Shown here: positions 1 through 53,064 of the stretch, in pieces
Layout of the letters: each line of letters starts with the position of its first letter
Position numbering within the stretch: position 1 is the first letter of the stretch
DNA from: a virus
Lineage: Duplodnaviria; Caudoviricetes
Direction: 5' to 3' (one strand)
Virus record (IMG/VR): IMGVR_UViG_3300018036_000012
Span: 1-53,064 of that record
DNA: 53,064 bases
Made by a program: the position numbers and the translations under genes
Notes under the pieces: model-generated
What the model saw: the letters and a program-made list of their open reading frames with translations, nothing else
The model's database searches: none
What the model was told of the DNA's origin: nothing

Positions 1-2
1 AT

Positions 3-359
3 TTTATCAACGAGTTTGTAGAACGTTGTAAAGCAGGAGAATATTATATCAAAGGCGATGATACCCGTAGCTTCTGTTATGTAGACGATGCTGTAAAAAT
101 GACCGATATGCTTGTACGCAATCACAGCAATAAAACTGTAAATGTTGGTAGACAAGACGAAGTTAAAATAAGTGTAGTAGCAAAACTAATAATGGGTATA
201 ATGGGTATCAACCCAGATAAATTACAAGTTTTTGGATCACCGATTGGTAGTGCTAGTCGTCGTTGCCCGGACACAACATTAGTGCAGTCTCTTACTGGGT
301 TTAAAGATTATACACCATTGGAAGTAGGGTTAAGAAAAACTGTAGAAAGTTTACTATGA
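3..359 (+). CDS. NAD-dependent nucleotide-sugar epimerase/dehydratase, C-terminal part (truncated by window start)
   Basis: Frame open from base 3; TRSFCYVDD motif and ...RRCPDT...TPLEVGLRKT tail typical of UXS/GalE-type extended SDRs. Confidence 0.85.
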   Translation, partial: FINEFVERCKAGEYYIKGDDTRSFCYVDDAVKMTDMLVRNHSNKTVNVGRQDEVKISVVAKLIMGIMGINPDKLQVFGSPIGSASRRCPDTTLVQSLTGFKDYTPLEVGLRKTVESLL

Positions 360-1147
360 AGATTGGCATAGTAGGAATGGGTGTTGTAGGTAATGCCAAC
401 GCAACGGGGTTTAAACTTCTAGAACATATTGTAGTAGAACATGACATAAAGTTTGATACGAAAATTGAAGATTTAACTGATACAGAAGTTGTATTTTTAT
501 GCTTACCTACACCAGACCTTAACGGGTCATGTGATACCAGTGCGATTGAAACAGTAATACAAGAATTGATTAAAATAGACTATCAAGGTATAGTATGTAT
601 TCGTAGCACAGTTGAGCCTGGATTTACAGAGCAAATGATTAATACCTATTCTAAGCTAACCATATGTTGTGCTCCTGAATTTTTAAGAGAACGTGCAGCA
701 GAAGATGACTTTATTAACAATCATATGCTGTTAGCAATTGGAACAGCTGATCCGTATGTGTTTAATAAGATTGTGGCAGTGCACGGACATCTACCTAAAA
801 ATGTAAAACAATTATCTCCTACGGAAGCAGAGATGCTTAAATATTTTAACAATTCGTATGCTGCATTGCGTATTACATTTGCTAATATATTTTACGAGTT
901 GTGCAAAAAACTTGATTGTAATTATAGCACAGTGAAAGAAACGTATGCATTAACCGGCAAAACTAAAAACATTTATTTAGATGCAAACAATAGTCTTAGG
1001 GGATATGGCGGAATGTGCTTGCCTAAAGATGTAAGTGCTCTTGCTGCAACACTTGATAAATTTGAACTCGAATTTGATTTAATAAACAGTATAGACAGTG
1101 ACAATAGTAAATTTCAAAGAACAATTTTTACTGGAATGCGTGGATGA
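356..1147 (+). CDS. ugd: UDP-glucose/GDP-mannose 6-dehydrogenase family protein (short form)
   Basis: GIVGMGVVG Rossmann motif, CLPTP, RSTVEPG, PEFLRE, catalytic GYGGMCLPKD. Confidence 0.9.
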   Translation: MKIGIVGMGVVGNANATGFKLLEHIVVEHDIKFDTKIEDLTDTEVVFLCLPTPDLNGSCDTSAIETVIQELIKIDYQGIVCIRSTVEPGFTEQMINTYSKLTICCAPEFLRERAAEDDFINNHMLLAIGTADPYVFNKIVAVHGHLPKNVKQLSPTEAEMLKYFNNSYAALRITFANIFYELCKKLDCNYSTVKETYALTGKTKNIYLDANNSLRGYGGMCLPKDVSALAATLDKFELEFDLINSIDSDNSKFQRTIFTGMRG

Positions 1148-1392
1148 TACCCGGGGAAGCACTAATATACGAAAGAGTAGACAGCGTTGTGTATGCCCGT
1201 TACCGTGACAAGCCTGAAATAGCTCGTTGGATCATTGGCGGCGATCCGGGTGCTGTTGCTAGAGCTAACGGTCGATTTATAAGCGACAATGAATTTCAAG
1301 ACATATGTAAATTAAGTTTAACAAATGTTACAATTAAAGAGCTTCTTGACCAGTTAATTGCAGCATACACTTTAGTGAGAGAAGACAAATGA
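1144..1392 (+). CDS. hypothetical phage protein
   Basis: 82-aa ORF with ATGA overlap on the upstream stop. Confidence 0.7.
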   Translation: MIPGEALIYERVDSVVYARYRDKPEIARWIIGGDPGAVARANGRFISDNEFQDICKLSLTNVTIKELLDQLIAAYTLVREDK

Positions 1393-1405
1393 AAGACTAT
1401 CAATT

Positions 1406-2131
1406 ATGAAAACCAATGTGTTCTTAAAAATCGATAGAATGGATATGCATGCGGTGCATTGTCTGCGTTTTTGGTTGGAAACGTTTAAAGATTACCCAAC
1501 GTGGATATTGTGTGACAGAACCGAAGAAGATGGAAGTCGTCCTAAAATATTAGACACTTGTTTTATTGATTATCCGCAAACAAAATTTGTTGCTAGTGAT
1601 AGAAGTTTAGTAAGTTATCTCAAAGAGCTTAAACCCCGTAAGCGCAACATGGCAACCGCCAACTTAACAGGGTTTGAATTAAGCAAAGACAACAGTGACA
1701 ACTTCTGGATGATTGACGCAGACGACACACAGTTTTTAACGCACAGGTGGGATGCACTCAATGATAAAATCCACAATGCTGAAAACTATCTAGTAGAGCA
1801 CAAGTTGGACGGATTTAGTTTAGACTTTTACAGTACACACAATGCAGGCTGGACCTTTGGTGTAGCATTGTTTCGCAGTTCTCTAGACTGGACAGAACTA
1901 ACACAAATCCCAGGAGACGAAATGCGTGACTTTATGTTTCCACGCAACATCGATGCTGCATTTCATTGTATGCGAGAAAGAAAACTGTGGAAGCTGGAAA
2001 GTTTTGTGTTCAGTGGCATGAGTTTTCAACATGTGTACAACAATTATCCAGACATGGTCAACGGAGTTTACTACTGGAACAAAGGCAAACTTTGGGATAT
2101 TCCGTTACCTGAAAGAATTGTTAGCATATGA
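1406..2131 (+). CDS. putative GT-A fold glycosyltransferase
   Basis: FWMIDADD DxD motif after a beta strand; lies in glycan cluster. Confidence 0.55.
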   Translation: MKTNVFLKIDRMDMHAVHCLRFWLETFKDYPTWILCDRTEEDGSRPKILDTCFIDYPQTKFVASDRSLVSYLKELKPRKRNMATANLTGFELSKDNSDNFWMIDADDTQFLTHRWDALNDKIHNAENYLVEHKLDGFSLDFYSTHNAGWTFGVALFRSSLDWTELTQIPGDEMRDFMFPRNIDAAFHCMRERKLWKLESFVFSGMSFQHVYNNYPDMVNGVYYWNKGKLWDIPLPERIVSI

Positions 2132-3654
2132 CGTTGAATGTAATAGTACAAGCAGGGGGCCGCGGAAGTAGACTGCGTCATCACACGTGGAACAAACCCA
2201 AGTGCTTGGTTAGTGTGCACGGAAAGCCTTTGCTGTATCATTTGTTTGACAAATTCCCAAATGCACGTTTTATTATTATCGGTGATTACTTGTATGAACA
2301 ATTGGAAAACTATTTACAAGTTGATAGCCCTGATGTTGAATACAAATTAATTCGTGCAAATGAAACAGGTACTTGTGCCGGCATTGCTCAAGCACTGGAT
2401 GCAGTGCCCAAAGATGAACCAGTGTTGTTAACTTGGAGTGATTTGATCATCAATCATATTGCACCTTTTCCGGATAACGCCGATCGTCCTATTGTGTGCT
2501 TAACTGATGCATTTACTTGTCGTTGGAGTATGCAACCAGATGGGCTTGTAGAGTCACCCAGTGAAACAAACGGCGTGCCAGGTATATTTTATTTCCCTAC
2601 GCAAGAGCATTTTCCAAAACCACCACTTAGCGGTGAGTTTGTTAAGTGGTTTAGTAATAATGTTAGTGACTTTGATACAGTTACAGAACACCATCTCGAA
2701 GAACTCGGTGACTTCGGGGCAATAGAAGCAAACAACAGCAAACTAGGATTTTGTAGATTCTTTAATAATGTTGATGTGCAAGACGATGTTGTTGTAAAAC
2801 AAGCAATCGATTCTGACTATGCACACTTGATAACACAAGAGCATGCGTGGTACAGTGCAATCAATGATTTGGGTTTTAAAAGAATACCAAGCGTAGGAGT
2901 AGACTCGCAATATCTTACAATGTCTAGAGTTAAAGGCCAGCATGTGTGGGAATTGCAGGATCTTACTGCAAGAGAACAGCGCAGTATGCTAGCAGACATT
3001 ATTTACACACTGCAAGACCTGCACAGCAAAGGGCAACAGCCTGCTAACAATGATCAAATAAAACATGTTTACATTGAAAAAACACAAAATAGAGTAAACA
3101 GTGTTAGTAAGATTATACCTGGATTTAATAAAGCAAGTTTCACAGTCAATGGCGTAAAATGTATTAATATATTTCATAGTACACATTCGCACTTGTGGAA
3201 TCAAATCAATAATGCATTACAAACAACATGGTTTACTCCTATACATGGTGATCCAACTTTTTCCAATACAATTATTGATAATAATCTCAAAGCTTGGTTT
3301 ATTGATCCCAGGGGATATTTTGATGAACCTGGTATTTTTGGCGATCCAATATATGATTTTGCCAAAGTTTACTACAGTGCCATTGGGGGATATGATAACT
3401 TTAATCGGCGCAAATTTAAACTACACATCGACGATGACACTTGTGAAATCATCATGCCTGTTGCGCCTACTGCTGAAATTGCAGAAAATGTGTTTGAAGA
3501 ACTATTGCCTGAATATATGTCAAAAATTGAATTGCTACACGGGCTAATTTGGCTAGCACTCAGTGGGTATGCTAAAGACGATATTGACAGTGTAATTGGT
3601 AGTTTCTACTATGGGTTGTACTGGCTAAACAAAGGATTAACAAAAATACAATGA
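2128..3654 (+). CDS. NTP-transferase / APH-choline-kinase-like phosphotransferase fusion
   Basis: N-terminal QAGGRGSRL...KPKCL nucleotidyltransferase signature; C-terminal HGDPTFSN (Brenner motif) and FIDPRG. Confidence 0.85.
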   Translation: MTLNVIVQAGGRGSRLRHHTWNKPKCLVSVHGKPLLYHLFDKFPNARFIIIGDYLYEQLENYLQVDSPDVEYKLIRANETGTCAGIAQALDAVPKDEPVLLTWSDLIINHIAPFPDNADRPIVCLTDAFTCRWSMQPDGLVESPSETNGVPGIFYFPTQEHFPKPPLSGEFVKWFSNNVSDFDTVTEHHLEELGDFGAIEANNSKLGFCRFFNNVDVQDDVVVKQAIDSDYAHLITQEHAWYSAINDLGFKRIPSVGVDSQYLTMSRVKGQHVWELQDLTAREQRSMLADIIYTLQDLHSKGQQPANNDQIKHVYIEKTQNRVNSVSKIIPGFNKASFTVNGVKCINIFHSTHSHLWNQINNALQTTWFTPIHGDPTFSNTIIDNNLKAWFIDPRGYFDEPGIFGDPIYDFAKVYYSAIGGYDNFNRRKFKLHIDDDTCEIIMPVAPTAEIAENVFEELLPEYMSKIELLHGLIWLALSGYAKDDIDSVIGSFYYGLYWLNKGLTKIQ

Positions 3655-4004
3655 TACCATTTGAACTCAGTAACAATCTAAAACACACGTGGTTTTTTGA
3701 CTTAGATGGGACCATATTTAAACACAACGGTTTGTTCGACGATGGGCACGACACATTACTTCCTGGGGTTGTTGAATTGTGGGACATGATTCCAAGAGAT
3801 GATGTTATTATAATTACAACTGCTCGAAGCGATCCATGGAAAGATGCAACCTTACTTTTTCTCAAGGAAAGCGGAATACGATATGACCATATACTGTTTA
3901 ACTTGCCGATGGGGGAACGTATTGTGGTTAACGATGACAAGCCCGAAGGACTGTTAACAGCAATTGCATGGAACGTGAAAAGAAATCAAGGATATCGGGT
4001 ATGA
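3651..4004 (+). CDS. HAD-superfamily phosphatase (capless)
   Basis: FFDLDGTI motif I, TTAR motif II, VNDDKP motif IV. Confidence 0.85.
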   Translation: MIPFELSNNLKHTWFFDLDGTIFKHNGLFDDGHDTLLPGVVELWDMIPRDDVIIITTARSDPWKDATLLFLKESGIRYDHILFNLPMGERIVVNDDKPEGLLTAIAWNVKRNQGYRV

Positions 4005-4756
4005 GAAAAGTTTTAGTCACAGGGGGTTTTGATCCACTTCACAGCGGGCACATAGCATATTTTAAGGCAGCAAGAGAACTTGGCGACAAGCTTGTTGTAG
4101 GAGTTAATAGCGATGAATGGCTCGCACGTAAAAAAGGTCGCCCTTTTATGTCCTTTGAAGAGCGCTGTTCTATTATTAAAGAATTAGCATGTGTAGATGA
4201 AGTTATTGGGTTCAATGACAATGACAACACAGCATGCGGTGCAATTTTTCAATTGCTGTCTACAGCAAGTAGTCAAACAAAAATTGTATTTGCCAACGGC
4301 GGTGACAGAACCAAAGACAACATTCCAGAAATGGTTTATTCGGATGTAGAGTTTGTGTTCGGTGTCGGCGGCGAAGATAAAAAGAATAGCAGTAGTTGGA
4401 TACTCAAGGAGTGGAGTCAACCCACAACACAACGTGCGTGGGGAAGCTACACAGTATTGCACAATGGTCCGGGGTGGGCCGTTAAAGAACTTGCATTTGG
4501 AACTGAAACGCCGCTGAGTGATCAACGACATTTTATACGCAGTGAACATTGGCATGTAGTCGAAGGCGATATACGCATGGACTTGGAATTTGCCAACGGC
4601 GACAAGTCAAGTATAGTATATACATCAGGACAAAGTATTGATATTCCTGCACACACCTGGCACAAAGCAACTAATGTTGGCAATGTTACTGCTAAAGTAA
4701 TCGAAGTTTGGATGGGCACCAAACTCAGTGAAGATGATATTGAAAGAAGAGACTAA
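4001..4756 (+). CDS. cytidylyltransferase (RfaE-II/TagD-like) fused to a cupin (mannose-6-P isomerase-like) domain
   Basis: TGGFDPLHSGH, FANGGDR, KKNSSS; C-terminal RAWGSY...QRH...RSEHW...WH cupin; start moved to ATG 4001 (ATGA overlap). Confidence 0.9.
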   Translation: MRKVLVTGGFDPLHSGHIAYFKAARELGDKLVVGVNSDEWLARKKGRPFMSFEERCSIIKELACVDEVIGFNDNDNTACGAIFQLLSTASSQTKIVFANGGDRTKDNIPEMVYSDVEFVFGVGGEDKKNSSSWILKEWSQPTTQRAWGSYTVLHNGPGWAVKELAFGTETPLSDQRHFIRSEHWHVVEGDIRMDLEFANGDKSSIVYTSGQSIDIPAHTWHKATNVGNVTAKVIEVWMGTKLSEDDIERRD

Positions 4757-6420
4757 TGACAGATATTCTCACAGTTTACATTGGTTGGGACAGCCGCGAA
4801 CCTATTGCTGCCGATGTGTGTCGTTACAGCATACTAAAACATGCAACTATTCCAGTAGACATACAATTTCTAAAACAAGACGATTTACGCATGCGTGGAT
4901 TTTATAGTCGCGAAGTTGATAAACTTGCAAGTACAGAATTTACGTTCACTCGTTTTTTAGTACCAGCACTTAACAATTACGAAGGTACTGCTATCTTCAT
5001 GGATAGTGATATGATACTAGTGGACGATATTGCTAAACTCATCGAGGAAGTTGATCCCAAAAAAGCGGTAACTTGTGTTCAGCATGATTACACTCCCAAA
5101 GAAGGTGTAAAGATGGATGGGCAACAACAAACAGTTTATCCACGTAAAAACTGGAGCAGCATGGTTGTGTGGAATTGCGCACACAAGGGCAATAAAAAAA
5201 TAACTGTTGATGTTGTTAACGACTCAGATATAACAGGTGCATACTTGCACAGGTTTAGTTGGCTCAAAGATAGAGAAATTGGAAAAGTTGCCCCAGAATG
5301 GAATTGGTTAACAGACTGGTATGTAGAACCTCGTGACGGTAGCCCTAAACTTTTGCACTACACTGAAGGAGGCCCATGGTTTGAAAATTATGAAGATTGT
5401 GCGTATGCTGATGTGTGGAATGCATATCATAACGAATACTTGGAAACGTTAAACAATCCCACAATTAGTGTAAGTGATTTGACACTACCAGAAGACATTA
5501 GAAATGATATTAAAGATTTATTAAAACTACGCCGCGACCCTTTTGGTATATTTAACGAAGACAGTATGGACAACATCGTTGAACGTATAACACGATCTCA
5601 TAATAACCCGGGCTGTATGGGCATTGTTGACGCTGGCGTTACTCAATCGAAAGGAGAATCAAAGTTGGATGTAATAGTAGAGAGTTTTTTATTAGGGTCC
5701 AACGGGGTGTTTGGAGCAAGCAAGCACGTAGAATTAACTGATTTGTCAGTACCAGTTGTAGTAAGGGGTATTGCTAAAAAGAAAGTAATACATAGATGTA
5801 TAGAAGAAGAACGAGATTTTTACTACATTGACACTGGCTATTTTGGCAACGGCAAGCATAAAAAATATCATCGAATTACTAAAAATGCGTTACAGTACAG
5901 CGCACCATTGTATCAACAATGCCGTGATGATAGATTTCTCAAAACAGGTGTTACGATTAAAAGGCACACGCAGGGCAGAAATATACTGTTGTGTCCTCCT
6001 AGTCAAAAAGCATTATCTTACTGGAGTGTGGATTTAGCAGAATGGTTAGAAGCAACAATCGATGAAATTAAACAGCACACTGACAGGCCTATTGTAGTCA
6101 GGGAAAAACAAAGCCGACATGCTCGAGTTAATGTGGACACAATGGAAATGGCACTATCTCAAGATGTGCACTGTTTGGTAACTTACAACAGTATTGCTGC
6201 GGTAGAAGCATTGATATTTGGAAAGCCAGTGTTCACAATGGGACCAAATGCAGCGCAGCCATTGGCCAACACAGACTTAAAGAAAATTGCAACTCCTTAC
6301 ATGCCGTCTATTTCTGAAGTTAGAAATCTTTGCTGCAATTTAGCATACAATCAATTTACACCCAAGGAAATGCAAGACGGAACTGCCTGGCACATATTAC
6401 AGGAGAACTACAGCAGATGA
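4756..6420 (+). CDS. bifunctional glycosyltransferase: GT8-like N-domain plus capsule-synthesis (KpsC/KpsS-like GT-B) C-domain
   Basis: YIGWDSRE, STEFTFTRF, FMDSDM, YPRKNWSS, HYTEGGPW; C-terminal YIDTGYF and VTYNSIAAVEALIFGKPVF. Confidence 0.85.
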   Translation: MTDILTVYIGWDSREPIAADVCRYSILKHATIPVDIQFLKQDDLRMRGFYSREVDKLASTEFTFTRFLVPALNNYEGTAIFMDSDMILVDDIAKLIEEVDPKKAVTCVQHDYTPKEGVKMDGQQQTVYPRKNWSSMVVWNCAHKGNKKITVDVVNDSDITGAYLHRFSWLKDREIGKVAPEWNWLTDWYVEPRDGSPKLLHYTEGGPWFENYEDCAYADVWNAYHNEYLETLNNPTISVSDLTLPEDIRNDIKDLLKLRRDPFGIFNEDSMDNIVERITRSHNNPGCMGIVDAGVTQSKGESKLDVIVESFLLGSNGVFGASKHVELTDLSVPVVVRGIAKKKVIHRCIEEERDFYYIDTGYFGNGKHKKYHRITKNALQYSAPLYQQCRDDRFLKTGVTIKRHTQGRNILLCPPSQKALSYWSVDLAEWLEATIDEIKQHTDRPIVVREKQSRHARVNVDTMEMALSQDVHCLVTYNSIAAVEALIFGKPVFTMGPNAAQPLANTDLKKIATPYMPSISEVRNLCCNLAYNQFTPKEMQDGTAWHILQENYSR

Positions 6421-7352
6421 CGTGGGATTATGATGTTGTTGTGTACTTGAGCAGTCTTCCTAAGATTCGCAATCATAATATTAAAGTACAGATCATGCGA
6501 GCATTTGCAGACGGCGCAAGACAATGTGGTGCACGTGTGTTGGTTGATGAAAATTTGCGTGATCGGCAATTACATCGTGCAAAACTAGCAGTAATCATTG
6601 GGTGGGTTGGTATGAGCTATAGTGGTCCGCACATTTATCATAGAGAAGCTATTATTAATCATCAACGGGCAATTGGCGGCAGAGTTATGAGCATTGATGG
6701 AAGTTGCTTTAAGTTTCACAATGAACACGAAAACATGTGGTTGCGTTACAGTCTTGACAGTGTTTTTTACAACGAAGGTGAATATGCTAACAGTAACAGT
6801 AATCACACTCATTGGTATATGGTGCGTGATACGTTAGGACTCGAAATAAAGCCGTGGAAAAATTATGGTGATCATATTTTAATATGCTTGCAGCGTGATA
6901 ACGGCTGGAATGCCAAAGGATTTGACCAAATAGCTTGGCTACAAAAAACATTAAAAATTATACGCAGTCAAGTTAGCACTACTATTAAAATACGTCCGCA
7001 TCCTGGTACTATGGACAAACCATGGGCACAATTAATCGGCCAACATCAACACGTTGAAATTGTTGACAGTACCAAACGTACACTTCAACAAGATGTTAAG
7101 GGCGCAAAGGCCGCAGTATTTTACAACAGCTCGAGCAGTGTGTTAAGCGTATTAGAGGGTGTACCAACATTTGTCAGTGAAGAAAGTGCAGTAACGTGGG
7201 ACGTTGCAAATCATAATATTAGAGATATTTTTAGTCCTCAAATGCCCAACAGAGAACAGTGGTTGAATAATTTATGTCAAGCACATTGGACTATTACACA
7301 AAGCCGAAATGGTGAAATATATCGACACTTTGAACCGCACTTACCAGCCTAG
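6417..7352 (+). CDS. capsule polysaccharide biosynthesis-like (KpsC/KpsS-like) glycosyltransferase
   Basis: ILICLQ, IRPHP, FYNSSSSVLSVLEGVPTF, AHWT..E; start moved to ATG 6417. Confidence 0.75.
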   Translation: MTWDYDVVVYLSSLPKIRNHNIKVQIMRAFADGARQCGARVLVDENLRDRQLHRAKLAVIIGWVGMSYSGPHIYHREAIINHQRAIGGRVMSIDGSCFKFHNEHENMWLRYSLDSVFYNEGEYANSNSNHTHWYMVRDTLGLEIKPWKNYGDHILICLQRDNGWNAKGFDQIAWLQKTLKIIRSQVSTTIKIRPHPGTMDKPWAQLIGQHQHVEIVDSTKRTLQQDVKGAKAAVFYNSSSSVLSVLEGVPTFVSEESAVTWDVANHNIRDIFSPQMPNREQWLNNLCQAHWTITQSRNGEIYRHFEPHLPA

Positions 7353-7991
7353 TATACAGTCGTTTCTCACATTAGCTAGTTGAACCATTCCCCAACTTTT
7401 CAGTAATTCGACACTGCCATATTGTGTTTCTTCGGTTATGCCTGTGTCCTTGTGTAGTTTTTGTTCAACTACAATTACTGGACGATGTTTTTTAATAGTT
7501 TGTTTTGCGCCTTGTAGTATGGATAGTTCATAGCCTTCGCAATCAATTTTAATATAATCAACAGCATCAAATTCTAAACTATCTAACTTGTGCATGTCAA
7601 TGGATCCGTTGCCAATTGTATTGTTGTCAACATGACTGTGGCCGGTATTACCATTGGTAACAACCATATCGATGGTGGTATCTTCTGGTCCCAATGCATA
7701 AGGACGAATGTCTATATTATTGTTAGCAACATTTTTAATTAAACAATCACGAAAGTCGCTCACTGGTTCGAATGCAATAACTTGTGCAAAATGCAGTGCA
7801 AGATCTCTGCTCCACAAGCCAATGTTTGCTCCAATGTCAAGTGCAACACTTTTTTGCTTTACATATCGTAAACTTTTATTGCGTACTGGTTCTTGATACA
7901 CTGGTTCAAAACCTTTGCGTATATTTTTATCCAGCATTTCTACAAAGTGTGTGTCTTGGTCTGGGAACCACCAACCATGTTTTTCATACAT
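7341..7991 (-). CDS. FkbM-family SAM-dependent methyltransferase
   Basis: ALDIGANIG, AFEP, YIKIDCEGYELSILQGA. Confidence 0.92.
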   Translation of the reverse strand: MYEKHGWWFPDQDTHFVEMLDKNIRKGFEPVYQEPVRNKSLRYVKQKSVALDIGANIGLWSRDLALHFAQVIAFEPVSDFRDCLIKNVANNNIDIRPYALGPEDTTIDMVVTNGNTGHSHVDNNTIGNGSIDMHKLDSLEFDAVDYIKIDCEGYELSILQGAKQTIKKHRPVIVVEQKLHKDTGITEETQYGSVELLKSWGMVQLANVRNDCILGW

Positions 7992-8814
7992 TTAAAATCT
8001 TCTTCCAGTACGGGTGGTTGCTGTGCAGCCTAACTTCTTTTGCTTTACTGTGTCCACGTTGCTTGCGATCACCTTTCATGTGATCCAAATACATTCCTAG
8101 CTTGCTGTTAATAAACGGGTGTCCTGCTAGTCCCTTGGTGTCAGGCTCGGGATTGAGATCATAAAAGCTTGCACCTTTGTTATCGCGGTAATGTTTTCTC
8201 TGCACATCAAACAAGTAACTGTCATGCCATTCACGTTCATTAAACATGGTGTCGTTGATGTACATTCCGGCAAAGTCATTAACAAACTCAATGCCCAATG
8301 GGTGTCGACGATTGTACCCCACCCATCCGCATTCGCTGTGGTATCTATCAGTCCGTCCTAGGTGGGTTGCAATAAAATCATCTGGGCTAATGCTGTCTAA
8401 AAATTCAACACTTAATGGGCTATGAGTGTGGCTGTCTGCGTCTAACCAAATAATCCAATCGCTGTCAACAGTGTTTACTGCGTGGTGCACTGCAAACACT
8501 TTGTAACAAAATCTCACACCTTGCCATTTAAAATGTTTGCGTTCACTCCATTCTCCTTGGTTGTGAGGGCCCAATCCACCGTGTGCTTCTGGGTTGTTTT
8601 TGTGTCTTTCAACAAAACTTTTACATTCATTGCTAACACTAAGTAAATCAACACATCGTACATTCTTCTTGGTTATTCTCGGGGTGCAATTTTCTGTGTA
8701 AACAATCATGTCGACGCTGTCGGGCCAATGCTGCTCAAATGAATCAATCATCCGTTGGCCGTATAATTCCAAGCCCTCCTGATGAAATGTGGTAACTACT
8801 GTATAACGTTTCAT
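7984..8814 (-). CDS. GT-A fold glycosyltransferase (nucleotide-diphospho-sugar transferase-like)
   Basis: VVTTF, RFCYKVFA, IWLDAD, EWHDSYLFD, DHMKG; start moved to ATG 8814. Confidence 0.8.
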   Translation of the reverse strand: MKRYTVVTTFHQEGLELYGQRMIDSFEQHWPDSVDMIVYTENCTPRITKKNVRCVDLLSVSNECKSFVERHKNNPEAHGGLGPHNQGEWSERKHFKWQGVRFCYKVFAVHHAVNTVDSDWIIWLDADSHTHSPLSVEFLDSISPDDFIATHLGRTDRYHSECGWVGYNRRHPLGIEFVNDFAGMYINDTMFNEREWHDSYLFDVQRKHYRDNKGASFYDLNPEPDTKGLAGHPFINSKLGMYLDHMKGDRKQRGHSKAKEVRLHSNHPYWKKILNV

Positions 8815-8819
8815 ACGAG

Positions 8820-8827
8820 TATTTATA
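8820..8827 (-). promoter_or_regulatory. T4-type late promoter TATAAATA, 5 nt upstream of the ATG at 8814
   Basis: Exact TATAAATA on the minus strand in a 16-bp divergent gap. Confidence 0.75.
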
Positions 8828-8830
8828 ACC

Positions 8831-9697
8831 ATGATCATTAACATAGCATATTATCCGGAACAGTGTGCACTGAACAGCCCCACCGTGCTGGAAGCATTTC
8901 TTAATAGTTGCAGAGCAGCAGGTATAACGCCAGTTGAAAATAGTTTAGATTGTGATGCTGTTGTAATATGGAGTGTATTGTGGAACGGGCGCATGGCAAA
9001 GAACAAACAAGTATACGATCACTATCGCAGTCAAAATAAACCAGTGATTGTAATTGATGTTGGTGCACTTGATCGTGAAATAACTTGGAAAATAGCAGTT
9101 AACAATATCAATGCCAATGGCTATTACGGACATCAGCAAAATTTAGACTGGGATAGACCTGCTGCCCTGGGGTTAAAATTAGACAAGTTGCCACAGCAAA
9201 ATGATAGTATTTTGATAGCATTACAGCATCGTAAAAGTTTGCAATGGGAAAACATGCCTGATCTTCCAACTTGGACCAGGAAAACTATTGCCGATCTACG
9301 CAAGTATACAGACCGGCCAATAGTAGTTAGGCCGCATCCACGCAGTCCTGCATTTATCCCCCCACATCGATTTATGTTGGAAAACTTTGTTAATTGTACA
9401 ATGGAACAACCTATACGAGTGGACGACACTTATGACAAATACAACATTGACTACGGATATCATGCAGTAGTGAATCATTGTAGCGGCCCTGGTATTAGTG
9501 CAGCAATTGCCGGTGCAACTGTGCTAACTGATTCGAGCAGTCTTGCATATCCAGTTAGTACACATTTAGAAAACATCGAAACCCCTACATCAACAAATAG
9601 AGAACAGTGGTTTGTAGAAATATGCCACACTGAATACACTGTGCCAGAAATAGAACAAGGACTATGGCTAAAAAGATTAAGCGACTCACTGGAGTAA
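8831..9697 (+). CDS. capsule polysaccharide biosynthesis-like (KpsC/KpsS-like) glycosyltransferase
   Basis: ILIALQ, VRPHPR, VNHCSGPGISAAIAG, TEYTVPEI; paralogous to 6417-7352. Confidence 0.75.
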   Translation: MIINIAYYPEQCALNSPTVLEAFLNSCRAAGITPVENSLDCDAVVIWSVLWNGRMAKNKQVYDHYRSQNKPVIVIDVGALDREITWKIAVNNINANGYYGHQQNLDWDRPAALGLKLDKLPQQNDSILIALQHRKSLQWENMPDLPTWTRKTIADLRKYTDRPIVVRPHPRSPAFIPPHRFMLENFVNCTMEQPIRVDDTYDKYNIDYGYHAVVNHCSGPGISAAIAGATVLTDSSSLAYPVSTHLENIETPTSTNREQWFVEICHTEYTVPEIEQGLWLKRLSDSLE

Positions 9698-10419
9698 ATG
9701 ATGTGATAGATTGTGCATGCTTAATACATGACACACTGTATGACTGGACATATGTAGATAGACTTTATAATAGTCTATGTCGCAACCTAACACCCCAAGT
9801 TAGAATGCATGTGTACACAGAAAGCACACGTCACGTGCCTGCCCCTTACATCAAGCATGCGCTAGAAGAATGGGATGGCGTTAGGGGACCCAAGCGTAGT
9901 TGGTGGTACAAGATACAACTCTTTAACACACAAAACTGTTTAAAAGATCAAGTAAAAATGTTGTATTTTGATCTTGACACTGTCATTGTGGGGAATATCG
10001 ATTGGTTGTGGCAAGTTAACAAAGATAAATTTTGGGCAGCACGAGATTTTAAATATCTTATGAAAAGTAGTAAATGGGCAATTAATAGCAGTGTGATGTG
10101 GTTTGATATAAAGGACTATGCATATGTGTACAATGAATTTGATCCAAAATCGATCATTGATAATCCAAGATGTCCATGGCATGGAGATCAGGACTATATT
10201 TTTGAAAAAGTAAAAAACGATGTTGCGTTTTATAATTCTGACCAAATCCTCAGTTATCGATGGCAAGTAATGCACGGTGGATATGATTTTCGGTATAGAA
10301 AACACAAAGACCCTGGCGCCCCAAGTGTTGTGCCACCAGAAGCAAGTGTGCTGATATTTCACGGAAATCCCAAACCACACAGTGTTAAAGATAATATAAT
10401 ATCTCAGCATTGGTGCTAA
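9664..10419 (+). CDS. GT8-like glycosyltransferase
   Basis: WWYKIQLF, YFDLDTVI, NSSVM, GDQDYI, IFHGNPKPH. Confidence 0.85.
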   Translation: MAKKIKRLTGVNDVIDCACLIHDTLYDWTYVDRLYNSLCRNLTPQVRMHVYTESTRHVPAPYIKHALEEWDGVRGPKRSWWYKIQLFNTQNCLKDQVKMLYFDLDTVIVGNIDWLWQVNKDKFWAARDFKYLMKSSKWAINSSVMWFDIKDYAYVYNEFDPKSIIDNPRCPWHGDQDYIFEKVKNDVAFYNSDQILSYRWQVMHGGYDFRYRKHKDPGAPSVVPPEASVLIFHGNPKPHSVKDNIISQHWC

Positions 10420-10422
10420 ATA
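10415..10422 (+). promoter_or_regulatory. late promoter (gcTAAATA) overlapping the upstream stop codon
   Basis: TAAATA core recurs upstream of structural-type genes throughout the window. Confidence 0.6.
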
Positions 10423-10551
10423 CATTTGTAATAGCGCAAGCACTACAGCGGCCGCAGTTGAGTAGTGTTGTTATAATTACCGGGTATGGCTACGCACTAA
10501 AGCGGCCTGCCTAACACTGCGGGTTTGAATAAACAAGTTTAGGAAATAAAT

Positions 10552-11139
10552 ATGGCATTAAGAACAGTAAAATTGCTAGCTACAAGTGTATCAACCGCGG
10601 ATATAACCATCCTTTGGGACGGCACAGAAGTACAAACAGGTGCAGTGACTCCAGTTAGCAGAACAGGCGCCTGGGCCGGACCTGGTCCAGATTCTGAGGA
10701 AGGCTACGAGTTAATCGGAACCTGGACATTTGAAGATGATGATCACGCTGAAGTTCATGATCACACATTGAGTGTAACAGTTAATTCGGGTTCGTTAAAT
10801 CTCGGAACATTGTGGTTTAGCACAGATGGAGTAAACACCGAAGATGCATCATTGGGCAGCAAAGGTATCACTGAGAGCTATAATCTAGTAGGTGTAGGAT
10901 TTTTACAACCTTATCCATGGCCAGGTTATGCTACAATTGCTGACGGTGAATCGTGGCAGGATCACGTTGCAGATAGAAGCAACATTTTAATTAATGGGTC
11001 TGCCCCATTTGTTGCAGAAGGATATACACCAACAGGACCTAGCGATGCTCCAACATATCTTGGCTGGTTCTTTGCACTAGAAGCAGGCGATGTATTTACG
11101 TGCACAGCTAGATGCCCAGCAATATGGTCGGCTTGGTAA
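10552..11139 (+). CDS. hypothetical acidic beta-rich protein, probably virion-associated
   Basis: AGGA RBS; late promoter upstream, terminator downstream; G/T/D/S-rich. Confidence 0.65.
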   Translation: MALRTVKLLATSVSTADITILWDGTEVQTGAVTPVSRTGAWAGPGPDSEEGYELIGTWTFEDDDHAEVHDHTLSVTVNSGSLNLGTLWFSTDGVNTEDASLGSKGITESYNLVGVGFLQPYPWPGYATIADGESWQDHVADRSNILINGSAPFVAEGYTPTGPSDAPTYLGWFFALEAGDVFTCTARCPAIWSAW

Positions 11140-11161
11140 AGAATAACACATAAACTATGTT

Positions 11162-11187
11162 AAAAGCACCTTTGCGGGTGCTTTTTT
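11162..11187 (+). terminator. Rho-independent terminator (possibly bidirectional)
   Basis: aaaagcacc-tttgcg-ggtgc followed by T6. Confidence 0.85.
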
Positions 11188-11188
11188 C

Positions 11189-11217
11189 TTGACATTGTTG
11201 ATACACTATGCTAGTAT
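11189..11217 (+). promoter_or_regulatory. sigma70-type early promoter
   Basis: TTGACA-17 nt-TAGTAT with extended TG. Confidence 0.7.
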
Positions 11218-11245
11218 ATTATTATAAACGCAGGAGTACACAACT

Positions 11246-11413
11246 ATGCAAATTTCAGAGTTTAGGAAATTTTGTCAAGACAAGTGGTTTGAACACAGAG
11301 ATGAAATTTATAACTGGACCAACGAGTTAGTTTGTTACGACGACACCTATTACTTTAACAAACACAAATATGTACTCAAGCGTATGTTCAAGGAACGTAA
11401 TAATGCTAAATGA
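11246..11413 (+). CDS. small early hypothetical protein (55 aa, not in ORF track)
   Basis: AGGAG RBS, ATG 11246, MQISEFRKFCQDKWFEH...; directly behind early promoter. Confidence 0.7.
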   Translation: MQISEFRKFCQDKWFEHRDEIYNWTNELVCYDDTYYFNKHKYVLKRMFKERNNAK

Positions 11414-11633
11414 TGGATTATCACAATATCAAAAAAATCTACTAGATAAAATTTGGTCTGTGGATAAAGAAAGCGATCTACTTGATTGGGTTGTTACATT
11501 ACCACCTAAGCAACGTGACGAAGTTGCTGTACTAGTTGAGTTAGTTATACTTGACAGTATTGATGCATTAGTCAATGATATGAGTACATACACCGATGCA
11601 CTTAACATGATTATAAAGTGCAAAAAGAGTTAA
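11403..11633 (+). CDS. small hypothetical protein
   Basis: ATG 11403 overlaps previous ORF end; MLNDGLSQYQKNLLDKIW. Confidence 0.65.
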   Translation: MLNDGLSQYQKNLLDKIWSVDKESDLLDWVVTLPPKQRDEVAVLVELVILDSIDALVNDMSTYTDALNMIIKCKKS

Positions 11634-11637
11634 TACA

Positions 11638-11730
11638 ATGAATAAACTTATATGGCAAATCATACACGTATCTTTGACTGTTGCATTTATTGTAATTCCT
11701 GTAATTGCAATAGCATTGATCGTTATTTAA
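11638..11730 (+). CDS. 30-aa single-TM peptide
   Basis: MNKLIWQIIHVSLTVAFIVIPVIAIALIVI; fills the gap in the early operon. Confidence 0.45.
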   Translation: MNKLIWQIIHVSLTVAFIVIPVIAIALIVI

Positions 11731-11750
11731 GATAAAGAAAGGAAATTATA

Positions 11751-11921
11751 TTGTCAAATCATGAACCCACCCCGCAAGAGGTTATTGACGAATGGCTAGC
11801 CAAGGGCAACGAAATCACAGTCTGTGAACCTAATGCTCGCACTGAAGAACTTTTGATAAATCCATGGCAACGCAAACGAGGACGGCCAAAAGCAAACCCA
11901 GGACCCAAGGGTAAAAAATGA
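11751..11921 (+). CDS. 56-aa protein with C-terminal AT-hook
   Basis: AAAGGA RBS, TTG start; IDEWLAKGNEITVC then RKRGRPK. Confidence 0.6.
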   Translation: MSNHEPTPQEVIDEWLAKGNEITVCEPNARTEELLINPWQRKRGRPKANPGPKGKK

Positions 11922-12013
11922 CGAGTTCATTTAAAAATTTAGCAATTCGATTTACTTCCGATGTTATGTCTTTAATTGCACTTGTTGGAATTATTTGCTA
12001 TATTGTTAACTAA
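11918..12013 (+). CDS. 31-aa putative membrane peptide
   Basis: ATGA overlap; hydrophobic C-terminal half. Confidence 0.4.
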   Translation: MTSSFKNLAIRFTSDVMSLIALVGIICYIVN

Positions 12014-12017
12014 AAGG

Positions 12018-12046
12018 TTGACAGCACGATAAAACTATCTTATAAT
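12018..12046 (+). promoter_or_regulatory. consensus sigma70 early promoter
   Basis: Perfect TTGACA-17 nt-TATAAT. Confidence 0.9.
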
Positions 12047-12089
12047 GTTATACATAAGCTAAAAAAGCAAACACTGTAAGGAGCTAGAA

Positions 12090-12905
12090 ATGCCTAAACT
12101 AAAGCAAAAACAAGCAGAAACAATTAAATTTGAATCCGATGATGCAGTAATGAAACGCATTGAAACTCGATTCGATATCTTACACGATATGACCAAAGCG
12201 GTTATCGCAGGCGATGTTCGTGCAATGATTGTAACTGGACCTCCGGGTGTGGGTAAATCATATGGTGTTGAAAAAGAACTAGACAAAAGTTCGATGATGG
12301 ATGCTATTGCTGGGCGCAGTATCAAATATGAAGTAGTTAAAGGTGCAATGACTGCACTAGGATTGTATGCTAAATTATATGAACACGCAGACAAGAATCA
12401 TGTGCTGGTATTTGATGACTGTGACAGTGTGCTAATGGATGAGCTCAGTCTCAACATCCTAAAAGCTGCACTAGACAGTGGCAAGAAGCGTGTACTGCAT
12501 TGGAATGCAGATAGTGCAAAACTTCGTGCAGAAGGTATTCCAAACAAGTTTGAATTCAAAGGCGGTGTTATTTTTATTACCAACGTTAAGTTTGAAAACA
12601 TTCGCAGCAAAAAAATGCAGGATCACCTCGAAGCATTGCAGAGCCGTTGTCACTATCTAGATCTTACATTGGATACAATGCGTGACAAATATCTGCGCAT
12701 CAAACAAATTTGCAACACAGGCGAACTGTTTAATGGATACGATATATCCAAAGAACAAGAAAACGCAATACTTGACTTTATGAACGACAAAAAAGAAACA
12801 CTACGTGAAATGAGTTTACGTATGGCACTCAAAATAGCTGATCTTACAAAAGTATCTCCGAATTGGAAAGAACTTGCAGAGAACACTGTTATGCGCCGTA
12901 GGTGA
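12090..12905 (+). CDS. phage AAA+ ATPase
   Basis: Walker A GPPGVGKS, Walker B VLVFDDCD, sensor-1 FITN, Arg finger ALQSR; AAGGAG RBS. Confidence 0.85.
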   Translation: MPKLKQKQAETIKFESDDAVMKRIETRFDILHDMTKAVIAGDVRAMIVTGPPGVGKSYGVEKELDKSSMMDAIAGRSIKYEVVKGAMTALGLYAKLYEHADKNHVLVFDDCDSVLMDELSLNILKAALDSGKKRVLHWNADSAKLRAEGIPNKFEFKGGVIFITNVKFENIRSKKMQDHLEALQSRCHYLDLTLDTMRDKYLRIKQICNTGELFNGYDISKEQENAILDFMNDKKETLREMSLRMALKIADLTKVSPNWKELAENTVMRRR

Positions 12906-12947
12906 AGTAGATCGCCAGATATCTAGCTCCTAGGCGATCTAAAACTT

Positions 12948-12983
12948 GACGGGCAGTTGCAACAATGCGCTGCCCGTCCTTTT
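12948..12983 (+). terminator. GC-rich hairpin, probable terminator
   Basis: gacgggcag...ctgcccgtc 9-bp stem followed by ctttt. Confidence 0.65.
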
Positions 12984-13002
12984 AAGAGAAAAACAAAATT
13001 AC

Positions 13003-13875
13003 ATGAAGAACATAACTGTTAGGCTTAGTAAAAAAGACAATCATCAAGATACCTATGATTTAAACTTTGATTTAATCTCTAGTAGTTTCCTGCCAAAATG
13101 GATTGATAGATTCTTACACGCACAACAACGCCAAGATGCTATTAGCGAACCTTGGGCATTGTACAATCTCAATGATCAGTGGAATGCACAGTATACAGTT
13201 GATTTTTTAAATCAAAATATCAACACTTGTAATAGCATACACCCAGGTATGTTTACTAGAAATATTTCTGACATCGATGATCAAGATACCTTGAATTACC
13301 TGCACAGTGTATTTGAGTTGCACCATGGACAATTAGATACTTGGCAAACTAATCCTATTTTTCAGACTGAACAAGGAAATCAATTACGACAGTGCCTTAG
13401 TCATATCAATCAAACTGTACATCGTTGCGAAGGGCATACACGCCTTGATCCAAAATTTAGAGTGGTGTACTTTGATTTGCCAAAGACTAAGCGGTTCACC
13501 GAAGATGATTATAAGTTATTTGTAAACACTGTTGACTTTGGTGGAATGTACACTCTGTATGCTGATGTTGGCAAGCCGCTGGACGCACTAGCAATCGATG
13601 ATGACGACCACCATCATGATTTTGTTCCAAATTTGCACTACAGTGTAGACTTCCAAGTTGGTTTTTATGATAACACTGACAACTTTTTTATTCATAAATG
13701 CAAAGAGTTTTATGATGCTAATGCAACATACTTCAATGATAAAGGCTACCAATGGGGCGACCCTGAGCTAACCACTGGGCATATCAAAATAGCACAGTTA
13801 AGGTATGACAACAAGCAATTAGTTTTAGACAACTTAAAAAATTACAACAACATACAATCAGTATTTGTTTATTAA
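13003..13875 (+). CDS. hypothetical phage protein
   Basis: Long ORF; start moved to ATG 13003 after the hairpin; His-containing motifs LNYLH..FE and HINQTVHRCE. Confidence 0.7.
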   Translation: MKNITVRLSKKDNHQDTYDLNFDLISSSFLPKWIDRFLHAQQRQDAISEPWALYNLNDQWNAQYTVDFLNQNINTCNSIHPGMFTRNISDIDDQDTLNYLHSVFELHHGQLDTWQTNPIFQTEQGNQLRQCLSHINQTVHRCEGHTRLDPKFRVVYFDLPKTKRFTEDDYKLFVNTVDFGGMYTLYADVGKPLDALAIDDDDHHHDFVPNLHYSVDFQVGFYDNTDNFFIHKCKEFYDANATYFNDKGYQWGDPELTTGHIKIAQLRYDNKQLVLDNLKNYNNIQSVFVY

Positions 13876-13885
13876 CCAATATAGC

Positions 13886-13914
13886 TTGACTATATGGAAA
13901 AAATGTGGTACAAT
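13886..13914 (+). promoter_or_regulatory. sigma70-type promoter giving a probable leaderless uvsW mRNA
   Basis: TTGACT-17 nt-TACAAT with extended TG; ATG 5 nt after the -10; no SD. Confidence 0.75.
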
Positions 13915-13919
13915 ACATT

Positions 13920-15383
13920 ATGAGAACAGCAACACTAGTAATAAACGACGAAGTCAACTTAAAAATCACTGGCTTAGAACTGGATGTTCGCAAGAAGCTG
14001 GTTAACACTTTTAAGTATGATGTGCCACATGCAAGATATTTGCCGGCAGTGCGACTAGGCCGATGGGATGGCAAAGTTGCATACTTCCAAATGGGTGGCA
14101 GTACATATTTAAACTTGCTGCCCGACATTATTCCTATACTTGAAGACTTTAACTACGATATCGAAGTCCAAGACAATAGAGATTATCGAACCACGTTTAA
14201 GTTTGAGCCGGTTACTGAGGAATCTTATGCTGATATACTTTGGCCAAAGAATCATCCAGCAGTGGGGCAGCCAGTTAAGCTGCGTGATTACCAAGTTGAA
14301 ATTGTAAACAGTTTTTTAGAAAACCCACAATGTATACAAGAAATTGCAACAGGTGCAGGCAAGACTATTATGACTGCGGCATTAAGCGAACGTGTCGAAA
14401 CTTACGGACGCAGTATTATTATTGTGCCAAACAAAAGTCTGGTAACACAAACTGAAGCAGACTATATAAACATGCAATTAGATGTGGGTGTGTTTTATGG
14501 TGATAGAAAAGAATTTGGGCACAAGCACACAATCTGTACATGGCAAAGCTTGAATGTACTGCTAAAGAATACCAAGAATCATAAAGTGGATATTACAATA
14601 CACGAGTTCTTAGAGGACGTAGTAGCTGTTATTGTTGACGAAGTTCACATGGCAAAAGCAGATGCACTAAAAACACTGCTAACTGGTGTAATGAGTCAGA
14701 TACCACTGCGCTGGGGATTAACAGGCACAGTGCCCAAAGAACAATTTGAATTTCAAGCACTGCACGTTGGGCTGGGCCCAGTGATCAATCAACTTGCAGC
14801 CAGCGAGCTACAGGAAAAGGGCGTACTTGCAAACTGCCATGTGAATGTTGTGCAACTAGTAGACAATGCTGAGTTTACAAACTATCAAAGTGAACTAAAA
14901 TATCTGTTCGAAGACAAGGGCAGACTAGACACAATCTCTGGAGTAGTTTTAGAAGTAAACAAAACCGGTAATACTCTTGTGCTAGTAGACCGTATTAGTG
15001 CCGGACATGAACTACTGAGCAGACTAGGCGACAACGCTGTATTTGTTAGTGGCGCAACTAAATCCAAAGACCGACAAGATGAGTATGATGAAATAGCCAC
15101 ATCAACTGGTAAAATTATTATTGCAACATACGGTGTTGCGGCTGTGGGTATTAATTTACCACGTATTTTTAATCTTGTGTTACTCGAACCTGGTAAGAGT
15201 TTTGTGCGAGTTATACAAAGTATTGGCCGCGGTATTCGAAAAGCAGAAGATAAAGATCATGTGCAAATTTGGGACATAACATCAACTTGTAGATTTGCTA
15301 AAAGGCACTTAACCAAACGTAAACAATTTTACAAAGAAGCAAACTATCCATTTACTGTAGAAAAGTTGAAATGGGAGGAGTAA
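13920..15383 (+). CDS. uvsW: UvsW-like SF2 DNA helicase
   Basis: Q-motif LRDYQ, ATGAGKT, DEVH, GLTGT, QSIGRGIR; N-terminal WDGK motif. Confidence 0.92.
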   Translation: MRTATLVINDEVNLKITGLELDVRKKLVNTFKYDVPHARYLPAVRLGRWDGKVAYFQMGGSTYLNLLPDIIPILEDFNYDIEVQDNRDYRTTFKFEPVTEESYADILWPKNHPAVGQPVKLRDYQVEIVNSFLENPQCIQEIATGAGKTIMTAALSERVETYGRSIIIVPNKSLVTQTEADYINMQLDVGVFYGDRKEFGHKHTICTWQSLNVLLKNTKNHKVDITIHEFLEDVVAVIVDEVHMAKADALKTLLTGVMSQIPLRWGLTGTVPKEQFEFQALHVGLGPVINQLAASELQEKGVLANCHVNVVQLVDNAEFTNYQSELKYLFEDKGRLDTISGVVLEVNKTGNTLVLVDRISAGHELLSRLGDNAVFVSGATKSKDRQDEYDEIATSTGKIIIATYGVAAVGINLPRIFNLVLLEPGKSFVRVIQSIGRGIRKAEDKDHVQIWDITSTCRFAKRHLTKRKQFYKEANYPFTVEKLKWEE

Positions 15384-15389
15384 GACCAA

Positions 15390-16052
15390 ATGAAATATGT
15401 ATCAATAGCATTTTTACCCGGATCGTGTGGTAACTTTTTTTCTAGGTGTTTAAACTTATTAAATAATGCACATTGTTATAAGATGCCCGATGATATCGAG
15501 TTAACAACTAGCAACAAGCTTAAAATTTTAAATTACACATCTGTGATTAATAAATCATTTAATACTCGAAACTGGCCCGAATTTGAATTTACATATGATT
15601 TTGTAGAGCATGACCCTACTTTGCCACCTGATGCAGTGCACATTGTACTTGGTCACCCGGTGACTGATAGTTATTCGCACACAAACCCGCACGATTTAGC
15701 AGGTCGAGATGATGAAGTCTACAATTTTTATATAGACACAGGCGATCACTTTGAATGGGCTTATATGAATGCACTATTCAAAGATAGTTCGCTACAAGCA
15801 AACTGGTTTCAAAACGGGCAAGCAATGCTTCGTAACTCTGATGTGCATAAAATTCAGTTAAAAAACTTTTTAAGTGATTGGGAAGATTTTAAAGTAGAAT
15901 TTATAAAAACATGCACTATAATTGGCCGTAACCCAAGCATACATGAGCTAAATGCAGTAAAGACATTATACGGGCAATGGAAGCAAACAAGACTTGAGTA
16001 TAAAGACCTGGACTCTTTTAAAAAACTACTAGGATTCATCCGGGATAATTGA
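15390..16052 (+). CDS. divergent sulfotransferase-like/P-loop hypothetical protein
   Basis: N-terminal IAFLPGSCGNFFSRCL resembles a degenerate PAPS-binding loop. Confidence 0.4.
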   Translation: MKYVSIAFLPGSCGNFFSRCLNLLNNAHCYKMPDDIELTTSNKLKILNYTSVINKSFNTRNWPEFEFTYDFVEHDPTLPPDAVHIVLGHPVTDSYSHTNPHDLAGRDDEVYNFYIDTGDHFEWAYMNALFKDSSLQANWFQNGQAMLRNSDVHKIQLKNFLSDWEDFKVEFIKTCTIIGRNPSIHELNAVKTLYGQWKQTRLEYKDLDSFKKLLGFIRDN

Positions 16053-16077
16053 CAATGTTAATAACATTGTGTATACT
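16049..16077 (+). promoter_or_regulatory. sigma70-type promoter
   Basis: TTGACA-17 nt-TATACT. Confidence 0.8.
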
Positions 16078-16122
16078 AGTAACACAAAATTTAAATACCA
16101 ATAATAGAGAATGTAAAAAACT

Positions 16123-16623
16123 ATGAAAATATTAACACTAGATAATACTGTATTCGAGTTGGATGCATTGCCGGAAGAAATTGATGATATGCGTTTTGCA
16201 ATCTTTGATAATAGCGATCCAGCAAATCCGGATCATTTTTACATTCCGTTGATTTTTTTAGAAACGTTTAACAGTCCAGCTCTGGTTCTTAAAATTGGCA
16301 ATACTACTATGAAAATGCCCATAGATTGGCAAGTGTTGATTGGCGAACCAGATGTAGGCGATTTAGAAATGCTGGCACTTACTAGTATCAATGACAGAGG
16401 ATTCAAAGTCTTTGAATTTAACCCATTGACTAGTTTTGCTCCTACTTACTTGGACATTGAAATTGTTGATGTGTATCAAGATGTAACTTGGTATGTGCCG
16501 AAGTTGAAGAATGGACAGATGCTGGCAGTACCAATTGATGACAGCCCTAATCCCCGCTGTGTGTACTTTGTTAAAGATATCTCTAGGAACTGTGAAATTG
16601 TTGACATCACGCAGGCATTTTAA
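16123..16623 (+). CDS. beta-rich phage protein in the replication block (possible degenerate Hint fold)
   Basis: 166-aa ORF; pattern resemblance only. Confidence 0.7.
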   Translation: MKILTLDNTVFELDALPEEIDDMRFAIFDNSDPANPDHFYIPLIFLETFNSPALVLKIGNTTMKMPIDWQVLIGEPDVGDLEMLALTSINDRGFKVFEFNPLTSFAPTYLDIEIVDVYQDVTWYVPKLKNGQMLAVPIDDSPNPRCVYFVKDISRNCEIVDITQAF

Positions 16624-17072
16624 TGAGTGACAAGCTTAACATAGCAAACGAAATGCGTTGCTTTGATAGTAAAGACCGAGACTTTTACGACAGTCTCACT
16701 GATGAAGAGCGCAAAAAGTTTTCAAACTATCTGATGATACGCTGGGGAAGCAGTGTGCAGGGAAGCAGCGAGCTACAAGAATATTACTTGATATCCTGCA
16801 ACGAGCGTTTTAACAAGCATTTTTTTGACATCAACAAACATCCAAAACTACAATGGTTGTGTGCAACAAGTGTCAGTCCAGGTATGGGAAATCACAGACA
16901 CCAATGGATTGCGCCAAAGAAAAAAGACAAAGGCAACAGCATAGCAAAGAAAACGTTGATGGAGTTGTATCCTACAATGAAGGCAGATGAAATTGACTTA
17001 CTAAGTAAGTTAATAACCAACAAAGAACTGAAGGAATTCATGCGTGACAGCGGCACCGCAGACAAAAAGTGA
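16623..17072 (+). CDS. putative clamp-loader small subunit (gp62-like)
   Basis: FSNYLMIRW...N......HPKLQW....HQWI pattern like T4 gp62; replication context. Confidence 0.55.
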   Translation: MSDKLNIANEMRCFDSKDRDFYDSLTDEERKKFSNYLMIRWGSSVQGSSELQEYYLISCNERFNKHFFDINKHPKLQWLCATSVSPGMGNHRHQWIAPKKKDKGNSIAKKTLMELYPTMKADEIDLLSKLITNKELKEFMRDSGTADKK

Positions 17073-17745
17073 AGTCTATGTTTGCAAATATTGCAAGCGT
17101 GAGTTCAAACGAGAAAACAGTTTGTCTGTTCATTTGTGTGAACCAAAAAAGAGATTTCAAGAAGAAAAAGAAGTAGGTGTACAAATAGGTTTACAAGCCT
17201 ATTTGCGTTTCTATGAAACAACACAGGGCAGTGCTAAAATAAAAACATTTGCAGATTTTGCTAAAAGTCCGTACTATAAAGCGTTTGTAACATGGGGAAG
17301 ACATTGCCAAGCTATTAATGCTATAAACGTGCCCAAGTTTTTAAACTGGTTGCTCTCGAATAATAAAAAGATAGATCACTGGTGTAAAGAAGCATTGTAT
17401 GATGAATACTTGCAACAATACATAAAACGTGAGGCACTACAAGATGCACTTGAGCGTGGTATTAAGTACAGCATGAAATGGAGTGACAAAACTGGCAATC
17501 CGTCACACGACTTTTTAAGATATGGAAACGAAAACACTGTAGCATTTGCAATATCAACTGGACGCATTAGTCCATGGTTGTTGTTTAACAGCAAGTCTGG
17601 ACAAGATTATCTTGAGAACATGAATGGTGATCAAATTAAAATAGTGTGGCCTTGGATTGATCCAGACTTTTGGCAGAAAAAGTTTAAAGATTATCCAGAT
17701 GACAAAGCGTATGCAGAAGAAATACTTAAACGTGCAGGCTGGTAA
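17044..17745 (+). CDS. zinc-finger-containing phage protein
   Basis: N-terminal CKYC...F...SLSVHLC; C-terminal GRISPW. Confidence 0.7.
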   Translation: MTAAPQTKSEVYVCKYCKREFKRENSLSVHLCEPKKRFQEEKEVGVQIGLQAYLRFYETTQGSAKIKTFADFAKSPYYKAFVTWGRHCQAINAINVPKFLNWLLSNNKKIDHWCKEALYDEYLQQYIKREALQDALERGIKYSMKWSDKTGNPSHDFLRYGNENTVAFAISTGRISPWLLFNSKSGQDYLENMNGDQIKIVWPWIDPDFWQKKFKDYPDDKAYAEEILKRAGW

Positions 17746-17748
17746 AGG

Positions 17749-17777
17749 TTGACAAGTTGTATTATGTGTGTTATAAG
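17749..17777 (+). promoter_or_regulatory. sigma70-type promoter
   Basis: TTGACA-17 nt-TATAAG with extended TG. Confidence 0.65.
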
Positions 17778-17800
17778 TAAAGCAACAAAAGGAGATACCA

Positions 17801-18055
17801 ATGGGACTAACTCGACCAAAGATTTCACAAGTTAAATCGAAACCCAAGCACAAAGACAAAAAGTTTTATCTTAGTGTGATAAAAGTAGCTGCATATCTAG
17901 GTGCATGTTATGCACTGTACAACGGTGGTGTTGTGCTTGGCGAAGCAATCTATGTTGCAGAGCTGCCAGCAGTTAATCTTGGGCAATGGTTTACATATGC
18001 AGCAGGGTTGTTTTTGGTGGCAAATATTACTTCGTTTATTCGCGACTTAGTATGA
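17801..18055 (+). CDS. small 2-TM membrane protein
   Basis: AAGGAG RBS; basic N-terminus and two hydrophobic segments. Confidence 0.7.
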   Translation: MGLTRPKISQVKSKPKHKDKKFYLSVIKVAAYLGACYALYNGGVVLGEAIYVAELPAVNLGQWFTYAAGLFLVANITSFIRDLV

Positions 18056-18615
18056 GTGCAGACGTCGACATTGACTTTGCTGACAGGCAAGCAATCATTG
18101 ATTTAATTCAATGTACTTCTGCTAGGCAAAACGAACAAGGTCGACGTCATAATTCTGGTGTATATGTTACGCCTGTGCCGTATGATGCAAAAAACAATTG
18201 TGCTAGCATAACATACGACGAAGCTGAAAGTCGTGGGTACTTTAAACTGGACTTTCTCAACATGAGTGTGTACACATCTATACGAGATCAGCAGCACTAT
18301 GACGAATTGTTAGCAAAAGAACCCCAATGGGACTTGATGTGGACTAACAGCGATCTTGCACAAAAACTAGTGCATGTAGGCAACTACGCACAGCTACTCA
18401 ATGAGATGCGCCCAGACAGCATACAGCGTATGGCTGCATTTATATCTGTTATTCGACCCGGTAAAGCACACTTGAAAAACAAGCCATGGAATGAGGTGTT
18501 TGCTAGTGTATGGGATGGTGATAGTAGTGATGGGTTTGTGTTTAAGAAGTCGCATGCTGTTAGCTATGCAACACTAGTGGCATTGCATCTTAATCTACTC
18601 TGCGAACAAGAGTAA
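18052..18615 (+). CDS. minimal DNA polymerase III alpha (DnaE)-like catalytic core, 187 aa
   Basis: DVDIDF, RHNSGVYV, YFKLDFLN, IRPG and FKKSHAVSYA match family-C polymerase motifs; start moved to ATG 18052. Confidence 0.8.
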   Translation: MSADVDIDFADRQAIIDLIQCTSARQNEQGRRHNSGVYVTPVPYDAKNNCASITYDEAESRGYFKLDFLNMSVYTSIRDQQHYDELLAKEPQWDLMWTNSDLAQKLVHVGNYAQLLNEMRPDSIQRMAAFISVIRPGKAHLKNKPWNEVFASVWDGDSSDGFVFKKSHAVSYATLVALHLNLLCEQE

Positions 18616-18967
18616 TACTACGGCGTTTAATTTTCTTACGTGACAGTTCTGCTAAACTTGTTGCAGGTCCGAGTAATATATCCAGGTCCTTATTGATAAA
18701 TGTTCTGAGATAAGGCCTAAATTGTTCCCAATCATTTTTGAGAAAAATGTTGATGGGTATACTGCGATTGCTTTCCCACCACCACTGTGATGCTAGTTCG
18801 ATAAAATCTCGTTTTTGTTGATCGTTTACTATACTACCAAAATCGTATATAGTTGTAACTTGATCATCGCGATTTTGAACCACACCGACATATTCGTTTT
18901 TTGCATATGTGCAAAACGTAATAAATGGATATCGCTCGGCGATCTTTTGGAAGAGTTCTACGCCCAT
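18590..18967 (-). CDS. hypothetical phage protein
   Basis: 125-aa ORF, WWWESNRSIPINIFL; divergent from the late gene at 18995. Confidence 0.75.
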   Translation of the reverse strand: MGVELFQKIAERYPFITFCTYAKNEYVGVVQNRDDQVTTIYDFGSIVNDQQKRDFIELASQWWWESNRSIPINIFLKNDWEQFRPYLRTFINKDLDILLGPATSLAELSRKKIKRRSITLVRRVD

Positions 18968-18972
18968 AAATA
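18965..18972 (+). promoter_or_regulatory. late promoter (caTAAATA)
   Basis: TAAATA core ~22 nt upstream of ATG 18995. Confidence 0.65.
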
Positions 18973-18994
18973 CCTTGTATTGGAGTTATAATTA

Positions 18995-19990
18995 ATGTAT
19001 TCTACCACTGTGTATTTATATCAACAAAAGCAACAGGTGTTATTAGTCGACACCAGTGGTGCGTATTTTCAAAGGAGATGGCAACCGGTGTATGCAAAGA
19101 AACTTAAAGTGAACCTAGGAGTTGATAATGTTATTCTTTTTGAATTTATCAACCAAGATCAAAAGCCTGTAAATATTTCAGGTAGTACGATCACATTCAG
19201 AATGATGAGCACCGACGGCGAGGAACTACTGGCTGTCAAGGACTTGGACATATTGTCAGCAGCATATGGTCGTGCTAAAGTTGTTTTATCGCATGAGTTG
19301 TTGAGCAGTATTGAAGCTCAGACTGCCAGTTGGAGTTTGGAAAGAGCAAGTGGCGAATTGTTTGAAGCAGTTTTCACTGATGCATATTCTAGCAGCAGAG
19401 GGCAAGTGGATATTGTTGACAGTGTTTATCCAAACTATGTAGAAAGTGCAATACTTGAAGTACCTTCGCCGTTGAAGCAAAATACACCAGCTGCAAACAA
19501 TGACAGAAATTATAGCAGTATAGCATACACCGCAGACAATACGTTAACAACTTTTCAACTTGACTTTGACAACTTTACTGGTAATGTAAAAGCACAAGGC
19601 AGTGATTCACAACTCGGTCCATGGTATGATATCGGATCACAAACAGTGTACAGTAACCAAGACACACGTGATTACATCAACGTTGATGGTACACACAATT
19701 GGGTGCGTTTTGAAATTAACCAATACGGGTATAGTGCAAGTGCAGTTGCGGAAGTTGCTGACGGGCGTGTTAGTAACATCTCATTAAATGGCGGCGGTGT
19801 TGAATGGTATGGCACAGGCAATCCTAATGTTGACATCGAAGGCGGACGAGGAACAGGCGCAACAGCTACAGCCACAGTCACAGCTAATGCAGTATCGAGT
19901 ATTTCACTAGTTACCACCGGGCAAGGATATATAACAGTACCAGAAGTAAAATTAAACAGCGGAAAAATTACTCAAATACTCTATAGATAA
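18995..19990 (+). CDS. putative virion structural protein (baseplate/tail-associated)
   Basis: Late promoter, GGAG RBS; C-terminal G.G.GATATA.V....V.SI....G.GY...P.V module typical of phage structural proteins. Confidence 0.65.
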   Translation: MYSTTVYLYQQKQQVLLVDTSGAYFQRRWQPVYAKKLKVNLGVDNVILFEFINQDQKPVNISGSTITFRMMSTDGEELLAVKDLDILSAAYGRAKVVLSHELLSSIEAQTASWSLERASGELFEAVFTDAYSSSRGQVDIVDSVYPNYVESAILEVPSPLKQNTPAANNDRNYSSIAYTADNTLTTFQLDFDNFTGNVKAQGSDSQLGPWYDIGSQTVYSNQDTRDYINVDGTHNWVRFEINQYGYSASAVAEVADGRVSNISLNGGGVEWYGTGNPNVDIEGGRGTGATATATVTANAVSSISLVTTGQGYITVPEVKLNSGKITQILYR

Positions 19991-20000
19991 AAGGTACTAC

Positions 20001-20744
20001 ATGGCTATTAAACGAATTATAGCATTTGGTGATAGTTGGACTTATGGCGACGAACTATTGGATCCGCAATTCAGTGCACATCCAGATAAAGGAATACTTG
20101 ATCATTATACTGAAAATACAAAATATCGGTTAGATCATTGTTACGCTGGGCTTGTTGCCGACCATTATAGTGTTGAATTAGAAAACCTAGCATTTCCCGG
20201 TAGCAGCCTCGAAAGCATGCGTTGGACAGTGGATTGGTTGTTAAACAACAACGGCCAAGATCTACAGGATTCATTGTGGCTAGTGGGTCTAACTGACAGC
20301 AGTAGACAGAGTTGGTTTAATCCGTTGCACGAAGTAGGCAGGAAAGATCCGCCATGGAACCGGCACATGCACGGAACTTGGTTAACACAACCCAATCCTG
20401 ACATTGATGACAACTGGTTTAAACTACAAAAAATGTGGCTAGGAATGAGCTATCATCGAGAATGGAGCGAATACAATTATCGACAAACAATTAATTTGTT
20501 TGACTATGCTGCTACCAAGGCTGGCGCAAAATTATTACAGTTCAGTGTGCTGGGAAATAATTGGAAAACACAATCACCTACGTTACTTTACCCTGGAACG
20601 AATTGGCGCAACATCCTTCAAGCTAAACAAAAAGAGTTATCGATTAAGCTTTTTGCTGCAAAAGGACATCCGAATGAAAAAGGCCATGAAATTATATCAA
20701 AACACTTGATTGAACACATAAAGTGTGCTAATATAATAGCATAA
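20001..20744 (+). CDS. SGNH/GDSL hydrolase-like protein
   Basis: IAFGDSWTYG block I, NLAFPGSS block II, GHPNEKGH block V. Confidence 0.75.
   Translation: MAIKRIIAFGDSWTYGDELLDPQFSAHPDKGILDHYTENTKYRLDHCYAGLVADHYSVELENLAFPGSSLESMRWTVDWLLNNNGQDLQDSLWLVGLTDSSRQSWFNPLHEVGRKDPPWNRHMHGTWLTQPNPDIDDNWFKLQKMWLGMSYHREWSEYNYRQTINLFDYAATKAGAKLLQFSVLGNNWKTQSPTLLYPGTNWRNILQAKQKELSIKLFAAKGHPNEKGHEIISKHLIEHIKCANIIA
20710..20737 (+). promoter_or_regulatory. sigma70-type promoter giving a probable leaderless primase mRNA
   Basis: TTGAAC-16 nt-TATAAT; ATG 6 nt after the -10. Confidence 0.55.
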
Positions 20745-21721
20745 TGTTAGACATAATCAGTTATCTGCCCACAAAGCATAAAGTGACTAGTTCGGGATGG
20801 ATTAGTTTTAATGCTCCGTGTTGCATTCACAATGGTGAATCAACGGATCGACGAAGTCGTGGCGGACTACGGCAACAGGATGATGAATGGAGTTATCATT
20901 GCTTTAACTGCGGATTTACTGCTAGTTTTACTCCAGGCAGGCCAGTGAGTTATAAAGCTAGACGATTTCTAGAATGGCTTGGTGTAGACAGCGTCGATGT
21001 TGAACGTCTTAATTTAGAAAGTCTTAAACGCAAGAGTTTGCTGGACTTAACAGCAGAGCGCAATCAAATACGCCATGTGGATGTAGCGTTTAACGAAACT
21101 GAAGTTCCAGAGGGTGTTGAAGTAATCGATCCCCGAAATGTAGATCATCAACGATATTTAGACTATCTAGCAAGTAGGAGAATAGTGTTAGAATATCCGT
21201 TTTTAGTTGACAAGAAACGTGGGGTACGAGATAGGATAGTAGTCCCATACACATACAAAAATAGAATTGTTGGGCATACGTCAAGGTACTTGGACAATCG
21301 TACACCCAAGTTTATTAACAGTCAGCAACCTGGGTATGTGTTTGGGTATGACTTGCAAAAAGCAGACTGGACTAGTGCAATTGTAACTGAGGGAATTTTT
21401 GATGCATTGAGTATAAGTGGCTTGGCAGTTATGCATGATACTATTAGTCCACAGCAAGCACAACTATTAAAACAACTAAAGCGTAGGATTATTGTTGTTC
21501 CTGATCAAGACAAAGCAGGGTTAAGTATTATAGATGCAGCCGTTGAATACAAATTTGAAGTAAGCATACCAGACTGGCCGGATGATGTTAAAGACGTAAA
21601 TGATGCAGTCGTGAAATACGGAGTAGTAAATACACTATTGCAAATACACAAACATGCTGAATCAAGCAAGATTAAAATTGAAATGTTTAAGAAAAGACTG
21701 CAAAGGAAACTAAATGAGTAA
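20744..21721 (+). CDS. DNA primase (zinc finger + TOPRIM; gp61/DnaG-like)
   Basis: PCC...YHCFNC zinc finger; VTEGIFDA, VPDQDKAG, KDVNDA. Confidence 0.9.
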   Translation: MLDIISYLPTKHKVTSSGWISFNAPCCIHNGESTDRRSRGGLRQQDDEWSYHCFNCGFTASFTPGRPVSYKARRFLEWLGVDSVDVERLNLESLKRKSLLDLTAERNQIRHVDVAFNETEVPEGVEVIDPRNVDHQRYLDYLASRRIVLEYPFLVDKKRGVRDRIVVPYTYKNRIVGHTSRYLDNRTPKFINSQQPGYVFGYDLQKADWTSAIVTEGIFDALSISGLAVMHDTISPQQAQLLKQLKRRIIVVPDQDKAGLSIIDAAVEYKFEVSIPDWPDDVKDVNDAVVKYGVVNTLLQIHKHAESSKIKIEMFKKRLQRKLNE

Positions 21722-22409
21722 GCTTTATGTGTTTGGTGACAGCTACACTACACCCAACTATTGTGTTGCCCAACAAGACAGTTGGTGGGGCCTTTGTGCA
21801 GGGTTGTTGCCAGTTGATGAAATACACAACCATAGTTGGCCCGGAAATAACATCGAAAGTATTGCTCATACAATTCTACATACCGATATTGATCGTGATG
21901 ATTTTGTTATTGTTGCAGTTCCCCCAATGGGACGAATTACATACTTTGCAGGAGAAGCTGCTAAATTACAGCATTATACAGTTTACAATCATGACATGCA
22001 ACAACAGTACACACAGCCTGAGTTGTGTCACAAAGGCTTGACGCAAATACCAACGCACGAGACTGAAAAAGAAAATATTGATAGATGGGACAACAGTTGG
22101 GGCGAAGCTACTGCGTTAAGAGAATTATTGTTATTAGATGTTCTATTAGATAAAGTTATGTTTTGTGTTATGTCTACTCCTTTTATGGAAAAGTCATCCT
22201 GGCCCACAATAAAAACTCTGATCAAAAAGACAAAAAAACCGCAATTTCAGACTTGCAAAAACACATACTACAGTGTAAACTTACATATAAATAAACCAGT
22301 AGATTATGATACATATGGCTGGTTTGGGCATCATGGTGCCATCGGCAACAAGCATTATTTTAATATTACAGCAAAACCTACAATGCAAAAACTAGGATGG
22401 ATAGTATGA
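21714..22409 (+). CDS. SGNH hydrolase-like protein
   Basis: LYVFGDSYT, NHSWPGNN, GHHGAIGN. Confidence 0.65.
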   Translation: MSKLYVFGDSYTTPNYCVAQQDSWWGLCAGLLPVDEIHNHSWPGNNIESIAHTILHTDIDRDDFVIVAVPPMGRITYFAGEAAKLQHYTVYNHDMQQQYTQPELCHKGLTQIPTHETEKENIDRWDNSWGEATALRELLLLDVLLDKVMFCVMSTPFMEKSSWPTIKTLIKKTKKPQFQTCKNTYYSVNLHINKPVDYDTYGWFGHHGAIGNKHYFNITAKPTMQKLGWIV

Positions 22410-23062
22410 AGTTCTATTTCAATGGATGTAGTATCACCCAAGGTGCTGGCTTTACAAACGAAAAAGCCGATGCTAGAATATATCCTAACTTGATTGCAAC
22501 TGATCATATCAATGATGCTAGCGGTGGCGCAAGTAACTTGAAAATATTTTTACACACAAGCAAAGCAATTGTTGACAACTTAGCTGATATATATATTGTA
22601 CAATGGAGTTCTGTCCATCGGCATTGGGTTTACCCAGCACCAGACCGAGGTATCTATTTTGGATCGACTCAAGATGCAATATCAACTAATGACAAGTTTA
22701 TTGTCCAATATCAGTTGCTCAATCACGATTATGGTAATATAATGCAACTAATAGACTTTTGCCGTATATTACAAGATCAAGCAAGCAGTCACAATGTAAA
22801 ACTGTTGTTTGTTAACGGATTGATTAGCTGGAGCGACAGCATAGACTGGATGAATAAACTAGTGCAGGATGCTAGCAGTGACCATGATAGATTTGTTGAA
22901 CAAATGCAAAACAACATGGAATTGGTAGATTGGGATTTGTGGATCGATCCTTGGGATAGCATGTACAAAAACAAACTTGACGTAGCCGAGGACGGATCAC
23001 ATCCAGGGCCGCTAACACATAAACACGTAGCTGACCAAATAAGGAATAAATTAAAAGTATGA
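22406..23062 (+). CDS. SGNH hydrolase-like protein
   Basis: FNGCSITQG, NDASGGASN, DGSHPGPLTH; start moved to ATG 22406. Confidence 0.7.
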   Translation: MKFYFNGCSITQGAGFTNEKADARIYPNLIATDHINDASGGASNLKIFLHTSKAIVDNLADIYIVQWSSVHRHWVYPAPDRGIYFGSTQDAISTNDKFIVQYQLLNHDYGNIMQLIDFCRILQDQASSHNVKLLFVNGLISWSDSIDWMNKLVQDASSDHDRFVEQMQNNMELVDWDLWIDPWDSMYKNKLDVAEDGSHPGPLTHKHVADQIRNKLKV

Positions 23063-24465
23063 CTGAATATACATATGAAGTACAAAAATTATTCTTAGAA
23101 ATGGCAATGCAAGATGCACAGAGTTACTTGCGTGTGCAAAACATTTTCAACAAAGAAAATTTTGATAAAGATCTGCGTGAAGCTGCTGAGTTTATCTATG
23201 ACCATGCAAATGAGCATAAAACACTTCCGGACCGTATGCAAGTAAAGGCAGTTACTGGAGTTGATTTACAGGAGATACCCGATCTCAACAGTGGGCACAC
23301 TGATTGGTTCTTAGGCGAGTTTGAAAGCTTTACTCGCAGACAGGAACTTGAACGTGCAATTTTACAAAGTGCAGATTTATTGGAAAAAGGAGAGTACTCG
23401 CCTGTTGAAAAACTAATCAAAGATGCTGTGCAAATAAGTTTAACAAAAGACTTGGGAACAAATTACTTTGAAGATCCCAAAGCCAGACTATCGGCACTTA
23501 AAGACAACAATGGGCAGAACAGTACAGGCTGGAAAAACTTGGATAGACTGTTGTATGGTGGCTTTAATAGAGGCGAACTACAAATTTTTGCAGGTGGATC
23601 AGGTTCGGGCAAGAGTTTGTTTATGCAAAACTTGGCAGTTAATTGGATGGAAGCTGGGCTTAATGGGACTTATATTACATTGGAGCTCAGTGAGGGCTTG
23701 ACAGCCATGCGACTTGATAGTATGTTAACTGGAACACCTAGCAAACAGTTGTTTAAAGATATTGACACTGTTGAAATGAAAGTCAAAATGGCAGGCAAAA
23801 AAGCAGGTAATCTGCAGATTAAATACATGCCAGCACAAAGTACTGTTAACGATATTCGTGCATTTGTAAAAGAACTTAGTATTAAACAAGGCAAAGACAT
23901 TGATTTTATGCTAGTTGACTACTTGGACTTGCTTATGCCAGTGAGTGCAAAAGTTAGTCCAAATGATTTGTTTGTGAAAGACAAGTATGTAAGTGAAGAA
24001 CTGCGCAACTTGGCACGTGAATTAAACATATTATTTGTTACAGCAAGTCAGTTGAACAGAAGTGCTGTCGAGGAAATTGAATTTGATCATTCGCATATCT
24101 CGGGCGGTATTAGTAAGATCAACACAGCAGACAACGTGTTTGGTATCTTTACAAGTAGAGCAATGAAAGAACGTGGGCGCTATCAAATACAAGCAATGAA
24201 AACTAGAAGCAGTAGTGGTGTGGGACAAAAGATTGACCTGGAGTTCGACATGGAAAGCTTGAGGATCACTGGACTTGATGATGATGAAGCAGCATCAGGT
24301 GCAGGAACACAAGGCAGCACTATACTAGCAGGCATTAAAGCAAAAAGTCAAATGGTACAAAAAGACGTAACTGACAGCATGCCGCAAGATGCTCCTAAGG
24401 TAGTAGCTGATGTACAGAGCAGCAAGCTCAAACAAATGCTGGCAGGAATTAAACAAAACGGATGA
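23059..24465 (+). CDS. dnaB: replicative DnaB-family helicase (T4 gp41-like)
   Basis: GGSGSGKS, ITLELSE, LVDYLDL, TASQLNR, KTR. Confidence 0.93.
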   Translation: MTEYTYEVQKLFLEMAMQDAQSYLRVQNIFNKENFDKDLREAAEFIYDHANEHKTLPDRMQVKAVTGVDLQEIPDLNSGHTDWFLGEFESFTRRQELERAILQSADLLEKGEYSPVEKLIKDAVQISLTKDLGTNYFEDPKARLSALKDNNGQNSTGWKNLDRLLYGGFNRGELQIFAGGSGSGKSLFMQNLAVNWMEAGLNGTYITLELSEGLTAMRLDSMLTGTPSKQLFKDIDTVEMKVKMAGKKAGNLQIKYMPAQSTVNDIRAFVKELSIKQGKDIDFMLVDYLDLLMPVSAKVSPNDLFVKDKYVSEELRNLARELNILFVTASQLNRSAVEEIEFDHSHISGGISKINTADNVFGIFTSRAMKERGRYQIQAMKTRSSSGVGQKIDLEFDMESLRITGLDDDEAASGAGTQGSTILAGIKAKSQMVQKDVTDSMPQDAPKVVADVQSSKLKQMLAGIKQNG

Positions 24466-25538
24466 CCCAATTTTGTAGACACCTGAGCAATGCACTTGCA
24501 ATCAACAACCTTGGCGGAGACTTTACAGTCAGTCCGTGTTGTTATTTTTCGCACAATGAAAGTGTACACGATCTTTCAACTTTGCCTCAATTGAGAGAAA
24601 AGTGGAACTCGGGTGATTTAACAAAAACTTGCAGTCTTTGTATACACCAAGAACAACAAAAACAAATCAGCTACAGGCAAGCCGGTTTTGATCTAATGAC
24701 AGACAGTGATGGATTGCAGATGCTCACTATTGCAGTTACCAAGCAATGCAATCTTGCTTGTGCTAGCTGCGATAGCAATAGCAGCAGTTTCTGGCAAGAC
24801 GAAAATATTCGCAATGGGGTAGAGAACACTAAAGTGTTGGATCGAAAAGGTACAAACACTGACGACAAACTAGTAAGTTGGTTCGAAACACTGGATACTA
24901 CAAATCTTAGGTATATCAAGTTCGGTGGTGGTGAACCATTAATGAATAATACTCATTTAAGAATACTAGAACTTGTCAATAACCCACAAGATATTACAAT
25001 ACAATATACCAGCAATTACACATTGTATCCGTCGGATAAAACACTAGCACAGTGGCAACGTTTTAAACTGGTTAAGTGGATAGGTAGCATCGACGGAGTA
25101 GGCAAACAGTTTGAATATTTGCGTTGGCCAGCAAAATTTTCCACTGTTGAAAAGTTGGTCAATAAAGCTATAGAGGAATGTCCAGGAAATGTTATGTTTG
25201 GTATAGAGCATACATTAAATCCTTTCAACGTCTTTTACTATGATAAAATTAAAGAGTGGTATAAGGACGCAATGCTGACAAATAGATTTGGTGATCCTAG
25301 CGATTTTAATATACATCCGTGTCACGGTACTATAGGAATTGAAAAAACACCAACTGCACTGCGAAAAAAGATAAAAGAAAGGTACGGAAGCGAGCATGAA
25401 ATATCCATCATGTTAAATCAGTATCCGTACACTGAACACAAATCAGCAATTAACTGGGCAAACACATTAGATAAATGGCGGAATCTGCAATGGGATACAA
25501 CCTTCCATGAAATTACCAAATATTTTAATAGCCACTGA
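24462..25538 (+). CDS. radical SAM protein with an N-terminal twitch/SPASM-like Cys domain
   Basis: CNLACASC (CxxxCxxC), FGGGEPL, SIDG; N-terminal C...PCC...CSLC. Confidence 0.88.
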   Translation: MTQFCRHLSNALAINNLGGDFTVSPCCYFSHNESVHDLSTLPQLREKWNSGDLTKTCSLCIHQEQQKQISYRQAGFDLMTDSDGLQMLTIAVTKQCNLACASCDSNSSSFWQDENIRNGVENTKVLDRKGTNTDDKLVSWFETLDTTNLRYIKFGGGEPLMNNTHLRILELVNNPQDITIQYTSNYTLYPSDKTLAQWQRFKLVKWIGSIDGVGKQFEYLRWPAKFSTVEKLVNKAIEECPGNVMFGIEHTLNPFNVFYYDKIKEWYKDAMLTNRFGDPSDFNIHPCHGTIGIEKTPTALRKKIKERYGSEHEISIMLNQYPYTEHKSAINWANTLDKWRNLQWDTTFHEITKYFNSH

Positions 25539-26097
25539 TTTTGCATGCGGCGGGATTGTTACTACTATTTTAAACAATCAGCAGATTAAATGGAACCCTA
25601 GGCTAGACGGCAGTGTAGATAGTTACGAGCACCAAGACCTTAAAAATGTTAAAATTTTTCACGAAGGCTACCGCACAAGCAAACCGGGTGTTTGGTATCA
25701 GACACACCTTGAAGATGTTTCACTTGATCTTTTTGATAAAAAATTAATCATCACAACAGAGAACATCTACAGTCGATATATAATATTTTTAAGATGTTAT
25801 AAGTTTCTACATCCAAATTGGACGGAAGATAACACTCCAGAATCTATAGATAAAATAAGAGAATTAGCAAAAACATATGCTATACCAAGAATAACCAAGG
25901 CTCGACCAGGGTGTAAAAGTATAGAATTAATTAATTTAATTGAGGACAATCACAAATTATTCGATACAAATAATGCTCAATGGAAAATCTGGAAAGAAAA
26001 AAACAGTTACCTGTATGAAAGAAATATGTGGACACTGAAAAGGTTTAGCGAAGCACTTTGGGAAACAGAAAACCAACAACTTTTTAAATATACATAA
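25507..26097 (+). CDS. hypothetical protein (possibly sulfotransferase-like)
   Basis: 196-aa ORF; weak resemblance to 15390-16052 at the N-terminus. Confidence 0.55.
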   Translation: MKLPNILIATDFACGGIVTTILNNQQIKWNPRLDGSVDSYEHQDLKNVKIFHEGYRTSKPGVWYQTHLEDVSLDLFDKKLIITTENIYSRYIIFLRCYKFLHPNWTEDNTPESIDKIRELAKTYAIPRITKARPGCKSIELINLIEDNHKLFDTNNAQWKIWKEKNSYLYERNMWTLKRFSEALWETENQQLFKYT

Positions 26098-26100
26098 ATA
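26093..26100 (+). promoter_or_regulatory. late promoter (caTAAATA)
   Basis: TAAATA core ahead of the head-protein block. Confidence 0.7.
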
Positions 26101-26121
26101 CTAAAAAGGACAAACAAAGTC

Positions 26122-26382
26122 ATGCAAAAAAAGACTCGCAGCATCTTTGATGAGCTAGATGGCATTTACAATGAGCGTTATAAAAAACTCGAAGAACGTG
26201 AATATGTCGTCGAGAGTCGTGCTAGTAATGTTATTGCTAGCGCAGTGCGTCTGATGGAACAAATTGAAGAATTATACACTGCTGAGCAAGCTGAAAATTT
26301 ACAACGCAAATTGTTAAATGCCATCCGAACACGAGATCCTGGCAAGTTTTCCAGATCAGTGAGACGTACAAATGAAAAGTAA
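26122..26382 (+). CDS. small late protein
   Basis: AAGGA RBS, late promoter; helical. Confidence 0.75.
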   Translation: MQKKTRSIFDELDGIYNERYKKLEEREYVVESRASNVIASAVRLMEQIEELYTAEQAENLQRKLLNAIRTRDPGKFSRSVRRTNEK

Positions 26383-26917
26383 AGCACAACTAATACAAGA
26401 AAATCTATTAGCAGAACTTGAAAAAGTATCTGAAATTGAATTTTTTAAAAAAGCCGGAAAAGCTGTCTCTGGGGTTGCCACTGGTTTGGATAAACTTAGT
26501 AATCTTGGCAAAAAAGTACAAGACTATGATCCAGCTAAACCTACTGTAAAGAAAACATCAGCAGAGGATCCGCAAGCTTCCTGGGAAGCCAAGCAAAAAG
26601 AAATTGAAGACACAGCACGTAAAGCTGCATTAAAGAAAAAACTAGGCAAAAGCTCGGCTGATATTGCTCAGTATCGTAAAGAAAAAGCCGAAAAAGCTGC
26701 TATTGCAAAAAGTATTTCTAGACAAAAGAAAAAACGCCCTAGCAGCATTGCTACAGGAATTGCAAAGTCAGCACCAGTTGCGCCAACACCGGTACCTGGA
26801 CAAAAAGCCAAAGCAAACAAGCAATCTAAGCTTCCTGCAATTGGTGGAATACTACCAACCGATCCGAGATATCCAGCGTTGGCAGCAAAAGTTGCTGCGG
26901 CTGAGAAAAACAAATAA
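26372..26917 (+). CDS. Lys/Ala-rich putative internal head protein
   Basis: N-terminal IQE/LAE/VSE motifs followed by a basic low-complexity body. Confidence 0.6.
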   Translation: MKSKAQLIQENLLAELEKVSEIEFFKKAGKAVSGVATGLDKLSNLGKKVQDYDPAKPTVKKTSAEDPQASWEAKQKEIEDTARKAALKKKLGKSSADIAQYRKEKAEKAAIAKSISRQKKKRPSSIATGIAKSAPVAPTPVPGQKAKANKQSKLPAIGGILPTDPRYPALAAKVAAAEKNK

Positions 26918-26926
26918 GGTAAAAGC

Positions 26927-28807
26927 ATGAAACTTCTCAAGGAAGGCGGCAACGTTTTTAAAGATTCCGATGGTGCAAGTGCTACACAGCGCATTAACCA
27001 AACTGATGTTAAGTCAACTGTGGCCTGGCTCGAGCAACTAACTGGACTACCTCTTATGGATAACATGCTGGGAAGCACAGGACAAAAACCAACATCTGGT
27101 GATTTAGACCTTGCAGTTGACAGCACAGTTATGAGCAAAGAAGAACTTAGTAACAGGTTAACACAATGGGCAACCAGTCATGGGTTTGATCCAGTAGAAT
27201 GGACAAAGAAAAGCGGCATTAGTGTGCATTTTAAAACACCTATTACAGGACGAGAAGATCGCGGATATGTACAAACTGACTTTATGTTTGTGCAAAAGCC
27301 AGCGTTCAGCAAGTTTATACTGCGCAGTGATCCCAACAGTGAATACAAGGGTGCAACACGAAATGTACTCATTAATAGTATTGCAAAAGCGGCAGGTCTT
27401 AAACTCAATCAGAATTCGGGATTGTATCGCAGGGAAGACAATGCATTTATAACTGATGACCCAGATAAAATTGCTACGCTGTTATTAAATAAAAATGCAA
27501 ACAGAGATGACCTAGCTAGTGTAGAATCTATTATGGCCCAACTTAAATCAGACAAGCAACGTGATGCTAAACTAGATGATTTCCGTGGCTACGCTGAACG
27601 TGAAGGTTTTACTTTTGAAGAAGTAAACGAATCCGGAACTGCCTGGCTTGCACGGTTGCGTGATAGAATTGTATACCAGGGCATGGAAGTCATAACCGAA
27701 AATCCATACACACCTTACAAGCTAACTGAAGGTGTGCGTATTGAGCACCCTGAAGACTTGATCTTTGATTACGGCAGTAAAGGTCTTACACAAGCACTTG
27801 CAGGTCTCAAAAGTGCTGCCGCAGAACCTGCTAAAACAAACACTATTAAATGGGACGGCAAGCCAGCAGTTATATTTGGTAGAGACAGCACAGGAGACTT
27901 TGTGCTCACTGATAAGTCAGGGTTTCTTGCAAAAGGCTACAACGGCTTGGCTAAGTCTCCAAAAGACATTGAACGTATCATGGGCATGCGCAAAGGCGAT
28001 AGAACAGATCTAATTGCAGTGTATGCTAAATTGTTTCCGTTGCTAAGTCGCACAGTGCCCAAGGACTTCCGTGGATACGTGCAAGGTGATTTGCTGTACA
28101 GTGACACTCCTCCATTGGAAGATGGTATGTATGTCTTTACTCCTAATACTGTTACATATCGTGTTGATGCAAACACCCCAATTGGAAAAGCGGTTGGTAA
28201 TAGTGAAGCAGGCGTTGCAGTACACACGTCAATTGATGGTCCAGGTGGCCCTGCAACTCCTGTTACTAGTGCAGTATTAAACAAAGCACCCGGTGTTCTT
28301 ATACTCGACCCAACTATGAAAGACACTGGTAGTAAAATTGAATTAAATGCAAAGTTGATTGCACAAGTGGAAAACATTTACAATAACTATGCACCTGAAA
28401 TTGATGCATTCTTTGCTCCAGGTGAGCTGCGCAGCAGAAAGATAACAAACACACCAGCGTTGATAAAGCAATATATCAACAGCAAAGTGCGCAGTGGCAA
28501 TTATAAAAACATGATCAAAGATTTTGGTCCATGGATTGAACAAAAACAACCAACCAAGGCAGCTCGTATCATTGACTGGATGAATCAAAATAAAAGCGCA
28601 GTTGCAGCATTGTTCAGTGGGTTTTTAAACATCAGTCAACTTAAAAATGACTTGGTACGTCAGTTGGATGCACAAGACCAAGATGTAAAAGCTGACATCG
28701 AAGGTGAACCCGGTCATGAAGGATACGTAGGAGCAGGAATGAAGTTTGTGGATCGTATGAGATTTTCGCAAGCTAACTTTGCACAAAATAATCCAGGACA
28801 AAACTAA
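26927..28807 (+). CDS. Pol-beta-superfamily nucleotidyltransferase fused to an RNA-ligase-like domain; probable processed virion protein
   Basis: LGSTG...SGDLDLAV and VQTDFM (NTase); IKWDG, VQGDLLY, HEGYV, MKFVDR (ligase-like motifs I, III, IV, V). Confidence 0.75.
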   Translation: MKLLKEGGNVFKDSDGASATQRINQTDVKSTVAWLEQLTGLPLMDNMLGSTGQKPTSGDLDLAVDSTVMSKEELSNRLTQWATSHGFDPVEWTKKSGISVHFKTPITGREDRGYVQTDFMFVQKPAFSKFILRSDPNSEYKGATRNVLINSIAKAAGLKLNQNSGLYRREDNAFITDDPDKIATLLLNKNANRDDLASVESIMAQLKSDKQRDAKLDDFRGYAEREGFTFEEVNESGTAWLARLRDRIVYQGMEVITENPYTPYKLTEGVRIEHPEDLIFDYGSKGLTQALAGLKSAAAEPAKTNTIKWDGKPAVIFGRDSTGDFVLTDKSGFLAKGYNGLAKSPKDIERIMGMRKGDRTDLIAVYAKLFPLLSRTVPKDFRGYVQGDLLYSDTPPLEDGMYVFTPNTVTYRVDANTPIGKAVGNSEAGVAVHTSIDGPGGPATPVTSAVLNKAPGVLILDPTMKDTGSKIELNAKLIAQVENIYNNYAPEIDAFFAPGELRSRKITNTPALIKQYINSKVRSGNYKNMIKDFGPWIEQKQPTKAARIIDWMNQNKSAVAALFSGFLNISQLKNDLVRQLDAQDQDVKADIEGEPGHEGYVGAGMKFVDRMRFSQANFAQNNPGQN

Positions 28808-29739
28808 TGGATCAGCCAGTAACACAAATACAACTTGATGCACTAGAAAAAGCACTTGATAAAGTGTTTGCCCAAGTAGGAATCGATGTTGAGTTTACAA
28901 GACACTTTCTGGATCGTGTAAATGATGAACGCAACGTGCGGCAAATTACAATACAAGAACTGGCAATACTATTTAAAAAAGAATTTCAAAAGTATGCCAA
29001 GCCGATTGCACAACTAGGACCAGATGCACAAGCGGTGCTGAAAGATTTATCATCGGATATCAATGTGCCGTTTGCACTTGTTTGGGACAGTGCAAACCAG
29101 GAACTAGATTTAATTGCTAAAACTGTGATGCGTAAAAAAGATTTCAAAACTCCTAACAAAGAATTTGCAGTCGAACAGACAAGCATATTTCACGAGCTCA
29201 GTGAAAGTCGCATGTGGAAACAAATGAAACAATTAACTGGTCTTAAAATGAGCAAGGTTGCTGAACTGATGTTCGAACAGTTGTTAGCATTGCAGATTTT
29301 TGCACAAAGCGACCCTGCTTATGCAGCACAACAAGCTGCACAAATTATGAGATTACAAAACTTTGATGGGTTTCGTACCAGCCAACCAGACCTTTACAAC
29401 GTGTTAACTATTATGGTTGATCCAGAACGCTTTGACAGTCAAATTGTACAAGATGTACAAGTGAGTGTGCCGGAGTTGCGGTTAAAGCGTAATCTAAGAG
29501 CAATAGCAAAAAACAAATATAATGCCGGCGATTATAATTATTTGATGTTGATGTTACAACGAGAAATGCAAGATTACCTACCGGCTCCGCTGATACAAAT
29601 GCGTAGACAAATTGGCAATTGGGATCGTACAAAGCCGCAAGACAGGAAAGTTATTGTAGATCGACTCATGCTGCAAATGCGTGAACGTGGATTTCAAAAC
29701 GAAAGTTATGAAAGACTGAGAACACTCGATATTTCATAA
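28807..29739 (+). CDS. two-domain late protein (N-terminal H..R-type domain plus helical domain)
   Basis: VEFTRHFLDRVNDERN...LIAKTVMRK; LSE motif in the linker. Confidence 0.65.
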   Translation: MDQPVTQIQLDALEKALDKVFAQVGIDVEFTRHFLDRVNDERNVRQITIQELAILFKKEFQKYAKPIAQLGPDAQAVLKDLSSDINVPFALVWDSANQELDLIAKTVMRKKDFKTPNKEFAVEQTSIFHELSESRMWKQMKQLTGLKMSKVAELMFEQLLALQIFAQSDPAYAAQQAAQIMRLQNFDGFRTSQPDLYNVLTIMVDPERFDSQIVQDVQVSVPELRLKRNLRAIAKNKYNAGDYNYLMLMLQREMQDYLPAPLIQMRRQIGNWDRTKPQDRKVIVDRLMLQMRERGFQNESYERLRTLDIS

Positions 29740-29743
29740 ACGT

Positions 29744-29751
29744 GCTAAATA
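29744..29751 (+). promoter_or_regulatory. late promoter (gcTAAATA)
   Basis: TAAATA core upstream of a strong RBS. Confidence 0.7.
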
Positions 29752-29796
29752 AAAGTAGGGACAGTAATGTTCCAACCATTATTTAGGAGAAATAAA

Positions 29797-30054
29797 ATGG
29801 CTGAAATTTCAACAACCGCAACAGTTAAGCAAGGCCAAGGTCTTGGTCCAACAACATACATCTATGCAGTAGCAACTGGTACAATCACAGTAGCAGCCGC
29901 TTGCACAGCAATCACAACAACATATGGTGGCACAATTGCCGCTGTTGAAGGTGTAGCAGACGGCAACCACGTTGCTGTACAAGGCGGCCCAGGTGGCGCA
30001 GAAGCAGTCAGTGGCATCTCACTAGTTGCAACATTTGCTAACCCATCTGCATAA
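29797..30054 (+). CDS. small Ala/Thr/Gly-rich virion protein (decoration-like)
   Basis: Own late promoter, AGGAG RBS and terminator; start moved to ATG 29797. Confidence 0.7.
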   Translation: MAEISTTATVKQGQGLGPTTYIYAVATGTITVAAACTAITTTYGGTIAAVEGVADGNHVAVQGGPGGAEAVSGISLVATFANPSA

Positions 30055-30078
30055 TAACTTAATTTAAGTTCACTCATT

Positions 30079-30110
30079 AAAACCCTAGTTTTTGTAACTA
30101 GGGTTTTTTT
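30079..30110 (+). terminator. Rho-independent terminator
   Basis: aaaaccctagtt/aactagggtttt stem ending in T7. Confidence 0.9.
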
Positions 30111-30147
30111 GTGGCTAAGTAATATTACTAGCTTGTAGTATTGGACT

Positions 30148-30597
30148 TTGAACATGCAATTAATTGAAATAGTAACAGTATTTGACTGCACTTGCACTGG
30201 TACAACAAGTCACCGAAAATTACAAGATGCACCTATTATAAACAAAGTTGGTAAATCTATTAGTACAGTTGATGAATGGAATTTCAGCAGAAATCAACAA
30301 CGCAATTGGGAAACTATATTACAGTGTGTTGGACTAAAAACACAAGCAATTGACATTACAGATCCGGTTTGTACAAATTTAGGAAAAAATAAGTACTGGA
30401 AACTTTCGTTTTGTGTTGAACAACCTGATATATTCAATGATGGTGAAGACGAACTTGGTTTACTAAAAAACGACATGCACGGCGTTCCTATGATAGTAGG
30501 GCTTACAGAATACTACAAAGAAGGATTTTTATTTCCTTACTTGATCACACATGGTTCTAAATCTAACATTAAATTCAAGGCAGTAACTTTAGAATAG
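30148..30597 (+). CDS. hypothetical phage protein
   Basis: RNQQRNWETILQ...GVPMIVGLTE; TAAGTA late-like motif upstream; start TTG 30148 or ATG 30154. Confidence 0.7.
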   Translation: MNMQLIEIVTVFDCTCTGTTSHRKLQDAPIINKVGKSISTVDEWNFSRNQQRNWETILQCVGLKTQAIDITDPVCTNLGKNKYWKLSFCVEQPDIFNDGEDELGLLKNDMHGVPMIVGLTEYYKEGFLFPYLITHGSKSNIKFKAVTLE

Positions 30598-30606
30598 TGT
30601 ATATTT

Positions 30607-30614
30607 GATAAATA
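30607..30614 (+). promoter_or_regulatory. late promoter (gaTAAATA)
   Basis: TAAATA core upstream of a GAGG RBS. Confidence 0.65.
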
Positions 30615-30642
30615 TCTTTAACAAATATTATTAGAGGTTACC

Positions 30643-30909
30643 ATGAATGATACAACACCCATTGAGAAAAAAAGTCTAGAAGCGCACGTAGACTTATGCG
30701 CAGAGAGATATAAATTAATGTCTCACCAGATTGTGACTGTAAATAGTAAAGTTGATGCTCTTGAGATGTTGATCAAAGAGGTTCACGACATGGTAGCAGC
30801 GATGACCCAACGCCGCAATGACCAATTAATCAGCTGGGGAGCTGGCATAATTGCAACTCTTATTGGAGTAGTTGGATGGTTAGTAATAAGCTACGTAATA
30901 GTTACGTAA
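30643..30909 (+). CDS. small coiled-coil protein with C-terminal TM helix
   Basis: SLEAHVDLCAERY coiled coil; hydrophobic C-terminus. Confidence 0.75.
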   Translation: MNDTTPIEKKSLEAHVDLCAERYKLMSHQIVTVNSKVDALEMLIKEVHDMVAAMTQRRNDQLISWGAGIIATLIGVVGWLVISYVIVT

Positions 30910-31370
30910 ACAAAGCTGTTAGAAAATTAACAGATATTGTAAAAGAAAATTTACTAGAAAATAACAACGTTATTACTAGAAGCGGTGATAGCATTTCTGC
31001 ATTCAAGCATTACCGTATTGTTAAAACAGAAAATTACTCATACAACATTTATAAAGACAACTGTTTGATTACAACAGTGAGTTCCAGCAGGGTTGCACTT
31101 GCATGGTGTATATACGATAAACATAGTAAATTAACAGATGCAACACAATTAATTAAACACGAAAACGAACTAATTAGAAGACAAAGTGAAATGATGCACT
31201 ATCGCTGTTTTATCAACAGTGATAAAATCACCGAAACTCGACGAAATATCACAATTAACAGGTTGGACGACACAAAAGATCGTTATCACATATTACAGAA
31301 ATACATTGATAAATATATAAACATTGCTAAATACTGTCAGCAAAAAGGATTTGATAATGAAACTATTTGA
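30876..31370 (+). CDS. hypothetical protein (start uncertain)
   Basis: 164-aa ORF filling the gap in the late operon. Confidence 0.6.
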   Translation: MVSNKLRNSYVNKAVRKLTDIVKENLLENNNVITRSGDSISAFKHYRIVKTENYSYNIYKDNCLITTVSSSRVALAWCIYDKHSKLTDATQLIKHENELIRRQSEMMHYRCFINSDKITETRRNITINRLDDTKDRYHILQKYIDKYINIAKYCQQKGFDNETI

Positions 31371-32409
31371 CCTGGAATCGTCACAAACTAAACAGTCACA
31401 AAAAGTTATGGAAAGTTATTTTCATAACAAAGTTGACTTCACTGCATTGGCCCCGGAAAAAGCCAAAGGCATGTTGAAAAAAGTTCGTGGCTTGATCAGT
31501 GAGCACCGCAACAGTAAACGTTTGCACACCAGTGAAAAAGATGCTGGGTATTTGCAACTATTGGTTATGGAACGTGGGCTTAGTGCTAGGTTGTCAATGG
31601 ATGAAAACAGTCCAGCAGATCCAATGGTCAAGCAAAGCTTGAATAAAATTAAAAGCCAGCAAACAATCAGTCCAGCAGAACAAAATGCACTTGCTAAAAA
31701 GCTTAATACAAATCCCCAAACGCTAACAAAAGCACTAGCAGGCACAGCCATTGCCGGCCCAGATAAGGCAGTGGCTGATCAGTTGTCAGGTATGCTAGCT
31801 ACAACCGAAGCTAAAGATGACTATTCTGCTAAAAAGGCAGCCGCTGGTAAAGACATTGGCAAACCAGGTAAAAACTTTGCTAAAATTGCTAAAAATGCTG
31901 CTAAAAAATATGGTTCAAAGGCAGCGGGCGAAAGAGTTGCTGGTGCTGTTCTAAACAAGCTACGCAACGAAGGAACCACAGTAACAATGGATGGTCGTTA
32001 TTTAACTGAAGATGAAGTACAGCAAGCTCAAGTTGTTTTAGCTGCACAGGATATGGTCGACAGAATGCAAAGCATGCTAGAAGATGTAACTGCTATGCAA
32101 TTTAAAGATTTGCCTGCGTTGAGTACTAGTATTGCAAGTACAGTTGGCACAAATGAAGCACAAGCATTTAACAACGAAGCCAGTGCAGCACTAGCTGCAC
32201 TAGTTGATGCAGTGCAAGCTGCTAAACTTGGCGTTGAAAGTGCACAAGGCACACTTACTGGACAAGAACCAGTTGTTCCAGGTGCCGAAGAAGAAGTTGG
32301 CTTTGATGCAGATATGGATGTGGATGCCGAAGTTGATGATGTTGATGTAGACATAGATGTCGATGTTGAAGAACCAGAAATGGGCAGTCTAGGAAGAGCT
32401 CGTAGATAA
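31357..32409 (+). CDS. putative prohead core/scaffold-like protein
   Basis: TAAATA at 31310 and 31328; several hydrophobic-x-E sites; helical with acidic D/V tail; start moved to ATG 31357. Confidence 0.6.
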   Translation: MKLFDLESSQTKQSQKVMESYFHNKVDFTALAPEKAKGMLKKVRGLISEHRNSKRLHTSEKDAGYLQLLVMERGLSARLSMDENSPADPMVKQSLNKIKSQQTISPAEQNALAKKLNTNPQTLTKALAGTAIAGPDKAVADQLSGMLATTEAKDDYSAKKAAAGKDIGKPGKNFAKIAKNAAKKYGSKAAGERVAGAVLNKLRNEGTTVTMDGRYLTEDEVQQAQVVLAAQDMVDRMQSMLEDVTAMQFKDLPALSTSIASTVGTNEAQAFNNEASAALAALVDAVQAAKLGVESAQGTLTGQEPVVPGAEEEVGFDADMDVDAEVDDVDVDIDVDVEEPEMGSLGRARR

Positions 32410-32410
32410 T

Positions 32411-32755
32411 ATGCGATTTCGCGAGTTTAGAGAATCGGTTGATCATCCATCGCCCCAGCAACTTATGGCGCTTGCCGAATACTTGCTGGGACGAACTGAT
32501 GATGCTAACAGTGAAAAAGCAGTGCCTATAGATGCGTTTTTAAGCATGGCACACAATATGGGTGTAAGCATAACTGATAAGCAACTTCGCAACTTAGCAG
32601 GACATGACCCGTTAAAAAATGTTATTGTTAATGTCACTGACGATGAAGTTATACTCAGCGGCGGCGCTAACATAGAAGCCGACGATACTATGACAGTTGA
32701 TCAAGCAAGAGACACAGTTGCAGACATGGCAGATTCGGCTAACGATTTAACTTGA
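32411..32755 (+). CDS. small acidic late protein
   Basis: MRFREFRE N-terminus resembling processed head proteins. Confidence 0.7.
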   Translation: MRFREFRESVDHPSPQQLMALAEYLLGRTDDANSEKAVPIDAFLSMAHNMGVSITDKQLRNLAGHDPLKNVIVNVTDDEVILSGGANIEADDTMTVDQARDTVADMADSANDLT

Positions 32756-32780
32756 CAAGCAATTAATAACATGTTATGTT
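32752..32780 (+). promoter_or_regulatory. sigma70-type promoter giving a probable leaderless exonuclease mRNA
   Basis: TTGACA-17 nt-TATGTT with extended TG; ATG 6 nt after the -10; no SD. Confidence 0.7.
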
Positions 32781-32786
32781 AGTAAC

Positions 32787-33491
32787 ATGACATTAATTAA
32801 ACCTAAGTACGATTATACACCCATTTCCCGTAAACAGATAGATGGTAAACGCAAGTACATGACACCTGATGGCGGTGCAGTTGCAAGTGTTACAACTATT
32901 CTTGATGCTACAAGCGATAAGTCTGGTCTTATTGCTTGGCGTAAACGTGTAGGCGAAAAGAAAGCACAAGAAGTTGTAACTGAAGCTGCTGGTGTTGGCA
33001 CACGTATGCACAAGTATCTTGAGGACTACGTTGAATTCGGCGAATGGCCCACCCCGGGTAGTAATCCGTTTGCTAAAAAGGCACATGCAATGGCAACACA
33101 AGTGCGTGATAATGCTCTAGTAGATGTAGATGAGATTTGGGGTAGCGAAGTTGCTCTTTATGTTCCGCAGATGTATGCTGGTACTACTGACCTAGTAGGC
33201 GTATACAAAGGTCAGCCCTGTATTATGGACTTTAAACAGACCAACAAGCCTAAGAAGCTAGAGTATGTACAAAACTACTTCCTACAGCTAGTAGCATACG
33301 CAGAAGCACACAACGAAATCTACGGTACCAACATTCGCGAAGGACATATCTTTATGTGTAGTCGCGGAGATGACGGTATGCTGTTAGGTGGCGAAACTTA
33401 TCAACAGTTCGATGTGTGGCCAGATGAATACGATGAATGGCGTAACGAATGGTACAATAGGGTATATACATATTACGAGAAACATGCATAG
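32787..33491 (+). CDS. PD-(D/E)xK exonuclease
   Basis: SVTTIL, GTRMHKYLE, AGTTDLV, MDFKQT, QLVAY. Confidence 0.88.
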   Translation: MTLIKPKYDYTPISRKQIDGKRKYMTPDGGAVASVTTILDATSDKSGLIAWRKRVGEKKAQEVVTEAAGVGTRMHKYLEDYVEFGEWPTPGSNPFAKKAHAMATQVRDNALVDVDEIWGSEVALYVPQMYAGTTDLVGVYKGQPCIMDFKQTNKPKKLEYVQNYFLQLVAYAEAHNEIYGTNIREGHIFMCSRGDDGMLLGGETYQQFDVWPDEYDEWRNEWYNRVYTYYEKHA

Positions 33492-33495
33492 TATA

Positions 33496-33503
33496 GGTAA
33501 ATA
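33496..33503 (+). promoter_or_regulatory. late promoter (ggTAAATA)
   Basis: TAAATA core upstream of a GGAG RBS. Confidence 0.7.
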
Positions 33504-33530
33504 CACTTAGATTCCGGAGTTTAACACAAT

Positions 33531-35111
33531 ATGGCAATAGTTCAAGTATCACGCATTACAAACCGTAAAGGTCTTAGTGAAAATTTACCTCAATTAGCAG
33601 GCGCAGAGTTTGGCTGGGTGATTGACAGCCGCCAGCTTTATATTGGCAATGGCACTATTGCTGAAGGTGCTCCCACAGTCGGTAACACTGAAATTCTTAC
33701 GCAGTACAGTGATATTTTAAACCTTGCAACTAGTTACGTATACAAAGGTCAGCATGCAGGATACACAGTGCAAACTGGTGCCAGTGCAGATGATGCAGTA
33801 ACACAAACCATACAAGCAAAACTTGACAACTATGCAAGTGTGCTCGACTTTGGTGCAACAGGAGACGGTGTAACTGATGATACAGCGGCTATCAATAGGG
33901 CACTATATCAACTGTTTTGCAGAGAAACAAACACAACAATTCGACGCAGTTTGTTTTTCCCAGCAGGCACTTACAAAGTAACCTCCTCGATTAATGTTCC
34001 GCCATTTGCGCAATTGTACGGCGAAGGCAGCAACAGCTCGACAATTGAAATGAACGGCGGCAGCACTTATGTTATGCGCACAGCCGATAGTTTGCAACAA
34101 ACTGGAGTTAATATTGGCAACAACAGTGCTACACCACCAAGCAACATTGAAATTTCGGGAATGACATTTAAGAGTGTTGATAGTGTTGATCTAGTTTTAG
34201 TTGATCGTGCTGAGCAAGTTTCATTTAATAATGTTAATTTTATTGGTCCATTGGTGCAAGCAACGTTAACTAATGCAAGTGCTAACATTGCTGCCGTACG
34301 GTTTGATAGCACGGTTGCAAATACAACAAAACAAATCGAGTTTAACAATTGTAAGTTCACTGGGCTAACATACGGGCTTAACACTGATGAAAATATTCAA
34401 GGTGTAACTGTGCAGAACTCGCAGTTTAACACACTGTACCAGGGAGTATTGCTTGGCGACGGTACCCCAGTAAATGGTGGCCCGCAAGGTGTACGAATTG
34501 TGCAAAACTTGTTTGATGATGTTGCTAAAGAAGGTATTATCATTGGTGCAGTATCGCAAAATGTTAGTGCGTACAATATTTTTCTTGATGTTGCTAACGA
34601 TTTTTTAGGTGCAGGAAATCCAGCATCAGCTGTTGTTGATATCAATGGTGATAACAATGTTAGTGTCGGCGATATGTTTGATCGCAGCGATGCTGATGCA
34701 CTAACACAAGCAAGAATCGACTTAAACAACAAAGCATGTTATGCTCTTGTTAATGGCGAAGAGATTGAATTTGGTACGTATCATAAACTTGCTGGAGTAA
34801 GTACAGAACTTACTGTACAAGGATCGCCGACTGTTATATTCACTGTTACTACTGCCAATGCCGCAGCATTTGATTGTATGTACCAATTCAAAGACCCGCT
34901 GACTAATGTTATACGTTTTGGCTCTCTTAGAGTTGTAGCACAAGACAGTGACGACAGCGCAGGCACACTAAGTTACGTTGACGAATACACCGAGGACAAT
35001 CCAAGTGCGATTGTGCTTGACGTAATACAAAGTGGTAGTACAATTAGTGTACGCTACACATCAACTGCCTCTGGCACATTTAAATATTCACTCGAGCATC
35101 TTGGCATTTAA
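33531..35111 (+). CDS. tail/baseplate protein with Mtd-like N-terminus and pectate-lyase-like beta-helix
   Basis: RKG...LPQLAGAEFGW..D...LYIGNG; SVLDFGATGDGVTDDTAAI...LFFPAGTY. Confidence 0.8.
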   Translation: MAIVQVSRITNRKGLSENLPQLAGAEFGWVIDSRQLYIGNGTIAEGAPTVGNTEILTQYSDILNLATSYVYKGQHAGYTVQTGASADDAVTQTIQAKLDNYASVLDFGATGDGVTDDTAAINRALYQLFCRETNTTIRRSLFFPAGTYKVTSSINVPPFAQLYGEGSNSSTIEMNGGSTYVMRTADSLQQTGVNIGNNSATPPSNIEISGMTFKSVDSVDLVLVDRAEQVSFNNVNFIGPLVQATLTNASANIAAVRFDSTVANTTKQIEFNNCKFTGLTYGLNTDENIQGVTVQNSQFNTLYQGVLLGDGTPVNGGPQGVRIVQNLFDDVAKEGIIIGAVSQNVSAYNIFLDVANDFLGAGNPASAVVDINGDNNVSVGDMFDRSDADALTQARIDLNNKACYALVNGEEIEFGTYHKLAGVSTELTVQGSPTVIFTVTTANAAAFDCMYQFKDPLTNVIRFGSLRVVAQDSDDSAGTLSYVDEYTEDNPSAIVLDVIQSGSTISVRYTSTASGTFKYSLEHLGI

Positions 35112-35116
35112 AATAC

Positions 35117-35551
35117 ATGTGGGAACACCGTCCTGAGCAGCAACTAATCGCATGGAATCTCCTCCGCGAACAATGCAAACACGAAGAAAATCTCGACATA
35201 GCAATTTCTGCTGTGCACACTTGGTGGCAGGAATGCCCAACTAAACTACGATACTTACATTGGACATTGCCACAAGAATGGCCAAATCCTTGGGACTTGA
35301 TTGCCGATGATATATACTGTGAGCTTGCAAAATGCCTAGGCATCAGTTACACCATCTTGATGCTGGGTAACAAGGATATCAATGACTTATGCATACAAGA
35401 AACAACAGATGGTTCTTATATAGTGTCGGTCAACCAGGGGAAATATATATTGAATTGGGATGTGTCTCGAGTGTTAAATATCAGTTCAATAGAACAAATG
35501 AATATACACAATAGCATGGATTCTGCCATGTTTGCACACAACATACGATAG
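35117..35551 (+). CDS. hypothetical protein (transglutaminase-like pattern)
   Basis: WPNPWDLI...YCELAKCLGISYT. Confidence 0.6.
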   Translation: MWEHRPEQQLIAWNLLREQCKHEENLDIAISAVHTWWQECPTKLRYLHWTLPQEWPNPWDLIADDIYCELAKCLGISYTILMLGNKDINDLCIQETTDGSYIVSVNQGKYILNWDVSRVLNISSIEQMNIHNSMDSAMFAHNIR

Positions 35552-35563
35552 GAAAAAGTTAAT

Positions 35564-37867
35564 ATGAGCATTCAAGTTTCGAAACGTGATGGTACTAAAG
35601 AACTATTAGACATTGATAAACTACACAAAGTTGTGTTTTATGCATGCGAGGGCATCACTGGAGTTAGTGCAAGCGAAGTAGAAATTAAAAGCCAGATTCA
35701 ATTCTACAACGGCGTAACTAGTAAAGAAATTCAAGAAACACTCATCAAGGCAGCCGCAGATCTTATCAATGAAGATACACCTAACTATCAGTTTGTAGGT
35801 GGTAGATTGATCAATTATGCATTGCGCAAAGAAGTATACGGCGGATTCACCCCGTGGCATGTTAAGGAATTGGTAGATAAAAATACCAAAGCAGGGTTCT
35901 ATGATCCTGAACTTGTTACTAAGTATACTGACCAGGAATGGGACAGGATCAATGCATTTATCAGACACGAGCGTGATGAAAATCTAACTTATGTTGCTAT
36001 GGAACAACTACGTGGCAAGTACCTATGCCAAAATAGAGTAAGCGGTGAGATTTTTGAGACACCGCAGATGTGTTATGTTCTTATTGCAGCAAGCCTATTT
36101 CAAGATTACCCAGTTGATGCCCGGTTGAAATGGATAAAGGAATATTATGATGCCATTAGTTTACACGACATTAGTTTGCCTACTCCTGTTATGGCCGGTG
36201 TACGTACTCCGCAAAGACAGTTCAGTTCCTGCGTTCTTATTGAAACTGACGACAGTCTTGATAGCATTAATGCTACCAGCAGTAGTATTGTTAAATATGT
36301 AAGTCAAAAAGCAGGCATCGGCATCGGCGGTGGCAGTATTCGTGCTATCGGTTCACCTATTCGCAAGGGCGATGCTTACCATACAGGTATTATTCCTTTC
36401 TATAAAATGTTTCAAGCTGCGACCAAATCTTGCAGCCAAGGTGGTGTGCGTGGCGGCGCAGCAACAATATACTATCCTATTTGGCACCTAGAAGCAGAAG
36501 AAATGTTGGTGTTAAAGAACAACAAAGGCACAGAAGAAAATCGTGTTCGTCACATGGACTACGGCGTACAGTTCAACAAGCTAATGTATGAACGTCTAAT
36601 TACAGGCGGCAATATTACATTGTTCTCGCCTGCTGATGTGCCTGGACTGTATGATGCGTTTTTTGCAGACCAAGACCGTTTCCGTGAACTATATGAAACA
36701 GCAGAACGTAACACAAGACTACGCAAAAAAACTTTACCAGCAAGTGAGTTGTTTGGTAGCTTCATGGAAGAGCGTAAAAATACTGGACGCATCTATCTAC
36801 AAAACGTAGACAATGCCAATGACCACGGTGCATTTTTACCAGAAGTTGCACCTATTCGTCAATCAAACTTGTGTGCAGAAATTGATTTGCCAACTAAGCC
36901 ACTCAAAGATCTCAACGACCCAGAAGGCGAAATTAGCCTATGCACATTGAGTGCAATCAATTGGGGCAACATTCGTACTCCAGCAGACTTCGAGCGTGTG
37001 TGTCGTTTAGCAGTGCGTGGGCTTGATGCACTACTAAGCTATCAGAACTATCCAATACTAGCAGCGCAGCTATCCACAGAGAAACGCCGTCCGTTAGGCG
37101 TTGGCATTATTAACTTTGCATACTGGTTGGCTAAGAATGATTTGAGTTATCAAAACATTACACCAGAAGGACTTGCACTTGTAGACGAATGGGCAGAAGC
37201 TTGGTCGTACTACTTGATCAAAGCTAGTGCCGATTTAGCAACAGAGTTTGGCGCACCCAGCGGCAACATGGAAACAAAGTATGGACACGGTGTTACACCT
37301 AATCAAACATACAAGAAAGACTTAGACGAATTAGTTCCGCATGTTGAGCGTATGGATTGGGAAGGACTGCGTGAACAGCTAAAAGCTACTGGCATACGCA
37401 ACTCAACACTAATGGCTCTTATGCCAAGTGAAACAAGTGCACAAATTGCTAATGCTACAAACGGTATCGAGCCGCCACGTAGTCTTATTAGTGTAAAGCA
37501 ATCAAAGCACGGTGTTCTCAAGCAAGTTGTACCAGAGTTTAAACGTCTAAAGAACAAGTATGATTTGCTATGGAATCAACAGTCGCCTGAAGGATACTTG
37601 AAGATTATGGCTGTACTACAAAAATACATCGACCAGGGTATTAGTGTGAACACTTCATACAATCCGGTACACTTTGAGGACGAAAAGATTCCAATGAGTA
37701 CAATGTTGCAGCATCTATTGATGTTTTACAAGTACGGTGGCAAGCAACTTTATTACTTTAACACCAATGATGGCCAAGGCGAAATCGATGTAAGCAAGAT
37801 GATGGGCGAAGTCGATCTTGAGCAAGTTGAAATAGATGACGAAGATTGCGAAAGCTGTACTATTTAA
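35564..37867 (+). CDS. nrdA: class Ia ribonucleotide reductase alpha subunit
   Basis: ATP cone VSKRDG, PTPVMAG, QFSSCVL, SNLCAEI, C-terminal CESC. Confidence 0.98.
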   Translation: MSIQVSKRDGTKELLDIDKLHKVVFYACEGITGVSASEVEIKSQIQFYNGVTSKEIQETLIKAAADLINEDTPNYQFVGGRLINYALRKEVYGGFTPWHVKELVDKNTKAGFYDPELVTKYTDQEWDRINAFIRHERDENLTYVAMEQLRGKYLCQNRVSGEIFETPQMCYVLIAASLFQDYPVDARLKWIKEYYDAISLHDISLPTPVMAGVRTPQRQFSSCVLIETDDSLDSINATSSSIVKYVSQKAGIGIGGGSIRAIGSPIRKGDAYHTGIIPFYKMFQAATKSCSQGGVRGGAATIYYPIWHLEAEEMLVLKNNKGTEENRVRHMDYGVQFNKLMYERLITGGNITLFSPADVPGLYDAFFADQDRFRELYETAERNTRLRKKTLPASELFGSFMEERKNTGRIYLQNVDNANDHGAFLPEVAPIRQSNLCAEIDLPTKPLKDLNDPEGEISLCTLSAINWGNIRTPADFERVCRLAVRGLDALLSYQNYPILAAQLSTEKRRPLGVGIINFAYWLAKNDLSYQNITPEGLALVDEWAEAWSYYLIKASADLATEFGAPSGNMETKYGHGVTPNQTYKKDLDELVPHVERMDWEGLREQLKATGIRNSTLMALMPSETSAQIANATNGIEPPRSLISVKQSKHGVLKQVVPEFKRLKNKYDLLWNQQSPEGYLKIMAVLQKYIDQGISVNTSYNPVHFEDEKIPMSTMLQHLLMFYKYGGKQLYYFNTNDGQGEIDVSKMMGEVDLEQVEIDDEDCESCTI

Positions 37868-37870
37868 AAC

Positions 37871-37899
37871 TTGACATGCTCTGCGTAGCATGTTACACT
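37871..37899 (+). promoter_or_regulatory. sigma70-type promoter for nrdB with a palindromic spacer
   Basis: TTGACA-17 nt-TACACT; ACATGCT-N6-AGCATGT inverted repeat. Confidence 0.7.
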
Positions 37900-37935
37900 A
37901 ACACAGACAGACACACAAAGAATAGGTAAAATTTT

Positions 37936-39063
37936 ATGAGCGTTTTTAACACTGAAAACAATGCAGACCATACTAAAGTATTGGCATTTTTAGATCCGTC
38001 GGGCGGACCTACGATTCAGCGTTATGATACACTGAAGTATAAAAGTTTTGACGGACTTACAGACAAGCAACTAGGGTTCTTTTGGCGCCCCGAAGAAGTT
38101 GATGTAACCAAAGACAGTAAGGACTTTAAAGCTCTTAGCGACCACGAGCAGCATATTTTTACCAGCAATCTCAAGCGTCAAATTCTATTGGATAGTGTAC
38201 AAGGCCGTGCACCAGTAGAAGCATTTGCTCCTATTGTAAGTTTGCCCGAAATTGAAAACTGGATTCAAACATGGACATTCAGTGAAACAATCCACTCACG
38301 TTCATATACACACATTATTCGCAATGTGTACAACAATCCAAGTAAAATCTTTGATGAAATGATGGACATTGAAGAGATTGCTGATTGTGCAGGTGACATT
38401 TCTAAATATTACGATGGTTTGATTGAAATGAGTAGCTGGTACAATTTGCTAGGAGAAGGCACACATAAAGTCAATGGTAAGAAAGTTGTAGTTGATCTTT
38501 ACGAGCTAAAGAAACTGTTGTGGCTCACACTAATGAGCGTTAATATCCTAGAAGGTGTACGGTTTTATGTGTCGTTTGCTTGTAGCTGGGCATTTGCAGA
38601 AATGAAGCAAATGGAAGGCAATGCTAAGATTATTAAATTAATTGCACGTGATGAAAACTTGCACTTAGCAAGCACACAGATGTTGCTTAAAATACTTAAA
38701 AAAGATGATCCAGATTACGCAAAGATTGCAGAAGAAACTGAAGAAGCTTGTATTCAAATGTTTGTTGAAGCAGTTGATCAAGAGAAAGCCTGGGCTGACT
38801 ACTTATTCAAAGACGGCTCAATGATTGGTTTGAATGCCGAACTACTAGGACAGTATATCGAATGGATCTGTACACGACGAATGACCAATGTAAATCTCAA
38901 AAGTCCGTATAGTGTAAAAAACAATCCGTTACCGTGGACACAAAAATGGATCAGTGGATCAGAAGTACAAGTGGCGCCACAAGAAACAGAAATTACATCG
39001 TACGTAAGTGGCGGCACAAAACAAGATGTTGGCGCTGATACATTTAAAGGATTCTCATTATGA
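37936..39063 (+). CDS. nrdB: class Ia ribonucleotide reductase beta subunit
   Basis: FFWRPEE, LLDSVQ, ETIHSRSY, LEGVRFY, RDENLH, QVAPQETEITSY. Confidence 0.98.
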   Translation: MSVFNTENNADHTKVLAFLDPSGGPTIQRYDTLKYKSFDGLTDKQLGFFWRPEEVDVTKDSKDFKALSDHEQHIFTSNLKRQILLDSVQGRAPVEAFAPIVSLPEIENWIQTWTFSETIHSRSYTHIIRNVYNNPSKIFDEMMDIEEIADCAGDISKYYDGLIEMSSWYNLLGEGTHKVNGKKVVVDLYELKKLLWLTLMSVNILEGVRFYVSFACSWAFAEMKQMEGNAKIIKLIARDENLHLASTQMLLKILKKDDPDYAKIAEETEEACIQMFVEAVDQEKAWADYLFKDGSMIGLNAELLGQYIEWICTRRMTNVNLKSPYSVKNNPLPWTQKWISGSEVQVAPQETEITSYVSGGTKQDVGADTFKGFSL

Positions 39064-39314
39064 TTGAAATCTACGGTAAAGCACAATGTCCATTTTGTGA
39101 TCAAGCAAAAGCATTATGCGAACAACGTCAATATAATTACAAGTACTTTCAACTTGGCACAGACTTCGATCGCGAAGAAATATTATCAATGTTTCCGGGT
39201 GCAAAGACTTTTCCGCAAATTAAAGTCAATGGAAAAAAAATTGGCGGCTGGTCGGACTTTCCGCAGTATTTAGAAGAAACAAATTATACTGGTACAGGAG
39301 AACATTCGTTATAA
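39060..39314 (+). CDS. glutaredoxin
   Basis: CPFC active site, TFPQI, IGG. Confidence 0.95.
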   Translation: MIEIYGKAQCPFCDQAKALCEQRQYNYKYFQLGTDFDREEILSMFPGAKTFPQIKVNGKKIGGWSDFPQYLEETNYTGTGEHSL

Positions 39315-39403
39315 TGGCATTACGTAAACCTCGAGCAACTAAAACTAAAATGAAAGTTGCTGCTAAAAAAGCAACTAAAATTGGAAAGAAACGCAAAAAA
39401 TGA
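39314..39403 (+). CDS. 29-aa very basic peptide (not in ORF track)
   Basis: MALRKPRATKTKMKVAAKKATKIGKKRKK; TAATG and ATGA overlaps with both neighbours. Confidence 0.6.
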   Translation: MALRKPRATKTKMKVAAKKATKIGKKRKK

Positions 39404-39690
39404 TCATTGAAACACCGTATAAAACTGGAGACACAGTTTCTTTTAAATTATCATCAGGTGAAGAATTAGTAGCACGGTTAGATGCCGAAAGTGCTACATC
39501 TTATACTTTAAAAAAGCCAATGTGCTTGATTGCACAACAGCAAGGTTTAGGGTTAGCACCGTTTATGTTCGGTGTAAATCCTGAAGGAAAGTTTGTATTG
39601 CAAGCACATGCTGTAAGTTGTGTTGCAAAAACAGAAGCAGATATTGCTAAACAATATTTGGCAACCACTTCGGGTATTGTACCGGCCTAA
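39400..39690 (+). CDS. small phage protein with Sm-like pattern
   Basis: GDTVSFKLSSGEELVARL...LKKP. Confidence 0.7.
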   Translation: MIIETPYKTGDTVSFKLSSGEELVARLDAESATSYTLKKPMCLIAQQQGLGLAPFMFGVNPEGKFVLQAHAVSCVAKTEADIAKQYLATTSGIVPA

Positions 39691-39698
39691 AAACTCAC

Positions 39699-39706
39699 CA
39701 TAAATA
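39699..39706 (+). promoter_or_regulatory. late promoter (caTAAATA)
   Basis: TAAATA core upstream of the PAAR gene. Confidence 0.7.
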
Positions 39707-39729
39707 CTGTTGTAATAGTGAGGATGAAT

Positions 39730-40023
39730 ATGCCACAGGCAGTAAGAATAGGTGATGCAAACAGCATGGGCGGTATTGCAATAGGCCCGGGTGCATTAAG
39801 TGTGCTAATTAATGGTCAACCGGCGTGCCTTGAATTTACACCGGTTAGCCCACATCCGTGTTGTGGCCCAGGACCTTGTGCAAAACATTGCACTGCAAAA
39901 ACCTCACTGGGATCGCCTAGTGTTTTGGCAGAATTTCAAACAATTAACTTTGTTGGCAATGTTGACTCGTGTTTTGACAGTCGCACACAGGGTAGCCCAG
40001 ACGTAATAATTGGTGCAATGTGA
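39730..40023 (+). CDS. PAAR-like tail spike tip protein (gp5.4-like)
   Basis: MPQAVRIGD, SVLINGQPA, His/Cys metal ligands, GSPDVIIG; start moved to ATG 39730. Confidence 0.85.
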   Translation: MPQAVRIGDANSMGGIAIGPGALSVLINGQPACLEFTPVSPHPCCGPGPCAKHCTAKTSLGSPSVLAEFQTINFVGNVDSCFDSRTQGSPDVIIGAM

Positions 40024-40024
40024 T

Positions 40025-42106
40025 ATGACAGTTACATCAATGACATTAACAGCAGGCGCAAGTATGCTTGCCAACGGCAGTGACCCAACCATTGGTGCTA
40101 AGCCGATAGCCAGTAATGCCGGGGTAACGTTAAACTTAGTCGATAGCACAACAGGATTGACTGGTGATCCAACGTTGTATAGCATGAATTATTACACTGT
40201 GCAAATACAAAGCATTCAGAGCACACTGTATGATGTAACAGCCAAAGTAGCAAACCTGGCCAATACATACATAAATGAATTTAGTAGTATGACCAATGGC
40301 CTTGGTGATAACGTGTTTTCGGCACCTTTTGATTTGTATTCTGGTAATGCGTATGCAGTGATGCACACAGACGATAGTGTTGATAGCGTGTTAACATTTG
40401 GCCGTACTGAAAGTGCCAATGTGTTAGGCGGGGCAATTAATAGTGGTGAAATCGAAGGTGATGCTAGAACGTTTGCCACAGCACTTACTGGTTCAATTTC
40501 TTTTGTACAAAACAGCAACCAATCTATTAATGCTGCTAACAACAGTGCAAATGCTTTTACAGGCGGCACGTTTGCAGGAATAGACAGTGTTGCAAGTGGT
40601 GCATTAAGTGGAGTCAACTTAGCTGGACCGGCATTTGGTGCTGACTGCTCGTTGTTAGGTACAGTTATTAACTTTTCGGCAATACCAAACTTGGGTAGCC
40701 CAGGGCAGATGTTGAGCAACATGTTAGACGCAGGCACCTTGGGTCCTATGTATGAACAATTATCCAAAGTAGTACTAAGTCCAAGACTTGCTGCAACACT
40801 AGGTGCAACCCCTCCGCCAACAACAAATATTTTGCTAGGAAGTCTCGGGCTTGATTTAAACAATCTTGCTAGAGTTGGGGCAGGGTTACCACAAGGCATT
40901 CAGGAGCAAATCTACATAGCATTTGCAACATTGTCAACAGATGATGTGTCTCAAGTTAAAGCTATTTTAAAATGCACTCAGGTAACTGTTGTTGCTGGCA
41001 GTGATTTGTTTGATCCTACAAAACTGTTTCCGACAAGTTTTCAGACACTAACAGCACCAGTGCGCACAGGCAAACTTGGTACTAGGGCTATCTACGTAGA
41101 TAGTAGCGGAAGTGTTAATCCTATTTTTAGTGATTTAGGTGTTAGGCTAAATGGGATGATTCCAGACAACTTGGCAGTTGCCAATGGCGCATTGTCATTG
41201 AGTTTAGGACAAATCAAAGGTATCGAAGCAACAGATATTCCTACATTTACTGGTGCTGCTAGCAATCTTGAAACAATGAAAGACTTGCCGGATATTCAAA
41301 ACTTAACAACATATATACCTGCCGGTGTCGCTGAGTATTGGCAAGACTACTACGGAGTGCAAAATAATATACAACTTGCAACCGGGCCAAGTGCTAACTT
41401 TACAATCGCTGACTGTATTGGGTATGCTGCTGGTTATAATAGCGCAGCACCGTTGCAACAAAATTACGACTTGTTAACTACAATGAACGCTAACGGTGAT
41501 CTTGATGTATTTTACAAGGACGATGGTTCAAGCAGTGCCGATACTGGAGTGTTGGTTGTTCTTGAATACTTAATAGACGGCACATATGTTAGTGGACCAA
41601 ATTGGGTTATACCAGTAGGAGTATATGGCGCAGGAACGTATAGTTCATTTGCTGATGCATACACAGCCGTTATCACTGCCGCTGTGTCACTTATGCAAAG
41701 TGTTTATTCCGGTAATACAACAGCGCAAACAGTACAAGCAAATTTCAAACGCATACAAGAACAATTAGCACGAGAAAAGTTAATTCGTGCAAAAATGGAT
41801 ATGACAGTGTCGGCATTAGTGCCAAGCGAAAACAATGCTATATCACTGAGCAACAGTCTGCCAGTGTATGCACTGGATACAACCAGCGGTGGTACAAGCG
41901 AATACCTTGAAAGAATAATGAACATTGATTCACTTGGCGGACAAGCTGCAATTGCGGCAATGAGAGAATCTCGCAACACCAACAATTTGGATGCAGCACA
42001 TTTGCAACAAGACGGCGGCCTAAATTTAACCCCGCCACTTAATCCGGGCGCACTTAGTTCGTCACAATACACTGAAGACGAAGCGAGTGCTATAATTGTA
42101 AAATAG
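40025..42106 (+). CDS. large putative tail/baseplate structural protein
   Basis: Cotranscribed with PAAR; S/T/G/A-rich; GGQAAIAAMRESRN. Confidence 0.7.
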   Translation: MTVTSMTLTAGASMLANGSDPTIGAKPIASNAGVTLNLVDSTTGLTGDPTLYSMNYYTVQIQSIQSTLYDVTAKVANLANTYINEFSSMTNGLGDNVFSAPFDLYSGNAYAVMHTDDSVDSVLTFGRTESANVLGGAINSGEIEGDARTFATALTGSISFVQNSNQSINAANNSANAFTGGTFAGIDSVASGALSGVNLAGPAFGADCSLLGTVINFSAIPNLGSPGQMLSNMLDAGTLGPMYEQLSKVVLSPRLAATLGATPPPTTNILLGSLGLDLNNLARVGAGLPQGIQEQIYIAFATLSTDDVSQVKAILKCTQVTVVAGSDLFDPTKLFPTSFQTLTAPVRTGKLGTRAIYVDSSGSVNPIFSDLGVRLNGMIPDNLAVANGALSLSLGQIKGIEATDIPTFTGAASNLETMKDLPDIQNLTTYIPAGVAEYWQDYYGVQNNIQLATGPSANFTIADCIGYAAGYNSAAPLQQNYDLLTTMNANGDLDVFYKDDGSSSADTGVLVVLEYLIDGTYVSGPNWVIPVGVYGAGTYSSFADAYTAVITAAVSLMQSVYSGNTTAQTVQANFKRIQEQLAREKLIRAKMDMTVSALVPSENNAISLSNSLPVYALDTTSGGTSEYLERIMNIDSLGGQAAIAAMRESRNTNNLDAAHLQQDGGLNLTPPLNPGALSSSQYTEDEASAIIVK

Positions 42107-42109
42107 TGG

Positions 42110-42138
42110 TTGACATTAATACACATAAATGTTATATT
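42110..42138 (+). promoter_or_regulatory. sigma70-type promoter
   Basis: TTGACA-17 nt-TATATT with extended TG. Confidence 0.75.
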
Positions 42139-42165
42139 GTATTATGTTTTAAAAGGAGCATCACT

Positions 42166-42306
42166 ATGATTAAACCAGCAATCTTTGTTGTGTGCGGCAT
42201 TATTGGGTATAGTTTATACACAGGTGCGTCGATAACAGATATAGTAGATACAAGTCAGCACGTAGTACATACCATTGCTACAAATGTTGCCGATGCAACA
42301 GATTGA
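42166..42306 (+). CDS. small membrane-anchored early protein
   Basis: AAGGAG RBS, ATG 42166, N-terminal TM. Confidence 0.6.
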   Translation: MIKPAIFVVCGIIGYSLYTGASITDIVDTSQHVVHTIATNVADATD

Positions 42307-42574
42307 TCAATCTATAGTAGAAGCTGAGATTAGGCGGCGCATAAGATTATCAGTTGCAGCGTATGCATACGAGTACAAAAATGACTCGATTATGTCTGAT
42401 GCGTTGTTTGACGAAATGTCTAATGCTGTTGACACTAGTGTGATCACTGGCAACCGTAAAATGGACAACTTCTTTAAAAAACATTTCGAACCTGCAACTG
42501 GTATGTGGGTCCGAAAACATCCAAATAAAGCAGGATTGGAAAACATATATCAACGATATTTTACAAAGACATAG
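42284..42574 (+). CDS. stand-alone NAD-dependent DNA ligase N-terminal (domain Ia)-like protein
   Basis: AAYAYEYKNDSIMSDALFD resembles LigA Y.Y....P.ISD..YD; start uncertain (42275-42293). Confidence 0.65.
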   Translation: MLPMQQIDQSIVEAEIRRRIRLSVAAYAYEYKNDSIMSDALFDEMSNAVDTSVITGNRKMDNFFKKHFEPATGMWVRKHPNKAGLENIYQRYFTKT

Positions 42575-42615
42575 TAAATACAATTTCATTCGCACGAAAG
42601 TATAAGTAATACGTT

Positions 42616-45258
42616 ATGTTTATGGCTCTCTTAGTTCTTTTTGTTGCACTTAGTTTAAGTGCTATTGCTGCGTATTACAGCATTGTCGGCTTGGCTGCGA
42701 TCTTTGCATCTGCTATTATTCCTATTGTTATAATGGGAAGTGTATTAGAGGTTGCAAAACTTACAGTTACGGTATGGTTACACCAGAATTGGCAACGTGC
42801 TAGCTATATAATGAAATTTTATATGGTGCCTGCTGTTCTTGTTCTTATGTTTATTACAAGCATGGGTATTTTTGGTTTTTTGAGCAAGGCACACATTGAA
42901 CAAACTAGCGCAGCAGAAGAACAGGCAGCACAACTGTCACGCATGGACGAAGAAATAATTCGCCAACAAGACATTATTACCAGAGCTAATGCAAGAATCG
43001 CCAAGGGCGAAGCAGATGCTAACAAACAAGATGTGGGCATCCAAGATAAAATTGATAGAGAACAAGAGCGTATTAATAGTGCATACACCAGACGTCAGCC
43101 TAGCATTGATGAACAACAAGCTATTATTACTGCACAAGAAAACGCACTACTAAATCGTGTAGCAGTGTATGAAGATGAAATTTCTAGTCTAGATACAGAT
43201 TTATCACGACTAAACGATGTAATCAGTGACTTTAGAAATGCATTAGAAAGTGCCAGTGTTGCAAGTGTTGAAGAACAAATACAACCTTACCTATTACAAA
43301 TTACACAACTAGACGCAGACTTGGAGCGAATTAACACACAAGCAAATGAATATGAAGCAAGGATCAGCGAAGTAGAAGCTGATAACAGTGCAGTTAATAG
43401 TTTAAAATCACAAATTGCTGCAATTGAAGAAAACATTGTTGTAACTACAAATAAATTACAAAGTACAGAACGTGCTAAAGTACAAGAAGGGCAAGCAATC
43501 ATTGGTGTAACCGGTGACGGGCTGTTCGGCGGCAATACACGTAGAGCATTAGCAACATGGGTAGACGCACAACAGTCACGAATTGCACAATTACAAACAC
43601 AAGAAACAGATCTAAGAACACAAGCACAAACAGTAGCTAACGACGAACGTACTAGACTCAGCGAACTAGTTACAGAATTGCGTGGCACACAAACAGTCCG
43701 TATTGACACTCGCAAGCAGGTATTGCTAGACACCATTGATCGTATACGAGCAGATGCTGTTACTGGATTAGCAACTCAGCGTAAAAACATACAAAGCAAA
43801 ATTGATAATGTGTTGAACATAGACATTCCGGGCAACAGAGAGGCACGAAAAAACGCCCAGGACATTATCACTGAACTGCGTAATAAAGAAGATCCTAGAA
43901 TTGAAATTGCTAGAGCAGAAATTTCTAGTATACGTGCAGTTGCAGAAGAAGAAATTGCAAACAGTCAGGCAATCATTAATCGTTTGAGAGCGCAAATACA
44001 AGTAGGCGATAATGTCGACCTTGACACATTAATTGATGAACAGCAAGAGCGTATTAGAGTTGCTAACAGTGAAATTGATGCTATAATTGAAACTAAGTTT
44101 GCACTTGAATCTGAGGTGCGCAAGCTAGAAGCAGAAGTAGGACCAATTAAGTACATTGCGCAATTAATCTATGGTGAGGACACCAATAGTAATGTGTTAG
44201 AATCTGCTGTTAGATGGGTTATTATCTTAATTGTTTTTGTATTTGATCCACTTGCAATTATGATGTTGTTAGCTGCAACAGAAACTTTTAGCTGGAGGCA
44301 AAAAGAAAGACTGCCCGCCTTAACAATTGTTAATAAAACGGTCTCCGACGAACTACCCAAGGAAAATAAATTAAATGAAGAAATACAAGCGTTTGAGACC
44401 GTGCCAGAATCTGATATTAGCAATCAAAAAGAAGATCCAGCACAAACAGATAAAAAAGAACCGCACTTCGGCGATAACATTGCAGAAGAAGTTGACTCAG
44501 TTAGAGGAGAGACTGGAGAAGATAGAGAAGTCGGTGCTAAATCTGATCAATCTCCTAAAGAAATAGCAGTACATGTTGAGCGCATTGTTTTTCCAAAGTA
44601 CGAAGAAGAATTTGAACTTAAATTTGAAGATGTAAGCGCACAGACACTAGCAGAAGAAGAACGCAAAGATTACGAAGCAGCAAGAGCCCAATTGGTTGCA
44701 GATAATGTTCCGCCTACCATAGAATTTGAACTACCTGCTACCACTCCTCCTTTACCGGACGAGGCTATAGCAGCATATAAAGCAGCTGACTATGAGGATC
44801 AAAGAACTGATGAAATTATAGTAGTCGAAGGCGATGAAGATGAAAAACAAGCTAAACGTATCTGGAAACGACTTAATCCAGATTTAACACTTAAAGATCA
44901 AGAACAAAAATTTGCCCAGAAACAGATAGACGTATTACCTTGGGCCCAGTACCTAGAACTAAGTGACAATGAAATTGAAACAAACTACACTACAGTTGAA
45001 TTTGGTACAGTGTTTCCTGACAGAGCAGTTAAAGGTGATACTTACATTAGGGTTGACTACCTTCCAACTAAGGTATTCAAATGGAACGGCTCCATTTGGA
45101 TTGAAATTGATAAAAACAATTCAGACACATATGCATACAACGATGCATATATTAAACACTTGATTGAAAAACTTGGATCCGGAGAGTATGATCCAGAATT
45201 ACTAAATGACGTAGAACGCAGCCAACTTGAACAACAACTTAGAGACCAGGGAATTTAA
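42616..45258 (+). CDS. large membrane protein with long coiled coil, peptidoglycan-binding-like motif and acidic C-terminus
   Basis: N-terminal TMs ending TSMGIFGFLSKAH; GVTGDGLFGGNTRRAL; EAEVGPIKY; TM VFDPLA; TAAATA/TATAAGTA upstream. Confidence 0.8.
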   Translation: MFMALLVLFVALSLSAIAAYYSIVGLAAIFASAIIPIVIMGSVLEVAKLTVTVWLHQNWQRASYIMKFYMVPAVLVLMFITSMGIFGFLSKAHIEQTSAAEEQAAQLSRMDEEIIRQQDIITRANARIAKGEADANKQDVGIQDKIDREQERINSAYTRRQPSIDEQQAIITAQENALLNRVAVYEDEISSLDTDLSRLNDVISDFRNALESASVASVEEQIQPYLLQITQLDADLERINTQANEYEARISEVEADNSAVNSLKSQIAAIEENIVVTTNKLQSTERAKVQEGQAIIGVTGDGLFGGNTRRALATWVDAQQSRIAQLQTQETDLRTQAQTVANDERTRLSELVTELRGTQTVRIDTRKQVLLDTIDRIRADAVTGLATQRKNIQSKIDNVLNIDIPGNREARKNAQDIITELRNKEDPRIEIARAEISSIRAVAEEEIANSQAIINRLRAQIQVGDNVDLDTLIDEQQERIRVANSEIDAIIETKFALESEVRKLEAEVGPIKYIAQLIYGEDTNSNVLESAVRWVIILIVFVFDPLAIMMLLAATETFSWRQKERLPALTIVNKTVSDELPKENKLNEEIQAFETVPESDISNQKEDPAQTDKKEPHFGDNIAEEVDSVRGETGEDREVGAKSDQSPKEIAVHVERIVFPKYEEEFELKFEDVSAQTLAEEERKDYEAARAQLVADNVPPTIEFELPATTPPLPDEAIAAYKAADYEDQRTDEIIVVEGDEDEKQAKRIWKRLNPDLTLKDQEQKFAQKQIDVLPWAQYLELSDNEIETNYTTVEFGTVFPDRAVKGDTYIRVDYLPTKVFKWNGSIWIEIDKNNSDTYAYNDAYIKHLIEKLGSGEYDPELLNDVERSQLEQQLRDQGI

Positions 45259-46470
45259 ATGACCGAAAATACCAGTGTAGTCTACGAAAAATGCAATTTT
45301 TGTAATAAAGATAAAAATAGTGTAACAAAGCTCATAGTTGGCGATAATGTTGCTATATGCAATGAGTGTGTGGAGCTATGTGGAGACTTACTACAAGAAA
45401 TAGCAAGTAATACAATAAATGCAAATGATGTCAATGATATAAATCCTGTTGAGTTAAAAGAATTCCTTGACAAATACGTGATTGGGCAAGAAATGGCAAA
45501 AGTTGTGCTTTCGGTAGCAGTTGCTAACCATTACAAAAGAATTAATAACACATCAACAGAAATAGAATTAGATAAAGCCAACATATTATTGCTTGGGCCA
45601 ACAGGCTGCGGTAAAACATTGCTAGCAAAAAGTGTAGCAAGGTTTTTAGATGTACCATTTACAATTGCAGATGCAACTTCTATCACTGAAGCTGGATATG
45701 TTGGCGACGATGTTGAAACATTGATCAGCAAGTTGTTGAATTCAGCAAACGGAGATGTTGAAAAGGCACAACGAGGTATTGTGTTTTTAGACGAAGTTGA
45801 CAAGATATCACGCAAAAGCGAAAGTTCGTCGATTACTCGTGATGTCAGTGGCGAAGGTGTGCAACAAGCATTGCTTAAACTAGTAGAAGGCACAATTTGT
45901 CGTGTGCCGGCTGGTAATGCTGGTAGGAAAAATCCGCAAGCAGAAATGATTGAAGTAGATACTAAAAATATATTGTTTATTGCAGGCGGGGCGTTTGTTG
46001 GACTCGAAGATGTAGTAAAACGCAGGGCATCGTCTAACTCGGGTATCGGCTTTGGTGTTACAATCAAGGACAACACACCTGGTAGCCTGGGTGATATTGA
46101 ACCCGACGATTTGGTAAAATTTGGATTGATCCCAGAATTTGTAGGACGTTTTCCAACTAGTGTGGCTCTTGAACAATTAACCGAAGACCAGCTAGTGTAC
46201 GTACTTACTGAGATACGCAACAGTTTAGTAGCACAATACACATACTTGTTTGAAACTGACGGTGTTACGTTAACATTCAGTGTAGATGCATTGCGTGAAA
46301 TTGCACAAAACGCACATAAACGCAAAACAGGTGCACGTAGTTTGCAAGCTGAATTGGAAAGAATTCTAATGCCGCATATGTATAGTCTTAAAGAATATGC
46401 TAACAGTAAAATAACCCAAATCGAAATTACGCCCGAGTTGGTAAACAATCCACAAAAACTAGCAGCCTAG
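45259..46470 (+). CDS. clpX: ATP-dependent Clp protease ATP-binding subunit ClpX
   Basis: CNFC/CNEC zinc domain, [31 protein letters not shown] loop. Confidence 0.97.
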
Positions 46471-46483
46471 CACTAAAAAACGG

Positions 46484-46511
46484 TTGACTTTGCTGCACGA
46501 GATGTTATACT
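46484..46511 (+). promoter_or_regulatory. sigma70-type promoter
   Basis: TTGACT-16 nt-TATACT with extended TG. Confidence 0.65.
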
Positions 46512-46538
46512 TAATGTAACAGTTAAGGAGAGACATTG

Positions 46539-48932
46539 ATGCAACACGCAAGATCTAAACTCGTAGCAGCCCTATTAGCAACCACTGCCCTTAGTGCATG
46601 TGGCGGCGGAGGCGGCGGCGGACAGCCAGCAACATCGGCAGGGGCAACTCCTAGTAATCCAAGTAGCCCTTCGCCTAGTCCTAGTCCAATTGCTTGGTTG
46701 TATGCTCTTCCAGTATACCAAGGCACAATTGATCCACTAGCAGGCGGCGCTACTAGTGTGTATTCTGTATACGATTCCTACATCAGCGATTTAGATGGCG
46801 ACGGTGCTAGCGACGATGTTGTGTTTGCCGGTAGACAGACGGCAACAAATGATTATAACAATTGGGTGAGCAGTCGAATAAACATAATGAGTTTTGAAAA
46901 CGGTAGTTTGGTTGATAAAACATCTCAATGGTTCTCTGGTGACGATAATATAATATTAGGTACTGAGCCTGATATCGAGTTTACAGACTTTTTTAAAACA
47001 GGCCGAAATGATATGTTTGTAGGCCACAGCACCGATAACAGTGTTGTGTATGGGCCAGCAAATGTATTCCGCAATGACGGTAGTAATTTTACTAAAATTT
47101 CAATTCCCACCGTGGGTATTTGGTCACATGATAGTGATGTTGGCGACTTAAACAACGACACATACGATGATATTATTATGACAGACTATGGTCCAAACAC
47201 AACAATTGCTCTTAACAACACAGTTGACGGGTTTACTACATACATAGATCCATGGAACACCAGTGGGCATCTTCGCAGCGGAGGATCAGGCGTAACCATT
47301 GGTGATTTCTTAGGAGATGGTGGCAACAACGAAATCATCATAACTGATGCCAATTGTCCGTTGTCTTATCTCAACATAGATGGATGTAGTAGTGCTAATT
47401 CAACTAAGATGTACAGCGTAGACTTTACTAATCCGCAAGGGTGGAACGGTCGAGAGGGTGAGGCTGTTGTAGAATACACATTTATTAAAGACTTGCCAGC
47501 AAGTTTAAATATAACTGGAACTGATCACCAGGTGCGTGTAGTTAACTACGATTTCAACGAAGACAACATCGACGATGTTATGGTGTTTGCTCGTTCATCG
47601 GATGTGTTCCGAGAATTTAGTGACATACAGTTTCTACAAAACAACGGCACTGGAGACTTCAGTGATGTTACAAGTGATATTCTAAGTGGGTATGACACTA
47701 ACAGCCACAGCACATACCAACCCAAGTTCTTTGATATCAATGGCGACGGGAAGGAAGACATTCTTGTGTCGGCTGGAGACTTCGGCGGAGCTAACGACAG
47801 CCATCAGTTCTTGATTAAAACATCAGACAACAAATATGTTGCTGCACATCAAAACACATTAACAAATTTTATCACTGATTCAACAAATACACATGGTGGC
47901 AGTGCTAACAGTAGCGGTAACACAGTTAATGTGTTCAAAGGTGATGATGGTAATGACTATCTTGTAACATACATACCATATATGAACGGATCAGATAGAC
48001 AAATGGCTGTGTTTATGAGCCAAATAGATGGATCAACAATTGCAGCAGGCACAGCTAAAAGCATGTTGCAGGAAGAATGGACTTATCTAAGTGATGCTGA
48101 TGCAACACAAGCACTAATTGCCAGTGGCACAACATATGCAGGCGGCAATATCATTGACATCAAATCGGCATTTAATCCACTAGGGGGATTGTCACTAAAC
48201 GGATCAGCTCTAAGTGGCAACATCACTGGACTAAACATCGGTGAAGTATCTGGAGTAGCAACCGACACTATTGGTCGAGGCTATACAGTTGATCTAAGTC
48301 AATCAACTGTAGACAACAAAACCACAATGTACAACACATTACAAAATGATGGTAGTGTATCATTGAGGAATGGCGATATAACAATTAGTTTCAACCTTGA
48401 TTCTAATGAAATAGCACTTGGGCATAGCATGTATAGCACAGGTAACTTTGATTATAGTGTTTATGCAACAAATATGAAAAACAACCCTTGGTTGGACTTT
48501 AATGGGGTTTGGGGAGATGTTAAGAGTAGCACAGTTATTGACAACGTTGCAAGTTATGCTAAAGATAAGTTTGCATTCACAGGTAGCGTAATGCACGTGA
48601 GTACTGATATCACACCTGGATTGGTTACAAATGTTTCAACACAAACAGGAGTGTGGGCCGAAGCAAGCTACACTAATGGCGGGCTACAAGCGTTTGCTGG
48701 CATACACCCAGTTGCACTCAGCGGTAATGTTAGCACAAGTATTCCTACTAGCATTGACAGTGACGGAACAACACAGTACACACAACAACAATTTGGTATG
48801 CCATCAGACGTAAATGCATATGCTAGAATTGAATACACCACTGCATACAACAATGGCGACATAAAGTTAGGTGCAGCAATGAGCCAATCAGGCAATAATA
48901 CAGCTGAAGTATCATACAGCATTAAATGGTAA
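46539..48932 (+). CDS. lipoprotein with FG-GAP/VCBS-like repeats and probable C-terminal beta-barrel (autotransporter-like)
   Basis: Signal peptide with LSAC lipobox then G7; DLDGDG, DLNND, DFNED and DINGDG repeats; ends AEVSYSIKW; AAGGAG RBS. Confidence 0.75.
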   Translation: MQHARSKLVAALLATTALSACGGGGGGGQPATSAGATPSNPSSPSPSPSPIAWLYALPVYQGTIDPLAGGATSVYSVYDSYISDLDGDGASDDVVFAGRQTATNDYNNWVSSRINIMSFENGSLVDKTSQWFSGDDNIILGTEPDIEFTDFFKTGRNDMFVGHSTDNSVVYGPANVFRNDGSNFTKISIPTVGIWSHDSDVGDLNNDTYDDIIMTDYGPNTTIALNNTVDGFTTYIDPWNTSGHLRSGGSGVTIGDFLGDGGNNEIIITDANCPLSYLNIDGCSSANSTKMYSVDFTNPQGWNGREGEAVVEYTFIKDLPASLNITGTDHQVRVVNYDFNEDNIDDVMVFARSSDVFREFSDIQFLQNNGTGDFSDVTSDILSGYDTNSHSTYQPKFFDINGDGKEDILVSAGDFGGANDSHQFLIKTSDNKYVAAHQNTLTNFITDSTNTHGGSANSSGNTVNVFKGDDGNDYLVTYIPYMNGSDRQMAVFMSQIDGSTIAAGTAKSMLQEEWTYLSDADATQALIASGTTYAGGNIIDIKSAFNPLGGLSLNGSALSGNITGLNIGEVSGVATDTIGRGYTVDLSQSTVDNKTTMYNTLQNDGSVSLRNGDITISFNLDSNEIALGHSMYSTGNFDYSVYATNMKNNPWLDFNGVWGDVKSSTVIDNVASYAKDKFAFTGSVMHVSTDITPGLVTNVSTQTGVWAEASYTNGGLQAFAGIHPVALSGNVSTSIPTSIDSDGTTQYTQQQFGMPSDVNAYARIEYTTAYNNGDIKLGAAMSQSGNNTAEVSYSIKW

Positions 48933-48941
48933 ATTGATATA

Positions 48942-48972
48942 TTGACATTATTGGTTGTATCGTGTATAAATA
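48942..48972 (+). promoter_or_regulatory. overlapping early (TTGACA-17-TATAAA) and late (TATAAATA) promoter for hsp20
   Basis: Both consensus elements share the -10 region. Confidence 0.75.
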
Positions 48973-48974
48973 AT

Positions 48975-49038
48975 ATTGTAGGTTGCTAAACAGGGCCTAC
49001 AATTTTAAATCTTGCTTTTATAAAGGAGAAACAAAATG
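48975..49038 (+). promoter_or_regulatory. ROSE-like RNA thermometer in the hsp20 5' UTR
   Basis: 5' hairpin attgtagg/cctacaat; UUGCU (49012-49016) pairs with the SD AGGAG leaving a bulged G. Confidence 0.6.
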
Positions 49039-49479
49039 ACAAGACTTACCTCACTAGACCTCACCCCATTTTATCGCAACGCAGTTGGATTTGATCAACT
49101 TTTTGATCGTATCACTAACAACATTGACAGAGCAACTTCTAATGGCGCTGTGCAAAATTATCCCCCATATGATATTCTTCGCACAGGAGAAGAAACTTAT
49201 CGTATTAGACTAGCAGTAGCTGGTTTTCAAATGGCAGATATCAATGTTGAACTGAAAGAAGGTGTGCTATCAGTTACAGGAAAAACAGATTCCGACGATG
49301 AGTGCGAATTCCTGCACAAAGGCATTAGCACCAGGCCTTTTATCCGCACATTCAACTTAGCAGACTATGTAGAAGTTAAAGCGGCAACATTAAAAGATGG
49401 AATTCTAAAGATTGATCTTGAGCGAATCGTCCCAGAAGTAATGAAGCCAAAAGTTATCGACATAACAGTTGAAACCTAA
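49036..49479 (+). CDS. hsp20: small heat shock protein (IbpA/Hsp20)
   Basis: VGFDQLFD, NYPPYDI, LAVAGF, LHKGI..R.F.R.F.LADYVEV, DGILKIDL. Confidence 0.96.
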   Translation: MTRLTSLDLTPFYRNAVGFDQLFDRITNNIDRATSNGAVQNYPPYDILRTGEETYRIRLAVAGFQMADINVELKEGVLSVTGKTDSDDECEFLHKGISTRPFIRTFNLADYVEVKAATLKDGILKIDLERIVPEVMKPKVIDITVET

Positions 49480-49555
49480 CTTTTGTAATAAGTACATAAA
49501 ATTGGTATGCAGGGCATCTATTGCTCTGCATACACTATAAAAAATAAGGACTGTT

Positions 49556-49861
49556 ATGAGCCAAATTGAAACAAAAAGTAAAGTAGAAACAACCATTTTT
49601 CTTAAAGAACCAACGCTGTTCAAATTAATCTACATCAATGACAACCAAACTTCGCAGGAGTTTGTTATCCACACACTAGTTGATATTTTTAATTACACTG
49701 AAGCAACTGCTGAAAATTTGACATTAGACGTACACGAAACAGGATCAGCAGTAGTAGCAGTTATGCCATATGAAATAGCCGAACAAAAAGGAATTGAAGT
49801 TACTCTACTTGCCCGTGCTAATGGATATCCATTGCAAGTTAAGATTGAGCCAGAAAGTTAA
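49556..49861 (+). CDS. clpS: ATP-dependent Clp protease adaptor ClpS
   Basis: EP..FKLIYINDNQTSQEFV...VHETGSAVV...EIAEQK...YPL. Confidence 0.9.
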   Translation: MSQIETKSKVETTIFLKEPTLFKLIYINDNQTSQEFVIHTLVDIFNYTEATAENLTLDVHETGSAVVAVMPYEIAEQKGIEVTLLARANGYPLQVKIEPES

Positions 49862-49862
49862 T

Positions 49863-50657
49863 CTAACTGATGTTAATTTCAATACGTTTAGGATAGTACA
49901 CAGTTTTGCACCAATCAGTGCCACTACGTCCTCTACAATTATTTACATATCTTATGTTATCAATGGTTGTATCAACATCACTGTGATAATGCCCAAAACA
50001 CCATGTATGAACTTTATTTTCATGGTCTTCGTCAAGGCAACGAGATAACATGCTATTGCCAGTGCAGTTTAATGCATGAGTACCTTCTAGCTCAACATCG
50101 TGTTCAATTAACCGCACATTGGGCACATAATGTGTAATCAATACTATTTTTCTAACATCGTGATGTGTCTGTAGTTTACTAACTGTTTTACACAAGAATC
50201 CAGCATCACTAAGTGACAATGCTTCTATTTGTTGCCCAGCATACATACTAACACCGTATCTTTCTTCCAGCCAGCGTTTACTGTCTTGATAGGAAAGGTC
50301 GCAATCGAAATCAAAACCAGTCCACCCATTAACACCTACAAATGCAACACCATCAACTACTACAGAATTATCTTGCAACCAAACAACATTATGAATACCG
50401 CTAATGTCAGATCTTAAAGATTCGTAACTTTGTCCTAGGTTTTCTAACTCCCATCTATGTTCATCATTGCCGTCGACGAATATGACAAGTTTATAATGAG
50501 ATGATAGCTCTTTGAGCACAGGTTTAAGATCACTGCGCTCTCTACTAATATCACCGGCAACTACAGCATACAAGCTAGTAGCTTTGCCTTCCCAATTAAA
50601 AGGTTCTTCCCACGTATCTACGTGAAGATCAGAAATTAAATCAAAGTGTATTTTCAT
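49863..50657 (-). CDS. calcineurin-like metallophosphoesterase
   Basis: ISDLH, AGDI, GNDEH, THYVP, FGHYH; start moved to ATG 50657. Confidence 0.9.
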   Translation of the reverse strand: MKIHFDLISDLHVDTWEEPFNWEGKATSLYAVVAGDISRERSDLKPVLKELSSHYKLVIFVDGNDEHRWELENLGQSYESLRSDISGIHNVVWLQDNSVVVDGVAFVGVNGWTGFDFDCDLSYQDSKRWLEERYGVSMYAGQQIEALSLSDAGFLCKTVSKLQTHHDVRKIVLITHYVPNVRLIEHDVELEGTHALNCTGNSMLSRCLDEDHENKVHTWCFGHYHSDVDTTIDNIRYVNNCRGRSGTDWCKTVYYPKRIEINIS

Positions 50658-50686
50658 TGCATAATTACTTACACAAGGAGACACCA

Positions 50687-51034
50687 ATGCACATTATTTT
50701 CGGCGACGAAGTTGCAAACAATATGAAAAGCAAATATACAATTTTACCACTTGACGATATGAAAATAGGCGATTCACCGGTTGTAACTGCATATTGCGTA
50801 ATTGAAGACATTCCAGTAACCGAAATTGCAGAATTAGACCGTGTGACAAATTTACACACCAAACTAATTGAAAATTATAAAAAGCCCGACTTTAATTTTT
50901 GTGAACAAGCACTTGAGCACCTTAAAGGTAAATGGGGCAAACAGTTGGATAGTTTTTACGATGTAATGTCGGACAGGATTGTTAAATACAAAGACACAGA
51001 TGTATCCTATTGGGACCCTGTGGTTTACAAATAG
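50687..51034 (+). CDS. hypothetical protein (resembles the C-terminal tail of class III adenylate cyclases)
   Basis: AAGGAG RBS, ATG 50687; LDDMKI...V.AY...WDPV. Confidence 0.65.
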   Translation: MHIIFGDEVANNMKSKYTILPLDDMKIGDSPVVTAYCVIEDIPVTEIAELDRVTNLHTKLIENYKKPDFNFCEQALEHLKGKWGKQLDSFYDVMSDRIVKYKDTDVSYWDPVVYK

Positions 51035-51043
51035 GAAATTAAA

Positions 51044-51325
51044 ATGTGGGAAATGATTCAAAACATGGCGGGAGACCGTACATGGATTTATACTAGTATA
51101 GTAGGCAGCATACTTGGAGCTGCATTTTTAACATATTTAAGCACAACAAGAATAGGACTATGGGTGTATGCTGCGTTTGATCGTATGCTTGATTATTTAG
51201 TAGAACAATGGGGACTAAATTGGTTTGAACAACCCGAAGATGCATGGCGCAAAAAGTATCCGCATGTAACTAAAAAGATAGACGAACTAGAAGCACGTAT
51301 TAAAAAATTAGAAAAGAAAAAGTAG
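51044..51325 (+). CDS. small membrane protein with C-terminal coiled coil
   Basis: AGGA RBS; TM segment; KKIDELEARIKKLE. Confidence 0.7.
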   Translation: MWEMIQNMAGDRTWIYTSIVGSILGAAFLTYLSTTRIGLWVYAAFDRMLDYLVEQWGLNWFEQPEDAWRKKYPHVTKKIDELEARIKKLEKKK

Positions 51326-51326
51326 C

Positions 51327-51458
51327 ATGACAGACAGCGAAATTGCAATTAAATTACACGATATTGCTCGTACTGTAGAATCAATGGGTACAGCAAACTT
51401 GAATGCAAAACAAATGCGTGAAATTGCAGATAGATTTGTAGAACTTACAAAAAAATAA
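51327..51458 (+). CDS. 43-aa hypothetical protein (not in ORF track)
   Basis: MTDSEIAIKLHDIART...IADRFVELTKK, starting 1 nt after the previous stop. Confidence 0.6.
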   Translation: MTDSEIAIKLHDIARTVESMGTANLNAKQMREIADRFVELTKK

Positions 51459-51481
51459 ATTGAATAAAACACATATTTCGG

Positions 51482-51510
51482 TTGACAACTGTATTTGTAT
51501 ATGCTATAAA
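51482..51510 (+). promoter_or_regulatory. sigma70-type promoter, probably also driving the tRNA cluster
   Basis: TTGACA-17 nt-TATAAA with extended TG. Confidence 0.75.
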
Positions 51511-51544
51511 GTATGTATAGAAAGCAAAAATGAAAGTGTACAAC

Positions 51545-51796
51545 ATGCAAAATTATATCACACTCCGTAATGTAGTCGAAGCTGTAGCAGATCGTGCTGA
51601 AAATCTCAATGAAGATTACAGCATCAATTGGAACTTTGTTGATGCTGATGCGTACACTGCATGCCGTGACGATTTTGCAAGCGAAGAATTGTTTTACGAA
51701 GCGTTTGACGAAATTGCAGGAAACATCATTGCTCAACGCAGTGAAGAAGCAGCAAGTGAACGTGAATACGAAATGTTTGACGGAATGGAGGCTTAA
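51545..51796 (+). CDS. acidic early hypothetical protein
   Basis: ENLNEDYSINWNFVDADAY; start 51530 or 51545. Confidence 0.7.
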   Translation: MQNYITLRNVVEAVADRAENLNEDYSINWNFVDADAYTACRDDFASEELFYEAFDEIAGNIIAQRSEEAASEREYEMFDGMEA

Positions 51797-51799
51797 GCC

Positions 51800-51934
51800 A
51801 TGGAAGTTATTATGATCTCATTGTGCATTGCAATCTGCGGTGTTATTATCGGTTACATTGTTGGTTATAATCATGGAGGCAAGGATATGGATCGTGCATA
51901 TAAAGACGCCTACAACATCAAAGATTATCGATAA
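51800..51934 (+). CDS. 44-aa single-TM protein (not in ORF track)
   Basis: GGAGG RBS; MEVIMISLCIAICGVIIGYIVGY. Confidence 0.6.
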   Translation: MEVIMISLCIAICGVIIGYIVGYNHGGKDMDRAYKDAYNIKDYR

Positions 51935-51945
51935 AAAACATTACC

Positions 51946-52022
51946 GCTCCTGTAGCTCAGTTGGTTAGAGCGCCCCGCTCATAACGGGTCGGTCGTAGGT
52001 TCGAGTCCTACCGGGAGCACCA
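51946..52022 (+). tRNA. tRNA with CAT anticodon (Ile2-lysidine or elongator Met)
   Basis: gctcctg/cgggagc acceptor, CTCATAA loop, TTCGAGT T-loop, encoded CCA. Confidence 0.93.
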
Positions 52023-52027
52023 ATAAT

Positions 52028-52102
52028 ATGGGTGAAGTGTTAATGGTTGCACGTCGGATTCCAAATCCGAAAGACAGAGTTCGATTCTTTGCACCTATGC
52101 CA
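52028..52102 (+). tRNA. tRNA-Trp(CCA)
   Basis: atgggtg/cacctat acceptor, tcgga-TTCCAAA-tccga, G discriminator, CCA end. Confidence 0.9.
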
Positions 52103-52119
52103 ATTTTAAAGAGGTCTAT

Positions 52120-52341
52120 ATGAAATATCTAACTGACGGCAAAAGACATTTGATATGTGATCCCTATTCGATAGAAAATCTTCATCGAATGGCAGATGAT
52201 CTAGGTATCAAGCGTTGTTGGTTTCATAAAGATCACTACGACATACCGAAGCGCAGGATCGAAGAAATAGAAGCTCGATGTGAGATTGTGTCGAGTAGAG
52301 AAATAGTGAAATACACTCATAAACGAAATACACTCCTATAG
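52120..52341 (+). CDS. DUF4031-like small protein inside the tRNA cluster
   Basis: GAGG RBS; HL....ENLH.MA..LGIKR.WF..DHYDI. Confidence 0.7.
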   Translation: MKYLTDGKRHLICDPYSIENLHRMADDLGIKRCWFHKDHYDIPKRRIEEIEARCEIVSSREIVKYTHKRNTLL

Positions 52342-52409
52342 CTCAGTTGGTTAGTAGCACAGCGCTCATAACGCTTTGGTCCTTGGTTCGAGTCCAAGTG
52401 GGAGTACCA
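52332..52409 (+). tRNA. second tRNA with CAT anticodon (Ile2 or elongator Met)
   Basis: actccta/tgggagt acceptor, CTCATAA loop, cttgg-TTCGAGT-ccaag, CCA end. Confidence 0.88.
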
Positions 52410-52417
52410 AATATTCG

Positions 52418-52552
52418 CTATGTAAGAGGTCGACATCTTACGTAGAGAGAACGCTGCCTCTGCCGTGGGACCTCGGTGGATGATCAGGTAAGTTCATTCT
52501 TACCGCAGGGGTAAAAGCCCTAAATGAGGTCTCAGAGATAGAATAGGCAGCG
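52418..52552 (+). ncRNA. unassigned structured RNA (hairpin plus multi-branch stem)
   Basis: ctatgtaaga/tcttacgtag; cgctgcct/aggcagcg; tgggacctc/gaggtctca; ggtaag/cttacc. Confidence 0.55.
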
Positions 52553-52562
52553 GCAACTGCCT

Positions 52563-52693
52563 TGGTTAGGAGACTATCGTTTGTGACTTTGCCGAGTTGC
52601 AGATAGATAGACTGTTTCGTCTAGTCAGGAAGGACACCAGGCGAACGCCGGGAAACACAGGTTCGAATCCTGTAACAGTTTTGCTCCTAACCA
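52563..52693 (+). ncRNA. tRNA-like ncRNA lacking a canonical anticodon loop and CCA
   Basis: Outer 10-bp stem tggttaggag/ctcctaacca; acceptor-like gactgtt/aacagtt; D arm gtct/ggac; perfect T arm acagg-TTCGAAT-cctgt. Confidence 0.7.
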
Positions 52694-52701
52694 GAAATAA
52701 A

Positions 52702-52777
52702 GCGGGTATAGCTCAGTTGGTAGAGCGTCAGATTTCCAATCTGAATGTCGTCGGTTCGAATCCGTCTGCCCGCTCCA
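52702..52777 (+). tRNA. tRNA-Gly(TCC)
   Basis: gcgggta/tgcccgc acceptor, tcaga-TTTCCAA-tctga, U discriminator, CCA. Confidence 0.95.
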
Positions 52778-52789
52778 TTAATACTTTCT

Positions 52790-53064
52790 AGGGCTGCAAA
52801 CCAGATAGTATGTGCAGGCAAGCATCGGGTCGCCAAGTTCGAACAAGGGTTTGTAGTAGAGAGTGACAAACCAGAAACCCTGAAACACCCAAAGCCGAAA
52901 GGTGAGTACGCTGTTAGGTCACTCAATAAGAGACCCGCACAAAGGTCTACCACTATCTTTGATAGGATACACGGATGTTTACGTGTTGAGGCAGGTTGAT
53001 CGCTGTCAAGGGAATTATTAGGGAACTAGGACAGGCTTCGGCTCCTCCTTGTGTATAGCCACAA
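52790..53064 (+). ncRNA. large unassigned structured RNA (may extend beyond the window)
   Basis: Nested long-range stems, GAAA and cUUCGg tetraloops, no credible ORF. Confidence 0.55.

Follow-up and report, generated by a model that had tools for sequence, protein, structure and literature searches.

Cyanobacterial dnaE is a C-family polymerase gene in two distant, full-size pieces, whose products are spliced into one chain by split inteins. From sequence analysis, Iyer, Anantharaman, Krishnan, Burroughs and Aravind reported a split minimal DNA polymerase III alpha in the group 2.2 jumbo phages (2021, Viruses 13:63; PMC7824862). According to the part of that paper available to us, jumbo phages of group 3.2, such as Bacillus phage G, carry a full-length host-like DnaE that has an N-terminal PHP domain and acts as the replicase (PMC7824862). 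No bench or biochemical work on any member of the split minimal Pol III alpha was found in the literature searched.

The window analyzed here is the whole of a 53,064-nucleotide IMG/VR virus record (IMGVR_UViG_3300018036_000012), estimated to be 15% complete. We conclude that one of its genes very probably encodes the C-terminal unit (C-unit) of a split minimal DNA polymerase III alpha, DnaE-like and of the C-family, from the T4-related 'group 2.2' jumbo phages (Table 1). The gene is a solid further example of the kind described in 2021 and no discovery: it resembles the C-terminal unit of Iyer et al. in its full-length match to PHROG 11778, its motifs, its size and its T4-like replication neighborhood, while its relatives resemble that system in having a distant gene for an N-terminal unit (N-unit) and a family B polymerase alongside. 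There is no difference of substance, the window gene being an uncultured member. Three details given below do not appear in the available part of the 2021 paper: a rare fused form of 375 aa, conservation counted residue by residue, and a predicted interface. In comparison with the group 3.2 phage DnaE, which is likewise a phage-borne C-family protein, the C-unit is minimal and split and, in relatives, accompanies a family B polymerase.

Table 1. Features of the C-unit gene and its surroundings. Residue counts refer to 77 diverse homologues, 28-56% identical to the window protein; locus counts derive from 82 related loci, the denominators being loci with enough flank.
Feature	Coordinates	Strand	Remarks
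UvsW-like DEAD/ResIII helicase	13905..15383	+	39/39 loci
PHROG 11279 protein	16123..16623	+	53/55 loci
PHROG 11758 protein	16623..17072	+	61/61 loci; no Pfam/NCBIfam match
PHROG 11058 protein: CCHC zinc finger, then all-helical domain	17044..17745	+	same strand in 71/71 loci
84-aa hydrophobic ORF	17801..18055	+	stop overlaps C-unit start; in only 8/77 loci
C-unit gene, split minimal DNA polymerase III alpha (metal- and template-binding)	18052..18615	+	187 aa; PHROG 11778
DVDIDF, residues 4-9 (D4 and D6, two of three catalytic Asp, plus D8)	18061..18078	+	D4, D6 77/77; D8 76/77
HNSGVYV, residues 33-39	18148..18168	+	H33 76/77, G36 75/77; strand 32-38 in model
KLDFL, residues 65-69 (third catalytic Asp D67, plus K65)	18244..18258	+	K65, D67 77/77
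IRPG, residues 134-137, fingers motif	18451..18462	+	R135, P136 77/77; aligns to E. coli R639-P640-G641
FKKSHA, residues 164-169, fingers helix motif	18541..18558	+	aligned to E. coli F756-N757-K758-S759-H760-S761
PHROG 11637 protein, convergent	18590..18967	-	opposite strand in 69/69 loci; overlaps C-unit 3' end by 26 bases
gp61-like Toprim DNA primase	20744..21721	+	30/30 loci
DnaB/gp41-like replicative helicase	23059..24465	+	17/17 loci

The C-unit ORF translates without a stop into 187 aa. A longer open frame of 209 aa is possible from an ATG at 17986, but the start at 18052 is favored because its ATG shares bases with the stop codon of the 84-aa ORF just before it (ATGA) and because the homologues begin MSAD(I/V)DID. 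The chain opens MSADVDIDF, that is, directly at the DxD strand, and contains no GS loop.

Evidence for the relationship to DnaE comes from profiles and from the fold. The protein matches PHROG 11778, 'DNA polymerase', from residue 3 to 186 (profile positions 7-194 of 197; E 5.9e-56), and a profile of 77 family members retrieved nine distinct PDB sequences at E<=10, every one of them a DNA polymerase III alpha, with 5fku_A ranking first at E 1.8e-5. The matched stretches are collinear, with profile positions 53-139 on E. coli 538-641 and 150-178 on 739-768. As a single sequence the C-unit had no phmmer match in the PDB; Pfam returned no family at E<=10, PF07733 included, and the NCBIfam DnaE models gave only E 0.024-0.14, at 9.7-12.6 bits versus cut-offs of 434-1260. 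The AlphaFold (AF2) model is confident (pLDDT 95.9, pTM 0.89), and both structural searches made with it led to C-family polymerases, which filled the top 16 rows in Foldseek and the top 13 in VIA-align (Z 6.0-9.6), where the next row was unrelated at Z 3.1. Taq Pol III alpha (3e0d_A 460-836) aligned over 183 of 187 residues at Z 9.6 and an rmsd of 3.5 A, and E. coli 2hnh 399-779 at Z 8.0. The DnaE/PolIII-alpha assignment made in the first-pass annotation is thus confirmed by a family profile that finds only Pol III alpha in the PDB and by the structural match to 3e0d_A.

Like the cellular DnaE/PolC enzymes (E. coli 2hnh, Taq 3e0d, M. tuberculosis 7pu7), the C-unit has a Pol-beta-like palm, the DxD...D triad, an equivalent of K553 and collinear RPG and (F)xKSHxxxYA fingers motifs. 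Unlike them, it would not be the main polymerase of its genome, would share its palm over two polypeptides, is not reached by PF07733, and is without PHP, thumb, beta-clamp motif, HhH, OB and tau-binding parts. Its 187 aa stand for the 381-residue E. coli span 399-779, with ~190 residues deleted within it, and the chain stops at the position matching E. coli 779; the absence of PHP, clamp-binding and OB domains, as first reported for this ORF, therefore holds.

The five motifs were found within the 187-aa ORF in the order that had been read from the sequence: DVDIDF, HNSGVYV, KLDFL, IRPG, FKKSHA. Six residues, D4, D6, K65, D67, R135 and P136, are invariant in all 77 homologues, and the three catalytic aspartates said to be retained are among them. 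We take the E. coli catalytic triad to be D401, D403 and D555, with the DxD of the C-unit corresponding to 401/403. K65 and D67 align to E. coli K553 and D555 within a significant profile stretch. Since the DxD stretch alone lies below the profile threshold, the assignment of DVDIDF to E. coli MPDFDVDF 399-406 relies on collinearity together with the structural alignment, which starts at E. coli 399. In the model, the HNSGVYV strand comes after a short hairpin that appears to occupy the thumb position of cellular DnaE. In the FKKSHA helix, lysine is kept at 165 in 71 of the 77 sequences (arginine in 5 more) and at 166 in 60 (arginine in 15 more), and H168 in 76. In DnaE, the RPG and FKKSHA-type motifs sit near the template and the nucleotide that is coming in.

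The surroundings of the gene are those of a replication block. The first-pass annotation had placed it near clamp-loader, primase and helicase genes; the primase and helicases are there, whereas no clamp loader could be confirmed nearby, the AAA+ gene at 45259-46470 having ClpX-like domains (Pfam AAA_2 and zf-C4_ClpX). The P-loop protein at 12090-12905 has an unnamed PHROG as its sole match, and NCBIfam searches of eight neighbors returned nothing but one weak adenylate-kinase row. The 84-aa ORF directly upstream is a variable neighbor rather than a conserved partner. The PHROG 11058 protein has invariant C14, C17, H30 and C32 and zinc-finger matches in the PDB; a fold search with it gave no Foldseek match at E<=0.001 and a best Z of 4.5 in the wide VIA search, and for its residues 42-93 HMG-box rows at Z 3.0-4.0 offer a lead only. 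For the PHROG 11279 protein there was no PDB sequence match below E 0.7, and the Atlas returned only unnamed viral clusters. The neighbors were also considered as hidden pieces of DnaE and rejected, as a tblastn search of the window with a fused protein of the kind described below matched the C-unit ORF alone.

In the preferred reading, the C-unit would supply the metal-binding residues D4, D6 and D67, together with K65, and two pieces of the fingers, the RPG and FKKSHA helices, so that it corresponds roughly to E. coli DnaE 399-779 minus the thumb region and much of the fingers. The N-unit would supply the opening half of the Pol-beta-like palm, together with the GRGS loop that binds the nucleotide, and end just ahead of the DxD strand. 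The heterodimer would then be a small nucleotidyl-transferase that lacks proofreading and clamp-binding parts and is most likely a DNA polymerase working on a template. Because thumb, proofreading, clamp-binding and OB parts are missing, templated DNA synthesis is not assured, and the alternative that survives best is a real two-chain enzyme that is some other nucleotidyl-transferase of the Pol-beta superfamily, one that tails DNA or RNA ends independently of a template or makes a small nucleotide product, for example in counter-defense. The loss of all thumb, clamp-binding, HhH and OB parts is compatible with such an enzyme, and the weak Foldseek rows include a MenT-type toxin (probability 0.10). 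The Pol-beta fold is common to many non-polymerase transferases, several of which are encoded by jumbo phages for the repair of RNA, as stated in the available part of the 2021 paper (PMC7824862). We nevertheless consider this alternative unlikely: the RPG and FKKSHA fingers motifs are kept and nearly invariant, the gene lies in a fixed replication block that runs from UvsW to primase and helicase, and every strong structural match is a polymerase.

The other half of the catalytic domain was sought in the window and in related contigs. In the window, PF07733 found no N-unit in six frames, and the best tblastn and profile E-values were 0.045 and 0.51; neither PolA or PolB nor a DnaQ-type exonuclease (PF00929) was detected there. 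As the fragment is only 15% complete, absences from the window are uninformative on the phage as a whole. In all three large related contigs, a separate ORF matches PF07733 positions 19-95 (E 2.9e-8 to 6.6e-7), 34-108 kb from the C-unit gene. In the 99%-complete relative this N-unit has 174 aa, with GVGRGSS near its C-terminal end, and it belongs to PHROG 11127 (E 7.5e-38). Against the PDB, the best match of the N-unit profile, non-significant at E 0.4, falls on E. coli DnaE 351-392, directly ahead of residue 399. Among phage records, which include isolates, the N-unit occurs in 100 and the C-unit in 97, and the genus tallies are nearly equal. Family B polymerase frames are present in two of the three large relatives, with 886 aa in the 99%-complete one and 889 aa in another; none was found in the third, which is 61% complete. 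With neither gene in the window, we infer both the N-unit and the family B polymerase of the window phage from these relatives, whose C-units are 61-66% identical. The available part of one report describes a split PolB in phage MIJ3, which it calls closely related to PA5oct (PMC6892783). The earlier view that the protein is not a processive replicase agrees with the separate family B polymerase of its relatives, 886 aa in the case above, and with that report (PMC6892783).

Three fused proteins of 375-376 aa carry PHROG 11127 at 8-180 and PHROG 11778 at 190-374, and match PF07733 at E 4.8e-16. They are a 'Rosetta stone' link joining N-unit and C-unit. In a quick tree, drawn with a midpoint root, they form one clade (SH-aLRT 100) within a 12-row clade (96) whose other nine rows are split forms. 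Further searches for fused forms were negative: a word search for longer proteins with the C-unit, a weak kind of evidence, gave 0 of 213 candidates; IMG/VR searches gave 18 pattern matches and no relatives with query P0228, and 224 pattern matches with the alignment of the three sequences, of which two were relatives, both of them split N-units (residues 14-180). A combined MAFFT alignment of fused proteins, N-units and C-units was discarded because the N-unit GRGS loop came to lie at reference residue 351 instead of 148.

Complex prediction for the N-unit and C-unit of one genome gave an ipSAE of 0.91, while the best of three controls reached 0.00. Of 80 solved complexes, 58 attain this ipSAE mark, as do 2 of 110 mismatched pairs, a calibration that holds only roughly here, with self-made alignments. 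At least 97% of contacts are common to the runs, and the partner pLDDT is at least 91. The predicted interface sets N-unit residues 135-148, the WGVGRGSS loop, against C-unit residues 2-10, the DxDxD strand. The high score may stem from full-length DnaE structures that the model has learned, where both parts lie in one chain. If the prediction is right, the GRGS loop of the N-unit packs on the DxD strand of the C-unit and the active site lies at the subunit interface.

These results bear directly on whether the 187-aa chain could be a self-sufficient miniature polymerase that binds nucleotide and metal and acts alone. This one chain does hold all three aspartates along with K65 and the fingers motifs, and the C-unit by itself folds confidently in the model. 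However, the GS-loop half of the Pol-beta palm is required to hold the triphosphate in the Pol-beta superfamily, and this half is missing from a chain that begins at the DxD strand; it is found on a separate, co-distributed gene, the fused forms put it directly ahead of the C-unit, and residues 2-10 are buried in the predicted interface. We regard a self-sufficient enzyme as highly improbable. The 'miniature DnaE' of the first-pass annotation, taken as self-contained, is accordingly abandoned, since the GRGS half of the catalytic domain is on another gene, in favor of an option that it had also listed, one part of a split polymerase, which the separate N-unit, the fused forms and the predicted complex support.

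Unlike the two pieces of cyanobacterial dnaE, the phage halves are broken inside the catalytic palm and show no intein, and their assembly would have to be non-covalent. Split intein pieces are roughly 100 and 35 aa. Covalent joining by such an intein could be imagined, dnaE being the classic host of natural split inteins and the two phage genes lying far apart, but it has next to no chance of being correct: the N-unit ends ...EFLR and the C-unit starts MSAD-DxD, only ~9 linker residues are left over in comparison with the fused protein and leave no room for intein pieces, and Pfam and PHROG searches of the C-unit matched no Hint or intein family.

Against the two closest unsaturated orthologues, dN/dS of the C-unit is 0.077 (dS 0.18) and 0.096 (dS 1.25); six further pairs give 0.08-0.15 with dS >1.6, and seven more are saturated. 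The family falls into 335 clusters at 50% identity, with constant length across them. Neither of the two findings that the first-pass annotation had named as fatal to its reading was seen: homologues keep the aspartates, and what lies on either side is a set of conserved, unrelated genes rather than a decayed dnaE. That the gene is a decaying, functionless remnant of a host-derived full-length dnaE, as its far shorter length than cellular DnaE and the term 'truncated', used for the N-unit by the authors of the CBB genome in the available part of their report (PMC5259590), might suggest, is already contradicted and has virtually no likelihood, given the dN/dS of 0.08-0.10, catalytic residues that are invariant over 77 sequences down to 28% identity, the constant length, flanks made up of conserved unrelated genes, six window frames in which PF07733 finds nothing and a fused-protein tblastn that returns only the C-unit ORF.

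The case for half of a split polymerase is computational: it is built on sequence homology and fold, residue conservation, the division into two genes and its fused counterpart, a predicted complex and synteny. Catalysis, substrate and role in the cell are proposals. The two chains would assemble non-covalently, and the enzyme would act as an accessory, either at the fork or in repair, for example in primer extension or gap filling, with the main replicase encoded elsewhere. Such a role is suggested by the fixed place of the gene between UvsW and the primase and helicase genes and by its co-occurrence with a family B replicase. A more specific version, which we hold to be rather doubtful, is that the split enzyme is a dedicated primer-extension polymerase beside PolB, coupled to the neighboring primase and helicase; its closest analogues would be eukaryotic Pol alpha and the DnaE that Bacillus subtilis has beside PolC. 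In this version the active site forms only on contact between two subunits that are encoded apart and may also be made at different times, so that assembly would be a switch for a second polymerase; the proteins of PHROGs 11058 (the zinc-finger protein), 11279, 11758 and 11637 would then be the missing DNA-handling parts. This goes further than the remark of Iyer et al., in the part of their paper available to us, that the enzyme could help synthesize one strand or act in repair (PMC7824862).

Should two chains of ~180 aa indeed make up an active enzyme, no other C-family polymerase core would come near it in smallness, and its catalytic site would be spread over two proteins. It would also offer a natural minimal model for the working and evolution of DnaE-type polymerases, as argued in the available part of the 2021 paper (PMC7824862). 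For the window, the practical value lies in correct annotation, as half of a two-part accessory polymerase, neither replicase nor pseudogene.

The host phage is an uncultured jumbo phage, and its sequence occurs in runs labeled salt marsh or marine metagenome; DNA runs X1-X6 contain the stretch. Four RNA-library runs from three studies cover the C-unit gene. Run X7 has a single contig, 17695-18619, with zero differences from the window, and contigs of runs X17 and X16 span 17647-18603 and 17647-19000; for run X18, bins without cover carry no meaning. As DNA carry-over is possible, these contigs indicate presence in RNA libraries rather than transcription.

Environmental jumbo phages carry the C-unit family in great abundance, with at least 7986 matches at E<=0.001 among the 8000 candidates examined. 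The window protein has a length typical of the family (~185-200 aa); homologues mostly have 184-216 aa, and the 120 family matches listed range from 151 to 216 aa. Some records label an orthologue 'membrane protein', which is wrong for half of a two-part polymerase. Among isolates, C-unit identity to the window protein is 43% in PA5oct, 38-41% in GAP32, CBB, RaK2 and 121Q, and 40% in Sinorhizobium phage Phosso.

Translation yields an open frame of 187 codons that stays open further 5', from an ATG at 17986. We take the ATG at 18052 as the start because it shares bases with the stop codon of the 84-aa ORF before it (ATGA), because homologues begin MSAD(I/V)DID, and because the PHROG 11778 match starts at residue 3. 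In the columns of A1, an alignment of 77 family members numbered by the window protein, the five motifs of the first-pass annotation fall in the order it gave, at residues 4-9, 33-39, 65-69, 134-137 and 164-169. That annotation's observation is confirmed, but its headline, a self-contained mini-polymerase, does not hold: the polypeptide opens with the DxD strand, and in relatives the GRGS half is encoded by a separate gene. The 187-aa product (C-unit) is only half of a catalytic domain.

The likeness of the C-unit to DnaE is weak with single-sequence tools; evidence at the family level is clear. Pfam gave nothing at E<=10, single-sequence phmmer found no match in the PDB, and the NCBIfam DnaE models reached only E 0.024-0.14. 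An exhaustive HMMER search returned 335 representative clusters of the family at E<=0.001. The profile of A1, whose full-length members are 28-56% identical to the query, matched nine distinct PDB sequences at E<=10, all nine of them DNA polymerase III alpha (best E 1.8e-5). Its matches on E. coli DnaE are collinear: profile 53-139 lies on 538-641, with K65/D67 over K553/D555 and R135-P136-G137 over R639-P640-G641, and profile 150-178 lies on 739-768, with F164...H168 over F756...H760. The DxDxD stretch was placed on 399-406, sub-threshold in the profile alignment.

The AlphaFold2 model built with A1 (pLDDT 95.9, pTM 0.89) points to the same family. In a Foldseek search of the PDB the top 16 rows were C-family polymerase entries, two of them at E<=0.001; with VIA-align the top 13 rows were C-family polymerases, followed by an unrelated protein at Z 3.1. 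The model aligned to Taq 3e0d_A 460-836 with Z 9.6 (rmsd 3.5 A, 183 residues) and to E. coli 2hnh 399-779 with Z 8.0. The 187-residue C-unit thus covers 381 residues of E. coli DnaE. In profile coordinates it lacks ~90 residues from the DxD strand to residue 538 and ~87 residues of the fingers between 641 and 739, and the parts of DnaE before 399 and after 779 have no counterpart. The first gap is reportedly the place of the thumb, by the domain limits of Lamers et al. 2006.

D4, D6, K65, D67, R135 and P136 are invariant in A1 (77/77), D8, H33 and H168 are present in 76 of the 77 sequences, and G36 in 75. Two orthologues, of 97% and 82% identity, gave Nei-Gojobori dN/dS values of 0.077 and 0.096, respectively; six more pairs gave 0.08-0.15 with dS > 1.6, and seven were saturated. 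Of 8000 candidates scored in a word-indexed search, at least 7986 matched at E<=0.001, with lengths of 151-216 aa in the 120 matches listed. A decaying dnaE remnant is ruled out by the low dN/dS, the conserved residues and the size and lengths of the family, and also by the flanks, which are conserved unrelated genes.

Three large related contigs carry a C-unit 61-66% identical to that of the window, and all three have a separate ORF matching PF07733 positions 19-95 (E 2.9e-8 to 6.6e-7). In the 345-kb, 99%-complete relative this ORF, the N-unit, encodes 174 aa with GVGRGSS near the end and last residues ...EFLR, and it matches PHROG 11127 (E 7.5e-38). The best PDB match of the N-unit profile, at E 0.4 only, is E. 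coli DnaE 351-392, which directly precedes 399, the C-unit start. The distance from one gene to the other is about 95, 99 and 108 kb in the large relatives, 44 kb in PA5oct and 34 kb in GAP32. No N-unit was found in the window, which extends 18 kb to the 5' side and 34 kb to the 3' side of the C-unit gene; this absence fits the 34-108 kb distances. A phage collection has 97 records with the C-unit and 100 with the N-unit, and the two genus tallies are nearly identical.

The halves are also found fused. Three such proteins of 375-376 aa from two sources (P0228, P0273 and P0274) are 78-81% identical to one another, with a conserved junction; scans of IMG/VR found none. In P0228 (375 aa, a cluster representative) the C-unit family occupies residues 190-374, and the N-terminal part has the GVGRGSS loop and matches PF07733 (E 4.8e-16); the PHROG matches are 11127 at 8-180 and 11778 at 190-374. 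A split intein is ruled out, as alignment of the two units to the fused form leaves just ~9 linker residues over; Pfam and PHROG searches gave no Hint-type match for the C-unit. A quick maximum-likelihood tree (92 C-unit sequences, midpoint root) shows the fused forms as one clade (SH-aLRT 100) nested in a 12-row clade (SH-aLRT 96) whose remaining nine rows are split. Given this nesting, fusion looks like a single late event inside the split family. The fused proteins would offer a handy single-chain construct for biochemistry.

For the complex prediction, both units were taken from the 99%-complete relative and given separate alignments. The ipSAE was 0.91 (median of three runs) versus 0.00 for the best control, a mark that was attained in 58/80 solved complexes and 2/110 mismatched pairs (rough counts, own alignments used). 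The runs share at least 97% of contacts, partner pLDDT is at least 91, and the predicted interface sets N-unit 135-148 (WGVGRGSS loop) against C-unit 2-10 (DxDxD strand). The score may come from the model's memory of solved DnaE structures, because both parts are one chain there, and the prediction shows likeness, not binding. From co-distribution, fused forms and complex prediction, we conclude that the two units belong together. One part of a split polymerase, listed as an alternative in the first-pass annotation, is thereby borne out, with a separate N-unit in 3/3 large relatives.

The 99%-complete relative has an 886-aa frame matching DNA_pol_B (E 4.3e-33) and a second large relative has one of 889 aa; none was found in the third (61% complete). 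MIJ3, called a close relative of PA5oct, is reported to have a family B polymerase that is split and contains an intein (PMC6892783). The split mini-polymerase is not the phage's replicase, at least not alone. The two chains would form one Pol-beta-type active site, and the enzyme would most likely serve the fork as an accessory DNA polymerase.

Exactly such a split Pol III alpha was described by Iyer, Anantharaman, Krishnan, Burroughs and Aravind (Viruses 2021; PMC7824862), who suggested that it may cooperate with PolB in one-strand synthesis or repair. The CBB and Atu_ph07 genome papers noticed the N-unit alone, as a 'truncated' 172-aa Pol III alpha (PMC5259590) and as gp316 (PMC6102473). 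The window gene is a new uncultured member of this described family. A literature search covering few subscription journals found no biochemical or structural study of the split polymerase, and 'polymerase III', 'DnaE', 'family B' and 'PolB' do not occur in a 2026 jumbo-phage review. Annotation is inconsistent: the orthologue is a 'putative membrane protein' or 'hypothetical protein' in several isolates (e.g. the GAP32, CBB and Muenster GenBank records) and a 'DNA polymerase' in RefSeq and other records.

The window is an entire IMG/VR viral contig, with completeness rated 15%. Its gene content, as read from sequence matches, is that of a T4-related jumbo phage, with a UvsW-like helicase, gp61-like primase, DnaB/gp41-like helicase, class I ribonucleotide reductase, tail and virion proteins and a ClpX-like ATPase. 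Gene order around the C-unit is fixed across related loci.

Features of the window and their occurrence at 82 related loci (80 IMG/VR, PA5oct and RaK2), counted only over loci with enough flank
Feature	Position	Strand	Loci	Remark
UvsW			39/39	
PHROG 11279	16123-16623	+	53/55	small gene, 5' neighbour
PHROG 11758	16623-17072	+	61/61	small gene, 5' neighbour
PHROG 11058	17044-17745	+	71/71	directly upstream of C-unit
84-aa ORF			8/77 only	overlaps C-unit start
C-unit, PHROG 11778	18052-18615	+		
PHROG 11637	18590-18967	-	69/69	convergent; opposite strand every time
Virion protein			55/56	after PHROG 11637 gene
Primase			30/30	
DnaB-like helicase			17/17	after primase
Inserted ORF	20001-20744	+	18/45	weak GDSL lipase/acylhydrolase match, below Pfam cut-off
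Inserted ORF	21714-22409	+	4/20	
Inserted ORF	22397-23062	+	0/19	weak GDSL lipase/acylhydrolase match, below Pfam cut-off
Radical-SAM-like protein	24462-25538	+		PHROG 14086, E 1.7e-11; immediately follows replicative helicase
ClpX-like ATPase	45259-46470	+		ClpX zinc finger
Hsp20-type small heat-shock protein	49036-49479	+		
Small ORF	49556-49861	+		matches PHROG named 'ATP-dependent protease'
Sugar-nucleotide/glycosylation cluster	356-4756, 7341-10419			

PHROG, Pfam and NCBIfam searches of the window genes did not confirm the clamp loader that had been placed near the gene; the ClpX-like gene may be what was meant. Sequence and structure searches gave PHROGs 11279, 11758, 11058 and 11637 no tie to DnaE or a known fold. 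PHROGs 11279, 11758 and 11637 are candidate partners of either the mini-polymerase or the primase/helicase. The PHROG 11058 product (233 aa) has an invariant CCHC zinc finger (C14, C17, H30, C32), then an all-helical domain without a fold match (AF2 pLDDT 84.4, best VIA Z 4.5); over residues 42-93, several HMG-box chains score Z 3.0-4.0, a weak lead toward DNA binding or a role like that of a helicase loader.

Variable among related loci, the three inserted ORFs fall in the stretch that runs from the virion gene through the primase to the helicase. The ClpX-like ATPase, Hsp20 and protease-PHROG ORF suggest a phage-borne protein-quality-control set. The glycosylation cluster, with UDP-glucose-dehydrogenase-like, heptose isomerase-like, kinase/adenylyltransferase-like, methyltransferase and glycosyltransferase ORFs, may act in modifying the virion, DNA or the host surface.

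Contigs from four RNA-library runs in three studies cover the C-unit gene; one (17695-18619) has zero differences to the window and spans the 84-aa ORF and the C-unit gene. This cover indicates presence in RNA libraries only, with DNA carry-over possible. The contigs start at 17647-17695 and stop at 18603-18619, bracketing the two genes, and their ends fall where the convergent gene overlaps the C-unit gene. There is a weak hint that the 84-aa ORF and the C-unit gene are one transcript unit.

Follow-up and report, generated by a model that had tools for sequence, protein, structure and literature searches.

Near its 3' end, a 53,064 nt viral contig (referred to at its full length as the window) encodes one structured RNA on the plus strand at positions 52803-52958, and its core (52838-52927) very probably represents a real, conserved RNA family that is found here in a permuted gene order. 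Comparison of homologues shows that the core has three helices, with P1 accompanied by P2 crossing P3 to give an H-type pseudoknot, and the ~45 junction nucleotides of the family are nearly invariant. The conserved unit is ~90 nt long, or ~156 nt when outer stems specific to the window are included (Table 1), far from the large ornate RNA of the original prediction, and the 3' third of the span that had been flagged lacks structure support. One copy of this knot is kept by large virulent phages of very different hosts, including Escherichia, Proteus, Klebsiella, Erwinia, Vibrio, Rhizobium and Listeria, and by marine and salt-marsh phages. Such conservation of unpaired nucleotides usually means an active site or a binding pocket.

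The contig is linear, is estimated to be 15% complete and carries large-phage replication and nucleotide-metabolism genes, among them both ribonucleotide reductase subunits, a DnaB-like helicase, a Toprim primase, a ResIII/DEAD helicase and a ClpX-like ATPase. A plus strand tRNA array with Met, Trp, Met, a tRNA-like element and Gly(UCC) fills its last kilobase, and the RNA element starts 25 nt 3' of the tRNA-Gly gene on the same strand. The region analysed comprised the 287 nt after tRNA-Gly (52778-53064), in which no tRNA or tmRNA was found by ARAGORN or by the Rfam models. Two ORFs of 84 and 88 aa overlap the flagged stretch and both of them also span the tRNA-Gly gene.

Table 1 Features of the RNA element and of its surroundings in the window
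Feature	Position	Strand	Evidence
tRNA-Gly(UCC), last tRNA of the array	52702-52777	+	ARAGORN; Rfam tRNA 72.3 bits
Outer stem E3, 5' strand AGAUAGU (partner 52952-52958)	52803-52809	+	String and flank duplex energy
Outer stem E2, 5' strand UGUG (partner 52938-52941)	52811-52814	+	String and flank duplex energy
Outer stem E1, 5' strand CGGGUC (partner 52932-52937)	52826-52831	+	String and flank duplex energy
Core pseudoknot module, permuted gene order, sole copy in the window	52838-52927	+	Covariance model R1, 108.3 bits, E 1e-20
Junction CGAACA (family consensus CGAAnA), 5' of P3	52840-52845	+	Alignments
P3, 5' strand AGGGUUU (partner 52875-52881)	52846-52852	+	Covariation
Conserved junction GUAGUAGA	52853-52860	+	Alignments
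P2, first strand GAGUGAC (partner 52918-52924), crossing P3 to give the pseudoknot	52861-52867	+	Covariation
Conserved junction AAACCAG	52868-52874	+	Alignments
P3, 3' strand AAACCCU	52875-52881	+	Covariation
Conserved junction GAAACACCCAAA	52882-52893	+	Alignments
P1 as a capped hairpin, GCC-GAAA-GGU	52894-52903	+	Covariation
Conserved junction GAGUACGCUGUUAG	52904-52917	+	Alignments
P2, second strand GUCACUC	52918-52924	+	Covariation
E1 and E2, 3' strands GACCCG and CACA	52932-52941	+	String and flank duplex energy
E3, 3' strand ACUAUCU	52952-52958	+	String and flank duplex energy
Rest of the flagged span, non-coding, no supported structure	52959-53064	+	Fold z -0.07

Every string that the original prediction had paired occurs in the window where it had been placed (Table 1, together with ggcttcggct at 53034). 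Evidence for structure from the window alone is at chance level and the proof comes from homologues. The stretch contains 5 perfect 7-mer inverted repeats compared with 2.3±2.0 in dinucleotide shuffles, and 118/1000 shuffles reach 5. The MFE z-scores of the flagged stretch are -0.24 on the plus strand and +0.47 on the minus strand, with +0.57 for the whole 335-nt gap, and the folds predicted by MFE miss the comparative structure.

Homologues of the core carry the blocks of the family in two gene orders. In the closed order, which is carried by the phages mogra, PM2, Stubb and KpGranit, an Erwinia phage and a marine subgroup, P1 carries both the 5' and the 3' end of the element, and the blocks run from the P1 5' strand through GAGUACGCUnUUAGG, a P2 strand and a variable linker ending in CGAAnA to the P3 strand AGGGUU, GUAGUAG, the P2 partner and AAaCnAGa, closing with the P3 partner AACCCU, GAAACACCCAAAG and the P1 3' strand. 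The window and 14 other distinct copies have the same blocks starting from CGAAnA, with P1 shut into a hairpin and the P2 strand that follows UUAGG placed last, and in this permuted order the ends open between P2 and P3. The two gene orders are a natural circular permutation of one another. When the closed copies were rotated in silico, 28 distinct copies aligned over 88 well-occupied columns, 20 of these columns being invariant and 39 having an identity of at least 90%, and the majority base is the same in both gene orders at 71/87 columns. There is also a third variant, in Vibrio Va1 and KZY1, in which the hairpin is relocated to directly after CCCUGA, and the copy of the Listeria phage LP-125 has both hairpins. 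All of the family junction blocks (CGAAnA, GUAGUAG, AAACCAGA, GAAACACCCAAAG and GAGUACGCUnUUAGG) are present in the window, where every P1, P2 and P3 pair is standard.

Covariation among these homologues involves all three helices. A covariance model was built from 10 permuted copies using P2 and P1 only and 15 distinct permuted copies were then aligned with it. With P3 added as the crossing helix, standard pairs occupy 95.7% of 231 cells compared with 83.3±1.1 after shuffling, while sliding the partner strand left 26-48% paired. Changes on both sides were seen at 10/16 pairs, and on all five measures 0/500 shuffles, a control that ignores the relatedness of the copies, reached the observed value. 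P3, which was left out of the model used for aligning, has 97.8-100% of its cells paired and shows compensatory changes at 3/7 pairs, which upholds the predicted nested pairing agggttt/aaaccct. The crossing pair gagtgac/gtcactc, proposed as a pseudoknot, proves to be one; it is P2, a conserved helix with compensatory changes in which each of the six inner pairs has both-side changes in the 15 permuted copies and 5/6 have them in five closed enteric copies. Of the two tetraloop hairpins that had been suggested, gcc-GAAA-ggt is the conserved P1, and the region of ggc-UUCG-gct folds no better than shuffles (z -0.07).

The closed order gave a comparable picture. Thirteen closed copies aligned with MAFFT and scored on P1 and P3 have 91.4% of cells paired compared with 75.4±1.6 in shuffles, the numbers of shuffles reaching the observed value on the five measures being 0/500, 1/500, 0/500, 52/500 and 0/500, and both-side changes are found at 9/10 pairs of P1. 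P2 was left out of this comparison because its columns are inconsistent between subgroups. In the five enteric closed copies, for which all three helices were scored, 96.6% of cells are paired against 79.8±2.8 after shuffling. That the covariation signal is real is supported by the slide controls and by the wide range of hosts.

The RNA strand is that of the tRNAs, because reading the opposite strand would turn 19 G-U/U-G helix cells into A-C mismatches, and in 8/8 annotated loci the element has the same orientation as the tRNAs or CDSs next to it. A protein reading is excluded because the block order is rotated, the changes are compensatory and the hairpin lengths differ by non-multiples of three. 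The central proposal of a structured non-coding RNA beside a phage tRNA gene is hence borne out by the covariation of its homologues.

When 50,697 phage records were searched by blastn, matches were limited to a core of ~55-60 nt at 75-89% identity, and 106 records were matched with the full stretch as the query and 109 with the core. The latter include records of Listeria (54), Proteus (10), Klebsiella (7), Vibrio (7), Pectobacterium (6), Erwinia (6), Escherichia (5), Rhizobium (5) and Flavobacterium phages (4, weak with E about 3), and T4-like, T5-like and other types are represented among the cultured carriers. Nine of the matched records were inspected. Six (PM2, Stubb, mogra, LP-125, KpGranit and pEp_SNUABM_01) have their copy in an unannotated gap within a tRNA array, four of these copies being directly followed by a tRNA. 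The Rhizobium phage copy is located between two CDSs, the KZY1 copy follows a holin gene and the Va1 stretch is without annotation. The motif is present once per genome in 5/5 complete carrier phages and once in the window, and the species of the adjoining tRNA differs between copies (Gly, Asp, Gln, Leu, Arg, Met and Glu). In LP-125 a promoter-like site (11/12 to consensus, TG-extended) is situated ~29 nt upstream of a unit formed by a pseudo-tRNA and the motif; promoters picked by eye for two other loci (L020 and L023) were not confirmed on checking and were dropped.

Exact and gapped word scans of viral contigs gave 14 matches, 13 of which have the remaining motif. A pattern for the permuted order only found 10 viral-contig loci, and a gapped pattern for the closed order found 2, a count below the true one as the stored stretches are partial. 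In metagenomes the remaining motif is present in 16/27 matches. Taken over cultured phages, viral contigs and metagenomes, most copies are located in tRNA gene arrays. An exact 19-mer matched 7 times in 185,579 species genomes and 0/7 have the remaining motif, a result that applies to that exact word, and a distant blastn search with the mogra copy gave no match in 5,426 complete E. coli genomes.

The three outer stems of the window are lineage-specific and the evidence for them is an energy test, in which the flank-to-flank duplex reached -21.1 kcal/mol compared with -12.0±2.9 for shuffled flanks (z -3.2; 2/300 as good); this is the form in which the remaining nested pairings of the original prediction stand. 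A closing stem like that of the window is absent in most other permuted copies, and covariation is unavailable for the outer stems because they occur only in the window and in a near-identical metagenome contig of 1506 nt (L043), which matches the last 612 nt of the window save for one base far upstream. In the window the core is the tip of a lineage-specific three-stem helix. A different setting is seen in another copy (L039), where an identical 91-nt core (52838-52928) sits flush between tRNA-Asp and tRNA-Val and the outer stems are absent. The 10-nt block GGGTCGCCAA (52827-52836), which overlaps stem E1 in the window, is the tRNA-Asp CCA end in L039.

Four salt-marsh RNA-library runs were compared with L043 at the level of assembled contigs. 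In 4/4 runs the contigs track the left flank up to L043 position 381, where they switch to another sequence that is shared between the runs, and one X8 contig enters L043 at 477 from this alternative sequence with an insert of ~35 nt. The right-hand boundary of the swap corresponds to window position 52928, as in the comparison with L039. The same scaffold is therefore found with a different tip and the core behaves as a swappable cassette. The 3' flank of the scaffold gave 0 matches when viral contigs were scanned. Contigs from these RNA libraries span the element and the neighbouring ORFs at similar depth, a pattern for which DNA carry-over is a possible source, and their ends are assembly artefacts. 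An X6 contig covering L043 352-506 was considered as marking the ends of an RNA and rejected, since it is expected from a 31-mer assembly bubble around the swapped 382-476. An X8 contig skips tRNA-Gly (248 to 328), a weak hint in which the shorter side has only 30 letters.

The core family belongs to no Rfam family and to no description found in the literature, and it is new at the level of an RNA family. At gathering scores the whole window gave tRNAs only, with GOLLD, ROOL, RNase P, tmRNA and introns absent. At E<=10 a scan of 51800-53064 returned nothing credible in 52778-53064, the sole overlap being a microRNA model at 20.7 bits against a gathering score of 70, and the RNA classes just named again had no match. 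Three closed copies matched no family at E<=1. Of the two options that had been offered for the class, membership of GOLLD or ROOL consequently fell away, and the absence of any catalogued class agrees with a new one. The conserved 13- to 15-mers were not found in the literature, and topic searches, which did not extend to supplementary motif catalogues that might list the motif, likewise returned no description; shorter words from the conserved blocks (9-mers and one 11-mer) do occur in papers, as parts of unrelated primers or oligos.

Non-tRNA RNAs in phage tRNA arrays are, as a broader kind, not without precedent. The T4 species 1 (rnaC) and species 2 (rnaD) are also non-tRNA genes in a phage tRNA cluster and on the tRNA strand, and the T4 record annotates them as small stable RNAs of unknown function. 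In the T4-like phages PM2 and mogra the new motif fills a slot in the same tRNA region as T4 rnaC and rnaD, whereas T4 itself is without the motif. The two T4 RNAs were rejected as homologues, with the conserved blocks absent and no match by model R1 in the T4 tRNA region (L005). The family adds a well-defined member to an old question, that of the role of non-tRNA RNAs in phage tRNA clusters, which dates from T4 species 1 and 2.

Several other resemblances were tried and rejected. A YrlA (Y RNA) match of 27.1 bits, against a gathering score of 69, covers the tRNA-like element and tRNA-Gly at 52638-52757 and is outside the flagged RNA, and no TROVE domain (Ro60) was found in the 20 window ORFs scanned. 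A study of the P100-type Listeria phage CKA15 describes three strongly transcribed unannotated regions within 2 kb of CKA15_055, near tRNA genes (PMC12282133). These transcription data could not be mapped to the motif, whose position in sister phages is at the opposite, distant end of the tRNA region. The idea of a Y RNA with Ro60 that this study had suggested was dropped, as the regions are elsewhere than the motif and the window has no TROVE ORF. By eye, an anticodon-loop mimic was considered for CUNUUAG, which is without a closing stem, and a sarcin-ricin/loop-E motif (AGUA with GAA) was unsupported.

Any function proposed for the family has to explain that rotation of the ends and insertion of an optional stem are tolerated, that the unpaired nucleotides are extremely conserved, that a single copy is kept in tRNA arrays next to no particular tRNA, that some copies instead follow a CDS, lie in a terminator-like hairpin or closely precede a start codon, and that the cassette is exchanged. 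Our leading reading, which we hold tentatively, is that of a discrete small RNA from the tRNA array that would act in trans on a conserved partner. The element would be transcribed from the tRNA strand together with the array, nucleases trimming the adjacent tRNAs would cut it out as a separate RNA, small and stable like T4 species 1 and 2, and the freed RNA would bind, via its conserved tertiary core, a partner common to very different hosts, candidates being a conserved protein or RNA machine, or a small molecule. One copy per genome, the varying tRNA neighbours and the copies outside arrays point to a discrete gene rather than a general tRNA-processing device, and the promoter-like site of LP-125, the T4 small-RNA precedent and the cassette behaviour also count in favour of an RNA acting in trans.

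As the main rival reading, the element might instead define a new class of small self-cleaving ribozyme with the junctions as its putative active site, a reading that we consider rather unlikely but that draws on several features of the family. Cleavage near CGAAnA and P3 would then cut a polycistronic tRNA or mRNA and could, for example, free an upstream tRNA with a short trailer, which we regard as equally unlikely. To our knowledge natural circular permutation is a great rarity among RNAs and, where small RNAs are concerned, otherwise a feature of ribozymes, and the helices covary while the junction nucleotides hardly vary among phages of both Gram-positive and Gram-negative bacteria. Twister and hammerhead ribozymes exist in more than one natural circular permutation, have stems that are optional or open-ended and are scattered in phages and metagenomes (PMC10085705), and the new motif is like them in being small, permuted and scattered, with a distribution that is in addition cassette-like. 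This likeness favours the ribozyme.

The position of some copies points the same way. Several permuted copies begin 4-6 nt past a tRNA CCA end, as do theta ribozymes, which are described as minimal HDV-like, small pseudoknotted phage RNAs directly after tRNA 3' ends (PMC10879173), and these flush copies count against the trans-acting RNA. Theta ribozymes and the new motif both have crossing helices and a variable hairpin; however, the new motif is single-copy and not bound to any tRNA species, unlike theta ribozymes, and a single copy beside varying tRNAs speaks against a general role in tRNA processing. The strand order of the permuted form, P3-P2-P3'-hairpin-P2', recalls the order P1-P2-P1'-P4-P2' of HDV-like ribozymes. 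The junctions of HDV-like ribozymes are short, whereas those of the new motif are long and conserved. HDV-like ribozymes also have a P3 stem with an L3 loop, which forms P1.1, between P2 and the 3' strand of P1, and the corresponding position holds only 7 nt in the window (AAACCAG) and 7-8 nt generally, too short for a stem-loop. Rfam ribozyme families are unmatched in both gene orders, HDV-type models matching neither the permuted copy (E<=10) nor any of three closed copies (E<=1) and the hammerhead and twister models giving no match in either order. The catalytic core of the hammerhead, CUGANGA...GAAA, is absent by inspection, the nearest string being CUGAAAC with the variants CUGAGAA, CUGAGCU and UUGACCU. 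In the window, moreover, the long closing helix would keep the cleavage products together.

It is doubtful, in our estimate, that the family is a new functional RNA class active through its knot, whether as a self-cleaving ribozyme or as a free-standing aptamer soaking up a conserved host molecule. If it were a ribozyme the class would be new and, among the classes known to us, only the third found naturally circularly permuted. In the aptamer option phages would express the RNA highly from tRNA arrays and so sequester, for example, a nucleotide immune signal, which would make it an RNA counterpart of the phage protein 'sponges' against bacterial defence.

More improbable is a cis-acting RNA-stability or 3'-end element in which the knot would block exonucleases or mark a point of processing or termination. 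It would also fit the marine closed-form subgroup, which counts against the trans-acting RNA: behind a CDS stop these copies have a P1 of 9-10 bp with a U-run immediately after it, looking like a terminator hairpin. Some copies (L007 and L028) are located directly upstream of a ribosome-binding site and ATG. A plain hairpin would suffice for such a purpose, though, and ~45 strictly conserved unpaired nucleotides exceed the needs of a roadblock. Many copies are enclosed by two tRNAs, and there both sides are trimmed in any case, and a consensus scan found no terminator near the element of the window.

A few copies located 10-25 nt upstream of a ribosome-binding site and ATG, together with an aptamer-like conservation in which covarying helices surround invariant junctions, could suggest a riboswitch-like aptamer controlling a downstream gene in cis, which we consider very improbable. 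The downstream gene is inconsistent, the genes near other copies being small unrelated ORFs among which a shared function was not found, and the 6/9 inspected cultured-phage copies among tRNA genes, four of them directly before a tRNA, also speak against it. An expression platform is not evident and there is no match to an Rfam riboswitch.

A large ornate RNA of the GOLLD or ROOL type, or of a new large class running past the window, is scarcely credible even though the element adjoins phage tRNA genes and has a pseudoknot and GNRA-capped helices, as both models are unmatched at the gathering threshold and at E<=10, the last 105 nt fold no differently from shuffles and a conserved unit of ~90 nt sits in a non-coding space of ~330 nt. 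GOLLD and ROOL are phage and prophage non-coding RNAs that often adjoin tRNA genes and measure several hundred nucleotides, several-fold larger than the new unit. The true element is 52803-52958, and the remaining flagged span is unexplained spacer; the 126 nt 3' of the element (L043 507-632) fold like shuffles (z -0.07). The original prediction had allowed that the RNA may continue past the window, and extension through L043 shows that what continues is a short piece of non-coding sequence. Past the window end (L043 position 612) the contig goes on with CUCCCGUUUUAUUAUU, and the non-coding space, which totals ~330 nt behind tRNA-Gly, ends ~45 nt beyond the window at a U-run whose likeness to a terminator was judged only by eye. 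Next in L043 are a start-less fragment of the S-adenosylmethionine synthetase C-terminal domain (PF02773, E 3e-28, profile 1-56 of 138) and then an ORF of 159 aa.

The tRNA array in the last kilobase of the contig holds, besides the tRNA genes themselves, a reading frame, a tRNA-like element and a long gap on the same strand, and a further reading frame lies beyond the window's end on L043, a near-identical metagenome contig of 1506 nt.

Features in and next to the tRNA array
Feature	Position	Strand	Match or setting
73-aa ORF, DUF4031 protein	window 52120-52341	+	PF13223, E 6e-13
199-nt gap	window 52410-52608	+	between tRNA-Met and tRNA-like element
tRNA-like element	window 52609-52682	+	Rfam tRNA, 41 bits
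Open frame without a start	L043 639-878, ~27-266 nt past the window's end		PF02773, E 3e-28

The predicted minimum free energy of the gap is -76.0 kcal/mol as compared with -56.1+-4.4 in shuffled sequences (z -4.5), with 0 of 200 shuffles folding as well, a single-sequence signal far above that of the flagged region downstream of tRNA-Gly (52790-53064). Neither Rfam, even at E<=10, nor blastn of the phage collection (50,697 records) gave a match to this gap. On the folding prediction it is a candidate for a second structured RNA in the same array as the flagged one.

In the adjoining tRNA-like element ARAGORN reports an 'anticodon' of two bases only, and on visual inspection its anticodon arm is a hairpin rich in G and C whose loop is very short. 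The YrlA (Y RNA-like) model scored 27.1 bits over window 52638-52757, below its gathering threshold of 69. The DUF4031 ORF lies within the array with tRNA-Trp on one side and the second tRNA-Met on the other. Past the window's end, the open frame matches the S-adenosylmethionine synthetase C-terminal domain over only the first 56 of its 138 positions and appears to be a gene fragment directly after the RNA region.

A single contig from X8, a salt-marsh RNA library, joins L043 position 248 to 328 and leaves out 79 nt. These nucleotides (L043 249-327, window 52701-52779) are exactly the tRNA-Gly gene, which suggests strains with and without a tRNA-Gly cassette, a weak hint because the joint has just 30 nt on its shorter side.

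In phage T4 the gap between Trna.2 and tRNA-Gln (L005 3040-3100, minus strand), equivalent to the slot occupied by the pseudoknot motif in the T4-like phage PM2, holds AAGGGUUCUUGUUAGAGAG. The motif covariance model R1 has no match at this gap. The stretch is similar to the motif in its P3/GUAGUAG portion only, the remaining parts being absent, and judged by sequence likeness it may therefore be a decayed remnant.

In a subgroup of six other contigs (L008, L014, L019, L021, L022 and L046) a second conserved block (…AAAAAGCCCCCACCAAACUAAUGGUAGAGGCUCUU…) lies 10-70 nt 3' of the permuted motif, and may represent a further structured element or a terminator.
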